This document shows positions 1 to 64,000 of a stretch of 64,000 nt of DNA, in pieces. The notes below the pieces were generated by a model, which saw only the letters and a program-made list of their open reading frames with translations, was not told the DNA's origin and ran no database searches. Within the stretch, counting starts at the first letter, position 1, and each line of letters opens with the position of its first letter. The DNA is taken from the NCBI GenBank assembly GCA_964187785.1, contig OZ076409.1, forward strand, positions 71,860,001-71,924,000. The letters run 5' to 3'. The translations under genes and the position numbers were made by a program. This DNA is from Amphiscolops sp. MND2022 (taxonomy: Eukaryota).

Positions 1-606
1 TGAATGCATGTGGAAAGTACTCGGATAGACGAGAAAAATGAGCTATTATAAATCTCTGTAGCTTAACCTGACGTTGACTTATGACAATTTTAGTGTGAGC
101 TTGCTATGTGAGAAAAAAATTCAAAATTGGAAATCGAAGCTAAGTCTCATCCAAAACTCATCGGAACACGTTCAATCCATCCCAGAGCGGTTTAATTCCA
201 GCTATATAATGCAGCAACACTATTCAAGACCATTTGATCCACTTACATTAGTTTTGACACCGTATTATTCATCCGAGAGCACAAAACAGTTGAGTACATT
301 CCATCTCCCTTTCGGGGGAGATGAGAATGTACTCGCTAAAGTCCAGGTACTACAGCCCATATTTGTTTTTATGCGACGCTTTTATGGTTTGTATGCTAGT
401 GCGTACACGTATTAATCTTTTAACATATTTTTTGTCGTCTGCAGTTTGCTTTTGACTTGACATAAACTGAACGTTTTGTCCTTAAAACATACACATTACT
501 AACGTCAACGCCCCATCCTTGCATCAACGCCCACCGTCCGTGGGCATGCCGAGGCATGCCCTTCGACGACGTATACCAAGATATACATAAGCGCGGTAGC
601 CGCTAG
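1..606 (+). mobile_element. 3' part of a C-like element (truncated by window)
   Basis: Similar to ~8120-8900. Carries the GAGTACATT...AATGTACTC hairpin (292-334), the palindrome (542-561) and a CTAG end. Confidence 0.7.
542..561. promoter_or_regulatory. Invariant 20-bp palindrome; candidate protein-binding site or p53-family element (first of 21 exact copies)
   Basis: GGGCATGCCG|AGGCATGCCC starting at 542, 1922, 3312, 5294, 6673, 8858, 15576, 17562, 19549, 21538, 26302, 28280, 30314, 35083, 37075, 39064, 43822, 48258, 57127, 61884, 63872. The sequence is certain; the function is inferred. Confidence 0.55.
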
Positions 607-1993
607 GTGGTTGGGGCGGTCCCCAGAACGCACAAGGAGGCGCGGGGAGGGTCCTGCGCCGACGTAGAATAATTTCATATAATACTAGTATCCTACATGG
701 GTGTTTTAGAAGCGATTTTGGAATCTAACCGTAGGATTTGGATAATTTTTTGCATGCGGCCACAACTCGAAATTCTAAGAACTTTTTCCTACTGTCATTT
801 TCCCCGCAAATTGTTTTTTGTTGACTTATGGCCGAAAAACCGGAAATAACGTCCTTTTTAGACGTTATATCCGAAGTGTTGTCATAACTTTTTTCCAGGG
901 CATGCTAGCGTTCTCCTTCACTTTTACACTTAGTTGCAGCATCTCGAAATACAACTGGTGGAAAATTTTGGTTGCATTCGGATCACCCCCCACCGAGATA
1001 GAAGGGTTCCCCCCTCCAGATTTACCCCCCAAATTTGCAAAAAAGCCAATTTTGAGCATGAAGCCGAGGATTTAGCGTACCCGCACCCTTCTGATGTTTT
1101 GTTGTACGTATTGGGGTCAATCTGACGACATGTGTGGTTTTCACCCCCAACCCCCCCTGGGACCGGAAATGACACTTTTTTGTGTTTTTTGGCAGAATTT
1201 AGCCTTTTTCATTATTAGACAGTCGTTTTAGGGACTCATAGCAGGATATCGAAATTGAAATACAACCTGATCACAACCCAGTGACAACATGTTGGCCACT
1301 TGGATGTACCATCATGACCGGAAGTGGGGTCAACCCCCCTTTTTGTGACCGCTTTTTGACCTTGTGCACCAAAATGCCAACAACTTGAGGCCTAATGACG
1401 CATTCAAATCTGTACAAAGATAGAGTGTTAGACAACTGAAGTCCCGGAAGATCTTTAGCATATACCGGAAGTTACCCCCATGACCGGAAGTTACCCAATG
1501 TGACCGGAAATGGTCCAAAAATTAATGTAAAGTTGAATTTTTCACTATTTCAAGACCACTTCATTGAACATTTTCAATCCCAAAACTAGCGTACTGGCTT
1601 GTTTTGCTGAATTTATGGAAATTGATGAGCTCTATCACCCCCTATAGCCTTTGAAGTTGACCTTGCGTCAACTTTGGAGGCTATCGATACTGAAAATGAA
1701 CAAGAAAGTACATTGTTGCTCTCGGTTTTTTCCCGTTGTTTTTCCTCAAACTTTCTTGAGACATATACATGGCCGTTAGTTGAAATCAATATTTAGCCCA
1801 TGTTATAGCTGGAGCAGTGAAGCGTTACACAGACTAGTGTGGTTTTGAAATTACATTACTTAAATTAACAACTGACCGTCTTAGACAACTCCACACATTC
1901 ATACCAACGCCCACCGTCTGTGGGCATGCCGAGGCATGCCCTTCGACGACGTATGACGAATCCACTCCAACGACACCCGCAGTCCTCAGCTAG
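607..1993 (+). mobile_element. Family A element (1387 bp)
   Basis: GTGG start, CTAG end; close copy at +1387; internal hairpin 1644-1684; palindrome 1922-1941. Confidence 0.75.
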
Positions 1994-3383
1994 GTGGTCG
2001 GGGCGGTCCCCAGAACGCACATGGAGGCGCGGGGAGGGTCCTGCGCCGACGTAGAATAATTTCATAAAATACTATTATCCTACATGGGTGTTTTTGAAGC
2101 GATTTTGGAACCTACCCGTCAGATTTCGATAATTTTTTGCATGCGGCCAAAACTCAAAATTCTAAGAACTTTTTCCTTCTGTCATTTTCCCCGCAAATTG
2201 TTTTTTGTTGACTTATGGCCGAAAAACCGGAAATAACGTTCTTTTTAGACGTTATATCCGAAGTGTCGTCATAACTTTTTTCCAGGGCATGCTAGCGTTC
2301 TTGTTCACTTTTACACTTAGTTGCAGCATCTCAAAATACAACTGGTGGAAAATTTTGGTTGCATTCGGATCACCCCCCACCGAGATAGAAGGGTTCCCCC
2401 CTCCAGTTTTACCCCCCAAATTTGCGAAAAAGCCAATTTCGAGCATGAAGCCGAGGATTTAGCGTACCCGCACCCTTCTGATGTTTTGTCGGACATGTTA
2501 GGGTCAATCTGGTGACATGTTTGGTTTTCACCCCCAACCCCCCCTGGGACCGGAAATGACACTTTTTTGTGTTTTTTGACAAAAATGAGCCTTTTTGATT
2601 AGTAGGGAGTCGTTTTTGGGCCTCCTAGCAGGATATCGAAGTTGAAATACAACTTGATCACAACCCAGTGACAACATGTTGGCCAGTTGCAGGTACCATC
2701 ATGACCGGAAGTGGGGTCAAACCCCCCTTTTTGTGACCGCTTTTTGACCTTGTGCACCAAAATGCCAACAACTTGAGGCCTAATGACGCATTCAAATCTG
2801 TACAAAGATAGAACGTTAGACAACGGAAGTCCCGCAAGCTCTTTAGCATATACCGGACGTCACCCCCCATGACCGGAAGTTGTCCAATATGACCGGAAAT
2901 GGTCCAAAAATTCATGTAAAATTAACTTTTTCACTTATTGAAGACCACTTCGTTGAACATTTTCAATCCCAAAACTAGCGTACTAGCTGGTGGCGTTGAA
3001 TTTATGGAAATTGAGGAGCTTTATCACCCCCGATAGCCTTCGAAGTTGACCTTGCGTCAACTTTGGAGGCTATCGATTCTGAAAATGAACAACAAAGTAC
3101 TTTGTTGCTCTCGTTTTTTTTCCGTTTTTTTCCTCAAATATTGTTGAGACATACACATGGCCGTTAGTTAAAATCAATATTTTAGCCCATGTTATAGCGT
3201 GAGTAGCGAAGCGTTACACAGGCTGGTGTGGTTTTGAACTGTAATTATTTTAAAATAAAAAAAGACCCTCTTAGTCAACTCCACACATTCATACCAACGC
3301 CCACCGTCTGTGGGCATGCCGAGGCATGCCCTTCGACGACGTATGACGAATCCATTCCAACGACACCCGCAGTCCTCAGCTAG
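1994..3383 (+). mobile_element. Family A element (1390 bp)
   Basis: Tandem diverged copy of 607-1993; palindrome 3312-3331. Confidence 0.75.
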
Positions 3384-5371
3384 GTGGGCGGGGGTAATTC
3401 CCCAACAAAAAAATCGGCCGGCGGGTCGGGTCCTGCCGGCCGTCCAAAATCAAAATCCTCCTAGTAGAAAACGGCATGTCAAACGAGCTATTTTTTTATT
3501 TAACCATACGAATTTCACCATTTTTTGCATGCGGCCCTGAAATGGCCATACGAGACGAAGTTCCTGCTGACGTTTTGCGATGTAAATGTTTTATAAAAAG
3601 TTATGGCCGATTTGTCATTCACCTAGAAGGGTAAAATGAGGAAAATTTTAACAAAGTCGCTGATAACTCAAAATGTGTTAATTTTTGGACTTTGACTGTG
3701 AAACAAGCTTGGAACCTTCATTTCGTGGCTGTGGCATTGCATTGAACACAAAAGATGTAAGGTTTTTACATTTTTTGAAAATTCGACATTTTTGAAATTT
3801 TTTTCACTACTATCAGTACCCCATATGTCAAAAACACCTCAGAAAAAAATTTTTATTTGCTTTAAATTGGAAACCTTGGTATCCATGGTTTCTGTCGGAA
3901 CCTACTCGCAGCCAAATACCCAACAGTTTGCATCCAATGTGAAAATAAAAATTTTTTCGGGGTCATAAGCGTTTCACAAGGATTTCTCAACTTAGTATTA
4001 GTTTACAAAATGGTCATTTTGAACATAATATTTTCATCGAGGCTTGTCGGCTATAGCCTTAATGTTCTAGAACGGTCCCACTGGCAACGTAGCAACCATT
4101 TATAGTAATATAAAAGGTTAAAAATTTTTTTTCACCCGGTCTTCAGTCATTTTTCAGACATTCGGAACATAACTTAGAAAATTTTCGACCCAAATACCCA
4201 TTTTTTGTCAGGTCGAAAATTAAAATTCAGCTATTAAAGCAAAATTATTTACTCTGACGTAACCAATGGGGCCCATGATACTCAAAAACACCATTGGCAC
4301 TGGTACCAATGGCTCCAATAACATATGAGTCGCGATAAGACGTTATTTTGAGCAATACGTCTCAGTTGAGGTAAAGATCTCGCAAGCCAGCGATCACTGT
4401 GAAATGTGATTTCATCAAAAATTTACTCATTTTTGTCAATAACTATGTGCACAGAGTGTGTAGGGTGAGTTCCAGCACTATAATGAGGTTTTTGAAGGCA
4501 TCGGGTTGCTCAAGGGGTGGTATGAGACATTTTTTTCCTATATACTACTGTGTTTTCCAAAACTTTTAGCCCATTATCAGGAAAAAATAATTTGACAAAA
4601 TACTTTCAACTACTTTATTCAAAGGTTACAATATAGATGAACACTGTGGTTGATCAGAAACTTTCATCTCTTTCGTTTTCCGAAATAATTTCCTTCGAAT
4701 GTGTTACATTTGTAGCCGGAAAAAAACCGAAACTAAAAAATACGCGATTTTGCTGAGATAGAACCGGGATAATTGTGTCTAAATACTCTTTAAATACTTC
4801 TAACGCGACCTTACGGACCCAAAAGGATTAAAAATGCCACTCACAATGCTGACATGTGCTCTTTCGACGATCCTGGCTGGACAAGTTTTGCAAATTTTTC
4901 AAGTACCTGTTAACTGAATTTTGTGATAGCCTTTTAAGTTGGCCTTGTGTCAACTTGGGAAGGCTATCACATCAAAAAACTTTCAACAAAAATACTTTTT
5001 GTTTATTGGATATTGCTGTCGATACCTTTTTTTGTGATTCTATACTACCGTTAGTATATTCCATCAGGTCACCAGACGATTGTATTCAGTATTTGATAAA
5101 AACTTATGAACTCGAAGTCTTTTTCATATGTTTTTTGTTCAAAAAAATTATCAAAAAAAATTATATTATAAACAATTGAGTCTTTAACTTTTTTATTTCC
5201 CAATTTTCCAGTGTTATTAGGCTCATCAACTTCCTACTGCCACATCCAGACATTAGTACAACGCCACAAAGTGTTGCGACGTCCACCGTCTGTGGGCATG
5301 CCGAGGCATGCCCTTCGACGACGTATGCCAAAAATAGCGCCCTCCGCGGTCACTACCGCGGTAGCAGCTAG
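3384..5371 (+). mobile_element. Family B element (1988 bp)
   Basis: GTGGGCGGGGGTAATTCCCC head; hairpin 4922-4971; palindrome 5294-5313; ends CCGCGGTcactACCGCGG-TAGCAG-CTAG. Confidence 0.75.
4922..4971. other. Conserved internal hairpin class I (representative copy)
   Basis: GATAGCCTT..AAGTTG..loop..CAACTT..AAGGCTATC in A, A', B, D and E elements. Confidence 0.85.
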
Positions 5372-6749
5372 GTGGCGGGGGTGCCTCATGCCCCTCAAAA
5401 AATCACGAGCGCGGGTAGGGTCCTGCGCGAGTTCAAGAAGTGAAACATCGATATTTCGAAGCAACACTTTTGGAAGCTATCTTTTTATTGAACCATACGA
5501 TTTGAACCATTTTTTGCATGTGGCTTTAGAATCAGGTTATAAGAACTTTTTCCTGCTGACAGTTTAACCGGAAATCATTTGGTGTTGACTTTTGGCCAAA
5601 AAACCGGTTATAACGTCGAAAATCAACGTTATATCCGAATTGTCGTCGTAACTTTTTTCCAGGGCGTCCTAGCGATTTTTGTTGCTCCTACATTGCGTTG
5701 CAGCATGTGAAAATACATCTGCTGTGAAATTTTGGTTGCAATCGGATCACCCCCCTCCGAGATTGAGGGGTACCCCCCTCCAATTTTACCCCCAAAATTT
5801 AGGAAAATGCCAATTTTGAGCATGAAGCTGTGGATTGAGCGTGTCCGCACCCTGCTGAAGGATTGTCGGGCGCATTAAGGTGAATCCGATGACATGTGTA
5901 GTTATCACCCCCAACCCCCCCTGGGACCGGAAATGACCCTTTTTTGTGTATTTTGACAGGAAGTTGTGGTTTTCAGTCGTAAGACGTTGTTTTATGTTCG
6001 CTTTACAGGGTATCAAAGTTGAAACACAGCATGAGAACAACTTAGTGACCACATTTTGGCCAGTCGGGGGTAACGTAATTACCGGAAATAGGGTCGAAAC
6101 CCCCCAAAATTGATGTTTTTTGACCATTATGACGTTTATTGATCGCGTATAGGTCCGATAGGTCTCATTAACTATTGTCAAGATGAACAGCTGATCAATT
6201 AACGATGTCTTAACGACGCTTTCAGAAACCGGAAGTTAACCCTCGACCGGAAGTGGTCCATTTTGACCGGAAATGGTGCGAAAAATAGATCAAAAACGTC
6301 TTTTTTGTTTAATTTCTGTATACTTCGTCAGATATTTTTGAAATTTTGAAGGTTGTGGTTGAAAGTAGGATTAAAAGACTGAATCGCTGCAGAATGATGA
6401 TCACCTTTGTCACCCCCCGATAGCCTTCCAAGTTGACTTTGGGTCAAGCTTGAAGGCTATCTGTTATGAAAACAAAAAACAAAGCAGGACCCCCTGTCCC
6501 CGTGGTTGTTAAATTCTGCTTAGATCAGTTCAATGCAGAGAGTACTTTGGTTAAGGTAAACAAATAGCGTTACTTTTACGTTTCTTATAGTTGTTCACCC
6601 CCACCCGCCAAAATTTCATGCACCTCCCCCCTCAGTACAACGCCACATAGCGTTTCGACGCCCACGGTCTGTGGGCATGCCGAGGCATGCCCTTCGACGA
6701 CATATGCCAAATGAGCCTTTCCCGCACTCTGGAGTGCGGTAGCAGCTAG
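5372..6749 (+). mobile_element. Family A' element, divergent relative of A (1378 bp)
   Basis: Colinear with A (CGGATCACCCCC, TTTTGAGCATGAAGC, CCCCCCTGGGACCGGAAATGAC); different head and 3' hairpin CCGCACTC-tg-GAGTGCGG. Confidence 0.72.
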
Positions 6750-8926
6750 GTGGAGGTTATTTTATAATAATTAAAGTGTTTTTTTCCGGAGTTTGTGGCT
6801 TTGGAAAAAACAAAAGGCGAGAAATTGGGCACTCCGGGCTGAACCGTATACACTCAAAATTCGCCCAATATTTATACGATCTCGAAACTCAGCCGTACGA
6901 TTTGGCTGAAAATTTGCATGCGTCTAAAAAATCAGATTCTAAGAACTATTTCCTGCTGACATTTTTTTGAAATTTTTGTGTACGTTTCCCCCCCGCCCCC
7001 TAAAGGGGTCAATTTTCCCCAATTTTGCACTTATGAGTCAAATTCTCAAAACTGGTGGATCTGAGCGTATTCCCGGCGGGGACAACTTTTAACGAGCGCT
7101 CCTCAGTAGACCTTTTTGACTTTTTACTTTGGTGGTACGTTCACCCCCCGAGGAGCAAATGGCGTTTTTGTGACTTCCGGTCGAGGCTTTTTTCACCCAA
7201 AAAATAGAATTAAGCCAATTTTGAGCAGGAAGGAGTGGATTTAAAGTGCCTGTACCCTGCTAAAAATTTGTTGGGCTTGTAGCGATATATCTCATACCAA
7301 GTCTGGTTTTCACCCCCAAACCCCCCTTGGGACCAAAATTCACCCAAACTTTTTTTACCTCTGTTTGTAGTTTTTTGCAAAATGTCGTCATTTCCATGGG
7401 TAAGGAGTTGAATTAGGGGCTCCTAATAGGGTACCAATGTTCAAGTACACTTGCAGTGCAACTGAGTGACCCTTTTGGGGCCACTCCTGTGTTCGGCAAG
7501 GACCGGAAGTGAGGTAAACCCCCCTTTTTTGACGTTTGTTGACCTTGAGACTCGCGCTTAGATGACGTTTATGTCGCGCAAATCCTACAAACCAGTATTA
7601 GGATGACATGCTAGCCAACTAGAGAGCACTAAGGGAAACTATACTATACCGGAAGTAACCCCCCGTGACCGGAAGTTGTCATTTTTGACCGGAAATGGTC
7701 CAAAACATAGCGTAAAGCAGTTTTCATTGCTTTTAAAGTCAACTCATTACTTTTTTCAGTCTGCGCGAGCTTGTCTTCAGATTCGTTTTTGTTGTCCGTG
7801 CACACTACAACAAATATACATCTGTAGAAATTGTGCTATAATATCGTCGGAGAGAGAAATAACGGGAATTTTTTTCAAAAATGTTTGTCTATATCTATCA
7901 TTTTTACCCAACGTTATTCAACAGTAGAACCACAGGGGTTAGTATCTGCCAAAATATATGCCTAACAAAACCACTCGTCCCATTGGTTGCAGTTTGAGCG
8001 TTCTAGCTTTGCTTGGTCACAAGTTGAGGGACTTCAAAAAGTTTCAAATTTTTTTGGAAAATTTTTTTTAAACGTCACGTCTCCCAAAGTTAAGAATTTT
8101 CCACACAACTAGGATTGCAAGAGAATGCACATGGTAAGACCTATAAATGGAGAGAAAAATTCCGTTCAGAACGTCTCTTTATCGTTACGTGACGTTAAAA
8201 GATGTTGCTTTGAATGTGAATTTGATAATGCGTCGAGAAGTAAAAGAGTGTGAATGGATCCTATGTCTCGACAAATACTCATCGCAATACATACGATGAA
8301 CCCCAATTACCCTCACTTTCAGTTGGCTAGTACATCAGCGTCTTCCAAGGACCGTTTACCTATTTGAAAATTGTCAAAATCATTATTAATATCAGTTAGC
8401 AAGAAATATTTGAGTACATTGTCATCTCTCCCCATCGGGTGAGATGAGAATGTTCTTGCTAAAAGTCAAGTACTACGGCCCATTTTTGTTTTATTGCGAC
8501 GTTTTCTGTGCCTTAGCACAAGGATACTTTTATGTCATCTCACTTTTGTAATACAATCTGACTTGTTGTTATAAATTTCTCGTCATTACTTTACCTAAAC
8601 TTACTACCATGCATCTTTAACGTCAAAGCCAAATTCATTTAGACGCCCACCATTCCGTAGGTATGCCGAGGTATGCCTTTCGAAGACGTATGGCAAAACA
8701 CAAACGGGCAAATGAAAAGGGCTGAAATTCAGAAACAGTCACAAACAATTTTGACTATTTGACCGATGGTAGGTTTTTATATGGAACTTACACATCACTG
8801 ACATTTCAAAACATTCCAGCTGACGCCCACTTACAAACATCAACGCCCACGGTCCGTGGGCATGCCGAGGCATGCCCTTCGACGACGTATGGCAAATACT
8901 TTTTACGACGTCCCAACTTTCCCTAG
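6750..8926 (+). mobile_element. Family C element (2177 bp)
   Basis: A-related middle (GCCAATTTTGAGCA, TTTCACCCCCAA, ACCGGAAGT triplet); decayed palindrome ~8660-8677 plus intact one at 8858-8877; CTAG end. Confidence 0.7.
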
Positions 8927-11900
8927 GTGGTTGGGGCGTTATTCCCCACGAAGTTCGCGGCCGCGGGAGACGGGACCCGCGGACCGCCCATCCAATGCAA
9001 AAATATACACTCTAAACAGCACCATTATAAACACGATCTCGAAAATGAACCGTAGGATTGTCTTGAAATTTTGCATACGGATAGAAGAGAAAATTCTAAG
9101 AACTTTTTCCTGCTGGCACTTTTCCGAAAAAAATGTCCTTCATGGGTTTTTTGGGTTTTTTTGGTTTTTTTCTCATCTTTCTCATCTTTGATTAATCAAT
9201 CACCGAATCAAAGGCCATTTTCAGCATGAATGAATGCCCGTAGCAGCAAAGTGCACATTTACAAAAATCATCAACGGTCAACGGTCTTTCGAACGGTCCA
9301 AAAAATTTTCCCCCGGGGGGCATCCAAAGTGCCGAAAAGTGCCAAAATATTTTTTTGGTCTGAATCATTTTGATGAAATTGTTGATTTGAGCAGCAGGAA
9401 CGGTCCGCACGGTCTCGGACCATAAGGTCAAAAATTGTCAGTGAGTTATGGTGACGACCAAAATGACATTGGTTGAGCTGTAGGAGGCCTCTGAAAAAAT
9501 TTGAATTTTTTGAGTCTACAATCCGAGCTGAACTGTTACGTATTATGAACTTTTCAGTACTATGTTGCCAATGACCGAGTACAGATAGATGCATGGGTCA
9601 GCCTTATTGAAATGAACATTGGGCACTGGGCTACCGATTGAGTGCAAAAATTATAGCCTAGTTGCTGTAGTCGAAGAAAAAAATTCTCAGAAGTGTTACT
9701 TTCAATTTGTCATGTTGACTCGGAGTTACAAAAAGGTGATTTTCTCGCCAACAACGGTCCGAACGGTCTTCGACCATGAGATCAAAAATTGTCAGTGTGC
9801 TATGGTGACGCCCAAAAACCCACCGGAACAAGCGTAGGATGCTTCTGAAAAAATTTCGAATTTTTACGTCGGCCCAAGAGTTATTGTGTTACATCGTAAC
9901 AACTTTTCGTGTATGCATATCTCCTGACAGAGTACAGATAGCATCATGGGTCACCTTTATGAAAGTGAACGTGGGCCACTGGTGAACTGCATGGTTATAA
10001 AAAACTTAGACTAAGTGCTGCACGGCGTGAATAATATGCCAAGATGTGTTATTTACGATATTTTAGCACGACTCGGACTGACAAAAAGCCTATTTCTGCC
10101 CCAGCAACGGTCCAAACGGTCATCAAGTGTAAGGTCAAAAAATGTCAGTGTGACATGATGGCGCCTAAAAACCCACCAGAACATTGGTAGGAAGCTTCTG
10201 GAAAAAATTCGAATTTTTACGTGGGCCCGAGAGTTATGATGTTGCATCGTAGCAACATTTCGTGTATGCATATCTCCTGACAGAGTACAGATAGCATCAT
10301 GGGTCACCTTTTTGAAAAAAAACGTGGGCCACTGGTCTATCGATTGGTTGTAAAAAGTTTTCAATCACTGCTGCACGGCGTGAATAATATGCCAATATGG
10401 GGTATTTAGCATTTTTTTGCACGACTCGGACCTACAAAAGTCCCATTTCTGCTCCACCAACGGTCCGTACGGTCTTCAACCATAAGGTCAAAAAAGTCAG
10501 TGTGCTATGGTGACGCCCAAAAACCCACCAGTACACTTGTAGAGTGCTTCCGAAAAATTTTGGAATTTTTAGGTGAGTCCGAGAGTTATAGAGAGTTATG
10601 TTGTCACATCGTAACTACATTTCGGGAATGTATATCTCCTGACACAGTACAGATACCAACATGGGTCATATTTTGGAAAGTGAACGTGGGCCACTGGCCT
10701 ACCGAATGGTGATAAAACGTTTTCACCAGTTGCTACAGGGAGTGATAAAAGTGCTTACATGGGTTACATAGCATTTTTTCAGGCGGCTCGGACTTACAAA
10801 AAGCTCATTTGCTCGCGAACAACGGTGTATACGGTCTCCACTCAGAGGGTCGAAAATTTTTCGTGGGCTATGGTGACGCTCAAAAACCCATCAGTTTACT
10901 TGTGGGATGATTCTGTAAAAATTTAGTGTTTTCGTGCAGTCTATGTTACATATTACATTGGGAACCGTGTTTTTTTCTCACCAAAATCATGTTTCTGAGT
11001 GCCCAAAAACAATTTTTAAAGCCCAGTAGCCACCTAAAATGTTCTTTTGCATAACATGGGATGTGAATAACGTGAAGAAAGTGCTCACTGTGGATTTGGA
11101 GTTATCTCGAAAAAATCAGCTGCCATTAGACGTTACATTACAGAAAATCGTACCTTACATATCGATTCATGGGTTGAGTCAAAAACAGCTAAAGTTCTTT
11201 TTCAGTCAATCAAGACACTTTTTTGTTCACAACCAAGTGTACAGCTGACGTCGAACCTATTTTGACCTTTCACAATGGTTATAATGCGATTTTGAGGGAC
11301 AAAAGCCTCGTTGACCAACAAAGTTCCAAGATGAAATTGCTTTCCAAATCATTTTTTGAAGTATAGGAACGCCATTTTTTGGCGACATCCATCAAATATC
11401 CACTTCTTTTGGCCCAGTGGCTTGTGAAAAATACAACTGGGCATTGACAAGGCACATGGAACTTAATTCGAGTAGTCATGTGCCACAACATTTGCTAATC
11501 GATAGCAAATTTTGTTGAAAATTGATACAACATCACATTTTTGGTGGTCTCAAAATGACAAAATGGAGCTTCAGCAGCAACTATTGGCTTTTAGTGGAAC
11601 TCACTGGCACTGTAGTTTAGGAAAAATAGGTTTACAGTAGTTTCATGCTACTTTTTTAGAATCTGAGGTACATAAAAATATCATACTGAATAGACATATG
11701 ACTTAAACATTGGAATTTTTCCGGATGTGTCACCACTTTTTTGGTATCAGCGGTCCTACCAACACTGTTTTTGGTCTACAACTAAAACCGAGGATCCACC
11801 AAGGTGTATATCAGACTTGTAAAATCAATGCAAGGACTTTCGACATGTCAAAAGTACTGATAAGAAGAGAAACTTCTCAAAAATTTATGTTATGTGTCAT

Positions 11901-13658
11901 ATTCCATTCCACGTTTTTTAATCGGTGCTTGTCGGTTATAGTATTAACGCTCAACAACAAGCTTACTGACAAGAAACAACTTGTTAACAGTTATTAAAAG
12001 TATTTATAATACCACCATGCTCGGTCTTGGCACATTTTTCATCCCATTCGGTCTTAACGTGTAAATTTTACTTCCCAAAAACCCTATTTTTGTCAGGTCG
12101 AAATTCGAATTTTTGTGTTTTGATCAATATTATTGTGTCTGACGTAACCTGTGGCCTCCAAAATACTCAAAAACAATAGTATGACTGCTATCAAATGCTT
12201 CAGTGATATGTGGGGCACGTTAACACGTTTTGGTAGGAACAATTCCACTTTGAAGTGAAAATTTGGAAGACACATTGTGTCAATAAAAACTGAATAGGTG
12301 AAAAACGTACCTAACTCTCGTCAATTAGTATTGATGTAGTAACTGTGTTGCGAATTAGAGGTCTATAGAGTGGTGTATGGGAAAACTGTGGCGCTTAAAG
12401 CGTTGTTCATAACAAAGTTCTTCCAGTAACTACTATTGTGTTTTCAAAAGTTTCACTATATTTCACATATCCACAGAATGTGATTGATGCCACCTAGTAA
12501 TGGAAAACCACTGTCGAATCTTCTTTAGTGGACTCAACAGTCCTGAAAATCACAGACATACATCATGTTTCATAATTATACGATCGAGGCTACACAATAA
12601 TTTATTTCCGCTAGTTGCTGATAACTGAATTTCCTGATAGCCTTCCAAGTTGGCCTTGTGTCAACCTGGGAAGGCTATCAGTACAAAACACAAAGAACAC
12701 AGCTTGTTGTTGCCTTTAATTTGCTGTTGTTTTCGTTAAGATTCTATGGTACCGTTTCTTTATAACATGTGGTTAACATAAGACAATTTCTCTCGGTATG
12801 GAACGACATCCATTGATAAGAAAGATTACAGTTTTTTAGTTGAAAAAGACCTTGAAACTAGTGCGCAATTCATGCAATTCATCCAAAAAGCTCAATCATT
12901 TCAATACTTTGCGTCACATTGAGCGTCACGAACCACAATACTCCCTTTAACTGACAGTACAAAGACACATCATCATTTGACCGTCCACAGAGCGAAGGCG
13001 TGGCGAGGCACGCCTTTCGAAGTCCTTTGGCAAAAAAGTACTAACGTCCGTTCGTGACGCATACGAAAAACTCTTTTCATTTCAACAATCGTCATAAAGC
13101 ATATTCGTTATATCGTCTTTTGGTTACATTTGTGCAGTGATACCTTTATCAGTGAAATATTAAGTTATACCTAGGTAACAGCAGTTACTTCGTGATTACC
13201 AAAGTGATATCAAAATGTTGTTACATAAATATTTCTGACAGCGGAATTCCGAAGTGTCATTAGGTACTTTTGCAGTGCTCGTTAGGAAAGCGAGTACTTT
13301 TGCTTGGACCAAACATGCTTGTATCAGATTGGTCATGTGAAGGCAGGTAACGGAATCAAAACAATGTTCCTCATCAGCTTTTTGGTAGGGTCAGAAACAC
13401 AATGTTTCCTTTTTACCGTCCCCCAATTGTTTGTTAGCTTCTGTTCATAGAGAATTGTTTCTGCGCAGACCAAAATATAGCAAGTTATCCAATACGCCTG
13501 ATATCGGTTTTGCCCCACAGAGAACTATCACTTAACATTTTTGTATGTTGACATCTTTTTACCCCGTAGTTCAACAACTCATGCACCTTCATTTCTTCTT
13601 CAACAACTAACTCGCCACCTCCGTGTCGTCTCGTGGTTTGTTTAGCCTCCAGCGCTAG
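8927..13658 (+). mobile_element. Family D element (4732 bp)
   Basis: Second copy at 50475-55210 has the same boundaries; internal ~354-bp repeats; variant palindrome 12995-13016. Confidence 0.75.
9399..10930 (+). repeat. Internal tandem repeat, ~354-bp unit, ~4.3 diverged copies
   Basis: AACGGTCCGNACGGTC...TCAAAAA-type anchor at 9399, 9753, 10106, 10459, 10821; end approximate. Confidence 0.85.
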
Positions 13659-15647
13659 GTGGGCGGGGGTAATTCCCCAACAAAAATTACGGCCGGCGGG
13701 TTGGGTCCTGCCGGACGTTCAAATAGCGCGAAGCATCTAGTAGAAAACAAGGAGTCCTGAAACAGCGATTTTAAAATTGAACCGTTAGAATTTGGTTTTA
13801 GATTGCATGCGGCCCTAAAATCCCCATACGAATGGAAGTTCCTGCTGGCGTTAAGCGATTGAAATAATATATAAAAAGTTATGGCCCATTTTTGGGTCAC
13901 CGAGAAGGTCAAAATGAAGAAAATTTTAACTAAGTTGCTGATAACTCAAAATGTGTTAATTTTTGGACTTTGACTGTGAAACAAGCTTGGAACCTTCATT
14001 TCGTGGCTGTGGCATTGCACTGAACACAAAAGATGTAAAGTTTTTACATTTTTTGAAAATTCGACATTTTTGATTTTTTTTTCACTACTATCAGTACACT
14101 ATATGTCAAAAACACCTCTGAAAAAATTTTTTATTTGCTTAAAATTGGAAACCTTGGTATCCATGGTTTCTGTCGGAACCTACTAGCTGCCAAACACCCA
14201 ACAGTTTGCATCCAATGTGAAATTAAAATTTTTTTCGAGGTCTTAGGTGTTTCACAAGGATTTCTCAACTTAGTTTCAATTTACAAATTGGTCATATTGA
14301 ACACATTATTTTCATCGAAGCTTGTCAGATACCGCCCTAATGCTCACTAATGGGCCTACTGGCAACGTTGGAACCGTTTAGAGTAATAGAAAGTAATAAA
14401 AAAATTTTTTCACCTGTTCTCCAGTCATTTTTCAGACATTCGGAACTTATCTTAGAAAAATTTCGTCTCAAAAACCCATTTTTCGTCAAGTCGATAATTG
14501 AAATTCACCTTTTTATGCAGAATTACTAACTCTGACGTAACCAGTGGTGGGGCCCATGATACTCAAAAACACGATTGGGACCGGTACCAATGGCTCCAAT
14601 ATCATATGAGCCGCGATAAGACGTTATTTTGAGCAATACGTCTCAATAGAGGTAAACATCTCGCAAGTCAGGGATCACTGTGAAGTGTGATTTCATCAAA
14701 ATTTTACTCATTTTCGTCAATCACTATGTGCACAGAGTGCGTTGGGTGAATTCCAGCACTATAATGAGGTTTTTGAAGGCATCGGGTTGCTCAAGGGGTG
14801 GTATGAGACATTTTTGTCCCATATACTACTGTATTTTCCAAAATTTTTAGCCCAATATCTGGAAATACAAACTTGACAAAATACTTTCAACTACTTTATT
14901 CAAAGGTTACATTATAGATGAACACTGTGGTTGATCAGAAACTTTCATCTCTTTCGTTTTCCGAAATATTTCCCTTCGCATGTGTTATATTTGTAGCAGA
15001 AAAAAAATCGAAACTGAAAAATACGCTATTTTGATAATATAGAATCGCATTGATTGTGCCTAAAAACTCTTTAAACACTTCTAACGCAACCTTACGGACC
15101 CAAAATGGATGAAAATGCTATTCACAATGGTGACATGTGCTCTTTCTACGATCCTGACTGAACAAGTTTTGCATATTGTTCAAGTACCTGTCAATTGAAT
15201 TTTGTGATAGCCTTTCAAGTTGGCCTTGCGTCAACTTTGGAAGGCTATCACATCAAAAAATTTTCATCAAAAATCTTTTTTGTTTATTGGATTTTACAGT
15301 CGATACCTTTTTTCGTGATTCTATACTACCGTTAGTATATTCCATGAGGTCATCTTACGATTGCATTCAGTCTTTGATAAAAACCTATGAACTCAAAGTC
15401 ACATTTATATATTTTTTGCCCAACAAAATCATCAAAAATATCTAAAATATGTAAAATAGAGTCTTTACCTTTTTTAAGTTTCAAGTTTCTGCCGTTATTA
15501 AGCCAATCAACGTCCTAGAGCCATATCCTGTCATACTGTACAACGCCACATAGTGTTGCGACGTTCACGGTCTGTGGGCATGCCGAGGCATGCCCTTCGA
15601 CGACGTATGCCGAATACCGCGGGCCTACGCCCGCGCTCCCCGGCTAG
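13659..15647 (+). mobile_element. Family B element (1989 bp)
   Basis: Colinear with 3384-5371; palindrome 15576-15595; ends GCGGGC-ctac-GCCCGC-GCTCCCCGG-CTAG. Confidence 0.75.
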
Positions 15648-17639
15648 GTGGGCGGGGGTAATTCCCCAACAAAAAAATCGGCCGGCGGGTCGGGTCCTGC
15701 CGGCCGTCCAAAATCAAAATCCTCCTAGTAGAAAACGGCATGTCAAACGAGCTATTTTTTTATTTAACCATACGAATTTCACCATTTTTTGCATGCGGCC
15801 CTGAAATGGCCATACGAGACGAAGTTCCTGCTGACGTTTTGCGATGTAAATGTTTTATAAAAAGTTATGGCCGATTTGTCATTCACCTAGAAGGGTAAAA
15901 TGAGGAAAATTTTAACAAAGTCGCTGATAACTCAAAATGTGTTAATTTTTGGACTTTGACTGTGAAACAAGCTTGGAACCTTAATTTCGTGGCTGTGGCA
16001 TTGCATTGAACACAAAAGATGTAAGGTTTTTACATTTTTTGAAAATTCGACATTTTTGAAAATTTTTTCACTACTATCAGTACCCCATATGTCAAAAACA
16101 CCACAAAAAAAATTTTTTATTTGCTTTAAATTGAAAACCTTGGTAGCCATGGTTTCTGTCGGAACATACTCGCTGCCAAACACCCAACAGTTTGCATCCA
16201 GTGTGAATTTAAAAATTTTTTCGAGGTCTTAGGTGTTTCACAAGGATTTCTCAACTTAGTATCAAATTACAAATTGGTCATTTTAAACACATTATTTTCA
16301 TCGAAGCGTGTCAGATACCGCCCTAATGCTCACGAACGGGCCTACTGGCAACGTTGGAACAATTTATCGTAATAGAAAGTTTTAAAAAAAATTTTTCGCC
16401 CGGTCTTCAGTCATTTTTCACACATTCGGAACTTAACTTAGAAAAATTTCAACCGAAAAACCCATTTTTTGTCAGGTCGAAAATTCAAAGTCAGCTTTTT
16501 AAGCAAAATTATCAACTCTGACGTAACCAGTGGGGCCCATGATACTCAAAACAACGATTGGGGTTGGTACCAATGGCTCCAATAACATATGAGTCGCGAT
16601 AAGACGTTATTTTGAGCAATATGTCTCAATTGAGTTAAAGATCTCGCCAACCAGTGATCACTGTGAAATGTAAATTCAATAAAAATTTACTCATTTTCGT
16701 CAATCACCATGTGCACAGAGTGCGTAGGGTGAGTTCCAGCACTATAATGAGGTTTTTGAAGGCATCGGGTTGCTCAAGGGGTGGTATGAGACATTTTTTT
16801 CCTATATACTACTGTATTTTCCAAAAGTTTTAGCCCATTATCTGGAAAAACTAACTTGACAAAATACTTTCAACAACTTTTTTCAAAGGTTACAATGTAG
16901 ATGAACCCAGTGGTTGATCAAAAATTTTCATCTCTTTCGGTTTCCGAAATAATTCCCTTCGAATGTGTTACATTTGTAGCAGGAAAAAAACCGAAACTAA
17001 AAAATACGCGATTTTGCTGAGATAGAATCGCAATGGTTGCCCCTAAAATCTCTTTAAATACTTCTAACGCGACCTTATGGACCCAAAATGATTGAAAATG
17101 CCATTCACAATGCTGACATGTGCTCTTTCGACGATCCTGGCTAGACAAGTTTTGCATATTTTTCAAGTACCTGTTAACTGAATTTTGTGATAGCCTTTTA
17201 AGTTGGCCTTGTGTCAACTTGGGAAGGCTATCACATCAAAAAACTTTCATCAAAAATACTTTTTGTTTATACAATAATGTAGTCGATAGTTATTTTCGTG
17301 ATTTTACACTACCGTTAGTACCTTCCGCCAGGTCAGCTGACGATTGCATGCTGTCTTTGATAAAAACGTATGAACACCAAGAAAATTTTGTTGTATTTTT
17401 GTTGAAGAAAAGTATTAATAAATAATAAAAATATAATTCTAACCTTAAACAACTATAAATTTGCTTAACCGTTATTAGTCCTACCACCTATCATCAGCCT
17501 ATGCCATGGCCCGGTGATTAGTAGTACAACGCCACATAAAGTAGCGACGCCCACAGTCTGTGGGCATGCCGAGGCATGCCCTTCGACGACGTATGGCAAT
17601 TTTAGCGTAGCCCGCGGTCACTACCGCGGTAGCAGCTAG
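15648..17639 (+). mobile_element. Family B element (1992 bp)
   Basis: Head nearly identical to 3384; palindrome 17562-17581. Confidence 0.75.
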
Positions 17640-19620
17640 GTGGGCGGGGGTAATTCCCCAACAAAAAATTCGGCCGGCGGGTTGGGTCCTGCCGGACGTC
17701 AAATAGTGTGAAACATCCAGTAGGAAACGGCGACATTTATCAGCGATTTTAAAATTTAACCGTTAGAATTCGGACTTGGAGTGCATGCGGCCCCAAAATG
17801 CCCATACGAATCGAAGTTCCTGCTGACGTTAAGCGGTAAAAACATTTTATAAAAAGTTATGGCCCATTTTACGTTCACTTAGAGAGGTAAAATGAGGAAA
17901 ATTTAAACAAAGTTGCTGATAACTCAAAATACATTAATTTTTGGACTTTGACTGTGAAACAAGCTTGGAACCTTCATTTCGTGGCTGTGGCATTGCACTG
18001 AACACAAAAGATGTAAAGTTTTCACATTTTTTGAAAATTCGACGTTTTTGAATTTTTTTCACTACTATCAGTACACTATATGTCAAAAACACCTCTGAAA
18101 AAATTTTTTGTTTGCTTAAATTTAGAAACCTCGGTATCCATGGTTTCTGTCGGAACCTACTCGCAGCCAAACACTCAACAGTTTCCATCCAATGTGAAAA
18201 TAAAATTTTTTTCGGGGTCATAAGCGTTTCACAAGGATTTCTCAACTTAGTATTAATTTACAAAATGGTCATTTTGAACACAATATTTTCATCGAGGCTT
18301 GTCGGCTATAGCCTTAATGTTCTAGAACGGTCCCACTGGCAACGTAGGAACCATTTATAGTAATAGAAAGTTTTAAAAAAATATTTTCACCCGGTCTTCA
18401 GTCATTTTTCAGTCATTCGGAACTTAACTTAGAAAAATTTCGACCAAAATACCCATTTTTTGTCAGGTCGAAAAATCAAATTAAGATTTTTAAGCAAAAT
18501 TATTAACTCTGACGTAACCCATGGGGCCCATGATACTCAATACAACGATTGACACTGGTATCAATGGCTCCAATAACATATGAGTTGCGATAAGACGTTA
18601 TTTTGAGCAATACGTCTCAATTGAGGTAAAGATCTCGCAAGCCAGCGATCACTGTGAAATGTGATTTCATCAAAAATTTACTCATTTTTGTCAATCACTA
18701 TGTGCACAGAATGCGTAGGGTGCGTTTCAGCACTATAATGAGGTATTTGAAAGCATCGAGTTGCTCAAGGGGTGGTATGAGACATTTTTGTCCCATATAC
18801 TTCTGTATTTTCCAAAATTTTTAGCCCAATATCTGGAAATACAAACATGACAAATAACTTTCAACTACTTTATTCAAAGGTTACAATATAGATGAACACT
18901 GTGGTTGATCAGAAACTTTCATCTCTTTCGTTTTCCGAAATATTTCCCTTCGCATGTGTTACATTTGTAGCAGAAAAAAAATCGATACTGAAAAATACGC
19001 TATTTTGCTAATATAGAATCGCAATGATTGTGCCTAAAAACTCTTTAAACACTTCTAGCGCGACCTTACGCACCCAAAATGATCGAAAATGCTATTCACA
19101 ATGGTGACATGTGCTCTTTCAACGATCCTGACTGAACAATTTTCGCAAATTATTCAAGTACCTGTTAACTGAATCTCGTGATAGCCTTTTAAGTTGGCCT
19201 TGCGTCAACTTGGGAAGGCTATCACATCAAAAAATTTCCAACAAAAAACTTTTTGTTTATTGGAAATGACAGTCGATATATAATTTCATGTGTCTATACT
19301 ACCGTTAGTACCTTCCATTAAGTCACCTGACGATTGCATTCAGTCTTTGATAAATACCTATGAACTCGAAGTCATATTTATAAATTTTGTGCTAAAAATA
19401 ACCATCAAAAGTATCCAAATTATTTAAAATTGAGTCTTTACCGTTTTTGTTTTTCTTTTTCTACTGTTATTAGGCCCATCAACTTCCTACAGCCACGCTC
19501 TCTGTCATTAGTACAACGCCACATAGTGTTGCGACGTGCACGGTCTGTGGGCATGCCGAGGCATGCCCTTCGACGACGTATGCCGAATACCGCGGGCCTA
19601 CGCCCGCGCTCCCCGGCTAG
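17640..19620 (+). mobile_element. Family B element (1981 bp)
   Basis: B body; palindrome 19549-19568; CTAG end. Confidence 0.75.
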
Positions 19621-21615
19621 GTGCGGGGGGGAAACCCCAACAAAATTTTTGGAGGATTCGGGTAGGGTCCTGAATCCGAGTTCAGTGCTGCCAGCTTTCG
19701 TTAAGAAAATTTGGATAGGATTCGGGATCTCGTGATCTAACCATAGGATTTTAAAGTTGGAGCGGCCCCCACCAGATTTTCCGAAAATTAGCGCCCCCCA
19801 CCGGGTTCCATACCCCGGAAAATTTTTTTCTGGCCACACGGGCGACCGTTAGGGGGTCATTTTAGGGGTAAAATTCATATTGGGCCACATAACTTTTTTT
19901 CTGTTGATTTAAAACTTTGGGACCCTGCTAAAAGTTTCTTGACCGTGTTGCAGGGGCCCCGGAGGTCCAAACCAAATTTTTCTATCTTGAAGCTATCTCC
20001 AAGTACCCCCCCGCCCAAAACGTTATTTTTCCGGAAACGCAGGTTTTTGACCCGGAAGGAGTCGTCGGAGCGCGGGGTCGTTAGGTGATGTATTGGGGAC
20101 GGCCTTGAGACGAAGTGGGGGACATGTAGTTTGTCAACCTCAGTTTACCCCTCGGACAGGAAATGACCGTTATATGAGCGGGAAAATTGCCCCCCTCCAC
20201 GTTTTACCGCTATTTCCGGTGTGAAGGAGTGGGAGTAGCGCGTCGGGTGCCATATATCAAAAGTAGGTTTAGACAAGGACCTATCGGAAACATGTAGTTT
20301 GGGACCCCCTGGACCAACCCGTTAGCGGGAAATGGCGCTTCCGCCTCCTTTTTTTACGGTTAAAAACGGAAAATGGGCATTGAGGGGTAAATATCTCGTG
20401 AACGCGTGGAGCTACGGTGTCCTTCACTACTACAAGGTTTCATACCCATGATATGGTGCCTTCAGGGGGGCAAACAGATTTCCGCTATCTATCACCGTTA
20501 CGGACTTGGCCCCCCAGCCTAACCGTTAAGTGACCGGAAATGTCATATTTTGAACCCAAAGGGTGGGTCCCAGCCGGGGAACGTTAGGTAACTTATTGTA
20601 GTACTCATTGAGACGAGTTGGGGGACATAGTTTCAGTCACCCCCCGTTACCCCTTGGGACCGGAAATGACCGTTATGTGGGTAAAGTTGCAATTTTTGTA
20701 CTTTTTGAAGGGCAATTAGGTGCGGAAGGAGTGGTAATAGGTGCTTGGACACTATATGATGGAAGGGAGGATGTGAGGCGAGCGTTCGGAAATAACCGTT
20801 ATGTTGACCCCAAAGTCCCCCTGGTACCGTAAACGACCGGAAATGGTCAAATTTTGTGTCTATTGGGTACAAATGTTTGGTATTCTGTAAATATAAGTAT
20901 CTATTAGGTGTTTCGACGGTTTGCAGTTGTGAACATAGTCATGAAACCTTGTGGGGGTAACGGTATATAGCACCGGAAATCCGAACCGTTGGAGACAGGA
21001 TAGGTTTTTTGCTTTCAAAATGCCTATAAGCGTATTTTTGTGGGTTGAATTGTCATAATATCGACTATTTTGGATGTTTTTCTGACATTAAATGTATTTC
21101 CGATAGTTTCAGGGACCTCCATTGCTTCAATCAACTTAACCGTTACCTTATGATAGCCTTTCAAGTTGCCCTCGTGTCAACTTGGAAGGGCTATCCTTCA
21201 AAAATCGTGAATCAAGTGTGTTTTTGAGTGAGTTTTTATTACTTTAGTATCAATTAGATCTTAATAATCAAATTGTTAACGACAAAAACTATGTCGTGAT
21301 GATACCGTTAGTAGCAGAATAGTTAACAACTAGTTGATAAAGTTGATTTTTTGCCTTTTAAATGTTTCCTAGAAGTCAGGAAAACAATTTACCTCATAAA
21401 TGGTACTGATTGAACCCAAGTAACAGCTGAAAAAAAGTTGAACATTATTTTTTCGTTTCATTATGGAAGCAAAAACCTCACTTATTAGTTTCATTAACGT
21501 CAACGCCACATACTTTACATCAACGCCCACGGTCTGTGGGCATGCCGAGGCATGCCCTTCGACGACGTATACCAAATTCCTCCAACACAACACCCTCGAG
21601 CGCGGTAGCAGCTAG
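19621..21615 (+). mobile_element. Family E element (1995 bp), single copy, GC-richer interior
   Basis: Starts GTGC; interior unique in the window; keeps head hairpins, GATAGCC hairpin 21152-21195, palindrome 21538-21557 and CTAG end. Confidence 0.7.
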
Positions 21616-23850
21616 GTGGGCGGGGGTAATTCCCCAACTAAAAAATCGGCCGGCGGGTAGGGTCCTGCCGGCCGTCCAAAATCAAAAATATACTAGTAGA
21701 AAACGGCCGGTCAAACGAGCTATTTTTTTATTTAACCGTTAGAATTTGGGTTTAGATTGCATGCGGCCATGAAATGGCCATACGAATCGAAGTTCCTGCT
21801 GACGTTTTGCGATTGAAACACTTTATAAAAAGTTATGGCCAATTTGTCAGTCACCTAGAAGGGCAAAATGAGGAAAATTTTAACAAAGTCGCTGATAACT
21901 CAAAATGTGTTATTTTTTGGACTTTGACTGTGAAACAAGCTTGGAACCTTCATTTCGTGGCTGTGGCATTGCACTGAACGCAAAAGATGTAAAGTTTTTA
22001 CATTTTTTGAAAATTTGACATTTTTGAAATTTTTTTCACTACTATCAGTACCATATATGTCAAAAACACCTCAGAAAAAAAAATTTATTTGCTTTAACTT
22101 GGAAACCTTGGTATCCATGGTTTCTGTCGGAACCTACTCGCAACCAAACAACCAACAGTTTGCATCCAATGTGAAAATAAAAAATTTTTCTGGGTCATAA
22201 GCGTTTCACAAGGATTTCTCAACTTAGTATTAATTTACAAAATGGTCATTTTGAACACAATATTTTCATCGAGGCTTGTCGGCTATAGCCTTAATGTTCT
22301 AGAACGGTCCCACTGGCAACGTAGGAACCATTTATAGTAATAGAAAGTTTAAAAAATATATTTTCACCCTGTCTTCAGTCATTTTTCAGTCATTCGGAAC
22401 TTAACTTAGAAAAATTTCGAACAAAATACCCATTTTTTGACAGATCGAAAATTCAAATTCAACTTTTTAAGCAAAATTTTTAACTCTGACGTAACCAGTG
22501 GGGCTCATGATACTCAAAAACACGATTGGGACTGGTACCAATGGCTCCAATATCATATGAGCCGCGATAAGACGTTATTTTGAGCAATACGTCTCAATTG
22601 AGGAAAACATCTCGCAAGCCTGGGATCACAGTTAAAAGTGATTTCGTCAAAAATTTACTCTTTTTCGTCAATCACTATGTACACAGAGTGCGTAGGGTGA
22701 GTTTCAGCACTATAATGCGGTTTTTGAAGGAATCGGTCTGCTCAAGGGGTGGTATGAGACATTTTTTTTGCATGTAGTACTATATTTCTCAAAACTTTTA
22801 GCCCATTATCTCGAAAAGCTCACTTCGCAAATTACTTTCAGTTACTCTATTCGAAGCTTAGAATATATATGAACACTGTGGTTGATCAGAAACTCTTGAC
22901 TATTTTGTTTTTGGAAAAAAACTGCCTTGCATGTGTTACATTAGTGGCAGGAAAAATACCAGTAGCTCCAAAAATCACAATTTTGGACGGACAGACCTGC
23001 AATGATGCAAAGCAAAAACGTTTCAACAACTTCTGGCGCCACTTTTTTTACCCAAGAGGTTCGAAATTACTATTAACAATGCTGACATCCGCTATAAATA
23101 AGATCGAGGTCAATTTACTAACACTTAGGTTATACATTTATATCTGAGAAACCATTCTTTGTCAGGTCGCAATTTTAAATTTAGTTTGGGAAGCAATACT
23201 TTTCACTCTGAAGCAAACCGTTGGGCCCAAATTACTCAAAAACTACAAAAAGACTGTCACCATATGCCCTAATAGCATATGAGATTCGACCGTTCGTTTT
23301 TAACACAAAAACTCTCATCCGAAGTAAACATGTTGAAAGGCTTGAATCACCGTGAGAAATGATTTCATCTAAAAATATTCCTTTTTCGTCAATCTTTATC
23401 TACACAGAACACGTTGTGTCATTTTCAGCCGTGAAATGAGCTTCTACCGTAATATGGGTTGCTCAAGGTGTTGTATAAGACAAAAACTTCCTCTTTTCTA
23501 CTATCTTCTTCAAATATTTCAACCCTTTGTCACAAGAAGTTAATATTCAAAATCTCTTTGAAATGTTTCTTTAGGTTGGGGTGAAGTGTTAGAACAATAA
23601 TTATGATCGAAGAATGATAGTATTGGTGTTTGGACCATGTCCGGATGAACAAATTGCAAAATCATGAAAAATTTCTTACCATTTTTGGTCATTTTGTCAG
23701 TACTAAAAATGTTAGCTGAAAAAGAATTTTTTTGATGGCACCATTGGATTCCTCTCAAAAAGTTAGCTATATGAACTGTGTAATAACCCCGTATCTTTTC
23801 AATTTAAATAATTTTAAAAATCCAACTTTTTTGACTAAAATCCTAAAAAT

Positions 23851-25190
23851 CATACCATTTCCTAAAAAATTTCAAATGCCCCCCATTTGACGTATAAGAA
23901 TAGCACAGAAAACTATCACATACCGATCGACTCTACTTCCATTGTAGATTACCAGAATTTTGTTTAGAACAATTTTTGACGGATGCAAAAAAAATTTAAA
24001 CCCTCCAAAAAAGGGCCAAAATTACACGAAAAAATTGACCTTAAAATTTTAAAATGTCGAAAAATCATCAAAACCACAGCTTCTTGGGGTTCTATCAACT
24101 CCACGTGGTCCACAGAGTATGTTAAAACAAGTTTTACCCGTATTTGAGCAATATGTGAAAAAGCCGACTTTTTAGGGAATGAAAAACATACCATTTCCTA
24201 AAAAATTTCAAACGCACCCCATTTGACGTATAAGAATAGCACAGAAAACTATCACATACCGATCGACTCTACTTCCATTGTAGGTTACCAGAATTTTGTT
24301 TAGAACAATTGTTGACGGATGCAAAAAAAAATTAAACCCTCCAAAAATGGGCCAAAATTACACGAAAAAATTGACCTTAAATTTTTAAAATGTCAAAAAA
24401 TCATCAAAACCACAGCTTCTTGGGGTTCTATCAACTCCACGTGGTCCACAGAGTATGCTAAAACAGGTTTTACCTGTTTCTGAGCTATATGTGAAAAAAC
24501 CGACATTTTGGGGAAGAAAAACATACCATTTCCTAAAAAATTTCAAATGCACGCCATTTGCCGTATGAGAATAGCACAGAAAACTATCACATACCGATCA
24601 ACTCTACTTCTATTGTAGATTATCAGATTTTTGTTTAGAACAAATTTTTATGGATATAAAAAATTTTTAAACCCTCCAAAAATGAGCCAAAATAACACGA
24701 AAAAATGGACCCTAAATTTTTAAAATGTCAAAAAATTATCCAAACCACAGCTTCTTGGGGTTCTATCAGCTCCACGTGGTCCACAGAGTATGCTAAAACA
24801 GGTTTTGCCCGTTTTTGAGCAGTATATGAAAAAGCCGACATTTTTGGGGAAGAAAAACATACCATTTCCTAAATAATTTCAAATGCAGGCAATTTGCCGT
24901 ATGAGAGTAGCACAGAAAACTATCACACACCGATCAACTCTACTTCTTTTGTAGATTATCAGAATTATGTTTAGAGTAAAGTTTTATGGATATGAAAAAT
25001 TTTTATACCCTCCAAAAATGGGCCAAAATGACACGAAAAAATTGACCTCAAATTTTTAAAATGTCAAAAAATTATCCAAACCACAGCGTCTTGGCGTTCT
25101 ATCAACTCCAAATGACCTTCAGAGTATACCAAACCAGGTATTGCCAATCTTTTGAGCAATATTTAAAAACACCGACTATTTGGCAAGAAC
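23851..25190 (+). repeat. Internal tandem repeat, ~336-bp unit, ~4 copies
   Basis: CATACCATTTCCTAAA at 23851, 24187, 24522, 24858; end approximate. Confidence 0.88.
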
Positions 25191-25410
25191 ACCATAATAT
25201 GTTCCATATAAGAAGTGAATCATTCCACATATATACCCGGTCTAATATTTCCAAATTAGCGATAACATTTATACATGATGGTTTTCGAAAGTGAGCTTCA
25301 TAAGAGGTTGAGATGTAATAATACGTAAATGGACCCTAAGTTTCATTGAAATCTCAATGGAATACGTCCAATCAACTTCAATCCTAACTATTATATAACA
25401 AAAAACACTT

Positions 25411-25452
25411 GAGTACATTCCATCTCCCCATCGGGGGAGATGAGAATGTACT
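25411..25452. other. Conserved internal hairpin class II (representative copy)
   Basis: AGTACATTC-CATCTCCCC-atcg-GGGGAGATG-a-GAATGTACT in C and F elements (292, ~8412, 25411, 34186, 42932, 47698, 60993). Confidence 0.85.
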
Positions 25453-26378
25453 TTTCAAAAGCCAAAAACTTCGAATTTTAAATATTTTGTAACATTGTAT
25501 GTAACTGTTGAAACGATGAACGAATAAAAATGCTTCTAGTACCTTCATCAATTTTTGCTTCAGCTCCTATTTCTGCAGAACAAAACCAAAAGACACACTT
25601 ACTGCAGTTAAGTTCGATTGTATAACTCAGTGAATAAAGGTATGACTGAGGAAGTTCACAAGTTGTTTCAAAAGTTTCCGGCCTTCCAAAATCATGAAAC
25701 GTCCACACAACCAAGATAGCAAGTGAAAGAATGCTGAATGCACCTTATTAGATGAGATAAATAATGTGTGGAACTTGCCATTATCTCAAGATGACGTTGA
25801 TTTATGATCTTTTAAGGATAGTTCGATATGTGACCACAATAGTGGAAAACTTATTACTATTTGAAGAACACCGTGGAAAGCGTTCAGAAAGGACAGTATA
25901 TTTGTTTCGAGCATGCATGCGTGTGTTCCTTTGGTGACGTTAGCTTAGTGTACATGACGGAGGTATTCGAGAGATTATGATAGAGTTTACTCACAAGTCT
26001 TTGTTTTTTTAAACTTTCTATGCCGTTGAGTACATTCGTAAGGTACATCCATCCCCTTCTCTGGGAATGTACGTTTGCCAAATGACTGTCATCCAAAATT
26101 CGTAATCCGGACGAGTTTAACTACATAAACATGTGATGAGCGTTTTCAATTCACAACCGAATAACATTTTTTTTCTCGAAAATGATGATGGTTTTGATTT
26201 TGATGTCTTCTACTTTTATCATCATGCAAACGACCTTACCATGTCTCTCTTCTGTCGTCATTTGTACAACGCCACATAGCGTTCCGACGCCCACCGTCTG
26301 TGGGCATGCCGAGGCATGCCCTTCGACGACGTATGCCAAATGAGCCATACCCGCACTCTGGAGTGCGGTAGCGGCTAG

Positions 26379-28383
26379 GTGGGCGGGGGTAATTCCCCAA
26401 CAAAAATTACGGCCGGCGGGTTGGGTCCTGCCGGACGTCAAATAGCAAAGAATATCTAGTAGGAAACGGCGACACAGAATCGCGATTTTTAAATCTAACC
26501 ACAATTTTTTGGACTTGGAGTGCATGCGGCCCTGAAATGCCCATACGAATCGAAGTTCCTGCTGACGTTAAGCGATTGAAATAATATATAAAAAGTTATG
26601 GCCCATTTTTCACTCACATAGAAGGGTAAAATGAGGAAATTTTTAACAAAGTCGCTGATAACTCAAAATGTGTTAATTTTTGGACATTGACTGTGAAACA
26701 AGCTTGGAACCTTCATTTCGTGGCTGTGGCATTGCACTGAACACAAAACATGTAAAGTTTTTACATTTTTTGAAAATTCGACATTTTTGAAATTTTTTTC
26801 ACTACTATCAGTACCCCATATGTCAAAAACGCCTCAGAAAATAATTTTTATTTGCTTTAAATTGGAAACCTTGGTATCCATGGTTTCTGTCGGAACCTAC
26901 TCGCAGCCAAACACCCAACAGTTTGCATCCAATGTGAAAATAAATTTTTTTTCGGGGTCATAAGCGTTTCACAAGGATTTCTCAACTTAGTATTAATTTA
27001 CAAAATGGTCATTTTGAACACAATATTTTCATCGAGGCTTGTCGGCTATAGCCTTAATGTTCTAGAACGGTCCCACTGGCAACGTAGGAACCATTTATAG
27101 TAATAGCAAGTTTTAAAAAAATATTTTCACCCGGTCTTCAGTCATTTTTCAGTCATTCGGAACTTAACTTAGAAAAATTTCGACCAAAATACCCATTTTT
27201 TGTCAGGTCGAAAAATCAAATTCACATTTTTAAGCAAAATTATTAACTCTGACGTAACCCATGGGGCCCATAATACTCAAAACAACGATTGACACTGGTA
27301 TCAATGGCTCCAATAACATATGAGTAGCGATAAGACGTTATTTTGAGCAATACGTCTCAATTGAGGTAAAGATCTCGCAAGCCAGCGATCACTGTGAAAT
27401 GTGATTTCAACAAAAATTTACTCATTTTTGTCAATCACTATGTGCAGAGAATGCGTAGGGTGCGTTTCAGCACTATAATGAGGTTTTTGAAGGCATCGAG
27501 TTGCTCAAGGGGTGGTACGAGACATTTTTGTCCCAGATACTACTGTATTTTCCAAAATTTTTAGCCCAATATCTGGAAATACAAACTTGACAAAATACTT
27601 TCAACTACTTTAATCAAAAGTTACAATATAGATGAACACTGTGGTTGATCAGAAACTTTCATCTCTTTCGTTTTCCGAAATATTTTCCTTCGCATGTGTT
27701 ATATTTGTATCAGAAGAAAAATTGAAACTGAAAAATACGCTATTTAGCTAATATAGAATCGCAATGATTGTGCCTAAAAACTCTTTAAATACTTCTAACG
27801 CGACCTTACGCACCCAAAATGATCGAAAATGCTATTCACAATGGTGACATGTGCTCTTTCAACGATCCTGGCTGGACAAGGTTTGCATATTTTTCAAGTA
27901 CCTGTCAGCTGAATCTTGTGATAGCCTTTTAAGTTGGCCTTGTGTCAACTTGGGAAGGCTATCACATCAAACAACCATCAACAAAAATAATTTTTGTTTA
28001 TTGGATATTACAGTTGATACCTTATTTCGTGATTCTATACTACCGTTAGTATATTCCATGAGGTCACCTTACGATTGCATTCAGACTTTGATGAAAACCT
28101 ATGAACTCAAAGTCACATTTATATATTTTTTGCTCAAAAACATCTATTATATATAAAATTGAGTCTTTAACTTTTTTACGTTTCAAGTTTCTGCCGTTAT
28201 TAAGCCAAACAACTTCCTACAGCCACGCTCTCTGTCATACTGTACAACGCCACATAGTGTTGCGACGTGCACGGTCTGTGGGCATGCCGAGGCATGCCCT
28301 TCGACGACGTATGCCGAATACCGCGGGCCTACGCCCGCGCTCCCCGGCTAGATGCGCGCCCGCACTTGTGCGGTAGCTGCTAG
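26379..28383 (+). mobile_element. Family B element with doubled 3' end (1973 bp + 32 bp)
   Basis: Normal end CTAG at 28348-28351, followed by a second hairpin plus CTAG ending at 28383. Confidence 0.75.
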
Positions 28384-30390
28384 GTGGGCGGGGAAATTTC
28401 ACCCCGTTTGTATTCGGCCGACGGGTAGGGTCCTGGCGGCCGACGATCCGCCTTAAGCTAGCGGTATGTAGCAGAAATTGCAAAAAAAGACCTAAAATTT
28501 AATCTAACCATTAGAATTTGCTCAAAACTTGCATGCGGCCCTCAAATCCTATTGCAAGACGAAGTTCCTGCTGACGCTAAGCGTTCTATAAACTTTATAA
28601 AAAGTTATGGCCAATTTTTTGTTCAAAATTTCAATAATTTTGGGAAATTTCTAATTTTTCACTTAATATCTCGAAATGTGTTAATTTTTGGACTTTGACT
28701 GTGAAACAAGCTTGGAACCTTCATTTCGTGGCTGTGGCATTGCACTGAACACAAAAGATGTAAAGTTTTTACATTTTTCGAAAATTCGAGATTTTTGAAT
28801 TTTTTTTCACTACTATCAGTACCCCATATGTCAAAAACACATCAGAAAAAATTTTTATTTGCTTTAAATTGGAAACCTTGGTATCCATGGTTTCTGTCGG
28901 AACCTACTCGCTGCCAAACACCCAACAGTTTGCATCCAGTGTGAATTTAAAATTTTTTTCGAGGTCTTAGGTGTTTCATAAGGATTTCTCAACTTGGTTT
29001 TAATTTACAAATTGGTCATTTTGAACACAATATTTTCATCGAGGCTTGTCGGCTATAGTCTTAATGTTATAGAACGGTCCCACTGGCAACGTAGGAACCA
29101 TTTATAGTAATAGAAAGTTTTAAAAAAATATTTTCACCCGGTCTTCAGTCATTTTTCAGTCATTCGGAACTTAACTTAGAAAATTTTCGTCTCGAATACC
29201 CATTTTTGGTGAAGTCGAAATTTGAATTTCAGCACTTGAAGCAAAATTTTTTACTCTGACGTAACCAGTGGGGCTAATGATACTCAACAACACCGTTGGG
29301 ACTGATACCAGTGGCTCCAATAACATATGAGTCGGGATAAGACGTTATTCAGAGCAAAACCTCTAAATCGGAGTAAACATCTCGGAAGCCTGGGATCACA
29401 GTGAAATGTGAGATCATCAAAAGTTTACATATTTTTGTCAATTACTATGTACACAGAGTGCATAGGATGAGTTTCAGCACTATAATGAGGTTTTTGAAGT
29501 AATCGGCCTGCTCAAGGGGGTGTATGAGACATTTTTTTCCCATATAGTACTGTATTTTCCAAAATTTTTAGCCCATTATCTCAAAAACCTAACTTCGCAA
29601 AATGCTTTCAATTACTTTATTCTAAGGTTAGAATATGAATGAACACTGTGGTTGATCAGAACCTCTCACTTTTTTCTTTTCCGAAATAATACCTTCGCAT
29701 GGGTTACATTTATGGCAGAAAAGAAAGCAGAAGATAAAAAATACGCTTTTTTGCTAAGATAGAAACGCGATGATTGTGCCTAAATACCCTTTAAATACTT
29801 CTAACGCAACCTTATGGATCCAATATGATTGGAAATACCGTTCACAGTCCTCACATGTACTCTTTCTACAATCCAGACTGCACTTTTTTTGAAAATTTTA
29901 CATGTAGCTTTAAACTGAATCTTGTGATAGCCTTTTAAGTTGGCCTTGTGTCAACTTGGGAAGGCTATCACCACAAAAAACTATAAACAAAATTACCATT
30001 TGTTAATTTGATTTTGCTGTCGATGCCTATTTTCGTTATTCGATCCTATCGTTAGATCCTTCCATCAGGTCAGCTAACGATTGCTTTCAGTGTTTGATAA
30101 GAATGTATGAACTTGAAGACAATTCTCTTTTTTTTTGTTTACAAAAAATAAAAACAAATAATTAAAAAAACCTAATTGGAAGAATTGAAACCACTAGGAA
30201 GTATAACTTCTATCTTTTTGACCGTTATCATCCCCAGCCATCCCCAACGTCCTCGCAATGTATGTCCTTATTACAACGCCGCGTCACATAGCGTTCCGAC
30301 GCCCATAGTCTGTGGGCATGCCGAGGCATGCCCTTCGACGACGTATGCCAAATGAGCCTTTCCCGCACTCTGGAGTGCGGTAGCGGCTAG
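28384..30390 (+). mobile_element. Divergent family B' element (2007 bp)
   Basis: Distinct ~280-bp head, then B body; palindrome 30314-30333. Confidence 0.72.
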
Positions 30391-33300
30391 GTGGGCGGGG
30401 GTAATTCCCCAACAAAAAAATCGGCCGGCGGGTCGGGTCCTGCCGGCCGTCCAAAATCAAAATCCTCCTAGTAGAAAACGGCATGTCAAACGAGCTATTT
30501 TTTTATTTAACCATACGAATTTCACCATTTTTTGCATGCGGCCCTGAAATGGCCATACGAGACGAAGTTCCTGCTGACGTTTTGCGATGTAAATGTTTTA
30601 TAAAAAGTTATGGCCTATTTGTCATTCACCTAGAAGGGTAAAATGAGGAAAATTTTAGCAAAGTCGCTGATAACTCAAAATGTGTTAATTTTTGGACTTT
30701 GACTGTGAAACAAGCTTGGAACCTTCATTTCGTGGCTGGGGCATTGGACTGAACACAAAAGATGTAAAGTTTTTACGTTTTTTGAAAATTCGACATTTTT
30801 GAAATTTTTTTCACTACTATCAGTACCCCATATGTCAAAAACACCTCAGAAAAAAATTTTTATTTGCTTTAAATTGGAAACCTTGGTATCCATGGTTTCT
30901 GTCGGGACCTACTCGCAGCCAAACACTTAACAGTTTGCATCCAATGTGAAAAGAAAATTTTTTTCGGGGTCATAAGCGTTTCACAAGGATTTCTCAACTT
31001 AGTATCTATTTACAAATTGGTCATTTTGAACACATTATTTTCATCGAAGCGTGTCAGATACCACCCTAATGCTCACGAATGGGCCTACTGGCAACGTTGG
31101 AACCATTTTTAGTAATAGAAAGTATTAAAAAAATATTTTCACCCGGTCTTCAGTCATTTTTCAGACATTCGGTACTTAACTTAGAAAAATTTCGCATCAA
31201 AAACCCATATTTGGTAGGGTCGAAATTTGAAATTCAGTTTTTTATGCAAAATTATTAACTCTGACGTAACCAGTGGAGCCCATGATACTCAAAATCACGA
31301 TTGGGACTGGTATCAGTGGCTCCAATAACATATGAGCCGCGATAAGACGTTATTCAGAGCAAACGCTCTAAATCGAAGTAAACATCTCTGAAGCCTGGGA
31401 TCACAGTGAAATGTGATATCACCAAAAGTTTACTCTTTTTTGTCAATCACTATGTACACAGAGTGCGTAGGGTGAGTTTCAGGACTATAATGAGGTTTTT
31501 GAAGTAATCGCGCTGCTCAAGGGGTGGTATGAGACTATTTTTTCCCATATACTACTACATTTCCATAAATTTGCAGTCCATTGTCTTGGAAAGATAACTT
31601 CACAAAAACAATTTTTGTACTCTATTCAGTTATTAGAATAAAGTTGAACACTGTGGTTGATCAGAAATGCTCAATTCTTTTGGTTTTTAAAAAAATTCCT
31701 TCGCATTCGTTACATTTGTGGAAGGAAGGTTATCAGTAGCTCCAAAAAAAAACGAAATTTAGCACGAACAGACATGCAACGATGCAAAGCAAAAACGTTT
31801 TTACAACTTCCGACGTCATTATTTTACCCAAGAAGATTGAAAATATCATTCGCAATGCTGTCATTCGCTATATATACGATCGCGGTCAATTTACAAACAT
31901 TTAGATTTCATTGTTCTGCTTGAAAACCAATTTTTGTCAGGTCGAAATTTTAAATTTTGCCTGGGGAGCAATACCCTTCACGCTGAAGTAAACAGTGGGG
32001 CCCAAGTTACTCAAAAACAAGAAAGAGACTGCTACAATATGTCCTAATAACATATGGACCACGATAGTACACTTTTCACACAAAAAACTCTCATCCGAAG
32101 TAAATATGTTGAAAGCTTTTAATCACCGTGAGAAGTGATTTCATCAAAAAGTAACTCTTTTTTGTCAATCACTATTTACACAGAATTTGTAAAGTTAGTT
32201 TGAGTCATGAAATGAGGCTTTACCGTAATATGGGTTGCTCAAGGTGTTATATAAGACAAAAACTTCCTCTTTTCTACTAGCTTCTTCAAATATTTCAACC
32301 CTTTGTCACAATAAGTTAATATTCAAAATATCTTTGAAATGTATCTTTATGTTGGGGTGAAGTCTAAGAACAATAACTATGATCGAAGAATGCTAGTACT
32401 GGTGTTTGAACCATGTCCGGATGAACAAATCACAAAATCATCAAAAAATTGTTCCCTTTTTTGGTTATTTTGGCAGTACTAAAAATGTTAGCTGATAAAT
32501 AATTTTTTCGATGGCACCATTGGATTCCTCTCAAAAAGTTGGTTATATGACCTGTGTAATAACCCCGTATCTTTTCAATTTAAATATATTTAAAAAGCCA
32601 ACTATTTTGACCAAAATCCTAAAAATCATACCATTTCCTAAAAATTTTCAAATGCACCCCATTTGACGTATAAGATAAGCACAGAAAACTATCATTTACC
32701 GATCAACTCTACTCCCATTGTAGATTATTAGAATTTTGTTTAGAATGAATTTTGATGGATATTAAAAAAATTTTGAACCCTCCAAAAATGGGCCAAAATT
32801 ACACGAAAAAATTGACCTTAAAATACCAAAATGTCAAAAAATCATCAAAACCACGGCTTCTTGGGGTTCTATCAACTCCGCGTGGTCCACAGAGTATGCT
32901 AAAACAGGATTTACCCGTTTTTGAGCAATATGTGAAAAAGCCGACATTTTTGGGAAAGAAAAACATACCATTTCCTAAAAAAATTCAAATGCACGTAATT
33001 TGCCGTATTAGAATAGCACAGAAAACTATCACATACCAATCAACTCTACTTTCATTGCAGATGAACAGAATTTTGTTTAGAATAAATTTTACCGGATAAT
33101 AAAAAAATTTGAATCCTTCAAAAATGGGCCAAAATTACACGAAAAAATGGACCTTAAAAATTTAAAATGTCAAAAAATCGTCAAAACAACAGCTTCTTGG
33201 GGTTCTATCAACTCCACGAGGTCCACAGAGTATGCTAAAACAGGTTTTACCCGTTTTTGAGCAATATGTGAAAAAGCCGACATTTTTGGGAGAGAAAAAC

Positions 33301-35160
33301 ATACCATTTCCTAAAAAAATTCAAATGCACGCCATTTGCCGTATGAAAATAGCACAGAAAACTATCACATACCAATCAACTCTACTTTCATTGCAGATGA
33401 ACAGAATTTTGTTTAGAATAAATTTTACCGGATAATAAAAAAATTAGATTCCTTCTAAAATGGGCCAAAATTACACGAAAAAAAGGACCTTAAAATTTTA
33501 AAATGTCAAAAAATCATCAAAACCACGGCTTCTTGGGGTTCTATCAACTCCACGTGGTCCACAGAGTATGCTTTATAGAGAGAATAAAACCCGGTTTTAC
33601 CCATCTTTGAGCAAAATGTGAAAATACCGACATTTTTGGAAAAGAAAAAAATACCATTTTCTAATAAATTTCAAATGCACGCCATTTGCTGTATGAGAAT
33701 AACACAGAAAGCTGTCACATACCGATCAACTCTACTTCCATTGTAGATTATCAGAAGTTTGTTTTGAATAAATTTTGATGGTTAATAAAAATAATTGAAT
33801 CCATCAAAAATGGGCCAAAATTACACGAAAAAATTGACCTTAAAATATCAAAATGTCAAAAAATCATCAAAACCACAGTTTCTTGGCGTTCTATCAACTC
33901 CATATGATACCAAACCAGGTACTGCCAATCGTTTGAGTTATAATAAAAAAACGTCTTTTTTGGCAAGAATTCCATACCATAAATAATGTTCCATATAAGA
34001 AGCGAATCATTTCAGATATATACCCTGTTCATTTTTTTAATATTACCGATTATTAATTTAATAGATGTTTTGAATGTGAGCTTCCTAAAAGGTTCAGGTG
34101 TGATGTTACGTAAAGAGAACCTTAGTTTCATCGAAATCTCAATTGAATATGTCCAATCCTAACCATCAGATAACAAGAAACACTTAAGTACATTCCATCT
34201 CCCCATCGGGGGAGATGAGAATGTACTTTCGAGAAGCCAAATACGTCCAACATTCAAACTTTTGTAACTTTGTATGTAACTCCTGAAAGGAAGAAGGAAT
34301 AAAATTGTTTCTGGTACATACATGAGTCTTTACTTCAGCTTCTATTTCTGCTGAACAAAACCATTCGACTCTTTTGCCGGAGTTAAGATCGATTGTATTA
34401 CCCAGTGAACAAAGGCATGACTGAAAACGTTTACTACTTTGTTCATAATTTTCCGGCCTTCCGAAATGATGAAACGTCCACATAACTAAGATAGCAAGTG
34501 AATGACTGCGAAATGCACCTTATTAGATGAGGTAAATAACGTGTAAAACTCTCCTTTATCCTAACATGAGGTTGAGTAATGATCATTTGAGAATAGTTTG
34601 ATATGTGAATACAATAGTATAAAACAAGTACATTTTATATGAATAACGCCGTGGAAAGCGTTCAGAAAGGACAGTAGGCTTGTTTGGAACATGTATGTGT
34701 GGTGTCCCTTGGTGGCGTTCGCTTAGTGTATATGTCGAGGGGTATTCGAGTTGTTATGATAGAATTTACACACAAGTCTTTTGTTTTTTGGTTTTTTTAA
34801 AATGTCGTTAAGTACCTGCATTCTATCCCCTTCTCAGAGATGACGTGAAGTTACGTTTGCTAAATAAATGTCATCGAAAGATCACACTCCCGACGAAATT
34901 AACTATCTTAACACGTGTTTAGAATTTTAAATAAACAACCGTATAAGATTATTATATTTCATTGAGTTTGATGAAGTCTTTTGTTCTTCTCACTACTATT
35001 TCAACCAATACACATATCCGTTACCATATCACATGTCTCCATTAGTACAACGCCACATAGCGTTCCGACGCCCACAGTCTGTGGGCATGCCGAGGCATGC
35101 CCTTCGACGACGTATGGCAAATGGAGCCATGCCCGCCGTCTTTACGGCGGTAGCGGCTAG
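30391..35160 (+). mobile_element. Divergent family F' element (4770 bp)
   Basis: Colinear with F but clearly diverged; palindrome 35083-35102; 3' hairpin CCGCCGT-cttt-ACGGCGG. Confidence 0.73.
32627..33980 (+). repeat. Internal ~336-bp tandem repeat, ~4 copies
   Basis: ATACCATTT anchor near 32627, 32964, 33300, 33650. Confidence 0.85.
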
Positions 35161-37146
35161 GTGGGCGGGGGTAATTCCCCTTCAAAAAATTCGGCCGGCG
35201 GGTTGGGTCCTGCCGGACGTCAAATAGTGTGAAACATCCAGTAGGAAACGGCGACATAAATCAGCGATTTTAAAATTTAACCGTTAGAATTCGGACTTGG
35301 AGTGCATGCGGCCCCAAAATGCCCATACGAATCGAAGTTCCTGCTGACGTTAAGCGATAAAAACATTTTATAAAAAGTTATGGCCCATTTTACGTTCACC
35401 TATAAGGGTAAAATGAGGAAAATTTTTACAAAGTCGCTGATAACTCAAAATACATTAATTTTTGGACTTTGACTGTGAAACAAGCTTAGAACGTTCATTT
35501 CGTGGCTGTAGCATTGCACTGAACACAAAAGATGTAAAGTTTTTACATTTTTTGAAAATTCGACATTTTTGATTTTTTTTTCACTACTATCAGTACACTA
35601 TATGTCAAAAACACCTCTGAAAAAAATTATTATTTGCTTAAAATTGGAAACCTTGGTATCCATGGTTTCTGTCCGACCCTACTCGCTGCCAAACACCCAA
35701 CAGTTTGCATCCAATGTGAAATTAAAATTTTTTTCGAGGTCTTAGGTGTTTCACAAGGATTTCTCAACTTAGTTTCAATTTACAAATTGGTCATATTGAA
35801 CACAATATTTTCATCGAAGCTTGTCAGATACCGCCCTAATGCTCACTAATGGGCCTACTCGCAACGTTGGAACCGTTTATAGTAATAGAAAGTTTAAAAA
35901 AAATATTTTCACCCGGTCTTCAGTCATTTTTCAGTCATTCGGAACTTAACTTAGAAAAATTTCGACCAAAATACCCATTTTTTGTCAGGTCGAAAAATCA
36001 AATTCAGATTTTCAAGCAAAATTATTTACTCTGACGTAACTAGTGGGCCCCATGATACTCAAAAACACGATTGGGACCGGTACCAATGGCTCCTATTTCA
36101 TATGAGCCGCGATAAGACGTTATTTTGAGCAACACGTCTCAATAGAGGTAAACATCTCGCAAGCCTGGGGTCACAGTGAAAAGTAATTTCATCAAGAATT
36201 TACTCATTTTTGTCAATCACTATGTGCACAGAGTGCGTAGGGTGCGTTTCAGCACTTTAATGAGGTTTTTGAAGGCATCGGTCTGCTCAAGGGGTGGTAT
36301 GAGACATTTTTTTCCTGTATACTACTGTTTTTCCAAAACTTTTAGCCAATTATCTGGAAAAACTAACTTGACAAAATACTTTCAATTACTTTATTCAAAG
36401 GTTACAATATAGATGAACCCTGTGGTTGATCAGAAACTCTCAACTATTTTGTTTTCCGGAAAAAATCACTTCGCATCTGTTACATTTGTAGCATGAAAAA
36501 AAGCAGAATCTAAAAAATACGCAATTTTGTTAAGATAGAATCGCGTTGATTGTGCCTAAAAAGTTAATAAACACGTCTGACGCCACCATACAGACCCAAA
36601 ATGATTGAACATGTCAATCAGAATGCTGACATGTTTTCTATCTACGATCATGGTTGGACAATTTTTGCATTATTTTCAAGTACCTGTTAACTGAATCTTG
36701 TGATAGCCTTTTAAGTTGGCCTTGTGTCAACTTTGGAAGGCTATCACATCAAAAAATTATCAACAAAAATGCGTTTTGTTTATACAATGTTGTTTTCGAT
36801 AAACATTTTTGCGATTCTAAGCTACCGTTAGTACCTTCCATGAGGTCAGCTAACGATAGCATGCAGTCTCTGATAAAAAATTATGAACTCAATTACATTT
36901 TTCTAAAATTTTTCTTAGAGAAAAGTACAAATAAATAAAAACAATATAAAATTCTAATCTCAAACAACTATAAATTGTTTGTTTTTCACCGTAATTAGTT
37001 TACGACCCATCACCCTATGTCACGGCACCGTCATTAGTACAACGCCACATAGTGTTGCGACGTGCACAGTCTGTGGGCATGCCGAGGCATGCCCTTCGAC
37101 GACGTATGCCGAATACCGCGGGCCTACGCCCGCGCTCCCCGGCTAG
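35161..37146 (+). mobile_element. Family B element (1986 bp)
   Basis: B body; palindrome 37075-37094. Confidence 0.75.
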
Positions 37147-39135
37147 GTGGGCGGGGGTAATTCCCCAACAAAAATTACGGCCGGCGGGTTGGGTCCTGCC
37201 GGACGTTCAAATAGCGCGAAGCATCTAGTAGAAAACAAGGAGTCCTGAAACAGCGATTTTAAAATTGAACCGTTAGAATTTGGTTTTAGATTGCATGCGG
37301 CCCTAAAATCCCCATACGAATGGAAGTTCCTGCTGGCGTTAAGCGATTGAAATAATATATAAAAAGTTATGGCCCATTTTTGGGTCACCGAGAAGGTCAA
37401 AATGAAGAAAATTTTAACTAAGTTGCTGATAACTCAAAATGTGGTAATTTTTAGACATTGACTGTGAAACAAGCTTGGAACCTTCATTTCGTGGCTGTGG
37501 CATTGCACTGAACACAAAAGATGTAAAGTTTTTACATTTTTCGAAAATTCGACATTTTTGATTTTTTTTCACTTCTATCAGTACACTATATGTCAAAAAC
37601 ACCTCTGAAAAAAATTATTATTTGCTTAAAATTGGAAACCTTGGTATCCATGGTTTCTGTCGGAACCTACTCGCTGCCAAACACCCAACAGTTTGCATCC
37701 AATGTGAATTTAAAATTTTTTTCGAGGTCATAAGGGTTTCACAATGTTTTCATAACTTAGTATTAAACTACAAACTGGTCATTTTCAACATAATATCTTT
37801 GTCGAGGCATGTCGGATATAGTCCTATTGCTCTCGAACGGTCCTACTGGCAACGTAATAACCATTTATAGAAATGTAAAGTTATAAAAAAAATTTTTTCA
37901 CCCGGTCTTCAGTCATGTTTCAGTCATTCGGAACTTAACTTAGAAAAATTTCGACCAAAATATCCATTTTTTGTCAGGTCGAAAAATCAAATTCAGATTT
38001 TTAAGCAAAATTATTAACTCTGACGTAACCCATGGGGCCCATGATACTCAAAACAACGATTGACACTGGTATCAATGGCTCCAATAACATATGAGTCGCG
38101 ATAAGACGTAATTTTGAGCATTACGTCTCAATTGAGGTAAAGATCTCGCAAGCCAGCGATCACTGTGAAATGTGATTTCATGAAAAATTTACTCTTTTTT
38201 GTCAATCACTATGTGCACAGAATGCGTAGGGTGCGTTTCAGCACTATAATGAGGTTTTTGAAGGCATCGAGTTGCTCAAGGGGTGGTATGAGACATTTTT
38301 GTCCCATATACTACTGTATTTTCCAAAATTTTTAGCCCAATATCTGGAAATACAAACTTGACAAAATACTTTCAACTACTTTATTCAAAGGTTACAATAT
38401 AGATGAACACTGTGGTTGATCAGAAACTTTCATCTCTTTCGTTTTCCGAAATATTTCCCTTCGCATGTGTTACATTCGTAGCAGAAAAAAAATCGAAACT
38501 GAAAAATACGCAATTTTGCTAATATAGAATCGCAATGATTGTGCCTAAAAACTCTTTAAACACTTCTAACGCAACCTTACGCACCCAAAATGATCGAAAA
38601 TGCTATTCACAATGGTGACATGTGCTCTTTCTACGATCCTGGCTGGACAAGGTTTGCATATTTTTCAAGTACCTGTCAGCTAAATCTTGTGATAGCCTTT
38701 TCAGTTGGCCTTGTGTCAACTTGGGAAGGCTATCACATCAAAAAACCATCAACAAAAATAATTTTTGTTTATTGGATCTTACAGTCGATACTTTTTTTCG
38801 TGATTCTATACTATCGTTAGTATATTTCATCAGGTCACCTTACGATTGCATTCAGTCTTTGATAAAAACCTATGAACTCAAAGTCACATTTATATATTTA
38901 TTTGCCGGAAAATAACATCAAAAATATCTAAAATATATAAAATAGAGTCTTTAACATTTTTACGTTTCAAGTTTTTGCCGTTATTAGGCCAATCAACGTC
39001 CTAGAGCCACATCCTGCCACATACTGTACAACGCCACATAGTGTTGCGACGTGCACAGTCTGTGGGCATGCCGAGGCATGCCCTTCGACGACGTATGCCG
39101 AATACCGCGGGCCTACGCCCGCGCTCCCCGGCTAG
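37147..39135 (+). mobile_element. Family B element (1989 bp)
   Basis: Head identical to 13659; palindrome 39064-39083. Confidence 0.75.
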
Positions 39136-42100
39136 GTGGGCGGGGGTAATTCCCCAACTAAAAATTCGGCCGGCGGGTCGGGTCCTGCCGGCCGTCCAAA
39201 ATCAAAATCCTCCTAGTAGAAAACGGCATGTCAAACGAGCTATTTTTTTATTTAACCGTTAGAATTTGGGTTTAGATTGCATGCGGCCATGAAATGGCCA
39301 TACGAATTGAAGTTCCTGCTGACGTTTTGCGATTGAAACACTTTATAAAAAGTTATGGCCAATTTGTCAGTCACCTAGAAGGGCAAAATGAGGAAAATTT
39401 TAACAAACTCGCTGATATCTCAAAATGTGTTAATTTTTGGACTTTGACTGTGAAACAAGCTTGGAACCTTCATTTCGTGGCTGTGGCATTGCACTGAACA
39501 CAAAAGCTGTAAAGTTTTCACATTTTTTGAAAATTCGACATTTTTGAAATTTTTTTCACTACTATCAGTACCCCATATGTCAAAAACACCTCAGAAAAAA
39601 ATTTTTATTTACTTTAAATTGGAAACCTTGGTATCCATGGTTTCTGTCGGAACCTACTCGCAGCCAAACACCCAACAGTTTGCATCCAATGTGAAATAAA
39701 AAATTTTTTCGAGGTCATAAGCGTTTCACAAGGTTTTCATGATTTAGTATTAAATTACATAGTGGTCATTTTAAACATAAAATTTTGGTCCAGGCATGTC
39801 GGATATAGTCTGAATGCTCACGAACGGTCCTACTGGCAACGTAGGAACCATTTATAGTAATAAAAAGTATTAAAAAAATTTTTTCACCCGGTCTTCAGTC
39901 ATTTTTCAGACATTCGGAACTTAACTTAGAAAATTTTCGAACCAAATACCCATTTTTTGACAGATCGAAAATTCAAATTCAACTTTTTAAGCAAAATTAT
40001 TAACTCTGACGTAACCAGTGGGGTCCATGATACTCAAAAATACGATTGGGACTGGTACCAATGGCTCCAATATCATATGAGCCGCGATAAGACGTTATTT
40101 TGAGCAATACGTCTCAATTGAGGGAAACATCTCGCAAGCCTGGGATCACAGTTAAAAGTGATTTCGTCAAAAATTTACTCTTTTTCGTCAATCACTATGT
40201 ACACAGAGTGCGTAGGGTGAGTTTCAGCACTATAATGCGGTTTTTGAAGGCATCGGGTTGCTCAAGGGGTGGTATGAGACATTTTTTTTGCATGTAGTAC
40301 TATATTTCTCAAAACTTTTAGCCCATTGTCTCGAAAAGCTCACTTCGCAAATTACTTTCAATTACTCTATTCGAAGCTTAGAATATATATGAACACTGTG
40401 GTTGATCAGAAACTCTTGACTATTTTGTTTTTGGAAAAAAACTGCCTTGCATGTGTTACATTAGTGGCAGGAAAAATACCAGTAACTCCAAAAATCACAA
40501 TTTTGGACGGACAGACCTGCAATGATGCAAAGCAAAAACGTTTCAACAACTTCTGGCGCCACTTTTTTTTACCCAAGAGGTTCGAAATTACTATTAACAA
40601 TGCTGACCTTCGCTATAAATAAGATCGAGGTCAATTTACTAACACTTAGGTTATACATTTATATCTGAGAAACCATTCTTTGTCAGGTCGCAATTTTAAA
40701 TTTAGTTTGGGAAGCAATACTTTTCACTCTGAAGCAAACCGTTGGGCCCAAATTACTCAAAAACTACAAAAAGACTGTCACCATATGCCCTAATAGCATA
40801 TGAGATTCGACCGTATGTTTTTAACACAAAAACTCTCATCCGAAGTAAACATGTTGAAAGCCTTGAATCACCGTGAGAAATGATTTCATCAAAAAATATT
40901 CCTTTTTCGTCAATCTTTATCTACACAGAACACGTTGTGTCATTTTCAGCCGTGAAATGAGCTTCTACCGTAATATGGGTTGCTCAAGGTGTTGTATAAG
41001 ACAAAAACTTCCTCTTTTCTACTATCTTCTTCAAATATTTCAACCCTTTGTCACAAGAAGTTAATATTCAAAATCTCTTTGAAATGTTTCTTTAGGTTGG
41101 GGTGAAGTGTTAGAACAATAATTATGATCGAAGAATGATAGTATTGGTGTTTGGACCATGTCCGGATGAACAAATTGCAAAATCATGAAAAATTTCTTAC
41201 CATTTTTGGTCATTTTGTCAGTACTAAAAATGTTAGCTGAAAAAGAATTTTTTTGATGGCACCATTGGATTCCTCTCAAAAAGTTAGCTATATGAGCTGT
41301 GTAATAACCCCGTATCTTTTCAATTTAAATAATTTTAAAAAGCAAACTTTTTTGACTAAAATCCTAAAAATCATACCATTTCCTAAAAAATTTCAAATGC
41401 CCCCCATTTGACGTATAAGAATAGCACAGAAAACTATCACATACCGATCGACTCTACTTCCATTGTAGATTACCAGAATTTTGTTTAGAACAATTTTTGA
41501 CGGATGCAAAAAAAATTTAAACCCTCCAAAAAAGGGCCAAAATTACACGAAAAAATTGACCTTAAAATTTTAAAATGTCGAAAAATCATCAAAACCACAG
41601 CTTCTTGGGGTTCTATCAACTCCACGTGGTCCACAGAGTATGTTAAAACAAGTTTTACCCGTATTTGAGCAATATGTGAAAAAGCCGACTTTTTTGGGAA
41701 TGAAAAACATACCATTTCCTAAAAAATTTCAAACGCACCCCATTTGACGTATAAGAATAGCACAGAAAACTATCACATACCGATCGACTCTACTTCCATT
41801 GTAGTTTACCAGAATCTTGTTTAGAACAATTGTTGACGGATGCAAAAAAAAATTAAACCCTCCAAAAATGGGCCAAAATTACACGAAAAAATTGACCTTA
41901 AATTCTTAAAATGTCAAAAAATCATCAAAACCACAGCTTCTTGGGGTTCTATCAAATCCACGTGGTCCACAGAGTATGTTAAAACAGGTTTTACCTGTTT
42001 CTGAGCTATATATGAAAAAACCGACATTTTGGGGAAGAAAAACATACCATTTCCTAAAAAATTTCAAATGCACGCCATTTGCCGTATGAGAATAGCACAG

Positions 42101-43898
42101 AAAACTATCACATACCGATCAACTCTACTTCTATTGTAGATTATCAGATTTTTGTTTAGAACAAATTTTTATGGATATAAAAAATTTTTAAACCCTCCAA
42201 AAATGAGCCAAAATAACACGAAAAAATGGACCCTAAATTTTTAAAATGTCAAAAAATTATCCAAACCACAGCTTCTTGGGGTTCTATCAGCTCCACGTGG
42301 TCCACAGAGTATGCTAAAACAGGTTTTGCCCGTTTTTGAGCAATATATGAAAAAGCCGACATTTTTGGGGAAGAAAAACATACCATTTCCTAAATAATTT
42401 CAAATGCAGGCAATTTGCCGTATGAGAGTAGCACAGAAAACTATCACACACCGATCAACTCTACTTCTTTTGTAGATTATCAGAATTATGTTTAGAGTAA
42501 AGTTTTATGGATATGAAAAATTTTTATACCCTCCAAAAATGGGCCAAAATGACACGAAAAAATTGACTTCAAATTTTTAAAATGTCAAAAAATTATCCAA
42601 ACCACAGCGTCTTGGCGTTCTATCAACTCCAAATGACCTTCAGAGTATACCAAACCAGGTATTGCCAATCTTTTGAGCAATATTTAAAAACACCGACTAT
42701 TTGGCAAGAACACCATAATATGTTCCATATAAGAAGTGAATCATTCCACATATATACCCGGTCTAATATTTCCAACTTAGCGATAACATTTATACATGAT
42801 GGTTTTTGAAAGTGAGCTTCATAAGAGGTTGAGATGTAATAATACGTAAATGGACCCTAAGTTTCATTGAAATCTCAATGGAATACGTCCAATCAACTTC
42901 AATCCTAACTATTATATAACAATAAACACTTGAGTACATTCCATCTCCCCATCGGGGGAGATGAGAATGTACTTTTCAAAAGCCAAAAACTTCGAATTTT
43001 AAATCTTTTGTAACATTGTATGTAACTGTTGAAACGATGAACGAATAAAAATGCTTCTAGTACCTTCATCAATTTTTGCTTCAGCTCCTATTTCTGCAGA
43101 ACAAAACCAAAAGACACACTTACAGCAGTTAAGTTCGATTGTATAACTCAGTGATATAAAGGTATGACTGAGGAAGTTCACAAGTTGTTTCAAAAGTTTC
43201 CGGCCTTCCAAAATCATGAAACGTCCACACAACCAAGATAGCAAGTGAAAGAATGCTGAATGAACCTTATTAGATGAGATAAATAATGTGTGGAACTTGC
43301 CATTATCTCAAGATGACGTTGATTTATGATCTTTTAAGGATAGTTCGATATGTGACCACAATAGTGGAAAACTTATTACTATTTGAAGAACACCGTGGAA
43401 AGCGTTCAGAAAGGACAGTATATTTGTTTCGAGCATGCATGCGTGTGTTCCTTTGGTGACGTTAGCTTAGTGTACATGACGGAGGTATTCGAGAGATTAT
43501 GATAGAGTTTACTCACAAGTCTTTGTTTTTTAAACTTTCTATGCCGTTGAGTACATTCGTAAGGTACATCCATCCCCTTCTCTGGGAATGTACGTTTGCC
43601 AAATGACTGTCATCCAAAATTCGTAATCCGGACGAGTTTAACTACATAAACATGTGATGAGCGTTTTCAATTCACAACCGAATAACATTTTTTTCTCGAA
43701 AATGATGATGGTTTTGATTTTGATGTCTTCTACTTTTATCATCATGCAAACGACCTTACCATGTCTCTCTTCTGTCGTCATTTGTACAACGCCACATAGC
43801 GTTCCGACGCCCACCGTCTGTGGGCATGCCGAGGCATGCCCTTCGACGACGTATGCCAAATGAGCCATACCCGCACTCTGGAGTGCGGTAGCGGCTAG
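39136..43898 (+). mobile_element. Family F element (4763 bp)
   Basis: Near-identical to 21616-26378 beyond the first ~0.8 kb; palindrome 43822-43841. Confidence 0.75.
41372..42710 (+). repeat. Internal ~336-bp tandem repeat, ~4 copies
   Basis: CATACCATTTCCT at 41372, 41708, 42043, 42379. Confidence 0.85.
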
Positions 43899-46800
43899 GT
43901 GGGCGGGGGTAATTCCCCAACAAAAATTACGGCCGGCGGGTTGGGTCCTGCCGGACGTTCAAATAGCGCGAAGCATCTAGTAGAAAACAAGGAGTCCTGA
44001 AACAGCGATTTTAAAATTGAACCGTTAGAATTTGGTTTTAGATTGCATGCGGCCCTAAAATCCCCATACGAATGGAAGTTCCTGCTGGCGTTAAGCGATT
44101 GAAATAATATATAAAAAGTTATGGCCCATTTTTGGGTCACCGAGAAGGTCAAAATGAAGAAAATTTTAACTAAGTTGCTGATAACTCAAAATGTGTTAAT
44201 TTTTGGACTTTGACTGTGAAACAAGCTTGGAACCTTCATTTCGTGGCTGTGGCATTGCACTGAACACAAAAGATGTAAAGTTTTCACATTTTTTGAAAAT
44301 TCGACATTTTTGAATTTTTTTTCACTACTATCAGTACACTATATGTCAAAAACACCTCTGAAAAATTTTTTTATTTGCTTTAATTTAGAAACCTCGGTAT
44401 CCATGGTTTCCGTCAGTACCTACTCGCTGCCAAACACTCAACAGTTTGCATCCAATGTGAAAATAATTTTTTTTTCGAGGTCTTAGGTGTTTCACAAGGA
44501 TTTCTCAACTTAGTATCAATTTACAAATTGGTCATTTTGAACACATTATTTTCATCGAAGCGTGTCATATACCGCCCTAATGCTCACTAATGGGCCTACT
44601 CGCAACGTTGGAACCATTTATAGTAATAGAAAGTTTAAAAAAAATATTTTCACCCGGTCTTCAGTCATTTTTCAGTCATTCGGAACTTAACTTAGAAAAA
44701 TTTCGACCAAAATACCCATTTTTTGTCAGGTCGAAAAATCAAATTCAGATTTTTAAGCAAAATTATTTACTCTGACGTAACTAGTGGGCCCCATGATACT
44801 CAAAAACACGATTGGGACTGGTACCAATGGCTCCAATATCATATGAGCCGCGATAAGACGTTATTTTGAGCAATACGTCTCAATTGAGGGAAACATCTCG
44901 CAAGCCTGGGATCACAGTTAAAAGTGATTTCGTCAAAAATTTACTCTTTTTCGTCAATCACTATGTACACAGAGTGCGTAGGGTGAGTTTCAGCACTATA
45001 ATGCGGTTTTTGAAGGAATCGGTCTGCTCAAGGGGTGGTATGAGACATTTTTTTTGCATGTAGTACTATATTTCTCAAAACTTTTAGCCCAATATCTCGA
45101 AAAGCTCACTTCGCAAATTACTTTCAGTTACTCTATTCGAAGCTTAGAATATATATGAACACTGTGGTTGATCAGAAACTCTTGACTATTTTGTTTTTGG
45201 AAAAAAACTGCCTTGCATGTGTTACATTAGTGGCAGGAAAAATACCAGTAGCTCCAAAAATCACAATTTTGGACGGACAGACCTGCAATGATGCAAAGCA
45301 AAAACGTTTCAACAACTTCTGGCGCCACTTTTTTTACCCAAGAGGTTCGAAATTACTATTAACAATGCTGACATTCGCTATAAATAAGATCGAGGTCAAT
45401 TTACTAACACTTAGGTTATACATTTATATCTGAGAAACCATTCTTTGTCAGGTCGCAATTTTAAATTTAGTTTGGGAAGCAATACTTTTCACTCTGAAGC
45501 AAACCGTTGGGCCCAAATTACTCAAAAACTACAAAAAGACTGTCACCATATGCCCTAATAGCATATGAGATTCGACCGTATGTTTTTAACACAAAAACTC
45601 TCATCCGAAGTAAACATGTTGAAAGCCTTGAATCACCGTGAGAAATGATTTCATCAAAAAATATTCCTTTTTCGTCAATCTTTATCTACACAGAACACGT
45701 TGTGTCATTTTCAGCCGTGAAATGAGCTTCTACCGTAATATGGGTTGCTCAAGGTGTTGTATAAGACAAAAACTTCCTCTTTTCTACTATCTTCTTCAAA
45801 TATTTCAACCCTTTGTCACAAGAAGTTAATATTCAAAATCTCTTTGAAAAGTTTCTTTAGGTTGGGGTGAAGTGTTAGAACAATAATTATGATCGAAGAA
45901 TGATAGTATTGGTGTTTGGACCATGTCCGGATGAACAAATTGCAAAATCATAAAAAAATTTCTTACCATTTTTGGTCATTTTGTCAGTACTAAAAATGTT
46001 AGCTGAAAAAGAATTTTTTTGATGGCACCATTGGATTCCTCTCAAAAAGTTAGCTATATGAACTGTGTAATAACCCCGTATCTTTTCAATTTAAATAATT
46101 TTAAAAAGCAAACTTTTTTGACTAAAATCCTAAAAATCATACCATTTCCTAAAAAATTTCAAATGCCCCCCATTTGACGTATAAGAATAGCACAGAAAAC
46201 TATCACATACCGATCGACTCTACTTCCATTGTAGATTACCAGAATTTTGTTTAGAACAATTTTTGACGGATGCAAAAAAATTTAAACCCTCCAAAAAAGG
46301 GCCAAAATTACACGAAAAAATTGACCTTAAAATTTTAAAATGTCGAAAAATCATCAAAACCACAGCTTCTTGGGGTTCTATCAACTCCACGTGGTCCACA
46401 GAGTATGTTAAAACAAGTTTTACCCGTATTTGAGCAATATGTGAAAAAGCCGACTTTTTTGGGAATGAAAAACATACCATTTCCTAAAAAATTTCAAACG
46501 CACCCCATTTGACGTATAAGAATAGCACAGAAAACTATCACATACCGATCGACTCTACTTCCATTGTAGGTTACCAGAATCTTGTTTAGAACAATTGTTG
46601 ACGGATGCAAAAAAAAAATTAAACCCTCCAAAAATGGGCCAAAATTACACGAAAAAATTGACCTTAAATTTTTAAAATGTCAAAAAATCATCAAAACCAC
46701 AGCTTCTTGGGGTTCTATCAACTCCACGTGGTCCACAGAGTATGCTAAAACAGGTTTTACATGTTTCTGAGCTATATGTGAAAAAATCGACATTTTGGGG

Positions 46801-48329
46801 AAGAAAAACATACCATTTCTTAAAAAATTTCAAATGCACGCCATTTGCCGTATGAGAATAGCACAGAAAACTATCACATACCGATCAACTCTACTTCTAT
46901 TGTAGATTATCAGATTTTTGTTTAGAACAAATTTTTATGGATATAAAAAATTTTTAAACCCTCCAAAAATGAGCCAAAATAACACGAAAAAATGGACCCT
47001 AAATTTTTAAAATGTCAATATATTATCCAAACCACAGCTTCTTGGGGTTCTATCAGCTCCACGTGGTCCACAGAGTATGCTAAAACAGGTTTTGCCCGTT
47101 TTTGAGCAGTATATGAAAAAGCCGACATTTTTGGGGAAGAAAAACATACCATTTCCTAAATAATTTCAAATGCAGGCAATTTGCCGTATGAGAGTAGCAC
47201 AGAAAACTATCACACACCGATCAACTCTACTTCTTTTGTAGATTATCAGAATTATGTTTAGAGTAAAGTTTTATGGATATGAAAAATTTTTATACCCTCC
47301 AAAAATGGGCCAAAATGACACGAAAAAATTGACCTCAAATTTTTAAAATGTCAAAAAATTATCCAAACCACAGCGTCTTGGCGTTCTATCAACTCCAAAT
47401 GACCTTCAGAGTATACCAAACCAGGTATTGCCAATCTTTTGAGCAATATTTAAAAACACCGACTATTTGGCAAGAACACCATAATATGTTCCATATAAGA
47501 AGTGAATCATTCCACATATATACCCGGTCTAATATTTCCAAATTAGCGATAACATTTATACATGATGGTTTTTGAAAGTGAGCTTCATAAGAGGTTGAGA
47601 TGTAATAATACGTAAATGGACCCTAAGTTTCATTGAAATCTCAATGGAATACGTCCAATCAACTTCAATCCTAACTATTATATAACAAAAAACACTTGAG
47701 TACATTCCATCTCCCCATCGGGGGAGATGAGAATGTACTTTTCAAAAGCCAAAAACTTCGAATTTTAAATCTTTTGTAACATTGTATGTAACTGTTGACA
47801 TATGTATGGTGACATGTGCTCTTTCTACGATCCTGGCTGGACAAGGTTTGCATATTTTTCAAGTACCTGTCAGCTAAATCTTGTGATAGCCTTTTCAGTT
47901 GGCCTTGTGTCAACTTGGGAAGGCTATCACATCAAAAAACCATCAACAAAAATAATTTTTGTTTATTGGATCTTACAGTCGATACTTTTTTTCGTGATTC
48001 TATACTACCGTTAGTATATTTCATCAGGTCACCTTACGATTGCATTCAGTCTTTGATAAAAACCTATGAACTCAAAGTCACATTTTTATATTTTTTTGCC
48101 AGAAAATAACATCAAAAATATCTAAAATATATAAAATAGAGTCTTTAACATTTTTACGTTTCAAGTGTTTGCCGTTATTAGGCCAATCAACGTCCTAGAG
48201 CCACATCCTGCCACATACTGTACAACGCCACATAGTGTTGCGACGTGCACAGTCTGTGGGCATGCCGAGGCATGCCCTTCGACGACGTATGCCGAATACC
48301 GCGGGCCTACGCCCGCGCTCCCCGGCTAG
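43899..48329 (+). mobile_element. Chimeric F/B element (4431 bp)
   Basis: F body to 47798, filler CATATGT, then B 3' end from 47806; palindrome 48258-48277. Confidence 0.78.
46138..47480 (+). repeat. Internal ~336-bp tandem repeat, ~4 copies
   Basis: CATACCATTTC at 46138, 46473, 46809, 47145. Confidence 0.85.
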
Positions 48330-49398
48330 GTGGTCAAGGGGGATGCCCATCAGAAAATATTGCGAGGCCGGGGAGGGTCCCGAGAGCCGAGCACATTCTA
48401 TCAATTCCTACCTTCAGGATTGCGAAGTATTTTAACCGATCTCGAAATTCACCCGTAGGATTTGTCTGAAACTTTGCATGTGGCTTTATCTCGAAAATTT
48501 AAGAATTTTTTTCTGCTGACGTTTTTCCAGGAAAATTCATTATGTAGGGTTTTTTGCGTTTTTTTGGTTTTTTTCATCTTTTTTCATCTTTGATTAATCA
48601 ATGACCGAATCAAAGGCCATTTTCACCATGAAGGAAAGCCCGTAGCGGCAAAGTGCACTTTTATGAAAATCATCAACGGTCAACGGTCTTTCGAACGGTC
48701 CGAAAAAATTTTCCCCCGGGGGAAACCAAAGTGCCGAAAAGTGCCAAAATTATTTTTTTGACTGAATCACTTTGATCAAATTGATGATTTGAGCAGTCGG
48801 AACGGTCCGCACGGTCTCGGACAATAAGGTCAAAAATTGTCAGCATCCAATGGGGGTTCCAAAAATGTAATTCGTTCACCTGTAGGAGACATCAGAAAAA
48901 AGTTGATTTTTTGGGGTATATGTCATTATGAGTGATTGGATGAGAAATAATTGTATCACTTTAAGTTGGATATGATGCAGCACAGGAAGCAGCTGCAGCA
49001 AACTTGAAACTGATTATGGGGCTGGGGTTTACCCTCTGTATCGAGCAAAACAGCCCTAGGGCATAAGTTGTGCCAAAAAATGCCTCAAAGTGATGATTTG
49101 GTTATTGCAAATCGATCAGCAAAATTTATTGTCACCGGTGTTCCGAGAGTTGCGCAGCATCTCGCAGGAACAACGGTGCTTGCTTAGAAAGCAAAAAACC
49201 ACAAAATCCCTTGCGTTAAGTTGACGGCAGTCACCATAGACATTCACTCGTCAGGGTGATGATATTTATCGTTCAATCCCAGAATAACTTACAAAAAATT
49301 GCTAGCCTCAATATTTCCTTTTCATACTCCATTAGCAAAGGTTGCGCTGTTAGGTTTAGGCCTTTTACTAGCAGTGCTCTAAATCGCTCCATCGCTAG
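48330..49398 (+). mobile_element. Family G element (1069 bp)
   Basis: 5' half homologous to D (TTAATCAAT...AAAGGCCATTTTCA); no palindrome; ends CTCCATCGCTAG. Confidence 0.7.
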
Positions 49399-50474
49399 GT
49401 GGTCAGGGGCTTTACCCAGCAAAAATATAGCGAGGCCGGGGGAGGGTCCCGAGAGCCGAGCTCATTATATAAGTGATCAATATCTACCTCCCGGCAATCG
49501 TATTTCTCGACACGATTTCGAAAATGAACCACACGATTTGGCTGAAAATTTGCACACAGATAGAAGAGCAAATTCTAAGAACTTTTTCCTGCTGACGTTT
49601 TTCTGGGAAAATTCATTTTTGAGGGTTTTTTGCGTTTTTTTGGTTTTTTTTCATCTTTTTTCATCTTTGATTAATCAATGACCGAATCAAAGGCCATTTT
49701 CACCATGAAGGAAAGCCCGTAGCGGCAAAGTGCACTTTTATGAAAATCATCAATGGTCAACGGTCTTTCGAACGGTCCGAAAAAATTTCCCCCCGGGGGA
49801 AACCAAAGTGCCGAAAAGTGCCAAAATTATTTTTTTGACTGAATCACTTTGATCAAATTGATGATTTGAGCAGCCGGAACGGTCCGCACGGTCTCGAACA
49901 ATAAGGTCAAAAATTGTCAGCATCCAATGGGGGTTCCAAAAATGTAATTCGTTCACCTGTAGGAGACATCAGAAAAAAGTTGATTTTTTGGGGTATATGT
50001 CATTATGAGTGATTGGATGAGAAATAATTGTATCACTTTCAGTTGGATATGATGCAGCACAGGAAGCAGCTGCAGCAAACTTGAAACTGATTATGGGGCT
50101 GGGGTTTACCCTCTGTATCGAGCAAAGAAGCCCTAGGGCATAAGTTGTGTCAAAAAATGCCTCAAAGTGATGATTGGTTATTGCAAATCGATCAGCAAAA
50201 TTTATTGTCACCGGTGTTCCGAGAGTTGCGCAGCATCTCGCAGGAACAACGGTGCTTGCTTAGAAAGCAAAAAACCACAAAATCCCTTGAGTTAAGTTGA
50301 CGGCAGTCACCATAGACATTCACTCGTCAGGGTGATGATAATTATCGTTCAGTCCCAGAATAACTTACAAAAAATTGCTAGCCTCAATATTTCTTTTTCA
50401 TACTCCATTTGCAAAGGTTGCGCTGTTAAGTTTAGGCCTTTTACTAGCAGTGCTCTAAATCGGTCCATCGCTAG
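49399..50474 (+). mobile_element. Family G element (1076 bp)
   Basis: Near-identical to the previous unit except the first ~200 bp. Confidence 0.7.
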
Positions 50475-53400
50475 GTGGTTGGGGCGTTATTCCCCACGAA
50501 GTTCGCGGCCGCGGGAGACGGGACCCGCGGACCGCCCATCCAATGCAAAAATATACACTCTAAACAGCACCATTATAAATGCGATCTCGAAAATGAACTG
50601 TAGGATTGTCGTGAAATTTTGCACACGGATAGAAGAGAAAATTCTAAGAACTTTTTTCTGCTGGCACTTGTCCGAAAAAAATGTCCTTCATGGGTTTTTT
50701 TGGGTTTTTTCGGTTTTTTTCTCATCTTTCTCATCTTTGATTAATCAATCACCGAATCAAAGGCCATTTTCAGCATGAAGGAATGCCCGTAGCGGCAAAG
50801 TGCACTTTTACAAAAATCATCAACGGTCAACGGTTTTTCGAACGGTCTAAAAAAATTTCCCCGCGGGGGCATCCAAAGTGCCGAAAAGTGCCAAAATAAT
50901 TTTTTGGTCTGAATCATTTTGATGAAATTGTTGATTTGAGCAGCAGGAACGGTCCGCACGGTCTCGGACCATAAGGTCAAAAATTGTCAGTGAGTTATGG
51001 CGACGACCAAAATGACATTGGTTGAGGTGTAGGAGGCCTCTGAAAAAATTTGAATTTTTTGAGTCTACAGTCCGAGCTGAAGTGTTACGTATTATGAACT
51101 TTTCAGTACTATGTTGCCAATGACCGAGTACAGATAGGTGCATGGGTCAGCCTTATTGAAATGAACATTGGGCACTGGGCTACCGATTGAGTGCAAAAAT
51201 TATAGCCTAGTTGCTGTAGTCGAAGAAAAAAGTTCTCAGAAGTGTTACTTTCAATTTGTCATGTTGACTCGGAGTTACAAAAAGGTGATTTTCTCGCCAA
51301 CAACGGTCCGAACGGTCTTGGACCATAAGATCAAAAATTGTCAGTGTGCTATGGTGACGCCCAAAAACCCACGGGAACAAGCGTAGGATGCTTCTGAAAA
51401 AATTTCGAATTTTTACGTGGGCCCAAGAGTTATTGTGTTACATCGTAACAACTTTTCGGGTATGCATATCTCCCTACAGAGTACAGATAGCATTATGGGT
51501 CACCTTTTTGAAAGTGAACGTGGGCCACTGGTGTACTGCATGGTTATAAAAAATTTAGACTAAGTGCTGCATGGCGTGAATAATATGCCAAGATGTGGTA
51601 TTTACGATATTTTAGCACGACTCGCACTGACAAAAAGCCTATTTCTGCCCCAGCAACGGTCCGAACGGTCATCAAGTATAAGGTCAAAAAATATCAGTGT
51701 GACATGATGGCGCCTAAAAACCTACCAGAACATTCGTAGGAAGCTTCTGAAAAAATTTCGAATTTTTACGTGGGCTCGAGAGTTATGATGTTGCATCGTA
51801 GCAACATTTCGGGTATGCATATCTCCCTACAGAGTACAGATAGCATCATGGGTCACCTTTTTGAAAAAGAACGTGGGCCACTGGTCTATCGATTGATTGT
51901 AAAAAGTTTTCAATCACTGCTGCATGGCATGAAAAATATGCCAAGATGTGGTATTTAGCATTTTTTTGCACGACTCGGACCTACAAAAGTCCCATTTCTG
52001 CTCCACCAACGGTCCGTACGGTCTTCAACCATAAGGTCAAAAAGTGTCAGTGTGCTATGGTGACGCCCAAAAACCCACCAGTACACTTGTAGAGTGCGTC
52101 CGAAAAATTTTGGAATTTTTAGGTGAGTCCGAGAGTTATAGAGAGTTATGTTGTCACATCGTAACTACATTTCGGGAATGTATATCTCCTGACACAGTAC
52201 AGATACCAACATGGGTCATCTTTTCGAAAGTGAACGTGGGCCACTGGCCTACCGAATGGTGATAAAAAATTTTCACCAGTTGCTACAGGCACTGATAAAA
52301 GTGCTTACATGTGTTACATAGCATTTTTTCAGGCGACTCGGACTTACAAAAAGCTCATTTGCTCGCGAACAACGGTCTGTACGGTCTCCACTCAATGGGT
52401 CGAAAATTTTTTGTGGGCTATAGTGACGCTCAAAAACCCATCAGTTTACTTGTGGGATGATTCTGTAAAAATTTAGTGTTTCCGTGCAGACTATGTTACA
52501 TATTACATTGGGAACCGTGTTTTTTTCTCACCAAAATCATGTTTTTGAGTGCCCAAAAACAATTTTTAAAGCCCAGTAGCCACCTAAAATGTTCTTTTGC
52601 ATAACATGGGATGTGAATAACGTGAAGAAAGTGCTCACTGTGGATTTGGAGTTATCTCGAAAAAATCAGCTGCCATTAGACGTTACATTACAGAAAATCG
52701 TTCCTTACATATCGATTCATGGGTTGAGTCAAAAACAGCTAAAGTTCTTTTTCAGTCAATCAAGACACTTTTTTGTTCACAACCAAGTGTACAGCTGACG
52801 TCGAACCTATTTTGACCTTTCACAATGGTTATAGTTCAATTTTGAGGTACAAAAGCCTCTTTGACAAACAAAATTCCATGATGAAATTGCTTTCCAAATC
52901 ATTTTTTGAAGTATAGGAACGCCATTTTTAGCCGAGAACCATCTAATATCCACTTCTCTTGGCCCAGTGGCTTGTGAAAAATACAACTGGGCATTGACAA
53001 GGCACAAGGACCTTACTTCGAGTAGTAATGTGCCACAATATTTGCTAATCGATAGCAAATTTTGTTGAAAATTGATACAACATCAAATTTTTGGTGGACT
53101 CGAAATGACAAAATGGAGCTTCAGCAGCAACTATTGGCTTTTAGTGCAACTCACTGGCACTGTAATTTACGAAAATACGGTTTACAGTAGTTTCATGCTA
53201 CTTTTTCAGAATCTGAGGTACATAAAAATATCATACTGAATAGACAAATAACTTCAACATCGGAATTTTTCCGGATGTGTCACCACCTTTTTGGTATCAG
53301 CGGTCCTACCAACACTGTTTTTGGTCTAACACTAAACCCGAAGATCAACCAAGATGTATATCAGACTTGTAAAATCAATGCAAGGACTTTCGACATGTCA

Positions 53401-55210
53401 AAAGTACTGATAAGAAGAGAAACTTCTCAAAAATTCATGTTATGTGTCAAATTCCATTCCACGTTTTTTAATCGGTGCTTGTCGGTTATAGTATTACCGC
53501 TCAACAACGAGCTTACTGGCAAGAAACAACTTGTTAACAGTTATTAAAAGTATGTATAATTCCACCATGCTCGGTCTTGGCACATTTTTCATCCCTTTCG
53601 TTCTTAACGTGTAAATTTTACTTCCCAAAAACCCTATTTTTGTCAGGTCGAAATTCGAATTTTCGTGTTTTGATCAATATTATTGTGTCTGACGTAACCT
53701 GTGGCCGCCAAAATACTCAAAAACAAAAGTATGACTGCTATCAAATGCTTCAGTGACATGTGGGGCACGTTAACACGTTTTGGTAAGAAAAATTCCACTT
53801 CGAAGTGAAAATTTGGAAGACACATTGTGTCAATAAAAACTGAATACATGAAAAACGTACCTAACTCTCATCAATTAGTATTGATGTAGTAACTGTGTTG
53901 CGAATTAGAGGTCTATAGAGTGGTGTATGGGAAAACTGTGGCGCATAAAGCGTTGTTCATAACAAAGTTCTTCCAGTAACTACTATTGTGTTTTCAAAAG
54001 TTTCACTATATTTCACATATCCACAGAATGTGATTGATGCTACCTAGTAATGGAAAACCACTGTCGACTCTTCTTTAGTGGACTCAACAGTCCTGAAAAT
54101 CACAGACATGCATCACGTTTCATAATTATACGATCGAGGCTACACAATAATTTATTTCCGCTAGTTGCAGATAACTGAATTTCCTGATAGCCTTCCAAGT
54201 TGGCCTTGTGTCAACCTGGGAAGGCTATCAGTACAAAACACAGAGAACACAACTTGTTGTTGCCTCTAATTTGCTGTTGTTTTTGTTAAGATTCTATGGT
54301 ACCGTTTCTTTATAACATGTGGTTAACATAAGACAATTTCTCTCTGTATGAAACGACATCCATTGATAAGAAAGATTACAGTTTTTTAGTTGAAAAAGAC
54401 CTTGAAACTACTGCGCAATTCATGCAATTTATCCAAAACGTTCAATCATTTCAATAATTTGCGTCCCATTGAGCGTCACGAACCACTATACCTCCTTTAA
54501 CTGACAGTACAAAGACACATCATCCTTTGACCGTCCACAGAGCGAAGGCGTGGCGAGGCACGCCTTTCGAAGACCTTTGGCAAAAAAGTACTAACGTCCG
54601 TTCGTGACGCATACGAAAAACTATTTTATTTTCAACAATCGTCATAAAGCATATTTGTTATATCGGCCTTTCGTTACATTTGTGCAATGATACCTTTATC
54701 AATGAAATATTAAGTTATACATAGGTAACTGCAGTAACTTCGTGATTACCAAAGTGATATCAAAAGGTTGTTACATAAATATTTCTGACACAGCGGATAT
54801 CCGAAGTGTCATTAGGTACTTTTTCAGTGCTCGTTAGGAAAGCGAGCACTTTTGCTTGGACCAAACATGCTTGTATCAGATTGGTCATGTGAAGGCAGGT
54901 AACGGAATCGAAACAATGTTCCTCGTCAACTTTTTGGTAGGGTCAGAAACACAATGTTTCCTTTTTAACGTCCCCCAATTGTTTGTTAGCTTCTGTTCAT
55001 AGAGAATTGTTTCTGCGCAGACCAAAATATAGCAAGTTATGCAATACGCCTGATATCGGTTTTGCCCCACACAGAACTATCACTTAACATTTTTGTATGT
55101 TGACATCTTTTTACCCCGTAGTTCAACAACTCATGCACCTTCATTTCTTCTTCAACAACTAACTCGCCACCTCCTTGTCGTCTCGTGGTTTGTTTAGCCT
55201 CCAGCGCTAG
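50475..55210 (+). mobile_element. Family D element (4736 bp)
   Basis: Copy of 8927-13658; variant palindrome 54545-54566. Confidence 0.75.
50948..52480 (+). repeat. Internal ~354-bp tandem repeat
   Basis: AACGGTC anchors at 50948, 51302, 51655, 52008, 52371. Confidence 0.85.
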
Positions 55211-57198
55211 GTGGGCGGGGGTAATTCCCCAACAAAAATTACGGCCGGCGGGTTGGGTCCTGCCGGACGTTCAAATAGCGCGAAGCATCTAGTAGAAAAC
55301 AAGGAGTCCTGAAACAGCGATTTTAAAATTGAACCGTTAGAATTTGGTTTTAGATTGCATGCGGCCCTAAAATCCCCATACGAATGGAAGTTCCTGCTGG
55401 CGTTAAGCGATTGAAATAATATATAAAAAGTTATGGCCCATTTTTGGGTCACCGAGAAGGTCAAAATGAAGAAAATTTTAACTAAGTTGCTGATAACTCA
55501 AAATGTGTTAATTTTTGGACTTTGACTGTGAAACAAGCTTGGAACCTTCATTTCGTGTCTGTGGCATTGCACTGAACACAAAAGATGTAAAGTTTTCACA
55601 TTTTTTGAAAATTCGACATTTTTGAATTTTTTTTCACTACTATCAGTACACTATATGTCAAAAACACCTCTGAAAATTTTTTTTATTGCTTAAATTTAGC
55701 AACCTCGGTATCCATGGTTTCCGTCAGTACCTACTCGCTGCCAAACACTCAACAGTTTGCATCCAATGTGAAAATAAAATTATTTTCGAGGTCTTAGGTG
55801 TTTCACAAGGATTTCTCAACTTAGTATCAATTTACAAATTGGTCATTTTGAACACATTATTTTCATCGAAGCGTGTCATATACCGCCCTAATGCTCACGA
55901 ACGGGCCTACTGGCAACGTTGGAACCATTTATAGTAATAAAAAGTTTTAAAAAAATTTTTTCACCCCGTCTTCAGTCATTTTACACACTTTCGGAACTTA
56001 ACTTAGAAAAATTTCAACCAAAAACCCATTTTTTGTCAAGTCGAAAATTCAACTTCAGCTTTTTAAGCAAAATAAATAAATCTGACATAACCAGTGGGGC
56101 CCATGAAACTCAAAACCACGATTGAGACTGGTATCAATGGCTCCAATAACATATGAGTCGCGATAAGACGCTATTTTGAGCAAAACATCTCAATCGAGGT
56201 AAAGATCTCGCAAGCCAGCGATCACTGTGAAATGTGATTTCATCAAAAATTTACTCTTTTTTGTCAATCACTATGTGCACAGAATGCGTAGGGTGCGTTT
56301 CAGCACTATAATGAGGTTTTTGAAGGCATCGAGTTGCTCAAGGGGTGGTATGAGACATTTTTGTCCCATATACTACTGTAGTTTCCAAAAATTTTACCCC
56401 AATATCTGGAAATACAAACTTGACAAAATACTTTCAATTACTTTATTCAAAGGTTACAATATAGATGAACACTGTGGTTGATAAGAAACTTTCATCTCTT
56501 TCGTTTTCGGAAATATTTCCGTTCGCATGTGTTACATTCATAGCAGAAAAAAAAATCGAAACTGAAAAATATGCTATTTTGCTGATATAGAATCGCAATG
56601 ATTGTGCCTAAAAACTCTTTAAACACTTCTAACGCAACCTTACGCACCCAAAATGATCGAAAATGCTATTCACAATGGTGACATGTGCTCTTTCTACGAT
56701 CCTGGCTGGACAAGGTTTGCATATTTTTCAAGTACCTGTCAGCTAAATCTTGTGATAGCCTTTTCAGTTGGCCTTGTGTCAACTTGGGAAGGCTATCACA
56801 TCAAAAAACCATCAACAAAAATAATTTTTGTTTATTGGATCTTACAGTCGATACTTTTTTTCGTGATTCTATACTACCGTTAGTATATTTCATCAGGTCA
56901 CCTTACGATTGCATTCAGTCTTTGATAAAAACCTATGAACTCAAAGTCACATTTATATAGTTTTTTGCCAGAAAATAACATCAAAAATATCTAAAATATA
57001 TAAAATAGAGTCTTTAACATTTTTACGTTTCAAGTTTTTGCCGTTATTAGACCAATCAACGTCCTAGAGCCACATCCTGCCACATACTGTACAACGCCAC
57101 ATAGTGTTGCGACGTGCACAGTCTGTGGGCATGCCGAGGCATGCCCTTCGACGACGTATGCCGAATACCGCGGGCCTACGCCCGCGCTCCCCGGCTAG
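55211..57198 (+). mobile_element. Family B element (1988 bp)
   Basis: Head identical to 13659; palindrome 57127-57146. Confidence 0.75.
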
Positions 57199-60100
57199 GT
57201 GGGCGGGGGTAATTCCCCAACTAAAAAATCGGCCGGCGGGTAGGGTCCTGCCGGCCGTCCAAAATCAAAAATATACTAGTAGAAAACGGCCGGTCAAACG
57301 AGCTATTTTTTTATTTAACCGTTAGAATTTGGGTTTAGATTGCATGCGGCCATGAAATGGCCATACGAATCGAAGTTCCTGCTGACGTTTTGCGATTGAA
57401 ACACTTTATAAAAAGTTATGGCCAATTTGTCAGTCACCTAGAAGGGCAAAATGAGGAAAATTTTAACAAAGTCGCTAATAACTCAAAATGTGTTATTTTT
57501 TGGACTTTGACTGTGAAACAAGCTTGGAACCTTCATTTCGTGGCTGTGGCATTGCACTGAACCCAAAAGATGTAAAGTTTTTACATTTTTTGAAAATTTG
57601 ACATTTTTGAAATTTTTTTCACTACTATCAGTACCATATATGTCAAAAACACCTCAGAAAAAAAATTTTATTTGCTTTAACTTGGAAACCTTGGTATCCA
57701 TGGTTTCTGTCGGAACCTACTCGCAACCAAACAACCAACAGTTTGCATCCAATGTGAAAATAAAAAATTTTTCTGGGTCATAAGCGTTTCACAAGGATTT
57801 CTCAACTTAGTATTAATTTACAAAATGGTCATTTTGAACACAATATTTTCATCGAGGCTTGTCGGCTATAGCCTTAATGTTCTAGAACGGTCCCACTGGC
57901 AACGTAGGAACCATTTATAGTAATAGAAAGTTTAAAAAATATATTTTCACCCTGTCTTCAGTCATTTTTCAGTCATTCGGAACTTAACTTAGAAAAATTT
58001 CGACCAAAATACCCATTTTTTGACAGATCGAAAATTCAAATTCAACTTTTTAAGCAAAATTAGTAACTCTGACGTAACCAGTGGGGCTCATGATACTCAA
58101 AAACACGATTGGGACTGGTACCAATGGCTCCAATATCATATGAGCCGCGATAAGACGTTATTTTGAGCAATACGTCTCAATTGAGGGAAACATCTCGCAA
58201 GCCTGGGATCACAGTTAAAAGTGATTTCGTCAAAAATTTACTCTTTTTCGTCAATCACTATGTACACAGAGTGCGTAGGGTGAGTTTCAGCACTATAATG
58301 CGGTTTTTGAAGGAATCGGTCTGCTCAAGGGGTGGTATGAGACATTTTTTTTGCATGTAGTACTATATTTCTCAAAACTTTTAGCCCAATATCTCGAAAA
58401 GCTCACTTCGCAAATTACTTTCAGTTACTCTATTCGAAGCTTAGAATTTATATGAACACTGTGGTTGATCAGAAACTCTTGACTATTTTGTTTTTGGAAA
58501 AAAACTGCCTTGCATGTGTTACATTAGTGGCAGGAAAAATACCAGTAGCTCCAAAAATCACAATTTTGGACGGACAGACCTGCAATGATGCAAAGCAAAA
58601 ACGTTTCAACAACTTCTGGCGCCACTTTTTTTACCCAAGAGGTTCGAAATTACTATTAACAATGCTGACATTCGCTATAAATAAGATCGAGGTCAATTTA
58701 CTAACACTTAGGTTATACATTTATATCTGAGAAACCATTCTTTGTCAGGTCGCAATTTTAAATTTAGTTTGGGAAGCAATACTTTTCACTCTGAAGCAAA
58801 CCGTTGGGCCCAAATTACTCAAAAACTACAAAAAGACTGTCACCATATGCCCTAATAGCATATGAGATTCGACCGTATGTTTTTAACACAAAAACTCTCA
58901 TCCGAAGTAAACATGTTGAAAGCCTTGAATCACCGTGAGAAATGATTTCATCAAAAAATATTCCTTTTTCGTCAATCTTTATCTACACAGAACACGTTGT
59001 GTCATTTTCAGCCGTGAAATGAGCTTCTACCGTAATATGGGTTGCTCAAGGTGTTGTATAAGACAAAAACTTCCTCTTTTCTACTATCTTCTTCAAATAT
59101 TTCAACCCTTTGTCACAAGAAGTTAATATTCAAAATCTCTTTGAAATGTTTCTTTAGGTTGGGGTGAAGTGTTAGAACAATAATTATGATCGAAGAATGA
59201 TAGTATTGGTGTTTGGACCATGTCCGGATGAACAAATTGCAAAATCATGAAAAATTTCTTACCATTTTTGGTCATTTTGTCAGTACTAAAAATGTTAGCT
59301 GAAAAAGAATTTTTTGATGGCACCATTGGATTCCTCTCAAAAAGTTAGCTATATGAACTGTGTAATAACCCCGTATCTTTTCAATTTAAATAATTTTAAA
59401 AAGCAAACTTTTTTGACTAAAATCCTAAAAATCATACCATTTCCTAAAAAATTTCAAATGCCCCCCATTTGACGTATAAGAATAGCACAGAAAACTATCA
59501 CATACCGATCGACTCTACTTCCATTGTAGATTACCAGAATTTTGTTTAGAACAATTTTTGACGGATGCAAAAAAAATTTAAACCCTCCAAAAAAGGGCCA
59601 AAATTACACGAAAAAATTGACCTTAAAATTTTAAAATGTCGAAAAATCATCAAAACCACAGCTTCTTGGGGTTCTATCAACTACACGTGGTCCACAGAGT
59701 ATGTTAAAACAAGTTTTACCCGTATTTGAGCAATATGTGAAAAAGCCGACTTTTTTGGGAATGAAAAACATACCATTTCCTAAAAAATTTCAAACGCACC
59801 CCATTTGACGTATAAGAATAGCACAGAAAACTATCACATACCGATCGACTCTACTTCCATTGTAGGTTACCAGAATCTTGTTTAGAACAATTGTTGACGG
59901 ATGCAAAAAAAAATTAAACCCTCCAAAAATGGGCCAAAATTACACGAAAAAATTGACCTTAAAATTTTAAAATGTCAAAAAATCATCAAAACCACAGCTT
60001 CTTGGGGTTCTATCAACTCCACGTGGTCCACAGAGTATGCTAAAACAGGTTTTACATGTTTCTGAGCTATATGTGAAAAAACCGACATTTTGGGGAAGAA

Positions 60101-61960
60101 AAACATACCATTTCTTAAAAAATTTCAAATGCACGCCATTTGCCGTATGAGAATAGCACAGAAAACTATCACATACCGATCAACTCTACTTCTATTGTAG
60201 ATTATCAGATTTTTGTTTAGAACAAATTTTTATGGATATAAAAAATTTTTAAACCCTCCAAAAATGAGCCAAAATAACACGAAAAAATGGACCCTAAATT
60301 TTTAAAATGTCAAAAAATTATCCAAACCACAGCTTCTTGGGGTTCTATCAGCTCCACGTGGTCCACAGAGTATGCTAAAACAGGTTTTGCCCGTTTTTGA
60401 GCAGTATATGAAAAAGCCGACATTTTTGGGGAAGAAAAACATACCATTTCCTAAATAATTTCAAATGCAGGCAATTTGCCGTATGAGAGTAGCACAGAAA
60501 ACTATCACACACCGATCAACTCTACTTCTTTTGTAGATTATCAGAATTATGTTTAGAGTAAAGTTTTATGGATATGAAAAATTTTTATACCCTCCAAATA
60601 TGGGCCAAAATGACACGAAAAAATTGACCTCAAATTTTTAAAATGTCAAAAAATTATCCAAACCACAGCGTCTTGGCGTTCTATCAACTCCAAATGACCT
60701 TCAGAGTATACCAAACCAGGTATTGCCAATCTTTTGAGCAATATTTAAAAACACCGACTATTTGGCAAGAACACCATAATATGTTCCATATAAGAAGTGA
60801 ATCATTCCACATATATACCCGGTCTAATATTTCCAAATTAGCGATAACATTTATACATGATGGTTTTTGAAAGTGAGCTTCATAAGAGGTTGAGATGTAA
60901 TAATACGTAAATGGACCCTAAGTTTCATTGAAATCTCAATGGAATACGTCCAATCAACTTCAATCCTAACTATTATATAACAAAAAACACTTGAGTACAT
61001 TCCATCTCCCCATCGGGGGAGATGAGAATGTACTTTTCAAAAGCCAAAAACTTCGAATTTTAAATCTTTTGTAACATTGTATGTAACTGTTGAAACGATG
61101 AACGAATGAAAATGCTTCTAGTACCTTCATCAATTTTTGCTTCAGCTCCTATTTCTGCAGAACAAAACCAAAAGACACACTTACAGCAGTTAAGTTCGAT
61201 TGTATAACTCAGTGAGTAAAGGTATGACTGAGGAAGTTCACAAGTTGTTTCAAAAGTTTCCGGCCTTCCAAAATCATGAAACGTCCACACAACCAAGATA
61301 GCAAGTGAAAGAATGCTGAATGCACCTTATTAGATGAGATAAATAATGTGTGGAACTTGCCATTATCTCAAGATGACGTTGATTTATGATCTTTTAAGGA
61401 TAGTTCGATATGTGACCACAATAGTGGAAAACTTATTACTATTTGAAGAACACCGTGGAAAGCGTTCAGAAAGGACAGTATATTTGTTTCGAGCATGCAT
61501 GCGTGTGTTCCTTTGGTGACGTTAGCTTAGTGTACATGACGGAGGTATTCGAGAGATTATGATAGAGTTTACTCACAAGTCTTTGTTTTTTTAAACTTTC
61601 TATGCCGTTGAGTACATTCGTAAGGTACATCCATCCCCTTCTCTGGGAATGTACGTTTGCCAAATGACTGTCATCCAAAATTCGTAATCCGGACGAGTTT
61701 AACTACATAAACATGTGATGAGCGTTTTCAATTCACAACCGAATAACATTTTTTTTCTCGAAAATGATGATGGTTTTGATTTTGATGTCTTCTACTTTTA
61801 TCATCATGCAAACGACCTTACCATGTCTCTCTTCTGTCGTCATTTGTACAACGCCACATAGCGTTCCGACGCCCACCGTCTGTGGGCATGCCGAGGCATG
61901 CCCTTCGACGACGTATGCCAAATGAGCCATACCCGCACTCTGGAGTGCGGTAGCGGCTAG
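57199..61960 (+). mobile_element. Family F element (4762 bp)
   Basis: Near-identical to 21616-26378 including head; palindrome 61884-61903. Confidence 0.75.
59433..60775 (+). repeat. Internal ~336-bp tandem repeat, ~4 copies
   Basis: CATACCATTTC at 59433, 59769, 60104, 60440. Confidence 0.85.
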
Positions 61961-63943
61961 GTGGGCGGGGGTAATTCCCCAACAAAAAATTCGGCCGGCG
62001 GGTTGGGTCCTGCCGGACGTCAAATAGTGTGAAACATCCAGTAGGAAACGGCGACATAAATCAGCGATTTTAAAATTTAACCGTTAGAATTCGGACTTGG
62101 AGTGCATGCGGCCCCAAAATGCCCATACGAATCGAAGTTCCTGCTGACGTTAAGCGATAAAAACATTTTATAAAAAGTTATGGCCCATTTTACGTTCAAC
62201 TATAAGGGTAAAATGAGGAAAATTTTTACAAAGTCGCTGATAACTCAAAATACATTAACTTTTGGACTTTGACTGTGAAACAAGCTTAGAACCTTCATTT
62301 CGTGGCTGTGGCATTGCACTGAACACAAAAGATGTAAAGTTTTTACATTTTTCGAAAATTCGACATTTTTGATTTTTTTTTCACTACTATCAGTACACTA
62401 TATGTCAAAAACACCTCTGAAAAAAATTATTATTTGCTTAAAATTGGAAACCTTGGTATCCATGGTTTCTGTCGGAACCTACTCGCTGCCAAACACCCAA
62501 CAGTTTGCATCCAATGTGAATTTAAAATTTTTTTCGAGGTCATAAGGGTTTCACAAGGTTTTCATAACTTAGTATTAAACTACAAACTGGTCATTTTCAA
62601 CATAATATCTTTGTCGAGGCATGTCGGATATAGTCCTATTGCTCACGAACGGTCCTACTGGCAACGTAATAACCATTTATAGAAATGTAAAGTTATAAAA
62701 AAATTTTTCACCCGGTCTTCAGTCATTTTTCAGTCATTCGGAACTTAACTTAGAAAAATTTCGACCAAAATATCCATTTTTTGTCAGGTCGAAAAATCAA
62801 ATTCAGATTTTTAAGCAAAATTATTAACTCTGACGTAACCCATGGGGCCCATGATACTCAAAACAACGATTGACACTGGTATCAATGGCTCCAATAACAT
62901 ATGAGTCGCGATAAGAGGTTATTTTGAGCATTACGTCTCAATTGAGGTAAAGATCTCGCAAGCCAGCGATCACTGTGAAATGTGATTTCATCAAAAATTT
63001 ACTCTTTTTTGTCAATCACTATGTGCACAGAATGCGTAGGGTGCGTTTCAGCACTATAATGAGGTTATTGAAGGCATCGAGTTGCTCAAGGGGTGGTATG
63101 AGACATTTTTGTCCCATATACTACTGTATTTTCCAAAATTTTTAGCCCAATATCTTCAAATACAAACTTGACAAAATACTTTCAACTACTTTATTCAAAG
63201 GTTACAATATAGATGAACACTGTGGTTGATCAGAAACTTTCATCTCTTTCGTTTTCCGAAATATTTCCCTTCGCATGTGTAATTCGTAGCAGAAAAAAAA
63301 ATCGAAACTGAAAAATACGCAATTTTGCTAATATAGAATCGCAATGATTGTGCCTAAAAACTCTTTAAACACTTCTAACGCAACCTTACGCACCCAAAAT
63401 GATCGAATATGCTATTCACAATGGTGACATGTGCTCTTTCTACGATCCTGGCTGGACAAGGTTTGCATATTTTTCAAGTACCTGTCAGCTAAATCTTGTG
63501 ATAGCCTTTTCAGTTGGCCTTGTGTCAACTTGGGAAGGCTATCACATCAAAAAACCATCAATAAAAATAATTTTTGTTTATTGGATCTTACAGTCGAAAC
63601 TTTTTTTCGTGATTCTATACTACCGTTAGTATATTTCATCAGGTCACCTTACGATTGCATTCAGTCTTTGATAAAAACCTATGAACTCAAAGTCACATTT
63701 ATATATTTTTTGCCCAACAAAATCATCAAAAATATCTAAAATACATAAAATAGAGTCTTTAACTTTTTTACGTTTCAAGTTTCTGCCGTTATTATGCCAA
63801 TCAACGTCCTAGAGCCACATCCTGCCACATACTGTACAACGCCACATAGTGTTGCGACGTGCACAGTCTGTGGGCATGCCGAGGCATGCCCTTCGACGAC
63901 GTATGCCGAATACCGCGGGCCTACGCCCGCGCTCCCCGGCTAG
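61961..63943 (+). mobile_element. Family B element (1983 bp), mosaic
   Basis: Head like 35161, body like 37147; palindrome 63872-63891. Confidence 0.75.
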
Positions 63944-64000
63944 GTGGCGGGGGGCTGTCCCCAATAGAATATAGTGAGGTAGGGTAGGGTTCCCTACCGA
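63944..64000 (+). mobile_element. Start of another element with a new head variant
   Basis: GTGGCGGGGGG-ctgt-CCCC then GGTAGGG-tagggtt-CCCTACC hairpin; same architecture as other heads. Confidence 0.65.

Follow-up and report, generated by a model that had tools for sequence, protein, structure and literature searches.

An invariant dyad resembling a p53-family response element near the 3' ends of a one-way stack of non-coding, Helitron-like units in Amphiscolops sp.

The window analysed here, a 64-kb stretch (64,000 nucleotides) of contig OZ076409.1 of Amphiscolops sp. MND2022, is occupied on the plus strand, from 607 to 63943, by 24 complete units of 1.07-4.77 kb each, arranged head-to-tail and accompanied by two partial ones. 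The units form a stack of several related families that keeps a single orientation throughout the window, and the self-homology is likewise all same-strand (none of 873 BLASTN hits falls on the minus strand). Successive units meet at a CTAG/GTG junction, of which there are 25 on the plus strand, the first at 603..609 and the last at 63940; the word CTAGGTG occurs 32 times on both strands (25 of them on the plus strand) against 2.5 expected on both strands, and the junction logo reads GCTAG/GTGG. All 25 junctions show CTAG at the 3' end and GTG at the start of the following unit (or TG, should the cut be one base further on), with no TC start. Every junction in the window joins one element to another and an empty site is absent from it, while the exact cut is uncertain by one base, CTAG/GTG or CTAGG/TG.

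Unit bodies were grouped by BLASTN coverage (Table 1). The ten copies of family B are 78-96% identical (mean 86%, with 57.5% of columns invariant), a divergence on account of which a collapse of the assembly was rejected. The type of 3' tail tracks the body of the unit that carries it (none of 20000 permutations was as high) and not the unit that follows (p=0.76 for its body, 0.40 for its head), in a permutation test uncorrected for the segmental duplicates that occur in the window. The boundary is therefore the junction, and neighbouring units have no preference for one another, as is expected if units insert singly at existing junctions; a boundary at the dyad described below was rejected, because the sequence downstream of the dyad tracks the body of the unit in which it lies. 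Runs of several units are also duplicated (8920-17119 versus 50468-58671, 93% identity; 21501-28354 versus 57092-63946, 97% identity), meaning that the stack grows by the copying of unit runs as well. The last 115-125 bp are 90-95% identical among units with unrelated bodies (U04 versus U13 and U11), and one unit, U18 (43899-48329), is a chimera of a B-long body with a last 524 bp that is 99% identical to a B unit. Family F consists of two tandem 1.07-kb units (48330-50474), 92% identical, which share the 5' head and have neither dyad nor terminal hairpin. The CpG observed/expected ratio is 0.955 over the whole window and CpG hypermutation is absent in family B, which suggests an array free of germline CpG methylation.

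Coding sequence was not found in the stack, where only 11 stop-to-stop frames reach at least 120 aa (the longest 160 aa). None of the 91 frames of at least 60 aa, taken from 11 of the 26 unit pieces, matched Pfam at the curated cut-off, and none of the 13 weak sub-threshold hits was a transposase; no Rfam match at gathering score, hence no known ribozyme or RNA family, and no RepHel-encoding partner were found within the window. Four of the five scans of viral collections and both scans of prokaryote genomes were empty; the four viral loci with a similar 20-mer from the remaining viral scan were treated as chance, having no BLAST match to the units. A lack of genes over 64 kb and the empty prokaryote scans fit a eukaryotic host.

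Table 1. Families and mapped features of the stack (positions are those of the 64-kb window).
Feature	Position	Strand	Remarks
Family A			U01, U02; U04 and U05 partly related; by BLASTN coverage
Family B			10 copies; by BLASTN coverage
Family B-long			5 copies, 336-bp internal repeat; by BLASTN coverage
Family C			U10; by BLASTN coverage
Family E			2 copies, 353-bp repeat; by BLASTN coverage
Family F			2 copies; by BLASTN coverage
U00			partial unit, own group; by BLASTN coverage
20-bp dyad GGGCATGCCGAGGCATGCCC	542..561	+	first of 21 exact copies
Other exact dyad copies (starts)	1922, 3312, 5294, 6673, 8858, 15576, 17562, 19549, 21538, 26302	+	
Further exact dyad copies (starts)	28280, 30314, 35083, 37075, 39064, 43822, 48258, 57127, 61884, 63872	+	
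Invariant 31-bp block	540..570	+	around the first dyad copy
Degenerate internal copy AGGTATGCCGAGGTATGCCT	8659..8678	+	about 250 bp before its unit's end
Variant internal copy AGGCGTGGCGAGGCACGCCT, family E	12996..13015	+	about 640 bp before unit's end
Same AGGCGTGGCGAGGCACGCCT variant, duplicated family E unit	54546..54565	+	
3' tail, example	5333..5371	+	sequence-variable terminal hairpin
5' head, example	3384..3450	+	GTG start, short G4/C4 stem, larger hairpin with G-T pair on + strand
Extra 32-nt hairpin-plus-CTAG piece	28352..28383	+	a second 3' end after a complete end
Second cross-family dyad (not p53-like), example	4925..4968	+	17 copies
Second dyad, copies	1643, 3032, 4925, 6419, 12636 and 12 more		outer arms starting GATAGCC
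Third dyad, 39 bp	294, 25413, 34188, 42934, 47700, 60995		common to U00, B-long and L001 (L001 567)
B-long 336-bp tandem repeats	23846-25183, 32622-33902, 41367-42717, 46133-47468, 59428-60778		about 4 copies
Family E 353-bp tandem repeats	9717-10924, 51266-52474		3.4 copies
Repeated ACCGGAAGT-type words	1464-1509, 2869-2907, about 7650-7710		families A and D

Close to most unit ends lies a 20-bp dyad, GGGCATGCCGAGGCATGCCC, composed of 9-bp arms and a 2-nt centre, each half of which is near-palindromic and repeats the other at 10 bp. A preliminary description of this DNA had presented it as a palindrome, met at 542-561 and 21 times in the window, that matches the p53 consensus at 19 of 20 positions with zero spacer and lies 45-58 bp before a CTAG end, and these observations all stand. 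The exact count is 21, all on the plus strand (none of 100 shuffles reached 21, the shuffle mean being 0.00), position 10 is the sole mismatch to RRRCWWGYYY taken twice, and the gap from the dyad to the next CTAG is 41-54 bp, that is 45-58 bp to the CTAG end, in 21 of 21 copies. Other statements of that description held in part. The 20-mer is indeed unchanged across families, but the fixed stretch in all 21 terminal copies is a block of 31 bp (offsets -2 to +29), in which 2 bp precede the dyad and 9 bp follow it, and column counts show near-invariant bases beyond it on both sides. The interiors, said to be unalignable, are so by BLASTN between the bodies of several families, but MAFFT aligns their opening ~200 bp from family to family and also to L001, a single locus recovered through a flank-anchored metagenome scan; the families are therefore relatives. 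Finally, the count of 21 had overlooked three degenerate internal copies, and no terminal dyad precedes four of the 25 junctions, those that close E and F units.

Among the 21 dyad-bearing ends, 14 distinct 3'-end haplotypes can be told apart, on roughly 4-5 lineages of body, and 15 of the copies belong to one body family (B 10, B-long 5) and are not independent cases. Around the block the sequence varies widely (14 haplotypes, 11 tail types) and the core is fixed; among the ten family-B copies the longest invariant run, 40 bp, lies across the dyad, the next longest being 19. Short CRACG repeats surround the block, their density reaching 19.1 per kb over the final 130 bp versus 1.07 elsewhere.

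A separate hairpin ends 10-12 nt before the 3' end; 16 of 25 units, or 5 of 11 tail types, have it in strong form and the others weakly or not at all, and its stem sequence varies freely between tail types. In Helitron1 a hairpin at 10-12 nt before the 3' end is described as the terminator (PMC5148889, PMC4778049). At the opposite end, the stem of the larger 5' hairpin covaries between families, and this hairpin is more stable on the plus strand in 12 of 13 heads, 11 of which carry a G-T pair there (the heads being related sequences and not independent counts), a strand bias that fits single-strand chemistry. Unlike the terminal and 5' hairpins, whose sequences vary, the dyad is fixed and is therefore probably recognised through its sequence; the p53-like dyad is thus distinct from the ordinary terminator hairpin and behaves as a sequence-read site.

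Terminal inverted repeats are absent from all 11 units tested, the best inverted match being 5-9 nt, which is shuffle level in nine of them and borderline and either AT-rich or internal in the remaining two. An asymmetric terminal inverted repeat, GTGGGCG with its complement, was rejected as well, being at most 7 nt long and showing no co-variation within families; no terminal direct repeat above chance size was found within the units. The copy at 28280 is followed by a first CTAG and then by the extra 32-nt piece before the junction. The second cross-family dyad lies 330-465 bp from the end in families A, B and C and about 1020 bp from it in family E. We take its centre to resemble a nuclear-receptor half-site, and the ACCGGAAGT-type words presumably resemble ETS sites. 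Short blocks in the first ~200 bp (e.g. 730-800) are kept in all families and in L001, including the E and F units, which have no terminal dyad, and could be candidate transposase or host-factor sites.

The variant copies of the dyad come from a profile search of the window, which yielded the three internal ones, and from L001. At 8659 the core C of both halves is changed to T, giving two G-T pairs and keeping a perfect direct repeat, and the copy folds no better than shuffles (z=0.37). The family E variant replaces A-T by G-C on both sides and breaks one pair, its two copies representing one event, and the L001 dyad (812-831) has its outer pair changed on both sides and keeps a full p53 match. 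When 12 of the 21 terminal copies are aligned with the three internal ones and L001, 142 of 144 cells are paired, with 2 of 9 pairs changed on both sides, the structure being derived from the aligned sequences themselves, so that a slid control leans towards structure. By a parsimony reading of seven arm substitutions on three branches and in three variant types, six of the seven keep pairing (simulated p=0.003-0.03, depending on transition bias) and only two of the seven fit RRRCWWGYYY. The central CGAG and the downstream TTCGA survive even in degenerate copies. Both CATG cores are kept in all 22 terminal copies (the 21 plus L001), and changes to them are confined to internal, possibly dead, copies. 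These variants favour symmetry constraints without refuting p53, and symmetric self-repair of palindromes could yield the same pattern without selection. Two read runs (word shares 0.13 and 0.11), searched with 3384-5600, gave 20 and 15 short contigs with low dyad depth, and no dyad variant among the best 40 of 114 rows; these reads are too thin to speak to variants, habitat or expression, and no RNA run was among the matches listed. The L001 junction (880-886) reads CGAG/GTG and not CTAG/GTG; only C-AG/GTG is thus common to it and the window, and if the cut falls one base further on, as it may, the start would be a T.

The fit to a p53-family site was scored against the 0.2 logKd consensus strings in Table 1 of PMC2807882, from which the host protein's own preference may differ. 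The two halves show 0+0 mismatches to the consensus of seven of the eight p53-family proteins and 2+2 to that of Drosophila p53, and for six of the seven fitting proteins the window holds no other zero-spacer site that fits. A random dyad of 9-bp arms and 2-nt centre comes within one consensus mismatch once per 2700-5800, or in about 1 in 3000 cases. The match to p53 is real, and the site is predicted to be bindable by p53; it is probably a by-product of a doubly symmetric, GC-rich dyad, and the resemblance is probably not the main reason for the conservation of the dyad. In terminal copies all 31 positions are invariant, the core C4/G7 among them; one internal type has lost both core Cs and another keeps C and G with a p63-type core. 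As fixed as the core in terminal copies are 11 flanking bases and the positions that p53 barely reads (half-site positions 1, 2, 9 and 10 hardly affect affinity according to PMC2807882). An origin of the CATG cores by CpG decay was rejected on the CpG ratio given above and on C-to-T rates of 0.044 at CpG versus 0.045 at non-CpG positions.

The preliminary description had left a choice between a transposase or replication dyad and a host p53-family site. The former is the better supported, through the fixed distance to the end, the invariant flanks that p53 does not read and the variants that keep pairing; the latter fits the measured p53/p63/p73 tolerances and is neither shown nor refuted. Variants that keep pairing while losing the core C and G had been named there as evidence against p53, and one such copy does occur, the internal, weakly folding one at 8659, but the family E type keeps both bases, with a CGTG/CACG core that scores 1+0 mismatches for p63. 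G at position 5 is listed as tolerated by p63, p73 and Drosophila p53 (PMC2807882), and because p63 accepts such a core the family E variant does not refute p53-family binding; the opposite reading of this variant was dropped on these measured tolerances.

We lean slightly towards a reading in which these are non-autonomous rolling-circle (Helitron-like) elements whose 3' subterminal region carries a module recognised by its sequence; the dyad would be the core of that module, and p53 could also bind there. Its constant orientation and its constant spacing from the element end both point to the machinery of transposition. It is possible, though we rather doubt it, that the dyad serves two masters, being a host p53/p63 site kept by the element while the flanks and the junction serve the transposase. 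A bound p53-family protein might then open or license the end in germline or damaged cells, or, where a circle or stack brings the two ends together, act as an enhancer immediately upstream of the 5' end. Such a dual use would agree with the mismatch-free fit of both halves to seven of eight proteins and its rarity by chance, with GGGCATGCCC being given as the tightest half-site for zebrafish p53 (PMC2807882), with a dyad that is invariant in sequence next to variable hairpins and hence read as sequence, and with variants that either keep C4/G7 and a p63-tolerated core (family E) or match fully (L001); functional p53 sites carried by transposons are moreover on record (PMC3485254). Yet p53 alone cannot account for fixed positions that it barely reads, transcription is of no obvious use to non-coding elements, Drosophila p53 is missed by 2+2, chance p53-matching hairpins are to be expected in a very large scan, and fewer than 8% of the p53 sites predicted in silico recruit p53 in mouse and human, as reported in PMC7498329. 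The p53 system itself is reported in all animal phyla (PMC5543598). We think it unlikely that the most conserved part of the 3' end was fixed as a high-affinity p53/p63 site through which the host protein controls whether or when the elements move, in germline cells or following DNA damage; joined ends would then put the site about 50 bp upstream of the 5' start, and stacks would carry roughly one p53 site per 3 kb. Least probable of all, to the point of carrying hardly any weight, is a purely host p53-family element, an enhancer or binding sink for host benefit unrelated to mobilisation: 21 sites within 64 kb that fit the measured p53-family tolerances perfectly would suit it, but a sink needs no fixed end spacing, no uniform orientation of a near-symmetric site and no invariant asymmetric flanks.

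Two further explanations were weighed. That a tyrosine recombinase of Crypton type moves the units as circles, recombining at the shared short junction with the dyad as an accessory binding site, strikes us as improbable. It would account for a mixed one-way stack with a single shared CTAGGTG between units and no terminal inverted repeats, and PMC3212892 gives Cryptons terminal direct repeats of 4-6 bp and proposes that they travel as circles; a repeat of this kind might be what the units share at their junctions, the window having element-element junctions only. However, the Pfam scan of 91 frames found no recombinase gene, the arms of the dyad measure 9 bp and its centre 2 bp, against the required 11-13 bp arms and 6-8 bp spacer, exchange does not take place at the dyad, as tails follow the upstream body, and the strand-biased hairpins with G-T pairs suggest single-stranded intermediates. 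It is very unlikely that the block is uniform merely through recent swapping or gene conversion of 3' modules in a satellite-like array, without selection by a protein. The near-identical last 115-125 bp on unrelated bodies, the chimeric U18 and the large segmental duplicates are what such homogenisation would leave behind, but the sequence adjoining the block differs widely among the 14 haplotypes and 11 tail types around an unchanged core, and in L001, which comes from a different collection, the module persists with a change on both sides.

A transposase recognition module thus remains the reading we favour, and around the anatomy, boundary, invariance and symmetry of variants observed in the sequence we would add, as the inferred part, an enzyme, its binding and a route and target of insertion. 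An enzyme probably of HUH type, encoded elsewhere in the genome, would act in trans, bind the 31-bp module together with its short repeats and cut the plus strand at the CTAG end, aided by the separate terminal hairpin; no transposase or autonomous partner was found in the window or through the scans of viral and prokaryote collections, so the enzyme class is assigned from the ends. The cut CTAG end would be joined to the GTG start, and because end-then-start reads exactly as a closed circle would at its joint, junctions already in place could serve as targets, each new end recreating a junction, so that the insertion of different families would build a one-way mixed stack, later amplified through segmental duplication. 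Failed recognition might lead to read-through and new ends, as at the internal copies (8659 and family E) and the extra end at 28352, and 3' modules would move between bodies, as the near-identical ends and U18 suggest. Several points count against the module as we read it, namely the GTG/TG start in place of TC and an apparent target, the junction, that is not A-T, the four of 25 units without terminal dyad and nine of 25 without strong terminal hairpin, the rarity of the p53 fit by chance together with terminal CATG cores that are all kept, the small set of variants (three types, about seven substitutions) and the CGAG junction of L001.

Were the block a transposase module only, it would define a non-canonical Helitron-like group, with a GTG start, an extra invariant dyad, insertion at its own junctions and mixed-family stacks, and provide a compact map of the end features that a HUH transposase reads as sequence versus shape. 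Were the host p53 or p63 to bind and matter, this would be a DNA transposon that wires its mobilisation end to a DNA-damage or germline checkpoint. The two readings are separable by a few point changes within the 31-bp block.

The units resemble Helitron1 (HLE1; Helraiser/Helibat), as described in PMC4778049, PMC11417382 and PMC5148889, in their 3' CTAG, in the strong hairpin that 16 of 25 units have 10-12 nt before the end, in the lack of terminal inverted repeats, in head-to-tail end junctions and in bypassed and newly gained 3' ends; the second or bypassed ends at 8659 and 28352 recall the read-through described for Helraiser (PMC4778049). They differ from Helitron1, as portrayed in the same sources, by starting with GTG/TG and not TC, by a junction that is not A-T, by the absence of a RepHel partner from the window, and by adding an invariant dyad 45-58 bp from the end as well as 5' hairpins. 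Helitron2 or Helentron elements (HINE, DINE-1, FoHeli) share with them hairpins at both ends (PMC4067079, PMC5148889), a conserved module whose distance from the 3' end is about 40-60 bp and central tandem repeats (336 and 353 bp here), yet the units have a CTAG end and lack the 11-18 bp asymmetric terminal inverted repeat, T-rich ends and TT target that these accounts give for that group. In view of the GTG start and the missing terminal inverted repeat, Helitron-like is used as a working term, and the units are filed under neither HLE1 nor HLE2 as those are delimited in PMC11417382 and PMC4067079. The absence of terminal inverted repeats also separates them from a cut-and-paste (TIR) DNA transposon with CTAG duplication.

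Local head-to-tail accumulation is shared with the Helitron tandem arrays and subtelomeric stacks of PMC12001565, PMC11934779 and PMC13085455; unlike the arrays depicted there, several families alternate here at one precise junction and with no neighbour preference, and no telomeric repeat is reported between units. Replitrons and IS91-type elements offer a parallel in orientation-specific insertion at a short target and in subterminal palindromes and short repeats that are read by a HUH enzyme (PMC10288648), but in contrast to the Replitrons, which that source places in plants, algae and protists, the units show no terminal direct repeat above chance size and no Rep gene among the frames scanned. 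The families may already be catalogued in Repbase/Dfam. Literature searches, in which subscription papers are thinly covered, returned neither p53 sites in Helitrons nor mixed head-to-tail Helitron stacks with these ends among the matches listed. Helitron tandem arrays, orientation-specific HUH transposons with subterminal palindromes and transposon-borne p53 sites are each already known from the sources cited. Of the last kind, the closest is the zebrafish EnSpm-N6_DR, a non-autonomous element with a consensus p53 site in many copies (PMC3485254, which also names LTR and Alu cases). According to that account the EnSpm-N6_DR, LTR and Alu sites were shown to bind or respond, whereas for the site described here binding is predicted; it is at this site, unlike in EnSpm-N6_DR, that the end is best conserved among related families of a rolling-circle-type element.

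Follow-up and report, generated by a model that had tools for sequence, protein, structure and literature searches.

Transposons are known in which a left end that is strictly required is combined with a right end that can be missed. As described in the portions of the cited reports on which we draw (a limit that applies to every published system mentioned here), Helraiser requires its left end whereas its right end can be bypassed (PMC4778049), and in IS91 the terminator tetranucleotide resembles the target, termination often fails, and transposition can be one-ended (PMC13181058). Programs that find Helitrons search for TC...CTRR, or for terminal inverted repeats (TIRs) with TT sites; elements with the ends that we describe below would thus be missed, or would be called satellites.

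The window (the whole 64-kb stretch of DNA that was analyzed, with a GC content of 38%) contains 24 complete non-coding units of 1069-4770 bp each, arranged head-to-tail. Every unit lies in the + strand orientation, there is no nesting, and partial units at 1-606 and 63944-64000 indicate that the array extends beyond both ends of the window. The array and its junctions are as follows, a slash within a motif marking the boundary:

607..63943, + strand: unit array, cut at CTAG/GTG, with no open reading frame over 160 aa
606, 1993, 3383, 5371, 6749, 8926, 13658, 15647, 17639, 19620, 21615, 26378, 28383, + strand: first to 13th of the 25 junctions (position of the G of CTAG)
30390, 35160, 37146, 39135, 43898, 48329, 49398, 50474, 55210, 57198, 61960, 63943, + strand: 14th to 25th junctions (position of the G of CTAG)
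5367..5375, + strand: junction core GCTAG/GTGG between U03 (3384-5371) and U04 (5372-6749)

The units belong to several families (e.g. U01/U02, U04, U05, U06/U21, U10, U19/U20, and a large B group), and blocks common to different families are ~60-85% identical; no minus-strand similarity between units was found in the window at the stringency used. Ten right-end types and ten left-end types occur in 18 combinations at the 25 junctions. The array is a real and unusually ordered system of non-autonomous elements that share one precise junction.

The motif GCTAGGTG occurs 24 times in the window, always on the + strand, when 0.6 occurrences are expected, and the 25th junction, at 8926, has CCTAGGTG. 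CTAG is present at 25/25 window junctions, having been the motif by which junctions were originally selected. The bases that follow it are GTG at all 25, such that units meet as G/G, and TC (the HLE1 start) at none; the insertion site of HLE1 Helitrons is A/T, without duplication. A preliminary description of this DNA had stated that GTG always comes next; this is so at every junction, but not after an internal end at 28351, where ATG comes next. The junction profile is GC-rich, and the T-rich ends of HLE2 were not found. A profile of the left end gave 24 matches, all of them at junctions (the left end of U05 was missed), and left ends were never found internal to another unit despite the 96 CTAG sites in the window.

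Two kinds of comparison locate the boundary. A right-hand tail is linked to the body that precedes it (identity difference of 0.27, reached by 0/5000 permutations), whereas it has no association with the downstream unit (identity difference of 0.008, p=0.37). This linkage rules out a boundary inside the palindrome box (a conserved element close to the right end). Among 300 junction pairs, 20 have at least 100 nt in common on the left and lose identity 3-5 nt past CTAG, 18 have at least 100 nt in common on the right and lose identity 4-7 nt before the junction, and just two have at least 150 nt in common on both sides. The break points in the 38 informative pairs place the exchange point within the 7-9 nt core, which is too short for ordinary homologous recombination. 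Tail linkage and the switches of neighbor, which map to about -4/-5 and +3/+4 of the junction, place the boundary at CTAG/GTG or within a few bases of it, in keeping with what had first been proposed. Note that units cut at CTAG/GTG, units cut at CTAGG/TG, and units separated by a duplicated 7-bp core would look the same in the array, so the different nick specificity put forward in the preliminary description is a putative one.

The break points also bear on the idea that the array is a complex satellite, whose divergent monomers, perhaps derived from transposons long dead, no longer move and are instead reshuffled through unequal crossing-over and through illegitimate recombination at conserved boxes. 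Units of the B family are indeed patchworks (79-99% identity) in which the nearest neighbor shifts along the unit, so that recombination must also be reshaping the array. The two junction pairs with long common blocks on both sides, and the tails that are common to unrelated bodies (those of U04 and U11 are 94.8% identical over 115 nt), would fit such reshuffling, and Meloidogyne satellites switch monomers at conserved boxes of 17-20 bp (PMC3694981). Against this idea, however, the 38 informative pairs resolve switching to the 7-9 nt core, no left end is truncated or internal to a unit, the arms of hairpins covary from one family to another, and the same architecture recurs at 73% identity in a metagenome contig (L019, described below). 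We consider a satellite of this kind improbable.

The right ends contain two structures, here given for the unit that ends at 5371:

5294..5313, + strand: subterminal palindrome (9-bp arms around GA), inside a ~55-nt conserved box
5344..5361, + strand: terminal hairpin (7-bp stem, 4-nt loop), 10 nt before the 3' end of the unit

It was the terminal hairpin that the preliminary description had presented as a Helitron-like terminator. The pattern CCGC-N(3-12)-GCGGTAGCNGCTAG has nine matches in the window (at 5371, 6749, 17639, 26378, 28383, 30390, 35160, 43898, and 61960), exactly the ends that had been named, and 0 in 100 shuffles. The four terminal stems are fully paired, as claimed, and stem positions 5-6 differ on both sides (GC/AT/CG). 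As to covariation, the paired changes are there, but they amount to four haplotypes only, with an invariant CCGC/GCGG outer stem, and 2/24 arm permutations are as good; the terminal hairpin alone is therefore weak evidence. The end with a GCGGGC/GCCCGC stem (A type) does occur eight times, seven times at junctions and once internally, where it ends at 28351. A named or A-type hairpin is carried by 16/25 right ends, and the other 9/25 have neither (U00, U01, U02, U05, U06, U10, U19, U20, and U21), although a small alternative hairpin of 4 bp is possible at the right end of U00.

The subterminal palindrome, by comparison, is present at 21/25 right ends, with its center 58-71 nt from the end (97 nt in U12). 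It is followed by a stem-loop at 16 right ends, which is the right-end arrangement of HINE-type elements, and between the conserved box and the junction lies one of ten tails, each with CTAG at its end. Covariation of the palindrome is seen in U06/U21 and in L019. Together with two hairpins at the left end, it is better conserved than the terminal hairpin.

The left end opens with GTG(G), after which come a short hairpin formed by a G-run and a C-run, another hairpin whose loop is conserved, and a ~115-nt core. These and other features within the units are:

5378..5394, + strand: left-end hairpin 1 of U04 (G-run, variable loop, C-run)
5409..5428, + strand: left-end hairpin 2 of U04, with G.T as the third pair of the stem; its loop is conserved, and its outer arms covary and are specific to the family
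5468..5582, + strand: conserved ~115-nt core, ~95-215 nt from the left end, once per complete unit (24/24) and also in L019
6750..6815, + strand: left end of U05, AT-rich after GTGG and unrelated to other left ends
6419..6461, + strand: long internal hairpin of U04, also in six other inspected units (U01, U03, U06, U07, U10, and U13)
23846..25183, 32622-33902, 41367-42717, 46133-47468, and 59428-60778, + strand: 336-bp internal tandem repeat of long B units
9717-10924 (U06) and 51266-52474 (U21): 353-bp tandem repeat

In the outer arms of hairpin 2, 32/40 pairs are Watson-Crick as compared to 17 on permutation (p=9e-5, eight haplotypes), in a count that was anchored on the loop, with the anchor chosen by the analyst and the longest stem taken. 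When 11 left ends were folded automatically to a consensus, 0/6 pairs were compensatory, a null result that we put down to misalignment caused by indels. The left end of U05 is predicted to form two hairpins at the usual positions despite its unrelated sequence. Such retention of pairing while sequence changes suggests a single-stranded substrate. (Template-switch mutation can also yield perfect stems without selection.) In 11/12 left ends, folding favors the top strand over the bottom, an asymmetry that is largely due to one shared G.T pair, such that the 12 left ends are not independent; in a fold test, 3/12 left ends (U04, U19, and U20) were no more stable than shuffles. Long internal hairpins are thus common to different families, and a second type of internal hairpin is present in U00, U11, U14, U17, U18, U23, and L019. 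Tandem repeats of 336 or 353 bp are found in 7/24 units, and no microsatellite is present among the 11 repeat rows listed.

If the hairpins acted in RNA, the units might be non-autonomous site-specific retroelements. Their single orientation and fixed junction would suit such elements, as would G.T pairs on the top strand, but 5'-truncated units, poly(A) tails, and simple-repeat tails are all absent from the window, and no Rfam family reaches its gathering score there (one chance-level match was found in 1-22000). We regard a retroelement origin as very improbable.

Comparisons of the termini of the 24 units found neither a TIR nor an ATIR. Between the first 30 and the last 130 nt, the best inverted match is 7-9 nt with one mismatch in 24/24 units, and in a control with 11 representatives the average match was 7.5 for a unit's own ends and 7.9 for the ends of other families. 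TIR elements and HLE2 membership were rejected on this basis, since the terminal inverted matches are at the level of the control and repeats of 11-18 nt were not found. Direct matches between the ends, the core aside, are 6-10 nt with one mismatch and are different in each family.

Left ends appear fixed, and right ends appear to have been extended or replaced in U05, U06/U21, U12, and U19/U20:

28352..28383, + strand: extra right-end piece of 32 nt (ATG start, own hairpin, CTAG end), after a complete A-type end at 28351
8659..8678, + strand: diverged copy of the palindrome, internal to U05 and with two G.T pairs; the current palindrome lies ~200 nt downstream of it
12995..13016, + strand: copy of the palindrome internal to U06 and showing covariation, ~650 nt upstream of an end without a palindrome; also in U21 at ~54545-54566
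48330..50474, + strand: U19 and U20 (1.07 kb each), 81-84% like U06 from ~nt 110 to 590

The right part of U19 and U20 is unrelated to U06 and ends in GCTAG with neither palindrome nor hairpin. The A-type end at 28351 has 0-1 mismatches per 100 nt to other A-type ends and is followed by A, not G. We read the 32-nt piece that follows as the product of either read-through or insertion at a near-cognate site. The piece resembles the C-type tail, in which CCAA precedes ATG; if the event at 28351 were an insertion at a near-cognate CCAA/ATG, then the element would end at CTAG and its target would resemble its own junction. (Note that this event is a single case, and that the CCAA is taken from related tails.)

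The end at 28351 helps to weigh the possibility that the units are site-specific double-strand transposons, either Dada-like with a DDE enzyme or Crypton-like with a tyrosine recombinase, for which CTAGGTG would be a target duplication or a crossover core, the families being stacked by successive insertions at a single place in the genome. The same 7-9 nt core brackets every unit. The 7 bp found between all units can be compared to the 6-7 bp target duplication of Dada, tandem copies of which have one 6-bp duplication between them and no TIRs (PMC3706591), and the shared core can be read as the terminal direct repeats of 4-6 bp that Cryptons have (PMC3212892). The A-type end at 28351, however, retains CTAG and not the next G, and hairpins that keep their structure but not their sequence are left unexplained. 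Moreover, the sequence to the left of the core is highly variable, so inverted binding arms around the core are not evident by inspection; animal Cryptons are described, in the portion of the report cited, as being without terminal repeats (PMC3212892); and the window contains no small-RNA gene target of the Dada kind, though the array edges lie outside it. We consider double-strand transposition unlikely, though it is the main competitor of the reading that we favor. (Tandem Dada copies with a single 6-bp duplication between them give the same kind of junction as that seen here, which speaks against a rolling-circle reading; PMC3706591.)

The units might also be ordinary elements of the Helitron lineage with the nick one base to the right (3' CTAGG, 5' TG), or a family already present in Repbase or Dfam, in which case their novelty would be only apparent. 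The array does not fix the nick within the core, and FoHeli3-5 elements start with TGCCT. In mite HINEs, a stem-loop comes after a palindromic subTIR that lies 38-60 bp from the 3' end, much like the right end here (PMC4067079), and HINEs typically have internal tandem repeats; in addition, Helitrons that abut one another are known in maize and bats. What argues against this explanation is that A, not G, follows the end at 28351, that the 5' partner of the subTIR is absent, and that the ends are not T-rich. We think it quite improbable that the units are ordinary in this sense. Note that this explanation overlaps mechanistically with the rolling-circle reading that we favor.

We found no transposase gene or fragment in the 64-kb window, in which the longest stop-to-stop frame is 160 aa; nothing exceeded the curated Pfam cut-off in the 12 frames scanned out of 36, and no tRNA gene, Rep/helicase gene, host flank, or empty site was found in the window. 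The lack of genes and the GC content of 38% suggest a eukaryotic, probably animal, source for the DNA. Searches of viral, prokaryote, and metagenome collections returned no longer homologous contig with these ends. Viral contigs gave 0 matches, and the matches in prokaryote genomes (8 and 1) lacked the surrounding motifs and were treated as chance; further scans of prokaryote genomes, and one of metagenomes, gave 0. Of 11 metagenome matches, ten were dropped because they were GC-rich (58-67%) and lacked the palindrome or junction; the one that was kept, and the only outside homolog found, is L019, a contig of 1172 bp that is 73% identical over 310 nt. L019 has the junction together with the box and a hairpin-less tail, as well as the core and both hairpins of the left end, and thus indicates that head-to-tail joining also occurs in an independent assembly. 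Its junction is GCGAG/GTG, which does not conform to CTRR. CTRR may accordingly be dispensable, a single point mutation being the alternative. No published description of these termini, or of so long a mixed array, was found among the titles and abstract openings searched.

The reading that we favor, while judging its truth to be finely balanced, is that the units are non-autonomous elements of the rolling-circle kind, in which the origin at the left is fixed and the terminator at the right is loose, and that, like IS91, they insert at targets similar to their own end. The preliminary description had suggested a variant rolling-circle group, and hairpins conserved in structure, together with the apparent 3' extensions, argue for it; less favorable are the optional nature of the hairpin, the loss of CTRR in L019, and the lack of a Rep/helicase gene or empty site in the window. 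The combination of fixed left ends with variable right ends matches the 3' bypass of Helraiser and the one-ended transposition of IS91. Also in favor of this reading are the precise exchange point, the better folding of the top strand, the absence of a TIR or ATIR, and the recurrence of the head-to-tail junction in L019. A unit under this reading would start with G unless the nick were at CTAGG/TG, which speaks against it, as described Helitron ends start with T (TC, T, TCAG, or TGCCT).

The array, the exact point of exchange, the conserved structures, and the extended ends are observations; which enzyme acts, on which strand, where it nicks, and in what order the events took place, we infer as follows. 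The units would be moved in trans by an HUH single-strand transposase, most likely a divergent Helitron-like one, which would recognize, on the top strand, the pair of hairpins at the left end and nick at the junction, most likely at CTAG/GTG. The strand would then be peeled from left to right, stopping at the palindrome box, an optional hairpin, and then (G)CNAG; were the right-end signal missed, peeling would run on to the next similar site and create a new right end. The preferred target would resemble the junction between the element's own end and start, such that any family could insert exactly between resident units. Because target and terminator would be read alike, the ends of resident units would be good targets, and repeated insertion would produce a mixed array of one orientation. 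Homologous recombination or gene conversion could later turn units into mosaics.

If this reading is correct, the array would represent a eukaryotic rolling-circle element with altered cut-site specificity and strict self-targeting, and would exemplify how transposons can give rise to large tandem arrays of mixed composition. The ten left and ten right ends form a natural series that separates structures that vary from those that are invariant, and with this series, given the enzyme, the requirements of origin and terminator could be put to the test. Genome engineering would likewise have an interest in a single-strand transposase that is sequence-specific. We entertain, tentatively and as an unlikely outcome, the further idea that the units belong neither to HLE1 nor to HLE2 but to a group of single-strand transposons of eukaryotes, probably of animals, that is yet to be described. 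Such a group would be characterized by the logic of IS91, a nick after CNAG at origin, terminator, and target alike, hairpins in which structure matters over sequence, targeting of their own junction, and cassette-like arrays of many families that serve as a safe harbor.

Compared to HLE1 Helitrons, the units are alike in lacking TIRs and in having a 3' CTAG with a hairpin ~10 nt upstream, the latter at 16/25 ends (PMC11417382, PMC4778049, PMC2267711), as well as in an apparent 3' bypass that creates new ends and in head-to-tail junctions between different elements, which for Helitrons are known from maize and Myotis. They differ in that GTG, never TC, comes after CTAG (and CGAG replaces CTAG in L019), in the subterminal palindrome and the two hairpins that structure their left end, and in forming one array of at least 24 units of several families where HLE1 Helitrons form occasional pairs. 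With Helentron/HLE2 elements (HINE, DINE-1, and Cg_HINE) and FoHeli they share a palindrome that lies tens of bases from the 3' end and has a stem-loop after it (PMC4067079, PMC7492417, PMC5148889), hairpins at both ends, a conserved internal core, and internal tandem repeats, but, unlike Helentron/HLE2 elements, they are without a 5' subTIR/ATIR partner, T-rich ends, a TT site, and, among the repeat rows listed, a microsatellite. Dada elements are similarly target-specific, lack TIRs, and have one short core between tandem copies (PMC3706591), whereas no small-RNA target was seen in the window here. Replitrons resemble the units in their oriented insertion, and may also do so in their short terminal direct repeats and their HUH enzyme (PMC10288648); they are described from plants, algae, and protists, the word "metazoa" being absent from the text of that report (PMC10288648).

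IS91 offers a parallel in logic. There are two subterminal palindromes at the origin end of IS91 and IS801 and a palindrome beside the terminator, and the terminal tetranucleotide is similar to the target tetranucleotide, with one-ended transposition (PMC13181058). Read on the opposite strand, the terIS of IS91 (5'-CTCG) becomes CGAG, which is also what the L019 junction has, though this is one case and may be coincidence. IS91 is, however, prokaryotic and has tnpA, whereas the DNA described here looks eukaryotic and is non-coding, in mixed arrays of kilobase scale. The third-clade Helitrons of Paramecium are alike in having non-canonical ends (CCAA) and alternative right ends with compensatory stems (PMC13085455), and also in their one orientation, satellite cargo, and proposed target specificity (PMC13085455); they differ in being flanked by telomeric repeats (PMC13085455), whereas the units here abut without a spacer. 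Given that target-specific non-canonical Helitrons (Paramecium and Fusarium) and abutting Helitrons (maize and bats) have both been described, elements of this general kind are already known.

Near-identical long units lie 35-42 kb apart in the array, as the pairs U11/U23 and U06/U21 (the latter a separate family), with U11 and U23 being 99% identical across their first 1470 nt.

U11: window 21616-26378, + strand; near-identical to U23 (57199-61960)
U06: window 8927-13658, + strand; near-identical to U21 (50475-55210)
U18: window 43899-48329, + strand; chimera of a long-unit body with a short-B right part

Moreover, at two pairs of junctions in the window (CTAG|GTG, where consecutive units meet) both flanks are identical. 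Taken together with the distant near-identical units, these matches point to reshaping of the array by internal block duplication or conversion. The first 3900 nt of U18 are 96% like U11, and the remainder is the 520-nt right part of short units of the large B family (99% like U16 and U22).

Diverged modules of ~400 bp (60-68% identity) are repeated within and between families.

B-group units: modules at unit positions about 815-1226 and 1537-1947
U06: module at unit positions about 2990-3523

Their recurrence suggests that unit bodies were enlarged through ancient internal duplications.

The last 18 nt are alike in hairpin-bearing and hairpin-less tails (right ends of U01, U09 and the metagenome contig L019, 862-883), with the common pattern CCCGC...TCC...G ahead of the last four bases; thus the primary sequence of the tail may be more important than the terminal hairpin. 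The 20-nt subterminal palindrome by itself also occurs in unrelated bacterial genomes (L001-L008), in some of which it is likely a terminator or repeat stem; beyond the palindrome, comparison of L001-L008 with the window units found no common feature.

The conserved core, about 95-215 nt past each junction (for example, 5468-5582), may resemble the conserved block of DINE-1/HINE-type elements of invertebrates. The junction core (for example, window 5366-5377) may resemble part of the CTCF-binding consensus, possibly by coincidence.
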